Positions 1 through 64,000 of a stretch of 64,000 nucleotides of DNA are shown here, one piece after another. The DNA comes from Geosiphon pyriformis uo1. Its lineage: Eukaryota > Fungi > Glomeromycota. The notes beneath the pieces were generated by a model. That model ran no database searches and was not told the DNA's origin. It worked only from the letters and a program-made list of their open reading frames with translations. Each line of letters starts with the position of its first letter. Within the stretch, counting starts at the first letter, position 1. The DNA is taken from contig JAAOMT010000322.1 of assembly GCA_016748015.1 (NCBI GenBank), positions 82,660 to 146,659 of the forward strand, written 5' to 3'. The translations under genes and the position numbers were made by a program.

Positions 1-565
1 GAATAGATGAATTAAACAGATATGTTAATCTGATCACAAATATAAAACTGATCCGTGTAACAATAATTTTCTGATTAATGATCAATTTTTTGGTGTTCTT
101 TCAAAGTTTAAAGCTCATAATAATAACTGGTAACTCCTTTTTAGACGTTTGTTGAGAATATGTTCACTTGCTTTTGTTAAGCGTTCCTTACCAGAACTCT
201 AAAAGTGTTCCACATGTTAGAAAAGTAATAGTTTCATTTTAAAATTCTTGGTTATCTAGAAGGTCTTGAATAATATTAAAATTTCTGTATTTGCCTTTAA
301 GTTAATTGAAAGAATGATTGGATCATGAATATTTATAAATAACTAGTTCATATATAATTTTTCTTGTTATTTATAATGGGTTTTCCGCTGAATCAGACTT
401 TTATCCCACTTTTATCAAAATATGTTGCTCTTAATGAAATATTATTATTTCGATGCATTGCGTTTTAATTTGAGCTAATTTCATTAATAGAATTACTTTA
501 ACTTCAGCTGATCTCACATTTTACGTGAGTCATTTGATAATAATTTTAAAACTAATTGAAAGTCG

Positions 566-2412
566 TTATTGAGACGTTTGATCATCCCCAATAACTTTCA
601 AACCTCCCATCCACTTTTGTAGCACCTTAGGGACTAGCACTTTTCCATCAGAAGTTTGAAAGTTTTCAAGGATTGCAATGATCAAACGTGGAACAGCAGC
701 AGCAGTCCCATTGAGCGTGTGTACAAATTCAGTCTGAGGCATAGATGATGATTTTTGATCGGCAAGCTTTTCTTCATTATTATTGCGGCTCGAAGGTCGG
801 TATCGAATATTTAATCGACGTGATTGATAGTCAGTACAATTTGAAGCAGATGATATCTATTTAATTGGGGAAAGAATCGTCAATCCGGCGGCAGTAATCA
901 AATTAAATGCTAGGGATGGATAACTTTTGACTCTTTAATTCACACTGTACCTCGCCCCAATCTCCACGACCAGCCATCCATGCTTCTATGTCATATTTTC
1001 GGAAAGCACTAGCTCCCAATTCTCCGGTTGGCATATCCAGAACTCTAGAAATTTTATTATTTGATCAAAACATAATGGTCCAAATAATATAGAAAGGTCA
1101 CAATGATAAATAGAAAAATACGACAAATCACTTGAAGCATAAGCCCAAATCTACGCAAATCTCTTCTTGGATCGATATAATTTCATCAAACATTCGTTCA
1201 CTTTGCTCTGGTGTTGTCACCGAAAATATTTCCACTTTACTAAATTGATGTACACGGTAGAGTCCTTTTGTATCAGCACCACGTGCACCAGCCTCAGCAC
1301 GATAAGCTCGTCCGAACCCGACCATCTTAATCGGCAGTTGACTTTCTTTTAAAATCTTTTCAGCATAAATCCCAGCGAGAGGAATCTCAGCTGTGGCAGA
1401 AAGTATCAAATGTGTTGATTTTTGTTGTTGATGCTGCTGCTCTTTTGAGAGCGATGATGAATCAGGAGAATGTGATGAGGTGCTTAAAAAATAATTTTGC
1501 TGCATTTCATTTGTCCTCGGATTGAATCCACATGCATTACTAAACTCAGTTCTGATCACGTCCGGGGTGATGATCGGTGTGAAACCCTTAGAGATTAATT
1601 TTTGCATGGCATATTGTATCAAGGCTAGTTCCAAAAGTGCTCCTGCATTTCGAAGGTAATACCAACTATTACCCGAGACTTTAGCTGCTGATTCCAAATC
1701 CAACAAATCATGTTTTTTCGCAATACTCAGATGATCTTTGATCGGATACGAAACTAATTCTTGCGTTAATGGTGTACCAAATTGTTTAACAACTCGAGTC
1801 TGAGATGCGTCACCAATAGGTGCATCAGGGTGTGTTTCATTCGGAATCAGAAGAGCTTCCTGTAATAGTAATTGCTCAATCTCTCCAAGTCTCGCATCTC
1901 TTTGATGAATTAATTCTTTGAGCATTTTACCTTGTTCCAGCAATGCAGCTCGTTCATCTGAGAGGGTCAAAGAAAAGGATGATGATAGCTTCTTTGTCAA
2001 ATTAGCGATTTCGTTACGTTTACTTCGAAGATCATTTATTTCTTTTGTGATTTCACCAAAATTCGCGTATAGTTGGGCAACCTTTTGAATGTTTGCATCT
2101 AGCACATTTCTATTTCGAATGTTTTGGGAGATTGAATCCAAATTATCGCGAAGGTATCTATAATTTAAATGTGGCTTAAGAATGATAAATGATGGTGGTG
2201 GTAAGGTTTTTGATGATGGTGCGAAAGTGGAGGATGAAAATCGGACTTTTAATGAAGAGCGATCAAATTTCGATAATATCCCTGCGTATAAAATCATGGA
2301 TTATCGAATGATTAAGAATAACTTCCACTAATCGCGAATTGTGAAAAGTAAATTCATTACCAAACTTTTTTAAATCAGCAACATATTTTGTCAAGAAATT
2401 AAATTTTGCCAT
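566..2412 (-). CDS. DIA4: Seryl-tRNA synthetase, probably mitochondrial (4 exons: ~2412-2361, 2281-1132, 1044-951, ~856-566)
   Basis: Class II aaRS motifs [63 protein letters not shown] introns join in frame. N-terminus resembles a targeting peptide. Confidence 0.9.
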
Positions 2413-2925
2413 CGCCTCAATTGTTCCCTTGAAGTAAATTATGTGACTCCTGCCGCTCAAATATCCTTGACAATAAATCATATAAATCAAAAAGTCACAG
2501 GTTAAAATTGTCTTGCAGATCTTTGATAATGAGATTAGTCATGTTTCGACTAGGTAGATTATTTTGTGTGAATCCTCTATTTCACTTTTAATTTAAACCT
2601 TTGAAAAATATTCAAGAACTGTTCAATCGTGGTAAATATGAAAAACTTGATTAATTCTTTTATTCATTAAGGTAAACTTTATAAAACTTTTAAATTTATG
2701 TAATAGCTTAATTTCAAATTAACACATGTTATATTTTTTCTTAAAAAATTATATATAAATTTTCAAATACTAAAATATATATTTTTTAAAAACAGAAAAA
2801 ATTTTTATAAAAATAATGTATTTATAATATATTTAACCATCAGTTATTGAAATTATTCAAAATTTATTTCAAAGAACATTTTTCTGTTAGAATTATGTTG
2901 GCAAATTATAAACAAATTCACTAGT

Positions 2926-3842
2926 TTAATTCACTTTTTTACTCTTTCTCCTAATATCTTCTCTAACGGCATTGGTTAGCTGCATCCAACTTTGCACAAT
3001 CAGCGAAAATGGAATAATCATCCAAAAAAAATTAAAAAAGAAAAAATAAAACCAATAATAATAAGCCTCAGGACGACAATGCGGACTTCCTTGGAATATT
3101 GTTGTCCAATAATATAAGACACAACCATACATTTGACCTAATGAAATTACCAATTGGAGTACGTAACGAGATGGCCACTGTTGGTAAATGGCAAATGCGG
3201 TTGCGAACGATAATGGGCCCCAGATTGCCTTTTGAATTAAGTGGAATCAGGAATTCATTCGTAATAATAATAATAATAATAATAATAATACCCTAAAAAC
3301 TTACAGCAGTAATCCGTTCCATGTTAACAACAAATGGATCTGACGATAAATACCTAGAATCACTTAACGCATACTCTTTCCATAACTGTCCCAATAACGC
3401 GTTATCACCTTGCATAGTTTCGTGAAACGTGGCAAAATAACCCTCGAAAAAAGTATGAATACAACCACAAACGACAAACCATAAAAAGGCCAATTTATCT
3501 AGACGATTTAATTTTTTGGATTGTGAACCGACAAAGAGGATTAATGAACTTGCTAGTATGACTGTAAAGAATGCGATGAAAAATATTGAGAGGATGTATG
3601 GCATTGAGAGGGTCGGTGCTACATAGTCGGGTAGCTGGAATTTGGAGCGTTTTAGAGGAGTATAGACGGTAGCTTTTAGGATTCAAAAGTTCTTAAGACG
3701 AAATCGAACCTACCACTAGATTACGAGGATAGTAAGGGTGAGAAGGTTCAAAAAGAGGAAAGCCTTTCGTTACATTATTACTCGAGTCTACTTGTTCTAC
3801 CTGAGTGATACGTTTAAACAACCCAAACAAAAAGTCAAGCAT
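2926..3842 (-). CDS. EBP: Emopamil-binding-protein (EBP) family sterol delta8-delta7 isomerase, 3 exons
   Basis: Spliced translation MLDFLFG...HPYYPRNLV|LPDYVAP...WFVVCGCIHTFFEGYF...LWKEYALSDSRYL...MERITA|AIWGPL...GQMYGCVLYY...YWFYFFFFNFFWMIIP matches EBP motifs. Confidence 0.88.
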
Positions 3843-4247
3843 ATTTGCTCTCAACGGAGATTAACAATATATATTTTATTGGATCTGACAGGACTTTTTA
3901 AATTCTAGATTTTAAATATAAATCCTAAGACATTTTTGCTCGATTTTTCTTGTTAATATCTATTACACAAAAGTCTAGTTCACGTGTTCTCTAAAAAGAT
4001 AGAATACAATAACCTAAAACGGAAGAGAATAGTTGTGTTACTTAATTTATGTAATTTGAGATCTAAATTCTATGTTAATTCCAAATTTTAAAATTATCTT
4101 TGCAATTATAAACTTTATACCTCTGAAAGCTTGGAATGAATGTCAACCGTGAATTTTAAAAAATTGTATTTTCAAGTTATAGTTTTATAGCAGACAGAAC
4201 TGTATTACCCTTATTGTTGATCTCCTCACTCTTTCTTTTCGCCAAAA

Positions 4248-7200
4248 ATGTCCATTAATAAACCGGCATTTCAAAGGGATCTTTCTTCAAATTTGGATGC
4301 TGACGAACTATTTGTCAAACACAGCATACCAGAATTACGCGCTTTAGAGAGAAAGACGAGGTAGCTGATAGTGTCAAATTTAGGCCTTTACCATGTTTCA
4401 TTCATTTTCAAAATCCCTGAGTTAACTTAACTTTGAAACCTTCCTTTTACCTGACTTAAGAACTGACATTGAGAACAAAAAGCAAGAACTCCGGTTAATG
4501 GTCGGGTGAGTTTCAATTAAAAAGAGAAAGGTTTTTAAAATTATTTTTTCTTCTGAATAGTCTGGTAACCTGATCCTCTATATGTTCTATTCAAGTGAGC
4601 GATATCGGGACTTGATTGATGCCGCTGATTGTATAGTCAATATGCGGAAGTGTGCCCTGTCAATTCAAGAAGAGCTCAATCATATGCACGAATCTTGCAA
4701 TGTTAATGAGTTAAAAAGTATTGTTGGCAATCAAATCGATGAAGATAAAAAGGGCACTAAAGGTATTATGATTGATCTGAGAAAGTGTACTGAATATTTT
4801 GAAATATGATCTCTCATTGATCCAGTTCATTATATTTTAAATTCTTGTCTATAATTTTTCGCTTTAAATAATAAGTATCATAATCTGAATAAAATTTTCT
4901 TGGATAACATAATTAGATGATAAAAAATATTATCTTTACTCATCGGCTGCTCAAATTAAGTTGCTTGTAGATGTTCCTGAACAGGTATGTTGCAAATTGC
5001 ATGTCAAATTTAATATCTGATTATCCCTTTAAAAAAAGTTCATTTAGGACTAATGGATTCTCACCTACAGATTTGGCGGTCATTAGAAAATCATAAATAC
5101 CTGAATGCTAGCCGCTTATATCTCATAGCTAAACTTGTATACAAAAATCTTCAAGCTCACAATGAGGATGCTCCATTCAGCGTTTCGGTATTCGTCTCTC
5201 AATATGAAAACTTGATTTTTTATGATATATAGTATCCTAATATACATATTACATTAGACCACGTTTCCTGTTGTACAGCGTCAATGGGATGCTGTTAGTC
5301 ACTTCAAAACACAAATCCTTCAAAAAGCCACAAACTTCTTGAAGGTACTCAATCAGTCTGAACAGGTAACTAATTATTTCTGACATAGTTACTAAATCGT
5401 TTCACTTTGAAATTACAGCTAATTACTTTTTAATGGTTAGAGCTTGGCAGAAACTCTGAGTTCAATCATGCTCTTGGATGATGTCACGATGAAAGATGTC
5501 TTTAAAATCTACCTCGAGACGCGTACTTCACTTTTACTGCATTCGTTTCAAATTGCTTTAAGCAACGAGAAGCTGACTATCGTTGATCGTATAAAAGAAA
5601 TGGTTCAGATTGTTCATGCCACCATCTTTCAAGCTGGCTTAGTCTTCATACGCGCTGGTCAAGATCGATCACTATTCGAGTCATATTTGTATCAATTACA
5701 GCAAGGATTTACAATTCAAGAAGATACCAATCCAAAATCAGTGGCATTAATGTCTTCGAGAGAGTCAAGATCTTCGTTAACGCGCTTGTATTCTCCTTCG
5801 ACAAATATCCATTTACTTATACGTTATTTGCCTGAATCCATTCAAACTTTCACTCCTTTTTTACACACGTCTGGTACTCGAGGACAATTTCCCCAAGAAG
5901 ATATCAGGATGCGAATGAATCTTTGGACTGATCTTGTGGTTGAAGAGTTTTCACAAAAATTGGGTTCTTTATTAAAAAAATTTCCTTCGGCGACTGATTT
6001 ACATGAATTAAGAAATATTATTTGGGAAATATTAAAGGAAGATGAATCTAGTAATTATGGGGACTTTACCTCTACTGAATTGACGAATGGGCGAGTCCAC
6101 CGAACTAGCCTGGGCTTTATTCTGACTGTACATAAGACAAGTTGGTCTTGGAGTTTTGTAAGTATTTCTGTATAATTTTTGGAATTTTGGAATTCTTGTT
6201 GTTTAACGTCACTTAAATTACATTTTAATAGGTTTGCAATCTTGTTCTTAATAAATCATTCTCGATTTGGAATGACTTATTGAGAAATGGCTTTAATCAA
6301 AGATTTCAAGATATTATTCTCTCTGCCTTCACCCGATTATCGAATCATCCTGAAGCTTTACTTCAACCTCGTCTATCACAAATCGATGATCTTGAAAATG
6401 AAGGTAAATTCTCTATCCATTATGGTCACTCAATGTAAAATACGTTTTCTTATTGATCCTACTCTATAGATCGAGACATTGGAAAATTTACTTGGGCTCA
6501 GCCTAATTTTAATGTATCAGACATTAATAAGCATCCTGGGAATGATACTGCTGTTGCGTTCAAGAATCGCGCCCAAAATCTTGTATGCTCTCAGACGTCT
6601 TGTGTATATGACACAAGGAAAGCTTTCGATCAGATATTAAAAAATATACTTTCTGATTTGAAAGACACATTCTCCTTGGTCCACTCAGAAAACAAAAGCG
6701 CTGAAATCATTTTGGATCCTACCGAAGGAGGTAAATTGTTCTACGCTTTCAGGTAAATGCAAATGCTAGTAAAACTCGAAACGCAGGTTATTGACAGATT
6801 GAGCCAAACGTCACTTATCTTTATCATAGCGATACCGAAAATCTTTTTTCCTTTTTTCAGAACGCGTTTATCAAATCGGTGGAATTGTATCGATCAAAAC
6901 TTGAAAATTTGTTGAATAATAATATCGAGCCTATCAGACGCTATGACGATTTAGACGATTCGGAGGCTATTAGTGTTTTTTGTGAGTTTTCATGCTTAAG
7001 ACATAACTTGCTCATACTTATTAACTCAATTTTTGTTTTTATTGGTCGCATAGCCAAGAGATTGTTGATCGCACGCGTTGCACAAGCAATCGCTTGTGAT
7101 TCGATCTATTTGGAAATTGCTTTAGCTTCAAACACACTGCATGGGGAGTTCAGTATTGGAGACTTTCCTCGAAGAACATCTACTTCTGGTAATAAGTCGT

Positions 7201-8431
7201 GATCACTTTACGCAAACCATTTTTCGACGCAAACCCATGTACACTAATAATGCTTTTTCAAAACTCTTTTCTCTATTGGAATAAGTTGATCAAAGGGTTA
7301 TAGCTTTACGACGAATGCTAATTGATGTTTACATATCAGCACATCAACCCTGGATTGAATGGGTTGTGGTTAAGGGAGAAAAATCCTTTGAAAAAATTTT
7401 TCTTAATTCCCCATGGAACGAAACGAAGATGCAAACACTTATTTGGGAAGGTAATAAAGATTAATTTCTAATTAAAAACATAATATTACTACAATCCGAG
7501 AATTTCCTTTTACTTTAGAGGTGTCCTCTCTAGATCAAGCCAATGAGAGCACCTTAGATGATCCAGAGAAAATAAAATTGCCTTCGCAGCCTTCAAACGG
7601 TCTCATGAATTGTCTTTTCAACATATGTCAAGAAATAAATCGTGTCGGGAGCCAGACATTGAATAAGGTAAAATAAAATAAATTGTTTATCAACTATTGC
7701 TTTTTGTTCCAAGGCCAATATCAGAGTATTTATCAATTCTGCCTCTAACATTTCCGGTACCACTTGACGAAAAAGTCAGTAATCAACATTTTACTGGTCA
7801 AACTATCCAGATCAATATTTAGCCAGTTTCAATTTTTTATCAATGATTCGCATCAATTTCACCACGTTTCAGAAAAGGGTGCGATTCAAATGCTCTTTGA
7901 TGTCAAGTTTTTGAGCAAGATATTCGAAGGGTCTTTGTCCTTTGATCATGACCTTCAGCAGGATGAGAATAACCAAGACATATCAACCAATAATTTAGAG
8001 CAACAATCAACACAAAAAATGATTACAGAAGTCCTGCAGAGGATTAAAATGAAGGTAATTTGGCTGATTTTATTACAATTATCTTTTATAAATTCAATAA
8101 TAACAGTCCTTTGTCATTAACAACAGATTGATCCAATCGACTTAGCTGTTTTTGAACCTTATTTAAACAAAAATGTCGATCGACATTATACTCGCACCTC
8201 GATTTTACTAGCGTTGCTACAATTAAATCCTAAAGTGTTGGACATGTAAGCATTACCAATTTGTTTCAAGTATTTTTTCATAAGGATTTTGTTCATCACA
8301 GTTTGGCCTTCATTTCGCTCCTTAGAAGACGGAAAGGTTTAGCCATTCAAGATTATCACAATATTTTGGCTGTGGTCCCTCAGGCCCCTCGTTTCACGTT
8401 GTTACCCATTACTCAAGAGATTGGTCAATGA
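4248..8431 (+). CDS. COG1: Conserved oligomeric Golgi complex subunit 1 (Vps51/Vps67 N-terminal domain), multi-exon
   Basis: DADELF...IENKKQELRLMVG|ERYRDLIDAAD at the N-terminus; QMLFDVKFL, IDPIDLAVFEPYL and HNILAVVPQAPRFTLLP at the C-terminus; many short GT-AG introns. Confidence 0.82.
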
Positions 8432-8666
8432 AACAAGGCTCGAGTTCATCAACCTTCATTAGAAGAATTCTATTTCCATTTAAATCAAGCTGAAACTGGT
8501 TGATTATCAACCAATACAAATTACGTCTTTATCAAGGGCAGAACCGAAGTATATCCAACATCTGTTATTTATTTTAAATATATTTTGACTTACTTTTTTT
8601 CTATCTATTCATTTTATGTGGTTGCAAAAACAAAAAATTATCGTTATATTTTAAATTCTAAATAAG

Positions 8667-10327
8667 TTAATGCTCGGCTACAAATTTAACACCCTTTTCG
8701 ATATTCTTTTTCAGTTCAGGCAAAGCCTGCGCGATGAGTTCTTTTTCGTAATCGCTGAGTTTCCCAAGGGGATAAATTTTTTCAGCGCCATTAGGACCCA
8801 ACTCAACATTTGATGCAAAGTATTCGATACCATCAGGCGAGAAAAGGTCTGATTTTACATATGTTGGTTCGATCACGCCCTTCTCATTATTGACAAGGGC
8901 CCGAAGAAGAGAATTCGTGAATTTTGAAGCAGCATAGGCCATTGATAGTGTGGCAGAACCAGTCCCTTTTCGGAAGATCAAAAAATGTCAGGTTGATGAA
9001 GCGACACCATGAAATGAATGAAGTGGTTGTTGCTTACCAGCTTTAGCTTTAACGACTTCGTCCCCCCCAAATTGAATTCGATGTGTCAACGCTTTTAGTT
9101 CTTCGTCGCTGAACTTGCTGTCTATTTGTGAAAGCAAAGGTACAATAGTAACACCGGAATGCCCACCAACAACTGCAATTTTTTCTTTTCTTGGATCAGT
9201 GCCTTTCAGTTCCGCGACAAAGCATGATGCACGAACGTCATCAAGTGTTGTGATACCAAATATTCTGTTCAGGATTTAAATTCAAAAAATTAGTAATGGA
9301 TTAAAGCATTTGTAAAATTACAAGGCGTCAGGGAGAATGGGAGTAAGGCCTTGAAACATTTACTTGCGCTGATCATATATTCCATGTTTCTTAAACACCT
9401 CCGAGACGATGGGAACGGTAGAGTTAACGGGATTTGCGATGATAGCTACAATTGCTTTTGGAGCATATCTAAATGGACAAATAAAGGATCGAGTTTTTTT
9501 CCACAAAATAATAAGAAATAATATTCTCAGAACTTACTGTGCAACGGAAACGGCCAAATCTCGTACGATACCAGCATTCGTCTATTATGAGTGAATGAAC
9601 CACACGAATGTTAGTTCAGCATAATCAAAAGGCTGATCAAACAAAGATATTGAAAACTTGAAGACTCAACATTAAAAAGATCATCGCGTGTCATGCCCGG
9701 CTTCCTTGGCACACCAGCAGGTATCACGACAATATGTGCATCAGACAGTGTGTGTTTAAGGCCTTCATTTTCTCGAACATAGCCAGTAACCTATTTGTGA
9801 TTCAATGGAATATCGAGATCATGAGGATGAAGAGCCATGGCTCCAATTGATTCTATCGAATTATATAACATTTTGGTGGTTCTCATAATTGATCTTTCAA
9901 ACATAGATCAAAATATCTATATAATTATATTTCTAAAACATTAACCTTGCTCTTTGTATTAATATGACTTAGGTCAGCAGCAACACCAGGGGTATTAACA
10001 ATATCATAAAGCGCTAGATGCGAGATCAAGTCATTTTGTTTGAGCAGGAGAGAAAGAGGTTGGCCGATTCCACCTTTGAAAATTATTCAAAAAAGGTAAA
10101 GCATTATTATAAAATTTTACTACTGCTTTGACATTTAAAATATTGCTTACCAGCAGCACCAAGTACAGCAACCTTGGCAGCGTTCTAAAACGTGAATCCA
10201 AAGAGCTGTTAAAAACATCGTACGTTTCTGAAAAATTATACATAAATGAAGTACTTACTGTACCCACAGAGGAAGAAAAACTACGTCTGATTGCGCCAAT
10301 AGTGGTAAATCGTCGAAAACCCAACAT
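8667..10327 (-). CDS. MDH1: NAD-dependent malate dehydrogenase, mitochondrial type, multi-exon
   Basis: Arg/Ser-rich presequence MLGFRRFTT...; KVAVLGAAG|[66 protein letters not shown]. Confidence 0.95.
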
Positions 10328-11013
10328 TATGGAAAGCGGACAGGAAAAGGAATCAATTGCCGTTGTCTCTGTATTGATGAGTCATTGACTTAAATTTTAG
10401 AACTTTGAGATGTAATTGGTTAGTCTAACTTTGTATAATTGGACAGGATTTAATTTAATGGTAATGCCTTTTTTTTATTACTGCCTTTTAAATTATTATT
10501 GGACCGTGGTTATAAATAAAATAAATTGCGTTTATTCACGTGATAAAATCAAAGTTTTAATTTGAAATAGATTTTTCAATCTATTGAGGTTACAAGAAGG
10601 ATCTCAATGGCTTTTGACTTTCAAGCCAGAGTAAAAGTCCGTAAGCATTTGATGTCTCATAAACCAATGCAAAGCACTTCTTTTTTCAGCGCTTGAAAAT
10701 CATATTTTCGTCTTACTTGGGTTCCTTTTTTTTACTTTGGAATTTGTGATTATCAAAGATGTGGGTTTGTATATCCTAAATGTTCTAAATATTTACATTG
10801 GAACTTTGGCCTTAATATAATCATAAAAATAAATATTGATCCCATTAAATTTTACAAAAATGACCTTCCAAGACATATAGATTGAAATGATTGCCATCCC
10901 CAGATTGAACCACTTAAATGATCAAAAATTTCCATTCGTACTCAATGCGCTTCCTAATCAAAATTCAATTTTTCAAGCTATAGAAATCTCGACACTGATT
11001 CTTTATGGAGGTC

Positions 11014-12660
11014 TCACAATAGAATAGATATCCATTTTATGATTCCGAAAAATATTCCTGAAACCAATAAAAATTGAACTGGTAGCGAGGAAGCAGGTTG
11101 AGATTCCACGTGAACAAGGTGAAAATTCCTTGATTGGGGGCTACTTATGGCAGTTAATAACTCACGATTGAGATGAGAAGTAAATTTCTAAAATATTTGA
11201 AATATGAAAATTAACGAGTCTATCATTTGCTCCAAACATTTTAAATTTTCACTTACTTTATCAGAAATATTTGTAGTGGAATTTGGTTTTATGGAATTTT
11301 TGTATTCCACAGATAAATTGTACTTTTCCTTCGTGATTTCTACATTTTGAACGCTACCAAAGAAATCTGTTACAAGAACCTAAAAATTTAACGATAATAT
11401 TGAGTTAGTTGAAATAAATTAAAAAGATGTTTGTAACATGATTCGATCTCCCAACCTTTTCCAATGGCCTACGAAACAAATCATTTCTTACGCCAGGTGT
11501 GGAATGTATCAATATGTGATTGTATGAATTGAACAGATCTTGCAAAGTAGCTTTACTTTGCATATCTATTTTTTCCAAGAATTCAAGATTATAATAGGTA
11601 AATCGATCAATGACGGCAACTCCGATATCAGTGTCCATATGGTGCTAATTTTAGATTTTACATGGTGAGATTAAAATTCTCGGATATAAATAAATAATCG
11701 AGTAATAATTACAGAATAAGAATTTTCGCCAAATTCACTACTTCCTGTGGCCAGAATATTAGGAGAATATATTTGGCTATACATGGTATTTGCTTGGCAA
11801 GTATCTATCATAAATAATATTTCATGATATCTTGTAGAGCCAGTAAAAGAAAGAATAAAGAATTATAATCGGTCAAGTAACCAAGTCCCCCCGATGTTTC
11901 ATAAAAACCCTACTGACCTCCTTTTCTCCCACATTTGTTCAAAAGCATCGGCCAGATCAAAACTACTAATCTCTTCAGCATCTTGAAACTTTAAGAATTC
12001 ATTTCCCCCATGTCCGGTCATGTAAACCAATATATTTGAACGGTCATCAGATAATAACCGTTTTGAACGAGGGGTTTCAGGAGAAACGCGACCTATTGTA
12101 TATTAATAAACTGAGTTTCAAAAGATCACCATATCTGATATACTCGATGCCTTTCGATTTACCTGTTAAAACCCGTATAAAGTTTTCAACGGTTACCTCA
12201 TAACCACGGTAATCCACTTCCACATTATCACCATACAAATCTAAATGTCTCGCGGCATTATTAAAAACTGTTGCGGGAAATACATTTCGCGGATTACAAG
12301 CAACATCGTCAGAAAGCATTAAAATGATGTTCGAATCAGGAATTCCAAGTCGTTTTACCGTTCGGTACATTGATAAAGTATTGGCCATGTGCCTGTAATT
12401 AAACCAGAATCTCGAGGTGCAGACCTAGATAAATAAGTTATTTCAGACAAACGAAACTAAGTTATAAAGTTGAAGCTGGATTGTCTTAAAGGAAAAATCT
12501 TTACCAAAACGGCCCAATTATTTGTATGACCTGCTCCTCGACTAAAGAATCCGTCAACATCATGCGGATGATTTGTTTTCACTATTAAATTTGAACTGGC
12601 GAAACAAGGAAAAAGGGACAATAGCAATAAGTTTAAAAAAGAAAGCTTATAGAGATTCAT
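11014..12660 (-). CDS. GPI8: GPI-anchor transamidase catalytic subunit (peptidase C13), multi-exon
   Basis: Signal peptide; HTNNWAVLV|[14 protein letters not shown]; [10 protein letters not shown]; [15 protein letters not shown]; IDTCQANT; C-terminal hydrophobic segment ending in TGA at 11014. Confidence 0.93.
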
Positions 12661-12933
12661 AGCAAAATATAAATAGTCAGTATTTTGCCTTTACTGATAT
12701 TTGGCTTCAATTGTACAACTTTAATGATAAGAATCAGTCACATGAGATATCAGATATATCACTTTCTTATCCAAAAAAGTTTATATATAAATTTATTCTA
12801 GCCCCAAATAGTTCAAGTGCATTTGATTCTGAGTCAATAGTATCACCATGTATCACAGATCTCATAATTTACAACTCTCTTAATTGAAGATGATTTCTCA
12901 CATTAATTGTTTCAGTTCTTCGCTCAATAAAGT

Positions 12934-15339
12934 ATGGATAAATCACAAAAATATGATCGTCAGCTTCGGTAAACTCCTCTCACGCTTATCTTCATATTTT
13001 GCTTGCTTTATAAAAGTTAAGCTGTTGTTCAAGTTTTAAGTAAAAAGTGCAACTGAGTTGTGTGGGGAAATAATGTCAATGAAAGTAACCTGAGACCTTT
13101 CTGCAGACTTTGGCAAGCCAATGGTCAGGTTGCTCTGGAATCTTCCAAAGTCTGTTTGATAAATGGGACGGCGACGGGATGCGAAATTCTGAAAAATCTA
13201 GTTTTACCAGGTGGGTAACCGTTGTTGACCTTTTTTTATGTATATGCGTACTAATACCACCCTAATCAACATCGAATTGTAGGAATTGGTTCCTTTACCG
13301 TTTTAGACAACAAACTGGTTGATGGAACAGATGTTGGAAATAATTTTTTTCTGGACTTGGATAGTATCGGGTCCCCCAGAGCTGAGAGAGTGGCTGTTTT
13401 TTTGCAAGAATTGAATGAAGATGTCAAAGGATTTCATATGGCCGAGGTAAGTATAATATATTGAATGTGCAAATTCGACTTTTTCTGTAACTGGCTCTTT
13501 AGTTAATTATTTTGCATCCATGATTCATAGAACCCTATCAATGTCATAAATAACAGGCCAGAGTATTTTCTACAATTTTCTTTGGTGATTAGTACTGAGC
13601 TACATGAAAAACCTCTACTGAAACTATCAGAAATCTTATGGAAGGCTAAAATACCCTTGGTAGTGGTTCGCACTGTCGGCTTCACTGGATATGTTCGCCT
13701 TGTGTTGCCTGAGCATGAGAGTATGCTTCGCTCTATATGCAATTTTGAAATTTATCTTTTTGAGATTCGAACAAAACTCCATTTCTGTTTCAAATTTAAA
13801 GTCATTGAGACACATCCAGAAAATATTAATGACCTTCGGCTGGATGTTCCGTTCCCTGCATTGTCTAAGTATGCTCAAAGCATTGACCTGGATGCTCTTG
13901 ACAATATGGATCATGCCCATATTCCTTATGTTGTAATATTATTAAAATACTTGGAGCAATGGCGGAATTATGTAAATATTTTGCCATCAAAATTATTCAA
14001 AATCTTATCCTCATTCCTTTCCTAATCTAAAAAAATCATCAACGTCAGCATGGACACCTACCTATAACATCGGCTGAGAAGAATACTTTCAAGCAAACCA
14101 TAATAAATGGCAAACGTACTCCTGACCAAGAAAACTTTGATGAAGCTTTGGCTGGAGTCTGGAAAGCTTGCTCTGTCACAAAGGTCTCTTCTTCAGTCGA
14201 GGAAATCTTCAAAGACCCAGCCTGTGAGAACATTACAGCGGAGGTATGTTCTGTGTTAAATTTAAAAGGCTGCAATTTTTATTTGATCATTCTAATTATA
14301 GTCGTCGAGCTTCTGGATCAATACTCGTGCTGTTCGTGATTTTGTTGCAAATGAAGGACATGGTTTGCTCCCATTGGCCGGTGCATTACCCGATATGAAA
14401 GCTGACACGACTAGTTACGTTTCATTGCAAAATATGTATGAATAAAAGAATGTGCACTTGTTTGATCCTCGTTATAATTATCAATCTCATTAATCGCTTT
14501 TCTTCATCTTGATCCTTTTCTTTGTATTAGCTATCGTAAAAAGGCCCTAGAAGACGTTGCATCGGTTCGAGCTCGCGTAGATGATATATTGACTTTAATA
14601 GGAAGGCCACGAAATTTTATCTCAGATCAAGAAGTTGAAACTTTCTGCAAAAATGCCGCTTTTATTCAGGTGATCAGATATCGTTCCCTTCAAGAAGAAT
14701 ACATAAATAACCCAAAGCGAACTGAGATTGGTAATTTTTACATTTTGCATATGATTATCCAACAAAAAATTATTGATTATAAATTTATTCAATGATTTCT
14801 TAGGCCAATGGTTACGTGACCCCGATGATAATATTGTACATTATGTATTAATTAGAGCAATAGATCGGTTCTACGAAGCTCACCAACGTTATCCTGGTAA
14901 TTTTTGCTTCATTCTTTATATTCTTAGAATATTTTGGAGAAAACTCATTTGTTTTTGATTTTATGTTCTCCATAGATGCCGCTACTTTAGATGATGAAGG
15001 TGAATCTGAATTTCATCTATTCAAAAAAACGGTGACCGCCTTTCTGAACGAATTAGGAATAAACACGTCTTTACCACATCTTGATGATTTTATCCACGAA
15101 ATGTAAATTAGTCACTCTTTGAATGTTTCTTTATAATTTGACATAAAAAAAAATTCAAGTATTTTTATCTTTTTAATAGATGTCGCGCCGGTGGTTCTGA
15201 ACAACCAAATATTGCGGCATTGGTAGGTGGTATTGCATCCCAAGAGATCATCAAACTAATCACCAGTCAATATATACCGATAAATAATACCTGCATCTTT
15301 GCGGGGATCAAATCAACCTCTTCAACGTACATCCTCTAA
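12934..15339 (+). CDS. ULA1: NEDD8-activating enzyme E1 regulatory subunit (APP-BP1/NAE1), multi-exon
   Basis: KYDRQLR|[20 protein letters not shown]|[65 protein letters not shown]. Confidence 0.92.
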
Positions 15340-16729
15340 AAAGATCATAAAAATATAGAAGAGTGGATAGCATTGATGATGCAACTTGACCTTGAAATTC
15401 CAAATATATATGTCTTAGCAGTTGACTGGTAGTCTAATGTTGGACTATTATTTTTTAATTTTTCTTTGCGATTTCTCTATCATTCTGCTGCTGCAGTGCT
15501 TCAAGAAAACAAGCACGTAATACGAAAAATTAAGAAAAACGAACCATTCATCAATCACCTCGGGGGAGTATCAAGATCATTTGACAACCTCCGTGTTTTG
15601 AGAGGTTGGTTTGTTATAAAAAAAAGTAATCTAGTATGAACTGTTAAGATTTCTAATTCTTGTTGTTACTGGAGGATTTGTTGCAACATATAATTAATTA
15701 TCTGATTTTACATTAAAATTATGTTATATTAAATATCTTAAACACATATTTTGCATTTATTTTATTAAATAAATAAATAATAGCATTTTATTATTTATTG
15801 AAAATTTATTATTGTATTTTATGGTATTATTATTTAAAAAAAGATCTTTAATTTTAATAATATTTTTAAATAAACAAAACAACAAATTTGTAGTTTTTCA
15901 AAATTAAAAACAGTATTTGTTTTATTAGTATTTTTATAAAATTAATTATAAATCTTACCAAACAAACTATATTTTACAGCCAAAATTTTTTAAAATAATA
16001 ATTTTAATTTAAACTTTTTATTATTAAAAGCAATTAAATAAAATATTAAAAATATAACAACAGTTTTACATAAGAAACAAAGTTATTAAAATAATTTATA
16101 ACTATTTTAAATACAATAAACAACTTAAAAAAATAAATATATTAAAAAAACAGTTTTACAATTAAAATTCAGATAATTAAACAAAAGTAGTATTAACAAA
16201 GTTAAAGTTTTAAAATAAACAAATTAAAAAATTTTAACTAAATAATAAAAATTTACAAAAATATTTTTAATATTATTGTTTAAAATTATATATATAATAT
16301 AACTTTTTTTATTTTTACAATTGGTAAAATTTAGTAAAAATAATTATATAAAACAATACAATTATTTGTTAATTGTTTTTATTTTAATAAATACATAGTT
16401 ATTATTTAAATTAAAAAAAGTATTATTATTTACAATTAAGTTAAAATTAAATATTATAATTAATATTAACAATACAAAATTAATAAAACACAAAAAAAAA
16501 CAAGTTTTAAAATAATAATTGTGTTATCAAAATTAAAAAAAATTTATTATAAAAACAATGAAAAAAAAAAGTAATAATAACATTAAAATTAGTTTTAATA
16601 TATTATTTATAAAAATAAAAATTTAAAAAATTTCTTTCTTTTTTATGTCTAAAATTTTCCAAAAAACATTTTTTTTTATAAAAAAAGTTTTTTGTTTTCT
16701 TGTTATTTTTATTTAATATTTCTCTAATT

Positions 16730-18730
16730 AATAACTTCTTTGTTGTGGACTTAAAAACTGCTTTAAATAATAGCATATTTAAAAAAAAGATGTTTAAAAA
16801 TGTTTTTTATGATCCTGTTAGTGGTTTTTTCTTTTAGAAAAAGAAGATTATTCTAAGTAATATTAAACATTCTGATAATAATAAAATTAACATTAATTAT
16901 TTTCTTGCTGTTGGTCTTATTGTAATTTTCAGCAATTTCATTTTCAATGTTTTGAAATTCTACAATAGTAACAACTTTACAATTGGTTATTAGATAATAA
17001 TAGGTAATTGCTTCGGTTTTATTATTATGATGGCTAGTATTTTTGTGATTGCTGCTGTTGCTGTTGGTTTGTAAAATAGTTTTCAACTTTTTTAGTCAAT
17101 TAATCAATTATTTTTTCAGCTGCTAAGCTGGTTTTTTCAATTGCAAGATTTACAAGTTTTGTATAATTGGCTTTTTATAGTTATTTTATAATTTTTAGCA
17201 TGTTAAATAACTATAGTTAAGTTTACTAAAGCATGTGGTTGAACTTTCTTAATAGGTTTGTCTTTCAATCCTGCAATAAACTAATCCAAAATTTGGGTAT
17301 TGAAGTAGTAGTTATTGGTTTTCAATTGTTAAATTTGTTAAAAAAGTTTGCTGAACTTTTTAAGATAGATTATAATAGTTTTAGATAATTTTTGTTTAAT
17401 ATTGTGAAAGTAATTTCGAAAAATAATAGAGATGTTGTTAATAAATTGTTTCAAAAAAGTATTTTTAAATGTTTGCCAGTTTTTGAAAAGTTTGGCCAAG
17501 TTTTCAAACTATTTTTTTGTTGTTTTTTGAAAAAAGTATGAAATTGCTTTTAACATTCTTACTGTATTGCATCCATTCACATCTCTTGTTTTCTAGACTT
17601 TGTCAAGTCATTTTTGTGAACTGGTATTAGCATCTTTTTTAATAAATTTAGTAATTTTTGTTATGTAAGTGGTTGCTATGTCTTTTGTATTTTTATTTTC
17701 AGTAGTTTTTTCTTCTGTAGATTCAAAAACGTCTTTGTTGTTATTAGAATGATTGCTTTGGTTTTCTGCTAAAAAATCAAGAAGATTAGTACTAGTAAAA
17801 TTTTGTTCAGACTGTTGTATTAAGTTTTTTGATAATGTAAAATTTTTTAGTCTTAAGAAATAGTTAAGTGGTAAATTTGGTATCTAAGCTTGAGCAAGTA
17901 AAGCTGGAAAAGATGTAAATAAAAATAGTGATTTAGAACTAATTCTTTGTTCTAATGTCTGCAAATATTGAAAAGTTGTTTTTAGTATATTAAGTGTTGT
18001 ATGAATTGGTTACATATTTTTTTATTTGTTTTTTTCGCTTGTTTTGGATTTAGACTTAAGTTCAAAAATAAATTGTGAATTGGCAAGATACTTTTTTTCA
18101 CAAAATGTGATAATATTATAATCAAGTTCTTCAAAATAAGTAGCAAAACTATTAGCACTAAGGTTTTCTGAGTTTTTATTTGAATAGTAGATGAGATTTT
18201 CAAGATTTTACTTGAATTCTGTAATATTGTAGTCTCTAAAAAAATATTTGTTGTTTTGGTTTTTGATATATTAAAAAAGTGTTTTCTTAAAGAATGTAAT
18301 TTTATCTTGGATTTCAAATTGTTGTTTGCAGTAAATGTAAATTAACTGATAGTACTTTAGAGTTGTTATGTCTGATGCAATTATCACTTTGAAGTTGTTA
18401 TTATTGTGTTATTTTTATAAAGAAAACACCAAATATTACTTGAGATTTTTGGTCTTTTTTTTTATATAGTGTTAATGCTTATCTGCTGTAAATTCACGTT
18501 TTTGGAAGTAATTGAACCTCTGATAACTGAATTTATTTTCAAATTATCTTTTATAATTTGAACTGTTGGATTTATAAGTTAAATATCTAATTTTGTGCCA
18601 GTTGTTTTGTATAATTATATTGTAGTAAATATCAAATCTTTTTCAGGAATTGCTTGTCTAAAAGCTTACCAAAATATGTAGTTACTTTGCTGTAAAAGTC
18701 AACTCTTCTACTAGAATCTTATTTGTAGAC
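16730..18730 (-). mobile_element. Degenerate Ty3/Gypsy-like LTR retrotransposon, gag region relic
   Basis: Minus-strand translation at ~17150-17680, read through stops, gives a retrotransposon-gag-like string (RMLKAISYFFQ...FENLAKLFKNWQTFKNTFLKQF...QILD*FIAGLKDK.IKKVQPHAL). Boundaries approximate; no LTRs recognised. Confidence 0.65.
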
Positions 18731-18739
18731 TATCTTAAT

Positions 18740-18772
<33 letters not shown>

Positions 18773-19049
18773 TGTAAAAGAAATAGAATTTTGTTAAAAA
18801 AATCATTTTTTGGTCTAGGTTTAGAGTAATTAGTGGTTTTTATTGAAATTGGTAGCTAATTAATTTCAAAATATTAGTTGGGTTTTGGAAAATTTTAAGT
18901 GATTTTATTTCAAGAATTGGTTTTTAAAATATATTTTTATTTTGAATTTGTATTTGTAAGATAATTCTAAAAAAGGTAAGATATCTATGATAAGATATAT
19001 TTTTTCAAAAAAAAAGCTCTTTTTTTATACAATTTGTTATAGTATTAGT

Positions 19050-21350
19050 CTATAAACTTGAACTTTTCTTTTTGCTATAATTTCGTTAAATTAAAAATAC
19101 ATTTCAATAAATTACAAGTTATTTTATTAAACTATTAACTATTTTGGTAAACTATTTAATATTTCAGCAAATTTTAGCAAATTTTTGAATGTTACATAGT
19201 TTAAGATATTGTGTAATTTGATTATTCTAATTTTTATTGTACAAATCGAGTTATTAATTAAATAGTAATATTTAATTAAATAATAAGTGATAATTGAAAT
19301 AATATTAATATATACTAATTAATAATAGAAATTATAAAAATAATTTGATACTAATTTTACAATTAAAATTTTACTGGTAACAGTATATATATTTTTGCAT
19401 GAATTTGGGTTAGTTAATGGCCAATAATAAGATTAACATACTATACAGCATATTAGTATCATCTAAGGCTCAGAGTTATTATAGTGTTTATATTATCAAA
19501 AATTGTGTTTTCTTAATATTGACTTAAATTGGTTTTCATTAAAAACCATGTTTTCTTAATTTTAGCTTAAGTGGTTTTTATTATTGTCTTGAGCTGAATT
19601 TTTAGCCAAAAAAATCAAGAAAAAAGTTTAAGAAAGAGTTATACTTACCTTTTTTATATAAATTTACTATTAATTTTATTAATTATAACCTAATTTTTTT
19701 TCAACAGCTTTTTGCTATTATCTTTAATAATACTACAAATAATGGTACTTTTGTAAGAAAGTTAGTAAAAAAATTAGAAGAGAAAAACATTCAATAGAAT
19801 TCCAAAAACTTTCAATTTTAATATTTTAATTATATTTTAAACTTAGCAATACAAACAGTTTTAAATGAAATAAAGAATAATATTTCCAAAATATTTGTTA
19901 AAAACTCAAATTAAATATATTTATCTGAAATTTTCTTAATGTAAACTTTGTATAAATTAAAGATTAGAAAACTTAACTCTACAATCTGTATCTTGTCTCA
20001 ATGTTTTAAGCTTCTTGAATATATCTGTAATGTATGTCAAATTAAATATCATAAACACATTCTGAATTGTCTTACCTAGTAGAATTCTACTTACAATTTA
20101 GTTAGAAATAAGTTATCTTTTAAATTAGCAAGTTATTTATTTTTGATTCTATATATTTTAAATACAAAAATTTTAATTATAAATTTATAAATATTAAACA
20201 CTTTTACTAACACTCATATTGACTTTTATTAATATATTATTTTATCCAATTAGTGGACTGTCTTTAATAAAATTGCTAAATTTTTTGAATTATTTAAAGA
20301 TATTATGATTAAAATATTAACCAGTTCAAATAATACTGTCTTTTTGATTATTTTTCTTTTTAATATCATTTTTAATCATATTGAAAACATAGTTAATAAT
20401 AATAAATTTAATAAAGCATTATAATCTCTATTGTATTTATTTAGTTATTTATTTAACACATTTAATATTAAATCTATTACTTATTATAGTGGCTAGGACA
20501 GTAAAAAAAAGTTAATTAAATATTACTCTAAAACAAATACAACTATAATGCTTTGTTTGCATTGAATTCAATGAAAATTTTCAGATGATAATATTAATAA
20601 AATAAAAAAATTGTAAATTATTAATTTATTTAAATGGTTTTATTTTTCAATTTTTACACAATAAATAAACCTTTAGAATACATACTCTTTTTAAAACAGA
20701 ATATACACTAGACATTATACCAACATTAAATAACAGTTTTTTGTTGAATAACAATGTTAATAATATTATAGTATTAGTTACATAATTTATATTAAAGGCA
20801 AACTTTAATAATGATAAAAAAAAAACTTAATAAAATTGATTATTATATCTCTAAAAAAGTGGCCAATAGAAAAATGTATATAATAATATAATAGAAAGTA
20901 TATTACAAAAAATATTTATTTAAATTAATATTTTATTAATAATTCAATATTTAAGAACATTAAACACAATTTTTTCATCTTATATGTATGACTTATAATT
21001 ATTTGGCAATTCAAAAATTATCTGTTGCTTTTAAACATGCTTTTTTTGTGGATAAAAATATAATTACAGATATAAAATTTCACTTAATGCTTAAAACTAT
21101 AAAAACAGCACAGTGTTTTTAATCATAGATACAGAGATTACTGAAAAGAAAATTAAATAATAATATAATATAATATAATGTTTTTAATAGTTAAATCTGT
21201 ATATGTTTATGAACTTTAAACCAAACTTAAATCAGACTTGTTGTATGTGTTTGGTTTTGGTTCAAGTTCAGTAATTTTAAGTTTGATTCAAGTTTGAATT
21301 CAAAATTTTGTTAAATTTTCTGTTTGAGTTTGGTTTTAATTCTAAGTCAC
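19050..21350 (+). mobile_element. Degenerate hAT-superfamily DNA transposon (transposase relic)
   Basis: Eroded hAT motifs in the correct order: NNTTNN (DNAxNN, ~19725), F*YFNYILNLAIQ (CxxHxLNL, ~19815), ILNCLT**NSTY (D.PTRWNSTY, 20059-20095), and dimerisation-domain-like YNYLAIQKLSVAFKHAFF...KTIKTAQCF*S* (~20990-21130). Termini not identified. Confidence 0.75.
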
Positions 21351-21399
21351 TTTTTTTTGATACTTTGCATATTGGTAAAGTTTTTTTTGTCATTCTGAA

Positions 21400-24300
21400 T
21401 AATATATCTATTAATGTTTATCTGGTTTTATTGAAATATTTTTAGAATTTTTGACCAATTAAATGCTTAGTATTGTATGTAAACTAAGCAATATAGATTT
21501 GATGTCTTTGGCATCTACCTTTTAATTTTCTATCTCAGCTGTTTCAATGTGTTTAAACATAGAATTAGATTTAAACATGATCTTAAATAATCCTCTAGTG
21601 TTGTCTTTTCTTTTATTTTTAGTTATAAAAAACAAGTTTTTTAATTTAGGTTTAAATAGTTCGAAGATTTTAACTACTAAGATTGGTGGCTTAAAATCAA
21701 AAATAGTTGCTCTTGAAATTTTTATTGGTTCAGTTTTAAAGAAGTTGAATTAATTGTGTGTTGATTCAAGTTTCTTGGCACATTTTTCATCTTAATAAGT
21801 AATTTTGTCAACTATATGTAATATTAAGAACATAAACAATATAATTAAACAAAAAGATATAATCAGATGGCACAATAAATTTGGCAATTAGGTTTCTATT
21901 ATTATTAAAACTAAGCTAAAAAAACAGGCTAGATCTTAGATAAAAAATAGATTTCAAGATGTAAAAGTTTTTGTTTCTGGTTTAGATACTGACTACATGA
22001 GTGCTAGAATAACAATAATAATAAACAATGCAAGTTTTTATGTTGTATTAAGTGACAATTTCAATAAAAATGGTGTAAAACACAATACAAGCTTCAAAAA
22101 ATGTTTTGATTTGGGTTTGTGCAATTTTTTGATAAATAATTCAGTTGCTAAGATTATGATATAAAGTAATTTGAAAGACATAAAAAAAACTATTGATTAT
22201 ATTTTAGTCAGTAAACATTTTTTGATGACAATTATTGAACATAAAGTTAATAGTGTTTCTGATTTCTTTAATACTGATTATTTGGCTATTGTAATTTCAA
22301 TTGGCTTGAATGGTTTTCTAGATAAATGCTTAAATGCAATCTATAAACAAGTTAATAAGTATTAATAGAAATTTGGTATTAAAAATACTAATAATTTAAA
22401 ATAAACTCAATTTAAAAAATACTTATTAGAACAAATGTTTAGTATACTTGGCAAGTTTTATATTGTAAAAAAGCAAAGTAATTTGGATGCTATGTAAAAG
22501 CTTCTAAAATTGGAAATAGTTGAATTGGCAAACAAAATTTTCTATAAAGTTTGGTTTAAAAATTCTAGTAATTTTAAAAACAAACAATTTTTAAGATTTT
22601 ACAGATTGAAAATTTTAGTTTCAAAAATTGTCAAAGTTTTTTTTTTAAGAAACATTATTAAGTTTGATTGTCTTTAAAAAATTTAGTCAAGATTAAATGT
22701 TGACAATTCTCTTAAGCTGTCATTTTTGATCAAAAATTGAATAAAAATTGAAAAAATACTCTTTTTTTATTAAAAATCAAGAAAAAATATTATATGTTCA
22801 AGTATTAAGAATTTAAAACTATGAAGACAGCTGTAATTAAAGACACAATTAGTAAAAAAATAGAAGACTTCTATATAAACAAGAGTTATATGATCAGAAG
22901 TGTTTTAGAGAAATCTTTTTGAAAAGTGGTTTTGAATTATTTGGTGATTGGTGAAGATTTGATTTGAAATCTGAAATGATGAAAAACAAGATGAATAAAA
23001 TAATGGAGAGCTAAATTAGAAAAAAATTGGTGCTTAAAATAGTACCAAATTTTTGGTTTTGGCAATATATGCTTTTGGATTATGTTAAAAATAGAATATT
23101 TTTTGAAATTATGAAACAAATCAGTTTAGATAAGTTGATTATAATTGTAGAAGATTTTACTTGATAACAAAACTGTTGGCTTATCTGGTATTTTAAATAA
23201 ATTGTAAAAGCATTATGGTTTTAATGTTATGGTTTGTTTCTTAGTTTTATTAAATTGTTATTTAGATGTTGATACAGTTTTTACTTTATAGAAAAGAGCT
23301 TGGATTTTTATAATTTCAAAGTTCTATAATTGGAATAGTATACTAATTAATACTATGCTAATTAAGACTGCCAAAAAAATTTTGTTAAAAATACTTTCAG
23401 ACTGGATCTTTTTTGTAAAAATAATTTTTTAGTGTTAAAGAGTATATTAACTTGGTCTTTAGTATTTACAATTGGCTTGGTTGTAGAAAATGCTTTAAAA
23501 AAAAATAAAAAGCTGTAATTGGTTTTGCAAAACATACATAAAGCATATGATTTAGTTGGCTGATATTATTTGAGAAACAGATTAAGATATATTAAAATAT
23601 ATAAACAATTTAATTATTTTTTTGGTAGTATATACTAAAACAAAATTAACAGAATTATAACTGACTTTAGTCTGTTAAATAATTATTGTATACATAATAG
23701 ACTAGATTAAAGTGAAGTTTTTTCATCTTTTTTTTAAAGAATTTTTTATAACTTCTTTTTATGTAAAATTAAGAGACATAAACATTTATGTAATTATTAT
23801 ATTAATACAAAATTTGTAGTCAAAACAGACAGACTAAAAAACACAAAAGAAAAAACTTTTTTTCTTACAGCTAGTATTTTTGTTGATAATACAATTTAGG
23901 TAAAAAATAGCCAAATTTCAATTCAATATATTTTAAACATTATTAGTGAATTTTTTGATATCAACAATATTTTAATTAATAATAACAAAACAGTGGTCAT
24001 TTCTATTAACCAAATGATTAAATATGTTTTTTTAATTATTAATGAGAATTTTATATTAATTGCAAAAAAAGTAAGTTATATTATTATTTAGAAATTTTTT
24101 TTTTATTAATAGTTTATTTAAACTTAGTTTGGCCAAAGCTTATTCAGATATTAGATTTTTTATAAACATAGTTTTAAAAAAAATGATCTTAAATAAACAA
24201 TTTTGTTATTTGGTTTCTGCTGTTTTATAACTAATTATATATTATTATATGTAGTTTAATTTTATTTTAGTTAATGTTTGCTGCAAATCAGATTTTTTAA

Positions 24301-25210
24301 TTAAAAAAAATTTAAGATTAAAAGCTGAATTGCTTAAAAATTTTTTTAATAAAGCATTATATCATCTACTGCTGTACAATCTAAAGTCTTTTGAACAATT
24401 GCAAGTTAAAAATAAAGTGACTTTAACAGTTTTGTTTGCTAATTTTGAGAGAATTCTTAGCAAACTCTTTGATTATTGGTTTTTAGATTTGCAAATTTTG
24501 GGCTGGACTTCAACTAATTTTCTGTAATATTTTATTAAATTAAAGATCAGTTTTATAAACAATTTTTTTACTAAAGTAATACAAATATTTTTAAATAATA
24601 AAATCTCATTAATAAATAACTTACTACAAGTTTTTTACAGTTTAGGCAAGTTTTTAATATCTGATATCTTGAAAAAAAAACCTACTATAGAATAATAGTT
24701 TTTTTAAAGCATTATAGTATTGCTTTTGGTAATAGATTTTTAGATAAACATGGTGTTTTAATAACTTGAAAGATTTTTTGCCATTGAAAAAGACTGGATT
24801 TAAGAAGTTCTATTCTGTTTTGGTTTGCTATAGCATTTGGTTTTTTGGATAGTTTAAAATTTAATATTGAGAATAAGGTAAATGTTTCAAATTTAGTTTT
24901 TTATAATGTCTTGAATTTAGATAATTTTGGATTAATCAAAAATTTTTTACATGAAGTTTGGGCCAATACTTTTAATGTTTACACTAATAGCCCATTCAAG
25001 AAATTGAGTGTATCAAAGATGACAGGTAAAACAGCTGTCTACTTTTTAAATATAAATATAAGTATTGGTATTAGAATTTTCAGTATAGTGTTTTTTATGA
25101 TGACTGAACTATATGTTGTTATTTTGGCTTTAGAATATATGCTTTTTTATCGTACTGTAATTTTGCATTTGGACAATTAGGCAGCTATTAATGCGTATTT
25201 AGTTAGAATT
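21400..25210 (+). mobile_element. Degenerate non-LTR retrotransposon (LINE): ORF1 tail, AP endonuclease, reverse transcriptase, RNase H
   Basis: APE motifs TICNIKN..IIKTKL (~21810-21920), SDNFN, TIDYILVS, NTDYLAI. RT motifs LVLQNIHKAYDLVG* (~23520-23563) and IFVDNTI*V (~23876-23902). RNase H motifs VYTNSP, MTELYVV, LHLDN*AAI (~24975-25195). Confidence 0.85.
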
Positions 25211-26256
25211 ACTTAGGTTAATTTTGTATGCTAGATAACAATTGGACTGTATTCATTAAAAAAATAAAAAATAAAAAATTTAATTAAAAAAAACTTTTAG
25301 TTAAAAACTGTTTTATTTTAAAATTATTTAGAAAAATACTTTTATATTAATTTATTTAGTTAAAAAAACTTTTTAAAAATATTTCAATATTGTATTTTAT
25401 AATATTTTAAATGTAATTTTTTTTAAATAATATTTATTTTGGATATTTTATTTTTAAAATTGGTTGTTAATTTAATTATTAACTAATTATTAATTAAACT
25501 ATTAATCTAATTATTAAATTATTTTTATTATTTTTATATTTAATTTTCTTTTAATCTATAATAATTGAAAATAAATAAAATATGTCATTAAATTCTAAAA
25601 GTGCTAATTGAAATATAAAATTATAGCTGTGTTATTTTTTTGTTAATAGTTATAAACTATTTTTCTATCTTCAAATTTTTTTAAAAAGATTAATAACTGC
25701 AATTTCATAAGACTAATTCCAAGAGGAAGGGTGGAGAAAGGAAGTAGTAATAAAATTTATAAAAACATCTTTGCAGGATAGTAATAAATTTTTTAAAAAT
25801 GTACATTTAAATATAATTTATATAGAAATAGTAATATTCTACTCATTGTTCGATAAATTAGAGGTTGCTTGGGTAATATCTTAAATAATCTATATTTGCA
25901 ACCTTGAATTAAGTTAAACGAGTAAACGATAAAATATCAAACTCAGAAATAATATTCTATAGGTTTGAAATAGATCTAATAAACTTATAATTTATGATTT
26001 AAAATATAATAAAGGTATCTAGGATTCATCCGTTAAATAATTAAAAGAATAAGTATGAAAAATGAATATGACTGATCAGATTTATTAAGTATCATCTAAA
26101 GATAATAGATAGTAAAAATAATGTAGTGCTAAACAAGAGTATAAATTTTATTAATGGTTAATAATGGATGTAATTTCTTACCTTTAGGGAGAAAGACAAA
26201 TTATTTTAAAATAGTAAAGTAAATTAAGATAAAATTAATTTTTTATATACTGCATA

Positions 26257-27206
26257 TTAAATCAAAGAATTAATCAATACTAAATTAGAGAAAATAACCC
26301 TAGAAAAATCAACCATCTGTGCAGTTAAAAGACCTGTTATAAACTGCTCCTGGATGAATTGCTGTTGTTTGTTGTCAAGTAATTTGTTGTGATGTTGTTC
26401 TTCTAGATATTTATCTGATTCCATAAACTCGGACCTACAAGAAGAACGAAGTTCCCTTAACTTATCCCAAACTTCAACCGCAGTAGGACGATTCTTAGGA
26501 TTAACATCCCAACACTTTTTAATGAGTTCAGCGTAACAAGGAGGAATAAGTGGGGAGGTAATTTTAGGTCTTTGAACATTTAAAGTAGCCATTATAGGAA
26601 TATGATCATTAGAACGATTATGAAAAGGAGGCTTTCCTGTTACTAATTCCCATAATAACATAGAAAAACTATAAATCTCAACCTTTTCTGTAAACTTTTC
26701 TCCTCTTAAAACTTCTGGTGGAATGTATGGAATCACTCCATATATCTTTTTCTTTTCTGTTGCTGTCTCTGTTATTATTGCTTCATTGTTTGAATTTGTT
26801 TCCTTGTTTACTGGTTGACATAATCCGAGGTCTCCAATTTTTAGATAATTATTCCTTAATAGCAGGATGTTGCACGGGTGTAGGTCATGATGAACCATAT
26901 CAGAAGAATGAATTTCTTCAAGTCCTGAAGCTATACTCCACGTGATATATAATTTATCTTTACAACTCGTAGAATGAAAATTTGTTGATAAATATTTTCG
27001 TATGTCACCATGTTTGGTAAACTCCATCACAATTCCATAATCAAGTGTTTCAGAGTTTTGCGTAATACCCAATATTGGAGAGATATATTCTAAATTCCCA
27101 CTCTTAATAAACACAGCTCTTCGAATATTTAACTATCTATAGTAAATAGATGATATAGAGTAAATAAATAATAGTTAAATATGAATTAAATATAAACATA
27201 AGTTTA

Positions 27207-27285
<79 letters not shown>

Positions 27286-27789
27286 TTTTGTTTACCTCTT
27301 TAAACACTTCTGAAATGTTAGTTATGATAATTTTTATTGCTACTTCATCAATCTTTTTTCTAAACCCCTCAGTTCTTCCTCTTTTATATTTCATTGAACG
27401 ATTACATCATATACTTCTCAGATCAATTAATCAATCAATTAGGGTTGCTTTATAAATTATACCGAACCATCCTCTAGCAATTTCGTTTATATTCGACAAA
27501 TGCTCCCATGGAATCCATTGATAGTAATTCAAATCACCCTCATAAAAATTATTGATATTATGTGAAATAAAAATTGGATTCTTAATTATTTCATCAACTA
27601 CTTTATTGCGGCTTGAAAGTTGCAATAAAGTTTTTCAAAAAATATAAAGTGACATGTCGCACACTCATTATCACTATTGTTTTAAATGCTCTCTTGACAG
27701 TAAGAACACAGGCTGCAATCATGAGCATATGGACGATTTCTTATAACGTAAGCTTCAGGGCATGTTTTTTTAGTTTGAAGATTCCCCAT
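26257..27789 (-). pseudogene. Tyrosine-kinase-like (TKL) protein kinase, disrupted
   Basis: Cys-rich N-terminus, QWIPWEHLSNINEIARGWFG, HHDLHPCNIL, IGDLGLC, YGVIPYIPPEVL, KCWDVNPKNRPTA. In-frame stop and frameshifts in the 5' part. Confidence 0.8.
27207..27285. repeat. (AAT)n microsatellite, ~26 units, in kinase intron
   Basis: Direct reading. It produces the spurious poly-Leu ORF 27137..27394. Confidence 0.95.
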
Positions 27790-28629
27790 AGTGAATAAAA
27801 ATGTGTATAGGTTATTATTTAAAGAGAGTTTTTTTAAAGCTTTATTTGATAATTGATGGTATGTTTAGAAAGTAATTTTAAATGAGGGGAGTTCTTATTT
27901 ATGTTACTTCTCTATATTCTCATAGCTTAACAAATCAATTAATAGAATCATTCATTCATTCCTTAATCTTAAAAAATATCGCTACAAATCATACTGAAGA
28001 AATTTAAGTAAGCTGTAGTACACAAATGCATTTTCTTATTATCTAAACGAGTATTTCAATTTAATCGTAGAACAACAACAACAACAACAACAACAACGAT
28101 TTAGGCTTCGTGTGAAACATGAAAAATGGTGTATAAATATTGCTCATATAACATTTATTAATTAATTAATTGTGTTTACCTTTTTTTAAAATTTTGAAAA
28201 AGAGCATAATTATAAATATACATTTAAATAACCTATTACTTACATAATAGAACTCGAAATTTAAATAATAAATATTTTATGAATATAATAATATAATAAT
28301 TTTTTTGTTATTATAGTTTTCTTAAAAAGAATATCAAATAAGGTTCAATTTGGTCAAGGTTAAACTGCTACAATTAATTTCTCATAGTAAATTATATATT
28401 ATTAATCAAGAATATTGAAAATCATCTTAATATATTAATTTTCTAATCATACTGTTTATTATTTTTAGAATTAATATTCAATAATGAAATTAAAAGTTTA
28501 TAAAGCTTTTGAATCCTAAAATATTTTAATACTGCATCAACAAGAATAATAGCTATTACTTAAATTGGTTTTTTTTAGATGTTTTTGTTGATTAAAAATT
28601 TAAAATAATTAAAAAAGTTTGTGAACTTA

Positions 28630-28771
28630 AGGAATTCAACGAAGAGTTTCTTTAAGCATCGCATATATGGAAGTGAGTTAAACTCAGACATGTTCACATC
28701 TAGCTATTTTTATCTAATTCGTCGTGCGCTTTCTGCTGAAACTCTGGATGATTGACTAAAATTGCAATAAC
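28630..28771 (-). pseudogene. Cytochrome P450 exon relic (I/J/K helix region); weaker remnants may extend to ~29600
   Basis: After an AG acceptor: VIAILVNHPEFQQKAHDELDK..., SEFNSLPYMR..., LKETLR*IP (ExxR motif), with frameshifts. Confidence 0.7.
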
Positions 28772-31700
28772 CTAAATATATAGTAAGTGCAATACCTTCC
28801 TAAAGATTTATCCAAATATTATAAGCAATTATTCTTTAATTAAAACCTTCATTCAATCTCTGCAAAAGATCTCAAAAAATATGTGGTTTCTTTCCATATT
28901 ATTCTCTACTCTATTCAATACAGGTTAGAATAAGATTCAATTTTTTATTGATTAAGAAACTATAACCTATCAAATTAAGGATTAAAAGATTACATTTTAA
29001 GTTGTAGAATTTCAAAAGGATTTTTTTTAAAGTAATCGCCTACCTAATTTCTTCACTTTTCGATACTACTCCTTAATGAGCGAATCAAATAAACTCCTAT
29101 CTCGTGTGAAAGATTTTATGTAAATTTTCGATTTTTGAGTGAATCGTAAAGTTTTATATTTTATTTGATTTCTAGACGAATCTCATACAATCAATAAAGT
29201 TTATAGTTCCATTTTTTAATAATATCTTAATAATTTGAGGACTATTTAAAAATATAAAGCACCGATATAAATTGTAAAGGTATCACCTAAATTAGCGAAA
29301 CTGCATTAAATTTTTTTTTAATAAATAACCAATTCACAGCAAATATAAAATTACTTTTTATGCATATCCCGAATTATTAAAGAGATAGGTCTTAAAATAA
29401 AAAAGAAAATTCCACTCAAATCTTCGAATATCATAGGGTTTGCTAATAATATTGAGAAGATGCAAAATTTCGGAAACTTATGAATAATAAGAATCCGGCC
29501 TGGTGCTTTAAGTAATCCTTTCACGCTATGAATTTTTGCTTTCAAGAATTTCGTTTTGCAAGATAGAGTGAGATAAGATGGACGATAATATAAGGAGAGC
29601 CATTTAATTAAGGTTTATAAAATTCCTTAGAAAATGTTATATATATATATATATATAATACCTTGGTTAATTCAGAGATTAAAAGTAATATAATTAGTTA
29701 AAGGTGTAAAAAGATGTGAAAGATTTAATTAGTTTCATTCGCCTCAATATTTACCTTTGTAAACTAACATAATTAGTTAAAGTCGTTTCATTCACTAAAA
29801 TATTTAGAATTATAAATTTCATTAACTTGCTCAAATAATTGACTAAACTATATTTTATTTTTCGTCAGCGAATTTTTAAAGTCCATGAAGTTATTATATT
29901 CGAAAAAATTACCAACTGTATTTTAGGTATTTCTTCTTACATAGAGTGAATTGATATTAAAGGTTTATTCGAGTAATAATGTATTCGTTAAATCTTTATA
30001 TGCAGTAACTTCATTTTATAAAAATTTTGATAATTTTTTCATTAATAATGATAAAATATTTAGTTTTTTTAAATTAAATGAGCAAAGATTATTTAAAATT
30101 AGCCATTTTATTTTTATCCATCATATATAGAAAAAATTCTAAGCAATTTATTTTAAACAAAAAAAAACCAGTGTTGAATTAAGCTCATATTTAGATAGTT
30201 TGACTATTTCAAAAAAGGAATATGATTAAAAAATCTTATCTAATAAAATAATGTGTCATCTTTTTCTATATAATACACTCGGAGATGGAAGAGAATTAAT
30301 GGTTACTTTATTATATAATTTTAGATTATAGTCAATATTGAATATTTTACCTTCCTAGATGCATTGTCAATTAATTATTTACCACCAGTACTTAAATAAA
30401 ATTTTTTATAAATGAATGAAATTTTAACAAATTCTAGATTATCTTTGCTAATTTTTTTTAAGTGGGCCAGCCTATGTTAAACCATATTAATCCATTTGAT
30501 TAATTTCGCTTTAAGCCTTTTGTGAATAATAGGGAATTATTTCGATTTAAAATTATATTTATTCGTAAGTTTCATTAAAATTTTCATTTAAGACTCATTC
30601 GTTGAAAAACAATGGCAAGATAAAAGTAATTAAAATCCAAATATCTAAGCATTGAAAAATAAAAATAAATAAAGAGATAAGATAATGCAACCCAAAACAA
30701 AACAAAACAAAACAAAATGGAATGGAATTTTTGTATTATCTACAGTAAAACTATAACTCGTATTTTCAAATATTCTATATCTAGACTTTATATATGTATT
30801 CTATAGCTCTTTAAGTCTGCATATTCCTCTTATGTTTAGCAGGGTTCAGGCTGCTGAGTAGCGTCAGACCACGTTAAACAAAAAGGAAATTAATTTAGAA
30901 AGACACATCAAAGAAAATTGATATATAAAAGGGTTAAAGCAACACACGCCTAGCTAAATAATATAAAAATATGAAAAATTCTTGTAAGGATCCTCCAGTT
31001 TCTCAAAGATCTTTTCTTAGGAGGCTTAAAGTCTAATAGAGAAAATACTCCGAATGATTTAGTAGCTATGTATTGAACAATTACTTGTATCTCTTTGAAA
31101 AACCCATATCTAGAGAAAAATTTTAAAATTAATTAATATTTATCCAAAAATATTAGTGAATGTGAAAAGTAAAATTATATTTTGAATATATAAACCAAGA
31201 CTGTGATTTCAACCTGTGAAACTAATTACTGTTAATCGAGAGCTGATTTTTCTGCTATTGATAATTTATTATTTAAAAATAAAAAATTTGGTTTGATTAT
31301 TTGAATTGATACCAAGGTAAATTGGTGCAAGTTATGTGAAAAGAGAATACTCAACCTTTAAGAAAAAAGAATTGAAGGTTATCTTAAAAAATACTACTGG
31401 TCTGGTCGCTGGTATAGAAGTATATGACCCTGAAAAAATTTTTTGACACTAATAATAAAATTGTATCAAATTTTTGGGAATCTAATTGAAATTACTATTA
31501 TTACAATAATATTAATAATGCTATATTTATAGAAAAAGTAGAAAAATTTCAGGAATTAACTATTATAAAACGGAAAAATGAGATTTTAAGCAAAAAATGG
31601 AATGCCTCTGGGAATTTCAATAAAAAAGAAAATAACTTGATATTAAAAAACATGGTTTAATGGAAAATTTTTACTCTTCTATTAAATATTTATTAAAATC

Positions 31701-32038
31701 ATTTGTTTATATCATTGTACAGTAAAAAACTAAAGCACCATCTAATAATTTTAATTAGCGGAGAAACTTAGGTATATATTTAAAAGTTTTATTTCTAATG
31801 CTATTCAGCTAAAGAGCAGTTTATAGCTTAACTTGTAATAAAACCTATACTTTAGAAATTAATAGTTGTTTAATAAAAAGTCTTTTTTTAAAGTTCTTTG
31901 ATGTTTTAAATAAATAAATGTTATTCTTTTAACTTTATTGTTGAACTTAAAATGGTAGGCTATAAAATATTTCGCTAGTAAAAGTTTCTAAGATAGACAG
32001 CCCAACCTTCAAAAGTATAAAATTTAATTAAAGCAAAT

Positions 32039-33492
32039 TTATCTTTTTATGATTTGAAAAACTTCATACTCCTCGACAGAAAAATTCATCTGTTGATTTT
32101 CTGACCCAGGCATTATAGCATGCTCATAAATAGTTGTCTTTTGACAATAGCACCCTGAACTATTTTTAAAATTATTGCCACTCAATCTTATATTGTTATT
32201 TCCAAAATAGGGTCCACAATCTGGCCCATTAAAAGGTCCACATCCTTTAACAAATTTGCTAAGTATAGCATTTTCAGCATTGTCATCTCCAAGATAAAAA
32301 ATAAAACTTCCTTCTCCATCTAGCCACTGATTTCGAGAGTGCCAAGATTGTGGGTTAAAGCCGCCAATTATCTGACCAGTTCCTTTCACTTTGATTACGC
32401 TAATTGTTGCTCCTTTATCATCGCATAANNNNNNNNNNNNNNNNNNNNNNNNNNNNNNNNNNNNNNNNNNNNNNNNNNNNNNNNNNNNNNNNNNNNNNNN
32501 NNNNNNNNNNNNNNNNNNNNNNNNNNNNNNNNNNNNNNNNNNNNNNNNNNNNNNNNNNNNNNNNNNNNNNNNNNNNNNNNNNNNNNNNNNNNNNNNNNNN
32601 NNNNNNNNNNNNNNNNNNNNNNNNNNNNNNNNNNNNNNNNNNNNNNNNNNNNNNNNNNNNNNNNNNNNNNNNNNNNNNNNNNNNNNNNNNNNNNNNNNNN
32701 NNNNNNNNNNNNNNNNNNNNNNNNNNNNNNNNNNNNNNNNNNNNNNNNNNNNNNNNNNNNNNNNNNNNNNNNNNNNNNNNNNNNNNNNNNNNNNNNNNNN
32801 NNNNNNNNNNNNNNNNNNNNNNNNNNNNNNNNNNNNNNNNNNNNNNNNNNNNNNNNNNNNNNNNNNNNNNNNNNNNNNNNNNNNNNNNNNNNNNNNNNNN
32901 NNNNNNNNNNNNNNNNNNNNNNNNNNNNNNNNNNNNNNNNNNNNNNNNNNNNNNNNNNNNNNNNNNNNNNNNNNNNNNNNNNNNNNNNNNNNNNNNNNNN
33001 NNNNNNNNNNNNNNNNNNNNNNNNNNNNNNNNNNNNNNNNNNNNNNNNNNNNNNNNNNNNNNNNNNNNNNNNNNNNNNNNNNNNNNNNNNNNNNNNNNNN
33101 NNNNNNNNNNNNNNNNNNNNNNNNNNNNNNNNNNNNNNNNNNNNNNNNNNNNNNNNNNNNNNNNNNNNNNNNNNNNNNNNNNNNNNNNNNNNNNNNNNNN
33201 NNNNNNNNNNNNNNNNNNNNNNNNNNNNNNNNNNNNNNNNNNNNNTTTCAAAAATCTTTGGTGAAATATTAGGTTTAGGAAGAATAATGATATTATTTTC
33301 CCTTTTAATCCAATTGCTAGAGAGTGCGACAGCAAAATATGGTGATCTTGCTGCTAAAATTTGGGAATGAGCATGAAAAGTTCTAATATTGGTCGCTTCG
33401 CCAACTATAATTCTAATATCAGAGAACTTCTGACTGTCAAATAAATTCCCAAAATCATTGGATAAAGCGTGAAAGTATTGTTGGGGTGACAT
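32039..33492 (-). CDS. BTB/POZ-BACK-TLDc protein, copy 1 (middle hidden by assembly gap)
   Basis: BTB start FSDIRIIVG..FHAHSQILAARSPYF and TLDc end GGFNP..SFIF..GPYFG..VEEYEVFQI. Both visible parts are almost identical to copy 2. Confidence 0.8.
32429..33245. other. Assembly gap (817 N)
   Basis: Run of N. The length is close to the ~860 nt equivalent segment of copy 2. Confidence 1.
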
Positions 33493-34929
33493 TAGTAAAA
33501 TATGAGAAGTCTGAGTAAGGTTTTTTTCTCTACGTATTAGGGATTTATGCTATTGATCAATTTTACATATGAATCAAGATTTTATTTTGCATTACCAAAT
33601 TATTTGAAAACATTGAATGAAAAAATTGGAAAAAAGAATTAATCTATATTGCAAATTAAATCAACTCGATTAACGTGATTGAATAATATTTATTGTCTGT
33701 AAAATAACCAGGTATTAAATAAAAGATAATTGGATTATTTGCGTTGTCATTATTATGTAAAACTTCAACTGACCTCAATTTTATAAAACAAAAAAAATTT
33801 ATTTCAATCAAGTGTATTTTGCTTTAAGTATAATATTTCTCTGGCTATCAATTTTTTTTTTGAAAGAGTTAAGTTCTTTTTTACACAATTTTGAATAATA
33901 AAGAGACAATTAATAAGTACTGAAATCATGTTAATAATGACAGCTTTAGAAAATCTTTAAGAAAAGATTTGATTATTGAAAATTTCACTTTAGCCAGAGC
34001 CAAACAATGCTATGAATGAGAATCCATTAAATCTCTCAAATGTAACTCTGAAATTTTCAACTCGAATTCACTCCAAAATGTGACTTCAACAAAATATTCA
34101 TAAAACTACGGCCAAGATGCTGCCCTCTCTGCTTAAAAAATTCATTATTCTGGTAGTTGTTGAAGCTTTTTTTGATGTATAGCATTTTTAGAACAAGAAA
34201 AATCTCTAAATAATTTCGAAGAACGCGACAATTGACATTGCGAAATATGATTAGTATTGTTGGAAGTTGGATTAGTATTCTTTAAAGATTCATAAAATTA
34301 TATATTAATGAAAAATTAGGGTAAAGAATGTGATATTGATCATTGATATAAAAATTTGAATTTTCACTAAGTAGATATACAGTATAAACATGTATATTTT
34401 ATAATAAAATATTTCCTATCTCAAAATGATAAGCAAATTATTTAGTTTTATATTAATATTGCTGTAAATAATCAATTAATAATTCTTATTTTTAATACCA
34501 AGTCAAGACAAAGAATCTCAAATTAGATAACCTTGTAATTTGGTAAATTAAAATATATAGATTTTTAAGAATTGGAGAAAGTTTTTCAATCCTGATTAAA
34601 AGATTTAAAACACTAAAATTCCTATCCATACCTTATGATTTTATTGTTTCCCATTTTAACATCAAAAAGTTTAAAATAATCTAAAAAATGAAAATACTCG
34701 TATTTTTTAATATAAAGGTTTACAAAGCCAAATTTATTAGTTTTGTACAAATATCAGAATTTTTACCTTTAAATATTATGATAATAAATTATTAATTTGT
34801 CGATACCCCCTTCTAAAAATATAAAAATGAAAGCTTCTTAATAGTTTGGCACTTTCAAATAAATTTCTCCGTTTTCAAAAAATTCTAATTTTCTTATCAT
34901 CCAATCTTTCATTACTTACACAATTGTTT

Positions 34930-35030
34930 CTTTAAAAATTAAAGAAATCTTCAAATAGATTATGTTGAAATTAATGATTTTCTTAAACCATTTGAGAGAA
35001 TCCTGAAATAGGATGGGACTACATCAAAGG
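34930..35030 (+). pseudogene. Possible BACK-domain fragment of a BTB protein
   Basis: RNLQIDYVEINDFLKPFERILK* resembles IRFFHISSVDFYHKVKPFARIL of the neighbouring genes. Short and degraded. Confidence 0.3.
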
Positions 35031-35353
35031 AAAATAACATTGACCATTAAGTGAATTTGTTTCAATATATTTGTATTTAGTTATTTGATATATTAATTTA
35101 GGATAAAGATTAAAAATATGTATATTGCCTTCACCACCTATGAAAGAAATTGAAGTTTAATTCTGTAATTGAAAAAAATTTGACTAATGGTCCGATGGAA
35201 TAAGACTTTCATAATATGTATATACTTAATAAAGGAAGCACTTTATATTTAATAACTCTCAAACTCAAAAATAGATTAGCTGATTCATAGTAAACTTTCG
35301 ACTAAAAAAATTACATAAAGGTGGGGGAAAAACTTTTATAAAGAACGGAATCT

Positions 35354-35900
35354 TTATTTAAATTCTTCATCTGTTTTGTAGTCAAATACGCTATCAATGC
35401 TAATAGCACAATCCATATCTAAAGAAAAGGCATTTTTTAAATCAAAAAAATTCTTAAATTCTAAATATACCAAATGAAAAATTTACCATGTGTAAAACCA
35501 GTTGATTCCATTTTTCTAGGTTTTGAGATTATTCGACTTTTATATCTTATATCATGGTTAGCACTTTGCATTTCTTCAGAATTAAATCTTTTTTCACGGA
35601 TAGGTTTATTTAAGTTAAAGTTATCATGAGCAGCAATAAATGTTTGTTGAAGTTCTTCTCTATTATCAAGAAAATATGGATTATATTGCTTTCCGTCGAT
35701 CACATCGAATGGGATCTGTATTATTCAAAGGTCTTTCTCCTAAAATAATTTCACAGACAATAATGGCAAAGCTATATATATATCGCTGTATTTAGTATGA
35801 GAAGCGCCCTTGCAAATCTCGGGTGCCAGATACTCAAGAACACTATAAATTTTTAGCAGACTTTGGCAGATCACTAACATGTAAACTTGTATCGATACCC
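35354..35900 (-). pseudogene. TKL kinase C-terminal relic, paralogue of the 61.4-62.6 kb kinase
   Basis: KIYSVLEYLAPEICKGASHTKYSDIY and IAAHDNFNLNKPIREKRFNSEEMQSANHD, versus IAAHDNCNLNEFVREKRLNYKKIQYANHD at ~62390. Stops and frameshifts. Confidence 0.75.
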
Positions 35901-36389
35901 ATTTTTTTTGTTGCAACAAAATACTTTTCAATTTAAATAACATGATCAAAAATCAAGAATTGCTGATATATATTCCGTTTTTACGCTTTGTAATTAATGC
36001 AATTTTTTGGTTTGTTCAAATTTCAATACTCCATTCTGTTTAAATTTGGCTATACTTTTTAAAATGAATCAACTTTGAAAGGAATAAAAACCAGGAAGTT
36101 ATCTGAAAATCAAGATTAAAATTCAATATGAAATGCAAACTAAATTTTAAAGATTATTTCAAAAAATTTTGTGAAAATAAAAAAAGTATAAAACAACATT
36201 GTTAATTTGTTTTAAGTTATTCTTTTGCTAAAATTGTGATTTTTTTAATATGTTTTTATTTTAAAAAAGTATCTTCTATAATTTTGCATAAATTTTTTAC
36301 CTATTATTTGTTCAAACCAAAAAAGCTTGTTATATATCTATGTTGTTATAAACTCAAAAATATTAACAAAGAAACAAATTAAATGTATA

Positions 36390-36515
36390 AGTAATTTAAT
36401 TGATGTGGTTAATCTCAAAATCACAGTTAGAGGAAAAAGAAAATCTTGTTTTTTCTCTTGGAGATGGCAAACTAAAAATGCTAAACTTGTCAAATTCGTC
36501 TATGGATGTGAACAG
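36390..36515 (+). pseudogene. Isolated TLDc-domain fragment related to the BTB-TLDc genes
   Basis: ttttttctcttggagatggcaaactaaaaatgctaaacttgtcaaattcgtctatggatgtg aligns to 46006-46068 and 58086-58147 (F.LGDG..NAKL.KFV.GC). Confidence 0.65.
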
Positions 36516-39149
36516 ATAATCGAAGACTTAAGTTTTTTAAATTGTAAAGTTGGTCTATTTAGCCCAATTAACAAAGTTTTTACATGAGAATTTTGGAAAT
36601 TTGCGCTCACAGAATTTTCTATAACATATTGCTCTAAGCCCTAAAATAAAGTTTCAAGGTTAAAGGTTACAAATAAAATATTAATACGTCTATTTTAATA
36701 ATTATTCAATTTGAAGAATATTTTTCTAAATCTTTAGGCAGGGTTAGATTTTATTTTCATCCAATTAATTGAATTGCACTAAAAATCTAAATTTTAAATA
36801 TAGGCTGCACTTGGTTACAATTTTCTGATATTTAAAGATACAACAATTACTATTGAGAAATGCCAAAAAAAAGATTAATAATAATAATAAATAGAAAACA
36901 TTAGTAAATAGTTTTAGTCATAAACATAAAGTAAAAAGTCTACTAAATTTTTTTAATACTTTATAATTCATTTACTATTCAGATTATGTCAAAATTTGAA
37001 ATCCTATTATAAAAATTGATTAAAAATATTATTATTAAAAATAATTTCTGCTATTATATTAATATATTAATGGTTTTTTTATTTTAACAAATATTTATTT
37101 GGATTTTTTAAGTTCAAAATATTTTTTCCTTTTATTTTTTCATTACAAATTTTAAAAGTGATTGTTGAATCATAAAATTATTAATTTTTGTTGAAAATAA
37201 ACAGAAATGTATAAATTATGTTGAAAAAGGTTTATTAAAATCTTTACAAATTTAAAAATAAATTGTCATTTAGTCTTGTTCATTGTTTGTATTTATTTGG
37301 TCCCAAAATATTCATAAAATATAATAACTAAAATATAAAATCTTATGTTAAACCAATTACAAAAAATGATTAATAATGTAATTATAATTTTTTGAACAAT
37401 AAATAAAAATCAATTAAAATATGCTTTTTATTTTCATTTAATATGTTCAACCTTAAAATTTTTGAATAACTGATTTAAATATATAACCAAAATTAATTTA
37501 ACATGTTATTTTAATATTAAAATCAAATATTATGTATAAAAATTAATTTTAACTACAAATGACCATTATATTAATGGTAATTAATTCAACCATGTAATAT
37601 TTAACATGATACTGATTCTAATTTATTAAAAGGGCATTTCAATATTATATAATGACTTTAATATTAGGCAATATATTAAATTTATCTCGTAAAATTTTTA
37701 AATAACTATCGAGTTAAAATTTTTAACAAACCAGTTTGAAAATTTGCCATTTTTTCCAAATTAAATATATGTAATTTATTAATGACAAAACAATTGAATA
37801 AATTAAAATCCAGTTTTATATTAAAAAACAGTTTCAAATTATTTTTAATAATATTACTTGAATATTTAGTCTTTTATTTATATTTGACTTATAAAATTAT
37901 AAAAACTTTTCAAAATTTAAAACAGTTTAGTCTTTATAAACAAGAAATTCATTAAGTTTTTCATAGTATTTATAATCATAAAAATAACTTCAAATAAATA
38001 ATACAAAATATTTGATTTTTTTTATAAAAACATTAGGTTTTATTTTAGCAGCAAAAAAAGTAATGACTTAAAAAATATTTAAATGATTGATAATTTAAGT
38101 TTTAAAAACAGAGTAATAAAAATAATAAAAAGTGCATATGTTCAAAAGTATCTTTAATGATTTCTGTTTTACAATATCTATAAATTATATTGTCTACAAC
38201 AAATCTTTTTCAATCAATATTAATTGTAATAGTGTAAAATTCTATTTAAAATAATTATAAATAATAGCTTTTTATTGCTTAACATTTAGTTTTTTACTAG
38301 ATTTTAATAATCAAGAAAGTTGACCAATTGTAATACATTTTTTTTGTCATTAAAAAAATTTGGCATTTCAATTTAAGGGACTTAATACATTAACAGGTTT
38401 TAGTACCAGCCTAATTAAAGTATTAATATTTTGTAAATAAAATAATAATGAATATTCAATATTTTTAAATTCTTCTGATATAAAACAAGTTTTTAATTAC
38501 TTCTAACAACAATATGCTGAAATATTAAATTTTGTTTGATTCAAAGAATGCTTACTAAAAGTATTTTCGACAAATAAATCGCAATCAGTTTAAAAAATAT
38601 AATTATTTGTCAAAATTTAGCATTACAAAATGTAATCCATCATGAATTGAGTGTTGGTTCAAGAATACAAAGAGCTTTCATAATCTCTTTGATGCTGCAC
38701 TATTAATGTATGTTGAGAACTAGATAAAAGAATTTTTGATAATAAAAATATTAAATCAACATACTTGGTCCGACAGAATGCTGCTCCGAAGTATTAAGAA
38801 AAAACATACATTTTTTTCTTATACGAGAATTATTATTAGCTTTGTTATATCCATATATTCATTGAGAGAACAGTTGATTTACTAAAGCATACTGACAAAC
38901 ATCTTCTCTAATTCACGAAAATTAAACCTTTTAAATTTTAAGTATTTGAGATAGAGTTGGATAAAAACAAATCAAATTGAATCTTAAATCAAAAAACATT
39001 TAACAAGTAACATTAAAAGTTTTTCGTCACGCACACTTAATTCATCGACCAAACGCTTTGCAGAAATATATAAATACACTGCTTTGAATTAGTATCAATC
39101 AATGATCGCGAGAGTTAAGGTATATTTTCTTGTCTAACTATTTTCATGT

Positions 39150-39878
39150 TATGCATCTCCATCATGCTATTGCCAGATTAAAAAATCGTTATTCATTATA
39201 CTTGCTCCTAGTCACTCTTGACGATCGACATTCAAAATGAAAAATTTTCTTGTCATGATGAAGGTGGTGTTGAGTTTTTTTAATTTAAAGCTTTAATTTT
39301 ATATAGCCGCATATTTCAGAATTTAATGAAATTTTCTGGCTCTTCTTCTTTTCGAGTCTACCCTATCACGGGTGCTTTCTGGATCTCAAGAATTTTGGAT
39401 GCTAAATTGATATCTGTCTTTACATTTGACCAACCACGAATGGGAGAACTTCGTTTATCAAAATTTTTAAATGATTGCATAAGTATATACCGGATCACCT
39501 ATCAAGATGATTTTATGCCACAAATGCCTTCCAGAAGCGGAGATTTAAAAGGATATTTTCGTTCTGCGTATGAATATTGGATTGAACAAGATTGCGAATG
39601 TTCAGATCCATCTATCTCGAAAAACTCTGCCACAAAACCAGCACATTTTAATCTTTATGCATATAAAGAATTTTGAAATGAATATTTACAGAGATTTGAA
39701 TAGCCCAAGGTGATAGTTTTAAAACTTTGGAATTTTCAAGAAATTTAAACTTCCTATGACATTCTTCTATATATAAAAGGAATGCAATGAAATGGCATAA
39801 AGTTCTCAAGCACCAAATAATTTAAGACTAGAGCTACACTTTGGTCCATATTTCGGCTATTTAATAGGAATATGTTGA
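39150..39878 (+). pseudogene. Lipase class 3 (alpha/beta hydrolase) pseudogene
   Basis: VFTFDQPRMG (TFGQPRxG), YRITYQDDFMPQMP, YEYWIEQDCEC, final exon HFGPYFGYLIGIC*. The GHSxGG nucleophile motif is degenerate (GSSSFR). Internal stops. Start approximate. Confidence 0.7.
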
Positions 39879-41555
39879 TGCCTCAGGAAATCTAAATATG
39901 GCATTATCAGATTTTTAGAATTGCACACCTCTGACTCTTATATGGTTGATCCTATTCGATCGAGTAGGAACTAGATACCTAACAAATGTATTAACTAATC
40001 TTAAAGCTTCAAAGCACCCATTACGATAATTCAAATAGTTCATAGCTAAATGAATGCACAGCTTTCAGATCCATTCAGGTGACATTTTTTATTTTTAAGC
40101 ATTACTATCATCAGAAACTAGAATCTTAAAAGAATATAGGATTTTCAAATTTAATTTTAGCCAATTTTTTGTGATAAGATATATTTTGAAATTTTGGCTT
40201 AAGCTTATTTTACCTGATTTATTTATTATCAATACTTTTTCCACTTACAAATACACATTTTTTTATATCATGGAGGAAAATTATAAATAAATTGAATATT
40301 AGAATATTAGTATAGCTCCAAGCAAATTTTTATTCGGGATAAAGTAAATTTTAAATCTACATTTAATTTTCAAGCACCTTATTTGGTACTTTTTATATTT
40401 TATCACATTGAAAGATTTACTTAAGGAAGATTATAAATAGTTTTATCTTTGTATATTGATAAAAGTGTCTTGGTAATGTGGTAATGCTTTGAAATTAAGA
40501 TCATTATAAACGAAACGTAATTTTTTTTAACGCTGCTCTGAAGTTCAGTGTATCGTTTATATAATATACTTTTTGATTTTTAGAATAAATTTTTGCGTAA
40601 CTTTTCTTTGCAAACCCAATTTGTTTGTCATTGAAAAAGGTTAAATTTTATTTAAGAATTTTACATCTGATTTATATGATGCCCTGTACCTCCCAAAGAG
40701 ATGAATTTAGGCTTGATAAAAAAAAATTGCTCATCTTTTTACTTAATTAGTGAAATATTTTCTCTGTTCCACTTTTCAGACTCATTTTTAGGATTCTTTG
40801 GATCGATGCCAACATAAACACTTTTCCCACTATTATATGCAAAATAAATTTATTAACTGATTGTGAATTCAAAATCAAAATGCGAAGATAAAACTAACCA
40901 TCAAATTATGTGATATCAATATTAAAACAAATTATAAAAAGCACAAAAACACAATCCTACATGCTTGTGCTTTCAAACTAAGGATTTGCCGCATTCAAGG
41001 TTCAAACCTAAGAACCCTTTATTTTCGCCAAGAGAATTTATAGATATTAATAATCGACTAGAATCTTCTATTTGATATGGCAGCTTCAAATAAATTGTGT
41101 GGGAATTTAGACTTATGAAGATATTAAATTTAAAAATCAGATATAAATATTTATTATATCAAAGCCTTCGACAAAGTTGGCATATGCTTTCATTATCCAG
41201 TACGATATAAATTTTTTAATGAATTGCTGCTTTCGTCCATGAGAAAATTTTTCTTACCAACATTTCCATATTAGATCAGATAAGAAATCTTATAATGTAT
41301 TCTTTTGACTTTTCGGAGCTACCTCCATAGTAAAAATAGAAATTTAATATGAGGCTGATTGTTATTTCCTTTGCTTAACATCTAATTGGCACGTAAGATT
41401 AGCTTTCTGACATTATTTCTCAAAATAGTAAACTATGATAAAATTTAAAATAGAGATGACGGCCAAAAATTTTTGGATATTGGTTTTACGTTTAATTTTT
41501 CCTAAAATTTGATCAAGTTTGAAAAAATTATTAAATGAGAACACCATGAATACTC

Positions 41556-41562
41556 TATAAAA
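41556..41562 (+). promoter_or_regulatory. Candidate TATA box of the small peptide gene
   Basis: TATAAAA ~105 nt upstream of ATG 41666, followed by a pyrimidine-rich leader. AT-rich background limits confidence. Confidence 0.4.
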
Positions 41563-41665
41563 ACCCATTTTTTCTCCAGCTTTTTATCCTTATTCAACAA
41601 AGTTCACTTTCTCAAAAAACTTTTCATCCCCTCAAACATCTGAAAAACACGTAAAAAACTACGAG

Positions 41666-41984
41666 ATGGCCAAAGAAAAATTAGTTTTCAAAATTCTTCT
41701 CATATCCACTTTTCTTGCTTATGGTTTTCTATTCACTTGGGTAGATGCGTTTCCAAAGGGAAAAAGTATGAGTTGATAAATTAGTACTTTTGACAAAATT
41801 TAAAAAGTTTCGGAATTTACTAATTATGCATAAGAAAAAATGCTAATTGTATTTGGCATATTGCAAAACATCACTAGTAGGTTCGCTTGAGAAACGTACT
41901 TTTTGTGGAGGCAACAAACCAGAATGTCCTAAGTGTTTCCCAGGTGAAGCATGTGCCCTGGACCACCCATGCTGCCATACGTAG
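41666..41984 (+). CDS. Small secreted cysteine-rich prepropeptide (67-68 aa); exons 41666-41765 and 41878 or 41881-41984
   Basis: MAKEKLVFKILLISTFLAYGFLFTWVDA-FPKGK|(IG or S)SLEKR-TFCGGNKPECPKCFPGEACALDHPCCHT*. GTATGA donor, GCTAAT branch point, tandem TAGTAG acceptor with both options in frame. No stops or frameshifts. Confidence 0.8.
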
Positions 41985-44775
41985 ATTATTTTAATAGTTA
42001 GACATATTAGCTCTCAAATTTCAGTCAGAATGGAAGCTTTTTTCCCTTATTATTGTTCTCAAAAACAAAAGCAAGTTTTATAATGCTGATTGGCTTTTTT
42101 AATTTAGTTTATTCTTAATTAACGAATAAATTTGCTAGCTATTAAATCATTGTTTTGATGAGAAGCTCTATATATATATATATTAATGTTTGAGCGAAAA
42201 ACATCCACTTTTACTGAATTGAAGGGTTTCAACAATTTTGCAAATTTACTGAAAAATTTTCGATATTTAATTGAGAATATTCTGTTCCTAACACTATTCG
42301 TCATGATCGGATGAAAAATTTTTCAATTTATAACTGCTGCCTGCCCGACTGTCTTTTAAAAAAATATAATAGTGCTAGGGACAAAGGCTATTGCAAAAAA
42401 AATAGAGGTAATTTTTTCTTCAATCACTTTAAACTGCATACTTAATGTAACGAGGATGATAACCCTTTTGCAAAACAAGTGATCACCAATTCAAGTCTCC
42501 GAGTGATTAGCAAGATCTTTCACGCTTTACACTAAAGTTCGATCAAATGCAAAGTTTCTAAAGAGTTATTTATTTGTAGCGGATACTGATCTGCAACAAA
42601 AACCTCGAGGCGAGGTGGTTATCCATTTTTTCCTTGAACTCGATAATAAACTGATTTCTCATTTTATGTTGTTCCAGGGATCAAAGATCTAGGTATTCGA
42701 CATCCTAAAGTTTGTACTTTTTCATTCCTGTCTATGTGCGTATTATTTTCATATGTTGGCATTTTTCTTTACAATTATAAATTGGCTTACGAGTCCACAA
42801 TCCTTATATTGAGAAATTTCTGGTAGTTTATTAACTTGTTATAATTATAATATTTGGTATAAAAACATAAATTTATTATAGTATTAAAAACTTTTTTTAA
42901 ATAAATTTAAATTAATTTTAGTTATTTTAAAAGCTTTTTAGTTTATTAAAATTATTTAAATATTAAATTTTATTAAATATTAAATTAATCAACTAAAAAT
43001 TATTAATAATTTTTAAAACTGTTTATTCAATAAATTACAAAAACAAGTTTCTTATTTCTCAAGTTAATTTTAACAAATACGATTTAAAAAAGATAAAAAA
43101 AGAAATAAGGTTGAATTTAATTTAGTAGTAAAAATGTTAGAAATAAATATAAAATAAAGTGATTAAAATATAATTGAAATAAGTATTTTTAATTATTTTA
43201 AATTTATTAATATTTATAAATTGCTTCAATTATTATTTTTGTTAAATAAAAAAAACGTTTAAGCTTTGCGCACTTTTTTTAAAAATAAATCAATTGTTTA
43301 AAATTAAATTTTGTATTCTATTAAGATATTTTAAAGCCAAAAATTTTTGTAAGTTAATATCGAAGTTGAACAAAAAAGGCGTGCAAATGAAACTCATATT
43401 ATTTAAGTAGTTATTTTTATTTATGTAAGACAATTAAAAAACTTATTTGGGACAAAAGATTTTTGTTATTTTTTATGAAAATTACTCTATTTTCAAGAAA
43501 TTTCGACGAAAACAATAAGATCTGCTTATTTAATAAGTGTTATTGATTTTCAAATACACAAAATAATAAAAAGTTTTTGTAATTTGAAAAAATTGGAATA
43601 ACAAACAAATATTAAAATGGTTAAAATAATAAAATTAACTTAAAAATTTAAAAAATACAATCTTAAAACAAATATGTAAAATAAACTCAACAAAAATAAT
43701 ACTTTGTTAATTTAAAATACAAAATTATGGATAAAAAAGAGAAGTGTTTTAAAATAAATGACAATTTTACAGTATATTACTAAACTAGAAAAAAATTATA
43801 ACAAACAATTTATAATTTCACAATAATAGTGGTTTTAAGAATCATTTTGATAATTATTAAAATTGTATTTCATTATATTTGTATGCAATTAATATTATAT
43901 TTAATTAAATCATAAAAAAATACCAGTTTTTACTAATAATTAATAGTTTACCTAATTAAATTCTTTTTGGAAATATTTTTTAAAATATCATTTTGTACTA
44001 ATAAAGTTACCAAAATTAAAATATAATATAAATTATAGTTTTAATTCACATTATCAATTTTTTTATTAATATTATTTTTGAATAATAGTTATTAAATGCT
44101 GTACCATCAGTTTTGTTAAAACACTTGATAACCTTTTCTTTTAATAAAATAGAAATCAAAACTTTTTAACTATTTTGATGAGCTTGCAAGCGTTTTAGGA
44201 AAAACCAAATTTAAATAATTTAGGAAGAATTATGGAGTTTTGGATTTCGTTTTCTATAAGATTTAAAAGAATTATAGTTAGAATGAAAAATTACGATAAT
44301 AGAATCAATAAAATACTTCAATATCTTGAATGAAACTTTAAAAAAAACTTTGATAATTAGCTTTTATTATAGATAAAAAATTACTGACAACATTAAACAA
44401 TCTGAATTATTTGGAAAGATGAATGCAAATATGAGGAAATGACCAAAATTGACCAATTCTGAATAACTTATTTTAAAAAAAAATCCTCATTAATTTAAAA
44501 AATGGGTTGATAGTTTGAGAGTAAAATATTATAAAGAAAAATTTTCAGTCAAGAATAATCTGGATTAAAAATTAACAGTTTAGATATTTCATGGTTTTCA
44601 TATAGAGGCTGTGATCGTTGGAGGCGATTTGATTAAAGACTCGGAATTAATTGATCAATCGATAATGTGCAGGTTAACATGTGACTTCTCCAGATCATTA
44701 TATAACTATGTTCGATAGCATAAATCCCTAATACGTAGAGAAAAAGACCTCACTCAGACTTCTCATATTTTACCA

Positions 44776-46267
44776 ATGTCACCCCAACAATACTTTCACG
44801 CTTTATCCAATGATTTTGGGAATTTATTTGACAGTCAGAAGTTCTCTGATATTAGAATTATAGTTGGCGAAGCGACCAATATTAGAACTTTTCATGCTCA
44901 TTCCCAAATTTTAGCAGCAAGATCATCATATTTTGCTGTCGCACTCTCTAGCAATTGGATTAAAAGGGAAAATAATATCATTATTCTTCCTAAACCTAAT
45001 ATTTCACCAAAGATTTTTGAAATAATTCTCAGGTAAGGGTTTTCATTTGCTTCAAATATTTTGGCCAACATAAAATTGACTGTTTTATTTCCTAAACAGA
45101 TATATTTATAATGGCGAGATTTCTCTTGATAAACATGGAGTACCTACTATTTTAGAATTGCTTGTTACCGCTGACGAGCTTATTCTAGAAAACATAATTG
45201 ATCACCTTGAAGATTATTTGATTGAACACCGTGCAAAAGAGTTAGAAGAAAATTTCACCACTTTGCAGAAAACATCATTTATGCATGATTCTTTCAAGAA
45301 GTTACAAAAATTCTGCACCGAAATAGCTGCTAACAATCCAGCCATAGTTTTCGATTCGCAAGATTTTACCTCTCTTAGTGAAAAGGCTCTTTCCTCAATT
45401 TTAACCCGGGATGATCTAAATATAGAAGAATCTGAAATATGGGAAAAGATTGTTGAATGGGGAATTGCTAAATTAGATAACAATATTCAGACGAAAAAAG
45501 TTCCTTACTGGACAGATGAAAACTTTAACGCCTTTAAGGAATCCATCGAAAGGCTTCTACCTTTAATTCGGTTCTTTCACATATCTTCAGTTGACTTCTA
45601 TCACAAAGTAAAACCATTTGCGAGAATTTTACCTGGAACTTTATATGAAGATCTTTTACATCATTATCTCGTACCGGGTAGTTATCAAAAATCTGTAGAC
45701 GCTCAGCCATTCCGATCAACTGTTTCAAAGCTTCTTAAGTTACATAATATAAAGCAGCTTGATCATTGGATTCAAGGCAAAAACAAAAATACTCCTTTTG
45801 AAAGCAAACTTGGAAATGATTTTAAATTGTTACTTCGAGGCAGTCGAGACGGATTTACTCCAGCCGATTTCCATCGATTATGCGATGATAAAGGAGCAAC
45901 AATTAGCGTAATCAAAGTGAAAGGAACTGGTCAGATAATTGGCGGCTTTAACCCACAATCTTGGCACTCTCGAAATCAGTGGCTAGATGGAGAAGGAAGT
46001 TTTATTTTTTATCTTGGAGATGACAATGCTGAAAATGCTATACTTAGCAAATTTGTTAAAGGATGTGGACCTTTTAATGGGCCAGATTGTGGACCCTATT
46101 TTGGAAATAACAATATAAGATTGAGTGGCAATAATTTTAAAAATAGTTCATGGTGCTATTGTCAAAAGACAACTATTTATGAGCATGCTATAATGCCTGG
46201 GTCAGAAAATCAACAGATGAATTTTTCTGTCGAGGAGTATGAAGTTTTTCAAATCATAAAAAGATAA
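44776..46267 (+). CDS. BTB/POZ-BACK-TLDc protein, copy 2 (intron ~45033-45099)
   Basis: BTB exon ...FEIILR|YIYNGEISL; BACK region (RDDLNIEESEIWEKIVEWG, LPLIRFF); TLDc (FKLLLRGSRDGF..FHRLCDDKGAT..EYEVFQI). Intact. Confidence 0.92.
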
Positions 46268-48663
46268 ATTTGCTTTAATTAAATTTTATACTTTTGAAGG
46301 TTGGGCTGTCTATCTTAGAAACTGTCACTGGCGAAATATTCAATAGCCTACTATTTTTAGGTCTCACGGTAAAGTTTAGGTTTTATCACAGGCTAAAACC
46401 ATAAAACGTTCATTAGCTAAATAGCATTAGAAATATAACTTTTAAATGGATACTTGTGTTTCTCCGCTAATTAAAATTATAAATTTTAGATGGTGTTTTA
46501 CTTTTTACATTGCAATGATATAAACAAAAGATTTTAATAAAAATTTAATAAAGAGATTCGAAAAGAGTAAGATAGTTTTCTATTAAATAAAGTTTTTTAA
46601 TAGACTGTGATTGAAATTTGCCATTATTGAGAAGAGATGCAATTGATAATGCCCTTTCAAAACTATTAGTGACATTCTATTTTTTGCTCTGTCCCCTTAA
46701 AATCTCATTTTTCCGTTTTATAATAAATACCTGCCAAAAAATTTCCTAAAAAAACCGTTCGTTTAAAAAAGGGCAATATGATATACAATTTGATAGAAAT
46801 TTAATGTTGATAATTAATTAATGCTCACTCACATTTAACTTGGAGCCCGAAAGCTTCATGTAAAAACCTTTATGTGAGTGAATGCTAATTGGAGGGAACC
46901 ATTTATTTTAAATTACTTGTACAAGAAATTGGAAATATAATATTTTCTAATTTCGATTTATCAATTTTATGATACTTTCGGTGATCTTTTGATTGAGACG
47001 TAAAAATCCAATTATTATGGCTTAAAATCATCATGTATTTTAGTTAGATAGGGAATTCAAAGTTTTTTAATAGAAAATAACAAATAAACCTTCTTAGTTG
47101 CATGTTGCTTTCTCGATGTCATAGTTTTAAGTATTCAAACGAATGAATACTTAATCTTTAAAATAAATTTCCCAAAAATCATAAAAATAAACTAAGCACA
47201 TTTACCTATTTTAAATTGTCAAATATTATTAGGTATTTGCACCCATCACAAAATTATCATTGACGATAATAAAATAATCTTTATCCGGTTGATTAGATGT
47301 GCTCCACTGAAAAGTTTGATTATCTATATACAATATGACAAAATTGTGACTTTGTAGAGATAATTATTTTAATAAATAGAACAATAGGGTTATAAGTTAT
47401 GTTACTTCACCACTCTTTTGATAGATTCGTTAAGTTAAGACAAGGCTAGCTATTAAATGTGACTTATTAATCAGCAAATTAGATGGTTTATAAAATTTGC
47501 TGATTCTGAATTGATTTTCAAGATATATTGCATATTTTTCTCTTTTATGCTTTGTTTTTGTTTTTTTTTTCAATTATTAATTGAAGCTTTTTTTTTTTTA
47601 TACTGTTTCATATAAACTTAAACTATTATCTTTTCATGTTTTATGACATTGAATCACATCCAATGTTGATAAGTTTTCAGCTTTATTAATATCAAATAAC
47701 ACTGGTTTGTTATAAATAATACCTCAATTATTAAGATTTGAATTTAACATAAGTTTCTGCCAATCATTTGAATAAAAAGATCACTTTGTTTATCCTTAGT
47801 TGTTCAATAATATTATGAAGTAAAAATATTTATGGTGCAGGGTTTCAATTAACTGAGAAATTAATTAGCGAATATGAAATCAAGACGGAAAAAAGGACCC
47901 AGCCGCCTGTCTATGAAACAGATGCAGGTTTTAAAGTTCAAAATTATATGAGTCTAATTAATTTAAGACTATGAAAATAGCTATAGATTGGTCATTTTCC
48001 AATCCGCTAAACTTGAAAATAATAAATATAAAAGTTAAAACAGATGAGTCTAGATTTCAAACAAAATGATGACATTGTACTTTATATTTTTTAAATTTTA
48101 TTTATTTATTTATTTTAAAAGCTGATTCCAAAATTTAAAAATATATATATATATATATGTATATACTAATTAAACTAGAAATAATAATAATTATCTTTTA
48201 ATATAAAATCCATAATTATACAGATTTTTTAAATATATAAAAATTTTTTATTAAAATATTTTAATTTAATTTAATTTAGTTTGTTGTAGTAAATTAATTA
48301 AGTAATATTACAAATTAGAATGATATACTAATAAAAATTATATATAAAAATAAAATAACAAAAATAATTTAAAGAAAATAATTTTTAATTAAGTTCAATC
48401 AATTTATTAATTAAATAAAAAACAATATTTTTTAAATTATAAATATATAAATTATATTAAAAATCAATAAATATATGTTTGAATTTGAAAAAAATTAATT
48501 AAAATGGTTTTTTCAATTTAAAATTTAATTTTGAAATATTTCTAAATTTTAATTAAATTTTTTTGAAATATTGTAAAAGAAACATTAAAAATAATAATAA
48601 TTAATAAATATAATTTTTATAATAATAAATTTTTTTGAAGCATTTATAAAGATATATATATAA

Positions 48664-48701
48664 TTATTTAAACAGTAAAATAAATTTTACTGTTTAAATA
48701 A
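48664..48701. repeat. Perfect inverted repeat, 18-bp arms, 2-nt loop
   Basis: ttatttaaacagtaaaat-aa-attttactgtttaaataa. Confidence 0.9.
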
Positions 48702-51552
48702 AATATTAACTATTTTATCAAAAATTTTAATGTTGAGAAATAAGTTTAAATGCATTTGCATAATATGGTTTTTTAATACATGTCACTTGGCAAAATAAAA
48801 AAAATAAATCAAGAAAAACCTTTTTGTCTAATTTTTATAAAAAATCATTTACCGATTAGTTATTTTTGTTTTTGGTGAATATTTTCGAAAAAGCCAAATT
48901 TTGCAAGTAAACAATCATCATATACGATATATTATATTGTTTGAAAAATGGAAAAATTTGGTGTTCCTAAAAATAATATGAATACTCATTAGTCATATAA
49001 ATATGAGATTGGATGCTAATTTTAACTGTTCAGTAAAATCAAAGATGACCTTAAATATATGTATGTTTAATAATTACGTTGATTTGTTTTTTTATATACA
49101 TGTAATCAGAAATGGGCCACAAAGAGGTACTAGATAAGAATTTTTATTTAGGTGCACAAGATTTCATATCATTCTATCATTTTTTATTTTTTTTAACAAC
49201 GTGAATATTAATATTTTCCGATTATTATAAAGAAACTAAATGACAAATGATTGTAAATACAAAGTATTATTCCATTTGTAGTTGTTCATTTCGGCCGATT
49301 TGAAGCTTTGTTAAACGTTTCAATAAATAAAGGTAAACCCGATACGATACGTTACGTTACGTTACGAGCTAGTAAGAATTATCATCTCAAAATGGATAAA
49401 AAATTATTTGAATGATGTAATCCCCCTTAATTTCTGAAATTAGAAGTAAAAAGCCGGATCATAAAGTTATTGAAAACGTAAAAGATCAAAGCCCCAGAAT
49501 ATACTGACATGGATTCATCCATAATGTATTTTTAATTTTCCAAGAGTTAAATATTTATTTTCTCGCTGATTCTGAACTTCAAAGCATGCACAGTATATCA
49601 GTTAAAAATATCATCTACCATAATCGAAGCGAAGATTTATTTCGAGATGACGCAATGTACGATTTAGGAAGTTGTAGTATTCTTTATCAAAGAAGAAAGG
49701 TTTCTTTGGAATTTTTTAAGTATCATCAGACATTGAAATTGTATTTTACCTGAGACTAAATTTGCTCATACTATACTGGATTAAAGGATAAGGATTTTAT
49801 AAAAAAAGTAGATTAAAAGATTTTTCTTCATAAAATTCACTATAGTTAATTTTCAATGAGAAACATAAGAATATTGATTTACAAAGAGAGTAAAATGAAC
49901 TAATAAAAAAATGATTCACGTTGGTGGTTGGTTTTCCATAAGGACCAAAAATAAATAGAAACTTAAAACTTACATCTTATATAGATCAAATCAATCAAAT
50001 TTTTTTTTTGAAAGAAATACAAATGAAAATTTTGAAATTCTGAATCAATCACATAATTATCATTATTTTTTCTTCATACTTGAAAACAAATTATATTGTC
50101 CATAGAACAAATCTAATTGATAATATCATATCTTTTATTTCTTGAAAGGCTTGTTTTTACAAATGAAACCATTTATTGAAATTTTTTATTTTAAAATAGA
50201 ATAACAAGGAATAATCAAATTCTGAAAACGAAAAAAAAAGAGAGATAGTTTAAATTTGAAAATAACGTTTATATATTATGAAACAATTTTAAATAAAAGA
50301 TCTCATTCAATAATTATTTTAATTGATATGCCAATTTTAAAACGATTTTTTCTTAATATTTATAACGAAAAATTTTGCAAAAATATTTTTAAAATTGTCA
50401 TTTCAAAAATAAATTTAATTTTACACGCTTAATATAGACGTTAAAATTAGATAAAAAAAAATGTAACCTTATAAAGCATTTAAAATATGTCACAAATTTA
50501 ATTATTGTTTTTTATCTTAAAGGTTTCACATAATTATTTGCATTTTACATTTTATTGTGTGTACTCATTCATCATGAATATTTTTAATAACAAATAAAAT
50601 TAGAGAGAATTGATATGATATTATATGATATGATATGATATGATATGAGATGATTTTTTAATAAAAAAAAGTGAAAGAAAATACCTTTTTATTTTAAAAT
50701 TCTATTGCACACACTTTTCTAAGAATCTGATATTGAACCACTAATCTTTTTTTTAAAATTAAATATCATTGATCATAGTTTCTTGCTTTCTTTAAGAAAA
50801 ATGATTTTTTTCTTACTTTTTTTTCATATAATCATAAATGAATTAGATATATACAGTAACACCATCATATTATCATAACCGTTTCTTTATTTATATTTAC
50901 TTGCTTTTACAGGTAATTACTTTTATCCATGCTTAATTTATACCAATTTTAGAAATAATAAATTATTCTAACTATAAGAGGTGAGCAAACAGTTTGAATT
51001 CAGCACAGAATCATGCAAAAGGAAAGAACGACGCCGAATTTTTTGAAACGAGTGAAATAATGCGTTGAGGAGTGACCCAATCTTCATGATGATTAAAACT
51101 ATTTTAGAAATAAATATATATTTATATATATGATATTTTAAAATAGTAAAATGATTAAAACAAATTTTTAATTTTCAATCATCCCTTCATTGTTTAAATA
51201 TGATTCGTGTTTCTGAAACGATAATATTCTCTCGTCTGACAACATTGTAGATCATAAACTTAACAGATCAAAAATAAAAAGAATCTCGGAATCAAATTCA
51301 AAACTTGTCTTTTTTACTTTGGTAAAAAAAAGTTTTTTCAAGTGAACTATAAACAAAGAACTATATAAAGTCTATCAATTTTTTTAATTCAAATTCAAGA
51401 AAAAAAAAGAGAATTTATATTTTTAATTTTAAAAATATTGGTAAACAAAGCTCTCTGTGATTTTTTTTTCTATTATAAAAAAACACCACAAATTTCAAGA
51501 AACCCTGATTGAGAATAATTTTTTTCACATCAAATCTTTTTAAATATTTCAA

Positions 51553-52484
51553 ATGGCAACAACAACAAAGGTGAAAACAATATCATTATCATCATCATCA
51601 TCATCATCATCGTCGTCGTCGTCTTCGTCTTCGTCTTCGTCGTCTTCGTCATCATCATCACCATCATCATCACCATCACCGTTATCCTCATATACCACCA
51701 CCACCACCACCACAAAAACTATATCGTTATCAGGAAAATTCCGTAAACCTAGGAGCAACGGTAACAATACTTTCAAAGACAGCCATAATGTTCTTCATTG
51801 TGACACTGATCATCATTCAATTAATATAAACCATAATAATAATCAAACCTTAATAAATTCCTTAGCCAACAAATTTATTAAATCGACTAAATTCAAATTC
51901 TTTCACACTCCCACCATTCATCGTTCTCACCCAACACCTAAATGTAATCATTTGACCGATTTCATACCCAATTCCCAAACTAATTCTCATTCCGACTCTC
52001 TAATCTATAATTACAATAAAAATATAAAAAATATCAACAACGACAACAAAAACGACAACGACCACAACTACTACAAAGATAAAAAGAACAATAATCATAA
52101 AGAAAGTTATATTCATAAAAAACAAGACAACAACGACCTTTTGACTTCATTTGGACAACAAAATAAACCTTTTCGAAATATAAATAATCTGCATATAATG
52201 CATGAATTACAAATTATTAATTCAGAGAATATGACTTCGAGTTCTAATGAGAGTATCAATAAGAGTTCGAATAAAAGTGAAAATGAAAATCTCACTAGAA
52301 CGATAAAGATTTCAACCGGAATTTCAAATTCAAATCATGACAATAAGATATCGAGTACAAATCCAACATCATTATACAAAAGGTCGAAAGATGAAAGTTC
52401 AAAAGAGAAAACCATGAATAAACCACCAATTCCAATAACTACAACTAATAATACACCTACAACAGCAACAACAGCAACAACAGC

Positions 52485-52537
<53 letters not shown>

Positions 52538-53949
52538 CTGCAGCCACAACCTCAACTCTAAACACAATTTTCCCTCATATTATTCTTGAAGAATCTTTAG
52601 AAATTTATTTATTAGCACAGCACCTTTTCGAACCTTGTCATAAAATCAAAAAAACTCTTGAAAAATTTTTAATTTCAAAAAACAGTTCCCCCGATTTTCT
52701 TTTCTCTATAACATTTTTAGAATCTAAAAATAATCTTGTAAAATATGGTCCCTTCCTCGCATTTCTTTATCAAACTGGTTTTGGCACTGGTTATAACCAA
52801 TCAAAAGTATTTTCCATTTATGAAGATTTAGCGGTTAACATGGACCCGGCTATTCTTAACAGTCTTGGAGAATGTTATATGCATGGCATTGGAATCTCGG
52901 TGCAGGAGACGATAGCTTTCCGATATTTTACGCAATCAGCGAATAAAGGGAATTCTAATGGTCAATACAATCTGGCATTATGTTATCTTTCAGGCATTGG
53001 CATTCCACAACCGTCTTCACTACAATTATCATCATCCCTTTCCTCGTTTGCGGGATCCCAATTTTTTTTCTGGTTACAAAAATCCTCATCCCAGAATCAT
53101 CCATTAGCACAACTTCAACTAGCAAAATGTTTACAATTTGGTTTTGCTACCGAAAAAAATTCCACAGAAGCTTTTTATTATTTATCCAAATCTGCTGAGA
53201 ATGGAAGTCATGAGGCACAATATGAACTAGGAAAATCTTTGTCTTTAATGGATCGTGGAAAAAAAGATTTAGGATTGGTCTTTGATTGGTATTGGAAATC
53301 GGCAATGAATGGCAATCCTAAAGCTCAATTACGTGTCGCTGAAGCGTATAAAGATGGGAAAGGAATAAAAAGGATTGAATCGGTTGCTGTCAAGTGGTAT
53401 TTGAAAGCTGCTCAATGTGGTGGTCAGTTGGAGGCGTATTTTCAATTAGGACATTTGATTCATTGTGGGAATGGATGTCGAAAAGATCGAGTGAAAGCTT
53501 TTAGATGTTTTATGAAGAGTCTTGAAAATGTAAATAAGGTCAGGCTACGCCGGGTTGAGAATAAGTGGTGGGGGATTGAAATCGGGATCAGAGGGTTAGA
53601 GACCAAGAATGAGGTTGAAAATGAAAAAATTCAAGTTCAGCAAATTCAGGATACCGAGACTACAATTATTCAAACTCCTTTATTATTAAACAACAACAAC
53701 AACAACACTGAAGAAAAATTCAACCTACTAGCCGAATGGGAACAATTACAAGATGAAAGTAAAGCAGATTCGAAAACTGCTGAAAAAGACTGGCAACCTA
53801 GAGCACAATATGCTCTCGGTAATTCATACCATTACGGTTGGGGTGTTCAAAAAGATTCACATAAAGCGATTTATTGGTATCGACGTGCTCGTGTAAATGA
53901 TCATCGTTCTGCAAAGGTTCAAATGAAATTACTTTTTAAAGGAAAGTAG
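51553..53949 (+). CDS. Sel1-like repeat protein with long low-complexity (poly-Ser/Thr/Asn) N-terminus, single ORF of 798 aa
   Basis: Multiple Sel1 units: LGECYMHGIG..AFRYFTQSA, GQYNLALCYLSGIG, AQLQLAKCLQFG, AQYELG, AQYALGNSYHYGWGVQKD..AIYWY. Confidence 0.9.
52459..52537. repeat. (ACA/GCA)n coding microsatellite (poly-Thr); a poly-Ser tract lies at ~51583-51690
   Basis: Direct reading. Confidence 0.9.
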
Positions 53950-54070
53950 CGGAAGGAAATTTTTATTGATGGAATGATATAAATCGAGTCGAAATGTCCC
54001 GTTTATGGAAATTACCAAAGAATTTACTTTTTCCTAATGAAAATCTACTCCCTCGTTTCAAATCAAATAT

Positions 54071-54139
54071 ACCACAACACAACACAACATACTACACTAC
54101 ACTATACTACAACACAACACAACACAACACAACACAACA
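54071..54139. repeat. (ACAAC/ACTAC)n pentanucleotide repeat downstream of the Sel1 gene
   Basis: Direct reading. Confidence 0.85.
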
Positions 54140-56852
54140 ATCTTATTAAGGTTTAATTTATAAAACTAAAATTAATTAAATTAGAAAAATAATTAATATT
54201 TGAAATAATTTTAATAATATACTAAGTTTATTTTTATTTATTTCTTCAAAATTCTATATTTCGGATGAATTAAATTTCAAATGAATTCCAATTTCGGTAA
54301 ATGAACATAAAAAAAGCCAAACTTCATTTATGCTATAAAAGATTGATGTAAGATTTAAATGTGGGAAAACAAAAAGTTTTCAAAATAAATATTTTTTTAT
54401 TGGTTAAAATCACATAAGGTGATTTTTTTTGAAATTTTTTGAAACAATAGGTCAACAAAAAATGGTTTGTTTGTTTGTAGTAACAAAAAACCGTTCGGTT
54501 AAACGTTTATTTTTCATGATTGTTTCACTCAATGTACATTCATTTTTATTCTTGAAATTTTTTACCAAAAAAAACAGATATTCGATCGCAAAAAGATCAT
54601 TTGATTTGGAGAAAATCTTTTTTTTAATAAAAAACCATTCTTTCAAGAGTTCACATTAACCCCTGAATCATTTTATCAAACACAAAATAAATGAGTGGAT
54701 GATGATGGTGGAAAAAAAAAGTTGGGAATGTCTTTTCATATAAATATTTTGTTTAATTTTATATAGAAATAAAGAAAGATAGTTAGTAATATAATTGTAC
54801 TTAATTTTACCATCATTATTATTATTATTATTATCATTATTTTGATCGATGGTTCATGGTTCATACCTAACCTCATTTAAATCCATATTCTTATCTTATT
54901 AAAAATGGCTTTAAAAAAAAATATCCTAAAAACAGATTATTCAACTTTAAAATTAGTTTCAATCACAATATATTGGAATGATTCTTTTTTCGCTAATTAG
55001 ATTACACATACATACACATCCACATACACATCCACATACGCATACACATAACAATAGATAATTTTACATTTTGGTTAACCTAGTGACCTTTATCAAATTA
55101 AAAACCATTATTATCGCTGCCCTTATTTTTAGATATATATATTGGAGAGTTATAACCTAAAAAAAGACATATATGGCTGATTTACCTTTGCAGTAATTGG
55201 GGAACCACATATTTAAATTTAATCATGCTGGAGTCTAGATCACAATTTCTATTATTTTTTTGTCTTTTTTTTTTGTTACAGATTGGGCAGGTTTCGTGTA
55301 TTAATTTAATTTTTAATTCAGGATTAAAGTTGAAAATTAGAATTTAACCGATTAAATTTTAAATATCAAAGTTTAATTTCGATTTATTGTCTGTTTGAAC
55401 TCTTATTTATTATATTGGTAAAATTTTGAAATCAAAAATCAATAAATTTTATTAATACAAAAAATTTTGACTTCAGAAAGTATTATTCAAAATAAGTTGA
55501 AAAATTTTCTATCATAATAAAAATAAAGCTATTTATTAAATGAATTTCATAAAAAAGTAAGATAAAAGCTTTTTGGTTTATCTTTTGATAACACAATATT
55601 CCACACTTTGAGCTACCTTAATTTATTTACAATAAAATTCATATTCTCAATTTTTTGAATTTTTTTTAATTTGATTCAAGATTTCTCTGATTTGGTAAAA
55701 TAAATGCTGTTGTAAATTGTAAAGATTTCTTAATTAAAAATATAAAAAAGGTTGTTTTCTTTTCATTGATCATTTCAATAAAATCAATCAATCAATCAAT
55801 CAATCAATTAATTAAATAATGGCTTGGTTTTTGTTTTTATAGCAAGTTTACATATTTCATAGTTAAAAAGTGATTAACAAAAATGATTAGGATAATTTTT
55901 GTGTAAAGTAAAATTTGTTTTGAATTCAACTTTTTTAAATTTAATTTTTTTTAAATATCAAATAATTAAAACATAAAACCAAATTTTTACATTATTTGAA
56001 TAAATTTTGTTTTAAATAGTTTATTGAAACCGTTAAAAATTTTAATATTATAATTTTTATCAATATTTAAATTTAAAATTTGTTAAATTTAAAAATAAGT
56101 GTTGTAAAAAGAATTTATTTTTACTTTAATTTTATTGTTTAAATTTTTAATATTAATAATCTTTTTTTTAAAGCCTTTAATGCTCAAATTTAATTTTATT
56201 ACTCAAATTTATAGTGCCTTTGTTTGGTTCCGTATTCAACCAAATGTTCACCGATTCAAAACTAAGAAAAAATAATTTCAAATTTACTTACCACTTGAAT
56301 TTAATTGTTTTTTATTAAAACTTCAAACTAGTTTTTATCTTTTTAACTTTTTAACAAGTAATTTTTTTGATTTCTCATAATTATAAAATCTCACTTCTAT
56401 TTATTTCGGTCATAAATTCGAAATTTATTCATTATTATTATTATTATTTTTGAGTTTACGATTACTTAATAATTATTCAAAATCTATACTAAAGTTCGTA
56501 AAACAAATAAACTTATATTAACTAGCTAATTATGTTCAAAATATTCTATATGATCGAAAACTAATATTTTAAAAACAAAATTTATTTTCCAAAAATAAGT
56601 TACTTTTCAAGAAAATTAAACAAATAAAAAGGATTTTATCAGCTGAATAAAATTTTAAATTAAATAATTTACTTTAATATGCAAATTCATTTGCAGGCAC
56701 TGAATTTAAAAAATGTTAATAATATAAATATCTGATCACCTGTCGATCACAATAATATAAAAACCCAGTGCTGATTTGGAATTGGAAAATTCTTTTTCTA
56801 AAGACTGCAGATTGAAATATCAATATTTCAAAGCTTCTTATACCTGACAATA

Positions 56853-58342
56853 ATGGCACCCCAGCAATTCTTTCAAGCTTTATCCGATGATTTTGGAAAT
56901 TTACTGGATAGCCAGAATTTTTCTGATGTTAGGATTGTTGTTGGTGAAGCGCCCAATATTAGAGTCTTTCAAGCTCATTCACAAATTTTAGCAGCAAGAT
57001 CACCATATTTTGCTGTAGCACTCTCTAGCAATGGGGTTAAAAGGGAAAATAATACCATTATATTTGATAAACCTAATATTTCACCCAAAATTTTTGAGAT
57101 TATTCTCAGGTAAAAAGTTTTCATTTACTTCAAAGTGTTTTTGCAATATAGATTCATACGTTTTATTTCGTCCACAGATATATTTATAATGGCGAGATTA
57201 TTCTTGATAAATATGAAATATTTACCATTCTCGAATTGCTTGTTACCGCTAACGAGCTTATTTTAGAAAAAATTATTAATCATCTTGAAGACTATTTGAT
57301 TGAACACCATGCAAAAGAGCTAGAAGAAAATTTCGCCACTTTGCAGAGAACCTCATTTACGCATGATTCTTTCAAGAAGTTACAAAATTTCTGTACCAAA
57401 ATAGTTGGTAACAATCCAGCTATAATTTTCAACTCCCAAGATTTTACCTCCCTTAGTGAAAATGTTCTTTTCTCAATTTTAACCCGGGATGATCTAAATA
57501 TAGAAGAATCTGAAATATGGGAAAAGATTGTGGAATGGGGAGTTGCTAAATTGGATAACAATACTCAGATGAAAAAAGTTTTTTACTGGACAGATGAAAA
57601 CTTTAACGTCTTTAAGGAATCCATCGAAAGATTTCTACCTTTAATCCGCTTCTTTAACATATCATCAGTTGACTTCTATCACAAAGTAAAACCATTTGCG
57701 AGAATATTACCTGGAACTTTATACGAAGATCTTTTACATCATTATCTCGTACCGGGTAGTCATCAAGAGTCTATAGACGCTCGGCCATTACGATTAAATA
57801 TTGATTCAAACCTTCTTCAACCGCATAATATAAAACAGCTTGACCATTGGATTCAAGGCAAAAACGAAAATACTCCTTTTAAAGGTCAACTTCGAAATAA
57901 TTTTAAATTGTTACTTCGAGGCAGTCGAGACGGATTTACTCCAGCCGATTTTCATCGATTATGCGATGATAAAGGAGCAACAGTAAGCGTAATAAAAGTG
58001 AAAGGAACTGGTCAACTAATTGGCGGCTATATCCCAGAATCTTGGCACTCTCGGAATGAACGTCTCAATGGAAAAGATAGTTTTATTTTTTCCCTTGAAG
58101 ATGGCAAAGTCGGAAATGTTAAACTTAGCAAATGGGTTGAGGGATATACACCTTTTGGTGGTTCAAATTTTGGACCCACTTTTGGCGGTGGCAATCTTGA
58201 GTTGTGTGGCAAAGATTTTAAAACTAGTCCAGGGTGCTTTTGTAGAAAGACAAAAAGTCATGAGCGTGCTATAATGCCTGGGTTAGAAAATGAAAAGGTG
58301 GATTTCTTTGTCCAGGAGTATGAGGTCTTTCAAATTATATAG
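56853..58342 (+). CDS. BTB/POZ-BACK-TLDc protein, copy 3 (intron ~57110-57177)
   Basis: Same architecture and intron position as copy 2. Intact. Confidence 0.92.
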
Positions 58343-58879
58343 TTTTATTAATTTAATCAATTAAGTTTTCCTATTTTGCACTAAACCTAAGATGAATCAT
58401 AAATAAATATCATTTCATGGATTTTATATATTACTCGAAAATGTCTTTTTTGAAAGAAATTTCAGAAAGCTTTTAAACAAGTTAGAGCATTATTTACATA
58501 AAATATATTTTATTGTAAGCTAAATTGTAAATTTTCCACAATTAGCTAAACCATATTAGAAATAAATCTTATTTTAAATATAATCATAAGATGCATAGTT
58601 GCCCTTGGTTATAGTTGACTGCTATATAATAAATAAGATTTTAGATTGAAAATATTAATTAGTGGCAAGAAAGTTAATCTTCAATAAAAAATAGAATAAA
58701 ATTCTAGCATAAATTTAGATGACCACCTACTTTATTTATTTTGATCATTCAGGTAATAAATAAATCAAAAAAATTATGGGTTGAATTAATATATCCATGC
58801 AACTATTCTTATCCCCTTTTTTTAAAGTATAAGAATTTGCATTATTTTATTTAATTAAACATCTAATGAGAGTGAATGC

Positions 58880-59880
58880 AGTAGTGCAAGTGAAAATAAC
58901 ACAGCTGGAACCAATAATAAAAAGATGAGAGAGGTGTATTAAGACAGCTAAATAGTAGAGATGTCCAAAACAAATTTTGTTATTAATATAGTGATAGAAC
59001 CCCTTGAAGCACCAAACTTTAATTTACTTAAGAATAATAATTATAATGATAATATTGATTTGAAACCACTTTTTTGTCAACTCTTCCTTTGCTTAAGAAA
59101 GAAATTGTGAATTTGTTAGTTTTGGATGCAGATTGTAAAAAAATATTTACATTAATAGTTGGTTTTGAAAGAAGATTTTTTACTTTCTCTAAATTTTAGA
59201 GAATCATCGGATTGACGTTTACTTTTGAATTGAGCCTGGCTGTAAAAAATGGCATAATTTCAAGTGTGTATACCATCATTTAAATTAGGAAATGTTTATC
59301 AAGAAAATTCTAATCTAAATTCCAAAAAAAACTGTAATAGCTGTGTTTTTTGAGTTTGGTAAAATTAAGTTAATTAAAATGCAGTTAATTGGTCTTTAAC
59401 AAAAGGCTGTAATATAGTTTGCCAAATTAAATCAAATTGTAGTTCTTCAATGTGGTCTATTCTTATTGAAAAAAAAAACTGTGTATATTGTTAAGACTAA
59501 TATGAACAAAAGATTTTTGATAAAAAGATATATATATTATGTTTTGTTATATATTCTGTTAATAGACATTAATGTTTATAATTTTGAAGATATTTTGGAT
59601 TTTGTAGAAAAAAACTAGTATTATTAGTAAAAATTCTGTTACCTATACAAAATATTAGTGTGCAATAATTTGTTTTAAATTAGAAAAAACTATTATTAAA
59701 GTTATAAGTTAGATACTGGTTTTAATATAAGCAAGATTTAATTTATTCAAATATATGATTTGTAACTGTTTAAGTTACATTGTTTTAAAATATGATTCAA
59801 TTAGAAAGCTATTTTTTAGCTCAAATTATATTTTGTTTGTGTTTATGCTGATGAAAGTCTTGCATAAATGCCTATTGCTA
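58880..59880 (+). mobile_element. Degenerate LINE ORF1 relic (RRM-like), probably the same type as the 21.4-25.2 kb element
   Basis: TVIAVFFEFGKIKLIKMQLIGL*QKAVI*F...MWSILI...; same G>A/C>T erosion pattern. Family assignment comes from recalled similarity, not a search. Confidence 0.6.
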
Positions 59881-61399
59881 TTGTTTTGTTAGAGATGTGG
59901 GGAGGTAAAGACCTCAGATTACTCATTTTTCCGCTCTAAGAACAATATTGCTTAAAAAATGGGTTTTAAAGAGTGCACAAGGATTCGTTCGGTAAAAACT
60001 TGGGCCAAATTGGTGTTTTCTGTAGGTTTGCATTAAATTCTAAAAAAATTAGTAGCTGTGATTTTAAGAATATATGAATTGAATTGGTACAAAAAAGAGA
60101 CTAAAGATCATGAAATTTAAAAAAGACAAAATAATCGTTTTTTACTACCAATATTACTGAAGATAATTTTTAAGTAAAAAGTATAAAAGATATAAAAATA
60201 TTATCTTTAATAACTTTTTGGCTTTTAATGGTTAGGAAATTAACAAAAAAAATAATTGTTTAATAATATATTTTTTTAGCATAATTAATTTAAATTTTGC
60301 CAATTTATTTCATAAATATTTTTAGCAGAATTAATTTAAATTTTGCCAATTTATTTCATAAATCTTTTACGTGATAACTATTTTAATTATTTTTTTATTA
60401 ATTATTAAATTATTATTTGTAAACGTTGTTTGTTTAAACAACATATAAATCAATTTTTGTAAAATTACAATGTAATATCTTTTCATTACATTTATATTAT
60501 TAATTTTTTGTTAAATTGTTAAATATAATATTAATTCATTTTTTTTTGGAATTTAAGCTATTGTTGTTATACATTAATATTATAAATATTAAAAATTAAT
60601 AATATTAAAAATTTCTGGAAATTTTCGTAGTCAATAATTATTGTTTATAGATTTGTCTATAATTTTTCTTCGTTTTGAGAAAATTAAAGCTACAATATAT
60701 CGCGATTATCCCATCTTGTTAGGACACGAATATGTTGTCAAGCAATTAAGTCACTTTGAATAAATTGGTTATACCATTTAATTTATCGATAAACATTTAA
60801 CAATTAAGATTAAAAAAGTCCTTTTTGCAGCGCAATTTTTTTTAATGGAGTTGGTTTTTCTATTTCCCAAATTTACAATCTCTTACTATCGAAAAATTTA
60901 AATTCGAATATAGTTATTTAGTCTAATGAAAAAACCCGATGGAAAGATTGCTATCAAGTATTCTAATTACCTTTGATATTTCCTCTTGAAATTAACGAAA
61001 ATTAGACTATTTAAGTGGATTAAAAATCCTCATGAAATTCGAAAAATAATTATAAGAAAGTGACATGCTCTGTGAATATTTTCCCATTCTTAATTCTTTT
61101 ATATTCATAGCCAAATCCCTATTTTATTTTGTATTTAGTACTGAAACTAAATTGAAAATGTAATCCTCAACAAAAAATACTTGTTTATGCTATTCCCTAA
61201 ATAGGAAACTATTTGATTAAAGATCATTGAAAATCATCACTCATTGTCTTGTTTCCATTTTCATTACAGAATAAATTTCCTTTCTACATTACTTCTTATA
61301 TTTATTTAACAATTTCGAAAGAAATTTATACTCTAAAATTCTAATCCAACTTGAAAAAGAAGTTTCAATTAAAACAATAAAGGATTTAATTTCTGCTTA

Positions 61400-62630
61400 A
61401 TAAATTGGTGTGTTACAATCCATTATATATTCCATACACAGTTAATTTCTAAAAGCTCTAGGGAATGTCAAGAATGAATTTCTCCCGAAAAGATCAAATT
61501 TTTTGGGAACGGGAGGATTTGGTGTTGTTAAAGAAGGTATATGGAAGAGAGGCAAAATTCTATTTTGGGACAAGAAAAATCAAAAGTATGAGAGAAGTAG
61601 GTTTATGAGAGTTACTTTGAAATGTCTTTAAAATAGCCAAAACATAGAATATGTCAATTCAATTGTGGTAATTTTATTTAATAAGTATTTCTGATTTGTA
61701 TTATTCTTTTTTCTTTTTCTAACACTAGAAAACGCATTGAAATAGTTTATTGCTCATCTTGACTGTGCCTCTTGCAAATACATCCTTCAATGTTATGGAA
61801 ATCACAAAAGACATTAAAACCAATGAATTTTTTATAGTTTTATCATTTGCAGAACATGGGAACCTCAGAGCTTTTCTAAAGACGAACGAAACCACTCTTA
61901 CTTGGGGCATGTTTCTTTATATTCTTTTTCAAATTGCTGGTGGCCTAAGATGTATATATGACTCAAAACTGGTGCATGGGGACTTACATCCTGGAAATAT
62001 CTTTGTTATAAAATCAAACCCCTTAAATTTGTCATTGCTGACCTAGGATTATGTCGTCCTGCCAATTACTCTCCACAGCCTGGCAAAATCTTTGGTGTTA
62101 TTCGATACCTAGCACCTGAAATTTATAACTTGTTCACTCATACTAAGCATGCGAAGTATAGCGATATTTATAATTGTGCTATCATTTCCTGGGAAATTAT
62201 TTCAGGAGAAAGACCGTGGAATCATGTCTTAGATCCTATTTCCATTCAATTATTTACAATTCAGGAAAAGCGCCTCCCAATCTAAAAGCATACAACTCAA
62301 TGTATTCAGAAAGCGATTGAAAAAATTGGGATGATAAACGGCATTGCTGTGATAGCGCAGGAGAAGTTCAACAATGAGTTATTGCTGCTCATGACAACTG
62401 TAACTTAAATGAATTTGTTCGTGAAAAAAGACTTAATTACAAAAAGATACAATATGCTAACCATGATAAGAGTCAAGAAATCGCAAGCCTTATAATTTCT
62501 CAAAATGGTAAGCCTTTCATTTATTATTATTATTTAATGTTATGAGACTATTTTTATAATAAACGTCTTTTTTCAGAGTTGGATTTGGCTTTTGATTAAT
62601 TCAGCAATGATGGATGAATTCAAGTTCTGA
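61400..62630 (+). pseudogene. TKL protein kinase, disrupted
   Basis: LGTGGFGVV, VTLKCL*, FAEHGNLR, LVHGDLHPGNI, frameshift before IADLGLC, YLAPE, SDIY..WEIISGERPW, internal stops. Confidence 0.85.
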
Positions 62631-62899
62631 TTAATGCGGTGAAGCCAGTAACCACTTTAATAATAACATTATTCATATTTCACTGGAAATAAATAAAGAA
62701 TTAGAGGGAAGGATCGGGCCTTTATTTATGCTAACAAATATGCTATAAACTACCATATAGTTTTATTCTCAACTCTACTTTAAAAGAAGTTTACTTTAAT
62801 TTTCGAGTGTGAAAGTTATTTGTTATAAAGCGTTTTCTTATCAATGTTTAACACATTTTGAAAGCCTAAATTATTGTTTTAAGTAACTAAAAATCACCT

Positions 62900-63365
62900 A
62901 AACCCAAAATGGTTATGCTGCAACAAAGTGAACTGTGACGTTTGAAATTTTTTGTATCGTAGACAAGCTTTGCTACTTCAAGTTCACCCTATATTTCCGA
63001 CTCTATTTAGCTTCATTTGGCTCGTTGCATATTTTCTATGCATCTCAGACATTTTAACGTAGAGTAAATTACCCATGGTAATGGGAATAATGAAAAGAAA
63101 TGATTAACATTATCCTTTTTGATAATCGTGATGATTCACAAGCGTTACACCAAAGTGGATTTTTTAACGTGCAATAGCATTCTGAGCATTTCGGCAAGCC
63201 GGCTTCAAATACATTATTATCACAAAATGGACATATAGGAGATCCAGTAATGATTATACCCAAGTTACCACATTTAAGACATTTGAAATCATCTGAAAGC
63301 TGGTCAAAGAAAGCTTCAAATCTAAAAACTCTCTTTCAAAATTATTCGACGATTTTAATCCTCAT
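62900..63365 (-). pseudogene. Cys-rich N-terminal fragment of the kind that precedes glomeromycotan TKL kinases
   Basis: CLKCG..CPFCD..PKCSECY..LWCNACESSRL, with no kinase domain following. Stops. Confidence 0.5.
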
Positions 63366-63460
63366 TTTTGAAATTGCAAAATTAAACGTTCTAAGTCATT
63401 CTGATCCTGTAAAGTGAGGTTAAGGGCATTCAAATTAGGAAAATTACTTCGATAGCTTAA

Positions 63461-64000
63461 GTTTTTTGCCTCTGCTGCTTTCGAATAGATTTCAAAGGCT
63501 TTTTCCAAGTTTTTTGTGGTTCCCCATCCATTTTGATAATAAACTCCAAGATTGTGTTGTGCCTATATATTTCCCGCCTCTGCTGCTTTTGAACAGAGTT
63601 CAAATGCATCTTCAAAGTTTTTCGTTGTTCTCCATCCATTTTGATGATAAATCCAAAGATTATGTTGTGCCTGTGTATTTCCCGCCTTTGCTGCTTTTGA
63701 ATAGAGTTTAAATGCTTTTTCTAAGTTTTTCGTTATTCCCCATCCATTTTCATAACAAAGTCCAAGCTTATATTGTGCCTGTGTATCTCCCGCCTCTGCT
63801 GCTTTTGAATAGAGTTTAAATGCTTTTTCTAAGTTTTTCGTTATTCCCCATCCATTTTCATAACAAAGTCCAAGCTTATATTGTGCCTGTGTATCTCCCG
63901 CCTCTGCTGCTTTTGAATAGAGTTTAAATGCTTTTTCTAAGTTTTTCGTTATTCCCCATCCATTTTCATAACAAAGTCCAAGCTTATATTGTGCCTGTGT
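63461..64000 (-). CDS. 3' part of a Sel1-repeat gene: five tandem 108-bp units, continuing beyond the window; in-frame TAG at 63563-63565
   Basis: Unit [36 protein letters not shown]. Unit starts at 64000, 63892, 63784, 63676 and 63568. Confidence 0.88.

Follow-up and report, generated by a model that had tools for sequence, protein, structure and literature searches.

[quoted passage not shown] In yeast, it is extracellular and serves in protein binding, with the HMH domain of the mucins Hkr1 and Msb2 as its ligand, according to a passage in PMC13233613 that cites earlier work (Yamamoto 2016, PMC4719420). Pfam describes the domain as family PF09463, with a profile of 35 positions and a gathering cut-off of 22.1 bits, and its canonical motif holds eight cysteines (C-x2-C-x5/6-C-x2-C-x5-C-x6-C-x2-C-x4-C). 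Our literature search returned no paper that mentions PF09463 and none that describes secreted Opy2-like peptides; an 'Opy2-like membrane anchor' gene born in Glomeromycotina is mentioned in passing in one study (PMC10234402). A second described system, the KEX2-processed repeat proteins (KEPs) of fungi, consists of several near-identical short repeats flanked by Kex2 sites, with at least four fragments called for in the survey pipeline (PMC6339444, PMC7329392).

The DNA analysed here, referred to below as the window, is a stretch of 64,000 nucleotides from Geosiphon pyriformis. To our knowledge, Geosiphon is the one glomeromycotan that houses Nostoc, and the only fungus with intracellular cyanobacteria; a preliminary description made from the letters alone had considered just such a host with a cyanobacterial partner. 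The same description had proposed a two-exon gene, absent from the list of open reading frames, for a cysteine-rich peptide behind a predicted signal peptide and a pro-region ending in LEKR. This gene model has held up: the sequence is as described, and the same unit recurs at three other loci in the genome.

On the plus strand, the reading frame starts with an ATG at 41666, and 33 codons read directly in the DNA give MAKEKLVFKILLISTFLAYGFLFTWVDAFPKGK. Exon 1 (41666..41765) closes with a single extra base at 41765, making the intron phase 1, and it corresponds to the annotated exon 1 of the sibling genes described below, with 88% protein identity. The intron begins at 41766 with the donor GTATGA, contains a branch-point-like CTAAT at 41843-41847 and ends in the tandem acceptor TAG-TAG-G, with AG at 41876-77 and 41879-80; it thus spans 41766..41880, or ends at 41877 if the first acceptor is used. 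Both NCBI sibling models contain the same intron, which is 90% identical to that of the C702 sibling. The frame is kept with either acceptor, giving a protein of 67 or 68 amino acids. The 67-residue form (..GKSSLEKR..) is the favoured predicted product, because the annotated sibling G9A89_017619 (..FPKGK-S-SLEKR..) uses the acceptor equivalent to 41879-80. Exon 2 (plus strand, 41881..41984 including the stop codon, again a direct read) continues with ..SLEKR followed by TFCGGNKPECPKCFPGEACALDHPCCHT, and the stop codon lies at 41982-84.

A signal peptide is predicted for residues M1-A28 (plus strand, 41666..41749), with cleavage after V-D-A, on heuristic features: an n-region charge of +1, a mean Kyte-Doolittle value of 2.38 over a 12-residue window, and V-D-A at positions -3 to -1. 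The LEKR motif, the predicted Kex2 cleavage site, occupies 41886..41897 on the plus strand, where the DNA of the three single-module copies agrees completely (100% identity). About 103 nt 5′ of the ATG lies a putative TATA box, TATAAAAA (41556..41563, plus strand), which is kept in the C702 and C549 copies. The 3′UTR (plus strand, 41994..42170) is 92-94% identical to those of the siblings, and includes AATAAA at 42125-42130, a putative poly(A) signal that is absent from C702. Promoter, splice sites, Kex2 site and open reading frame are all undamaged in the window copy. Neither a word search with the exon-2 frame nor a search with the module profile found an entry for it in the protein collection, in which the sibling proteins are present, and the window gene is therefore really unannotated.

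Paralogues, which the preliminary description had proposed to look for, do exist. We searched the genome of the species itself (128.3 Mb, 792 contigs), in six frames with exon 2 and then at the DNA level with the 5′ flank, exon 1 and the intron, and recovered three further loci, at C702:1445.7 kb, C549:389.4 kb and C597:211.0 kb. Common to all are the 5′UTR, signal exon, intron, a pro-region ending in KR and the 3′UTR, a unit that is 85-100% identical at the other loci; GSLEKR is likewise shared between the window copy and its paralogues. The C702 copy is NCBI G9A89_017619, a hypothetical protein of 78 amino acids with one module, and the C549 copy is G9A89_004906, a hypothetical protein of 235 amino acids with four modules and two KR sites between module pairs. 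Both have the splice pattern of the window copy. The third copy (C597:211031-211315, minus strand) carries a 1-nt insertion (GGG for GG) that leads immediately to a TGA after the third cysteine, and its upstream promoter homology is gone. The C597 copy has probably become a pseudogene, but the insertion may instead stem from an assembly error in the homopolymer. In the region 5′ of the C549 copy (C549:389143-389393), the shared promoter sequence has its initial ~60-85 nt in inverted orientation, which indicates a small local rearrangement. Judged by its sequence, then, the window copy, on C619, is a genuine unannotated paralogue in a subfamily of four loci, together with the C702 and C549 copies and the broken C597 copy.

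The subfamily is assigned by Pfam to PF09463. The four-module C549 copy scores 76.2 bits and the one-module C702 copy 24.8 bits; the window copy scores 18.6 bits, below the 22.1-bit cut-off, and covers positions 4-28 of the 35-position profile only. Its descent from a bona fide PF09463 module is nevertheless evident, the window gene being the sister of G9A89_017619 within a duplication of 94.5% identity. The part that aligns in frame with the Opy2-type module (41898..41960, plus strand; C-x6-C-P-x-C-x5-C, in PF09463 and in the family alignment) comprises Cys2-Cys5 of the eight-cysteine motif, and these are the only canonical cysteines that the window copy has. The preliminary description had not recognised the spacing C-x6-C-x2-C-x5-C-x5-CC as that of any named family and had regarded a match to a described family as removing its novelty. 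Such a match has now been found: by alignment, the pattern comprises Cys2-Cys5, from the first two thirds of the Opy2 module, joined to a tail that arose by frameshift, and thus it is a portion of a known module and neither a new scaffold nor a new family.

Throughout the Kex2-processed subfamily, Cys1 and Cys6 have been lost together in the family alignment. Their joint loss suggests that these two cysteines pair with each other in the canonical module. More widely, the genome contains at least 20 modules of PF09463 type. One of them belongs to the true Opy2 orthologue (C669:1236256-1236357, minus strand), which has an eight-cysteine CR domain, a transmembrane segment and a long Ser/Thr/Pro-rich tail in an open frame of 485 amino acids. 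The remaining modules are found in small proteins with one to four modules each, several with obvious signal peptides, which cluster on C549, C597 and C643. The Kex2-processed subfamily appears to be an offshoot of this larger expansion of Opy2 modules in small secreted proteins. Two tandem duplicate genes at C597:180541 and C597:190515 encode secreted multi-module Opy2-like proteins without a Kex2 site; the two agree exactly in signal peptide and first module, and one of them carries an additional module, inserted in the middle of the protein.

Outside Geosiphon, an exhaustive HMMER search with G9A89_017619, standing for the full-length product, against 1.84 billion representative proteins found no counterpart of the signal and pro scaffold; its matches, to Mortierella and to one metagenome protein, cover the module only. 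Word-based protein searches found no match with the window exon-2 frame and only itself with the C549 exon, and the module profile retrieved Geosiphon proteins only.

The window gene and G9A89_017619 lie in a segmental duplication (37212..44167 in the window, in reverse orientation on C702) that aligns over 6814 ungapped columns with 94.5% identity. The flanks of the gene within this duplication provide a neutral baseline, as they diverge by 5.1% outside the mature-peptide codons. Inside those codons (41898-41984) the two copies mismatch at 33 of 87 positions (62% identity), against 343 of 6727 outside (Fisher p=5e-20). The lowest 66-nt sliding window in the 7 kb, at 41906-41971, has 59% identity, and the next lowest 80%. 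By the mismatches between the window and C702 copies, this hyperdivergent island (41899..41993, plus strand) opens in the first mature codon and closes 9 nt beyond the stop. A like contrast between flanks and mature part appears in all three copy pairs, with identities of 90-100% and 57-69%, respectively.

Between the window and C702 copies, dN is about 0.57 and dS about 0.19 over only 21 gap-free codons, and both these values and the estimates for the island rest on very few sites. In the same 21 codons, 19.8 non-synonymous differences are observed where 2.5 would be expected at the flank rate (P=3.5e-11). The synonymous differences (2.2 observed, 0.68 expected) are not significantly in excess (P=0.15). 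Synonymous distances follow the tree of the flanks, with the window and C702 copies closest, whereas the non-synonymous distances make the window copy the outlier; a three-point estimate places a non-synonymous branch of ~0.385 on the window copy and 0.185 on C702. The cysteine, proline and glutamate positions of the scaffold are kept between the two copies, and the loop residues all differ.

Several other features of the window were recorded in passing. Within the segmental duplication, an ORF at 39326-39676 matches only the C-terminal third of Lipase_3 (positions 92-138 of 140), and may be an exon or a gene fragment. A run of N at 32400-33300, either withheld sequence or a gap in the assembly, interrupts a minus-strand gene for a BTB-domain protein, the N-terminal 83 residues of which match the product of the plus-strand BTB gene at 44776 at all positions but one. 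These near-identical N-termini on opposite strands point to an inverted duplicate pair flanking the region. BTB-BACK-TLDc genes lie at 44776-46267 and 57236-58342, a Sel1-repeat ORF at 51553-53949 and a protein-kinase exon at 26257-27114 (minus strand); all three families are typically expanded in Glomeromycotina. The stretch from 16000 to 26000 is very AT-rich (19-21% GC), with a strong positive GC skew.

The preliminary description had called the gene intact while its neighbours had decayed. Comparison with the paralogues contradicts this, since the window copy has a frameshifting deletion of 17 nt relative to the C702, C597 and C549 modules alike and the C597 sibling is broken as well. The deletion maps to 41961..41964 on the plus strand, different alignments putting the gap after 41961 or after 41963, and the open reading frame ends seven codons past it, with no transmembrane segment. 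In the sibling alignment, the resulting tail DHPCCHT (41961..41981, plus strand) corresponds to the ancestral segment ..A-C-(P/R)-T-A-(I/E)-C.. translated out of frame. An exact 8-mer, CTGCCATA, is common to the window tail and to C597, in different frames, and C597 translated in the shifted frame gives ..SYCHM*, with its stop at the same place as that of the window copy. It follows that a TAC-to-TGC change created the second cysteine of the terminal CC in the window copy. The CC pair has no homology with the canonical Cys7 and Cys8, both of which the deletion has cost the window copy, along with the last beta-strand. A second mini-intron that would restore the frame after the deletion was considered and rejected, the sole GT..AG candidate being 17 nt long.

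Structure prediction, which had been proposed together with Foldseek, succeeded for the sibling and not for the window peptide. With an identical family alignment, AF2 models the intact C702 peptide at pLDDT 87 with a beta-hairpin (25-28/37-40), whereas the window peptide reaches pLDDT 64 and pTM 0.22, has no secondary structure and is missing the second strand. Searches with the confident C702 model, by Foldseek against the PDB and by VIA-align wide, gave no significant match, for which the domain may be too small, and in a search of solved structures the sole match was an irrelevant designed Kelch protein (E=6.5e-4).

With these observations, we consider the window copy somewhat likelier to be young and dying, in a family with birth-and-death turnover, than to encode a functional new peptide. 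It is less probable that the frameshift was adaptive and that the truncated 28-residue product is a neo-functionalised, secreted and active three-disulfide peptide, in which the two new adjacent cysteines re-pair those orphaned by the loss of Cys7 and Cys8. The unbroken reading frame, promoter, splice sites and Kex2 site are in keeping with such a product. So is the cysteine count, which is even (six) despite the frameshift and was regained through the single TAC-to-TGC change in the new frame; that change could reflect selection for a new disulfide. Moreover, non-synonymous change has run at ~10-fold the neutral rate with its longest branch on the window copy, and the synonymous distances still track the tree of the flanks, which argues for selection in situ. 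As the non-synonymous excess lies mostly on the window branch, this lineage has apparently been under selection for much of its history, and the truncated form may for that reason be functional. Against this stand the Pfam score under the cut-off and the low-confidence, structureless AF2 model from an alignment that folds the sibling well. The window's cysteine pattern, furthermore, has no relative in the genome or the databases searched. Finally, the C597 copy is plainly broken, so that gene death is common in this subfamily. We therefore continue to lean towards a dying copy.

The cause of the island is a separate matter. The substitution pattern is best explained by diversifying selection, in situ, on the peptide that would be released, and limits at the first mature codon and the stop codon are what would be expected under such selection. 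Two simpler causes were tried and rejected. RIP-like hypermutation is at odds with the ratio of transitions to transversions, which is 13:20 inside the island and 174:169 outside, and relaxed constraint alone could not push divergence above the neutral 5% seen in the flanks. Gene conversion or the exchange of a cassette, with no positive selection, is a less likely cause. In that case, the module would have come from another, older one, perhaps of an unsampled donor, or homogenisation would have affected the flanks on either side of an old module. Many divergent modules and multi-module genes could have served as donors, the boundaries of the island are sharp, and its dS of 0.19-0.39 is nominally above the flank divergence of 0.05. 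Nevertheless, no donor for the window module was found in the 128-Mb assembly, and the synonymous excess is the non-significant one given above. The order of the dS values also agrees with the flank tree, in which the window and C702 copies are closest, and the limits of the island, as noted, are those of the mature coding region. Diversifying selection in situ thus remains the preferred explanation of the island.

The cellular route of the product can be sketched from its predicted parts. It would enter the ER co-translationally and lose its signal peptide after VDA, and kexin would cleave after LEKR in the Golgi, releasing the free module. The preliminary description had taken KR as a kexin-type site, and the genome does contain a gene for a kexin-type protease, with a P-domain (PF01483, 53 bits) at C608:604583-604753 on the minus strand in an open frame of 468 amino acids; this is likely the Kex2 processing protease of Geosiphon. 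It is because the yeast Opy2 CR domain is described, in the passage cited at the outset, as binding the HMH domain of Hkr1 and Msb2 that the secreted modules are taken, by analogy, most likely to act as soluble binding or decoy ligands, with fast-changing loops that would set their specificity. The window copy itself would have been born by a segmental duplication of 7-10 kb, its mature codons would then have diverged ~7-fold faster than the flanks, and the 17-nt deletion would have followed, leaving the DHPCCHT* tail. Overall, we give a little better than even chances to this account: a paralogue with an Opy2-type module, from a family of Kex2-released binding or decoy ligands, the window copy of which is more likely dying.

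A bolder reading, in which the window form is functional, strikes us as improbable. In Geosiphon, the Opy2 ectodomain would have been co-opted into soluble mini-proteins that Kex2 releases and that diversify their loops, like conotoxins, at ~10-fold the neutral rate. If it were true, such peptides could bind fast-changing targets on Nostoc, endobacteria, plants or competitors, or serve as decoys for mucin-type sensors, and the frameshifted 28-residue form would be a new functional three-disulfide peptide born from loop diversification.

More doubtful still is a special case of the functional truncated peptide, the antimicrobial or symbiont-controlling role suggested in the preliminary description, with a target in Nostoc or bacteria and an analogy to legume NCRs. 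The host does carry Nostoc, and at the level of the subfamily the conserved signal and pro-region combined with a hypervariable mature part stand as expected from NCR/DEFL and venom-peptide families. A protein language model also places the sibling nearest to venom-peptide precursors, though at a score of 0.80 that is noise level. The charge of the peptides speaks otherwise. Antimicrobial NCRs and defensins are typically cationic, whereas the mature window peptide has a charge of -1.5 at pH 7 and a pI of 5.9, and the C702 mature peptide a charge of -1.3; such slightly anionic peptides argue against a defensin-like, membrane-active role. There are, besides, only four copies, two of the four damaged, the window peptide is not predicted to adopt the fold of its own family module, and the module derives from a protein-binding ectodomain and not from a defensin fold. 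We regard an NCR-like role as very improbable, and binding or decoy ligands as the preferred reading of the family. The least tenable proposal, that the locus is a chance pair of open reading frames and no gene, can draw on the shortness of both exons (36 and 45 codons as raw ORFs) and on the public annotation having no model there, but it is practically refuted by an architecture kept at four loci, two of the four being annotated genes.

The annotation of small secreted peptides is poor in Glomeromycotina, and the present locus shows how a real family member can be overlooked. The cysteine module (PF09463) is already known, and public databases already list two of the siblings as hypothetical proteins; what is new is a truncated member of a lineage-specific, predicted secreted and Kex2-processed variant of the Opy2 module. 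The result at the level of the family is the more useful one, as it presents a known fungal signalling ectodomain, the Opy2 CR domain, in the form of predicted free, secreted modules. Of most interest at the locus is the extremely divergent island: the sole fast-evolving stretch in a ~95%-identical 7-kb duplicate is exactly the peptide predicted to be released, a clean natural marker of arms-race or partner-specific selection. The intact siblings G9A89_017619 and G9A89_004906 are better candidates for testing than the window copy, and the 'novel' cysteine pattern of the latter should be treated with caution, as a frameshift artefact of a known module.

Among known systems, the Opy2 CR domain is the homologous one, with the siblings above the Pfam cut-off and the window copy retaining the C-P-x-C core; like that domain, the peptide is disulfide-rich and predicted to be extracellular. 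The subfamily lacks Cys1 and Cys6, and the window copy additionally lacks Cys7, Cys8 and the last strand through its frameshift. Compared with the Opy2 protein proper, a single-pass membrane anchor, the members of the subfamily are predicted to be soluble and secreted, with a signal peptide and a Kex2 pro-region of their own; the window copy has neither the transmembrane segment nor the Ste50-binding tail of the HOG-pathway anchor. Closest of all are G9A89_017619 and G9A89_004906, which share promoter, 5′UTR, signal exon, intron, KR pro-site and 3′UTR with the window copy, the former being its sister copy within the same segmental duplication. Their modules are complete (one and four, respectively), whereas that of the window copy is truncated, and its mature DNA is only ~60% identical to theirs.

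KEPs (PMC6339444, PMC7329392) resemble the subfamily in having a signal peptide and KR cleavage that releases small secreted peptides, both of which are predicted here. The window gene differs from them in having one KR site and one module in place of repeats, and the modules of the subfamily are non-identical, disulfide-rich domains of 30-35 residues. Conotoxins, spider toxins and plant NCR/DEFL peptides offer an analogy only. As in these hypervariable secreted peptides, the signal, pro-region, introns and UTRs are kept while the mature part is accelerated and hyperdivergent around a conserved cysteine scaffold. However, there is no sequence or fold homology to them, the venom-precursor look-alikes in the ESM Atlas score 0.80, at noise level, and the subfamily is tiny, with four loci, and anionic. 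In another lineage of Mucoromycota, Mortierella sp. GBAus27b, the hypothetical protein KAI8352707.1 carries tandem Opy2-type modules in a small protein of 185 amino acids, the match being confined to the module region. With its four Opy2-like stretches, it suggests that multi-module soluble Opy2-like proteins may be more widespread in Mucoromycota than the literature reflects.
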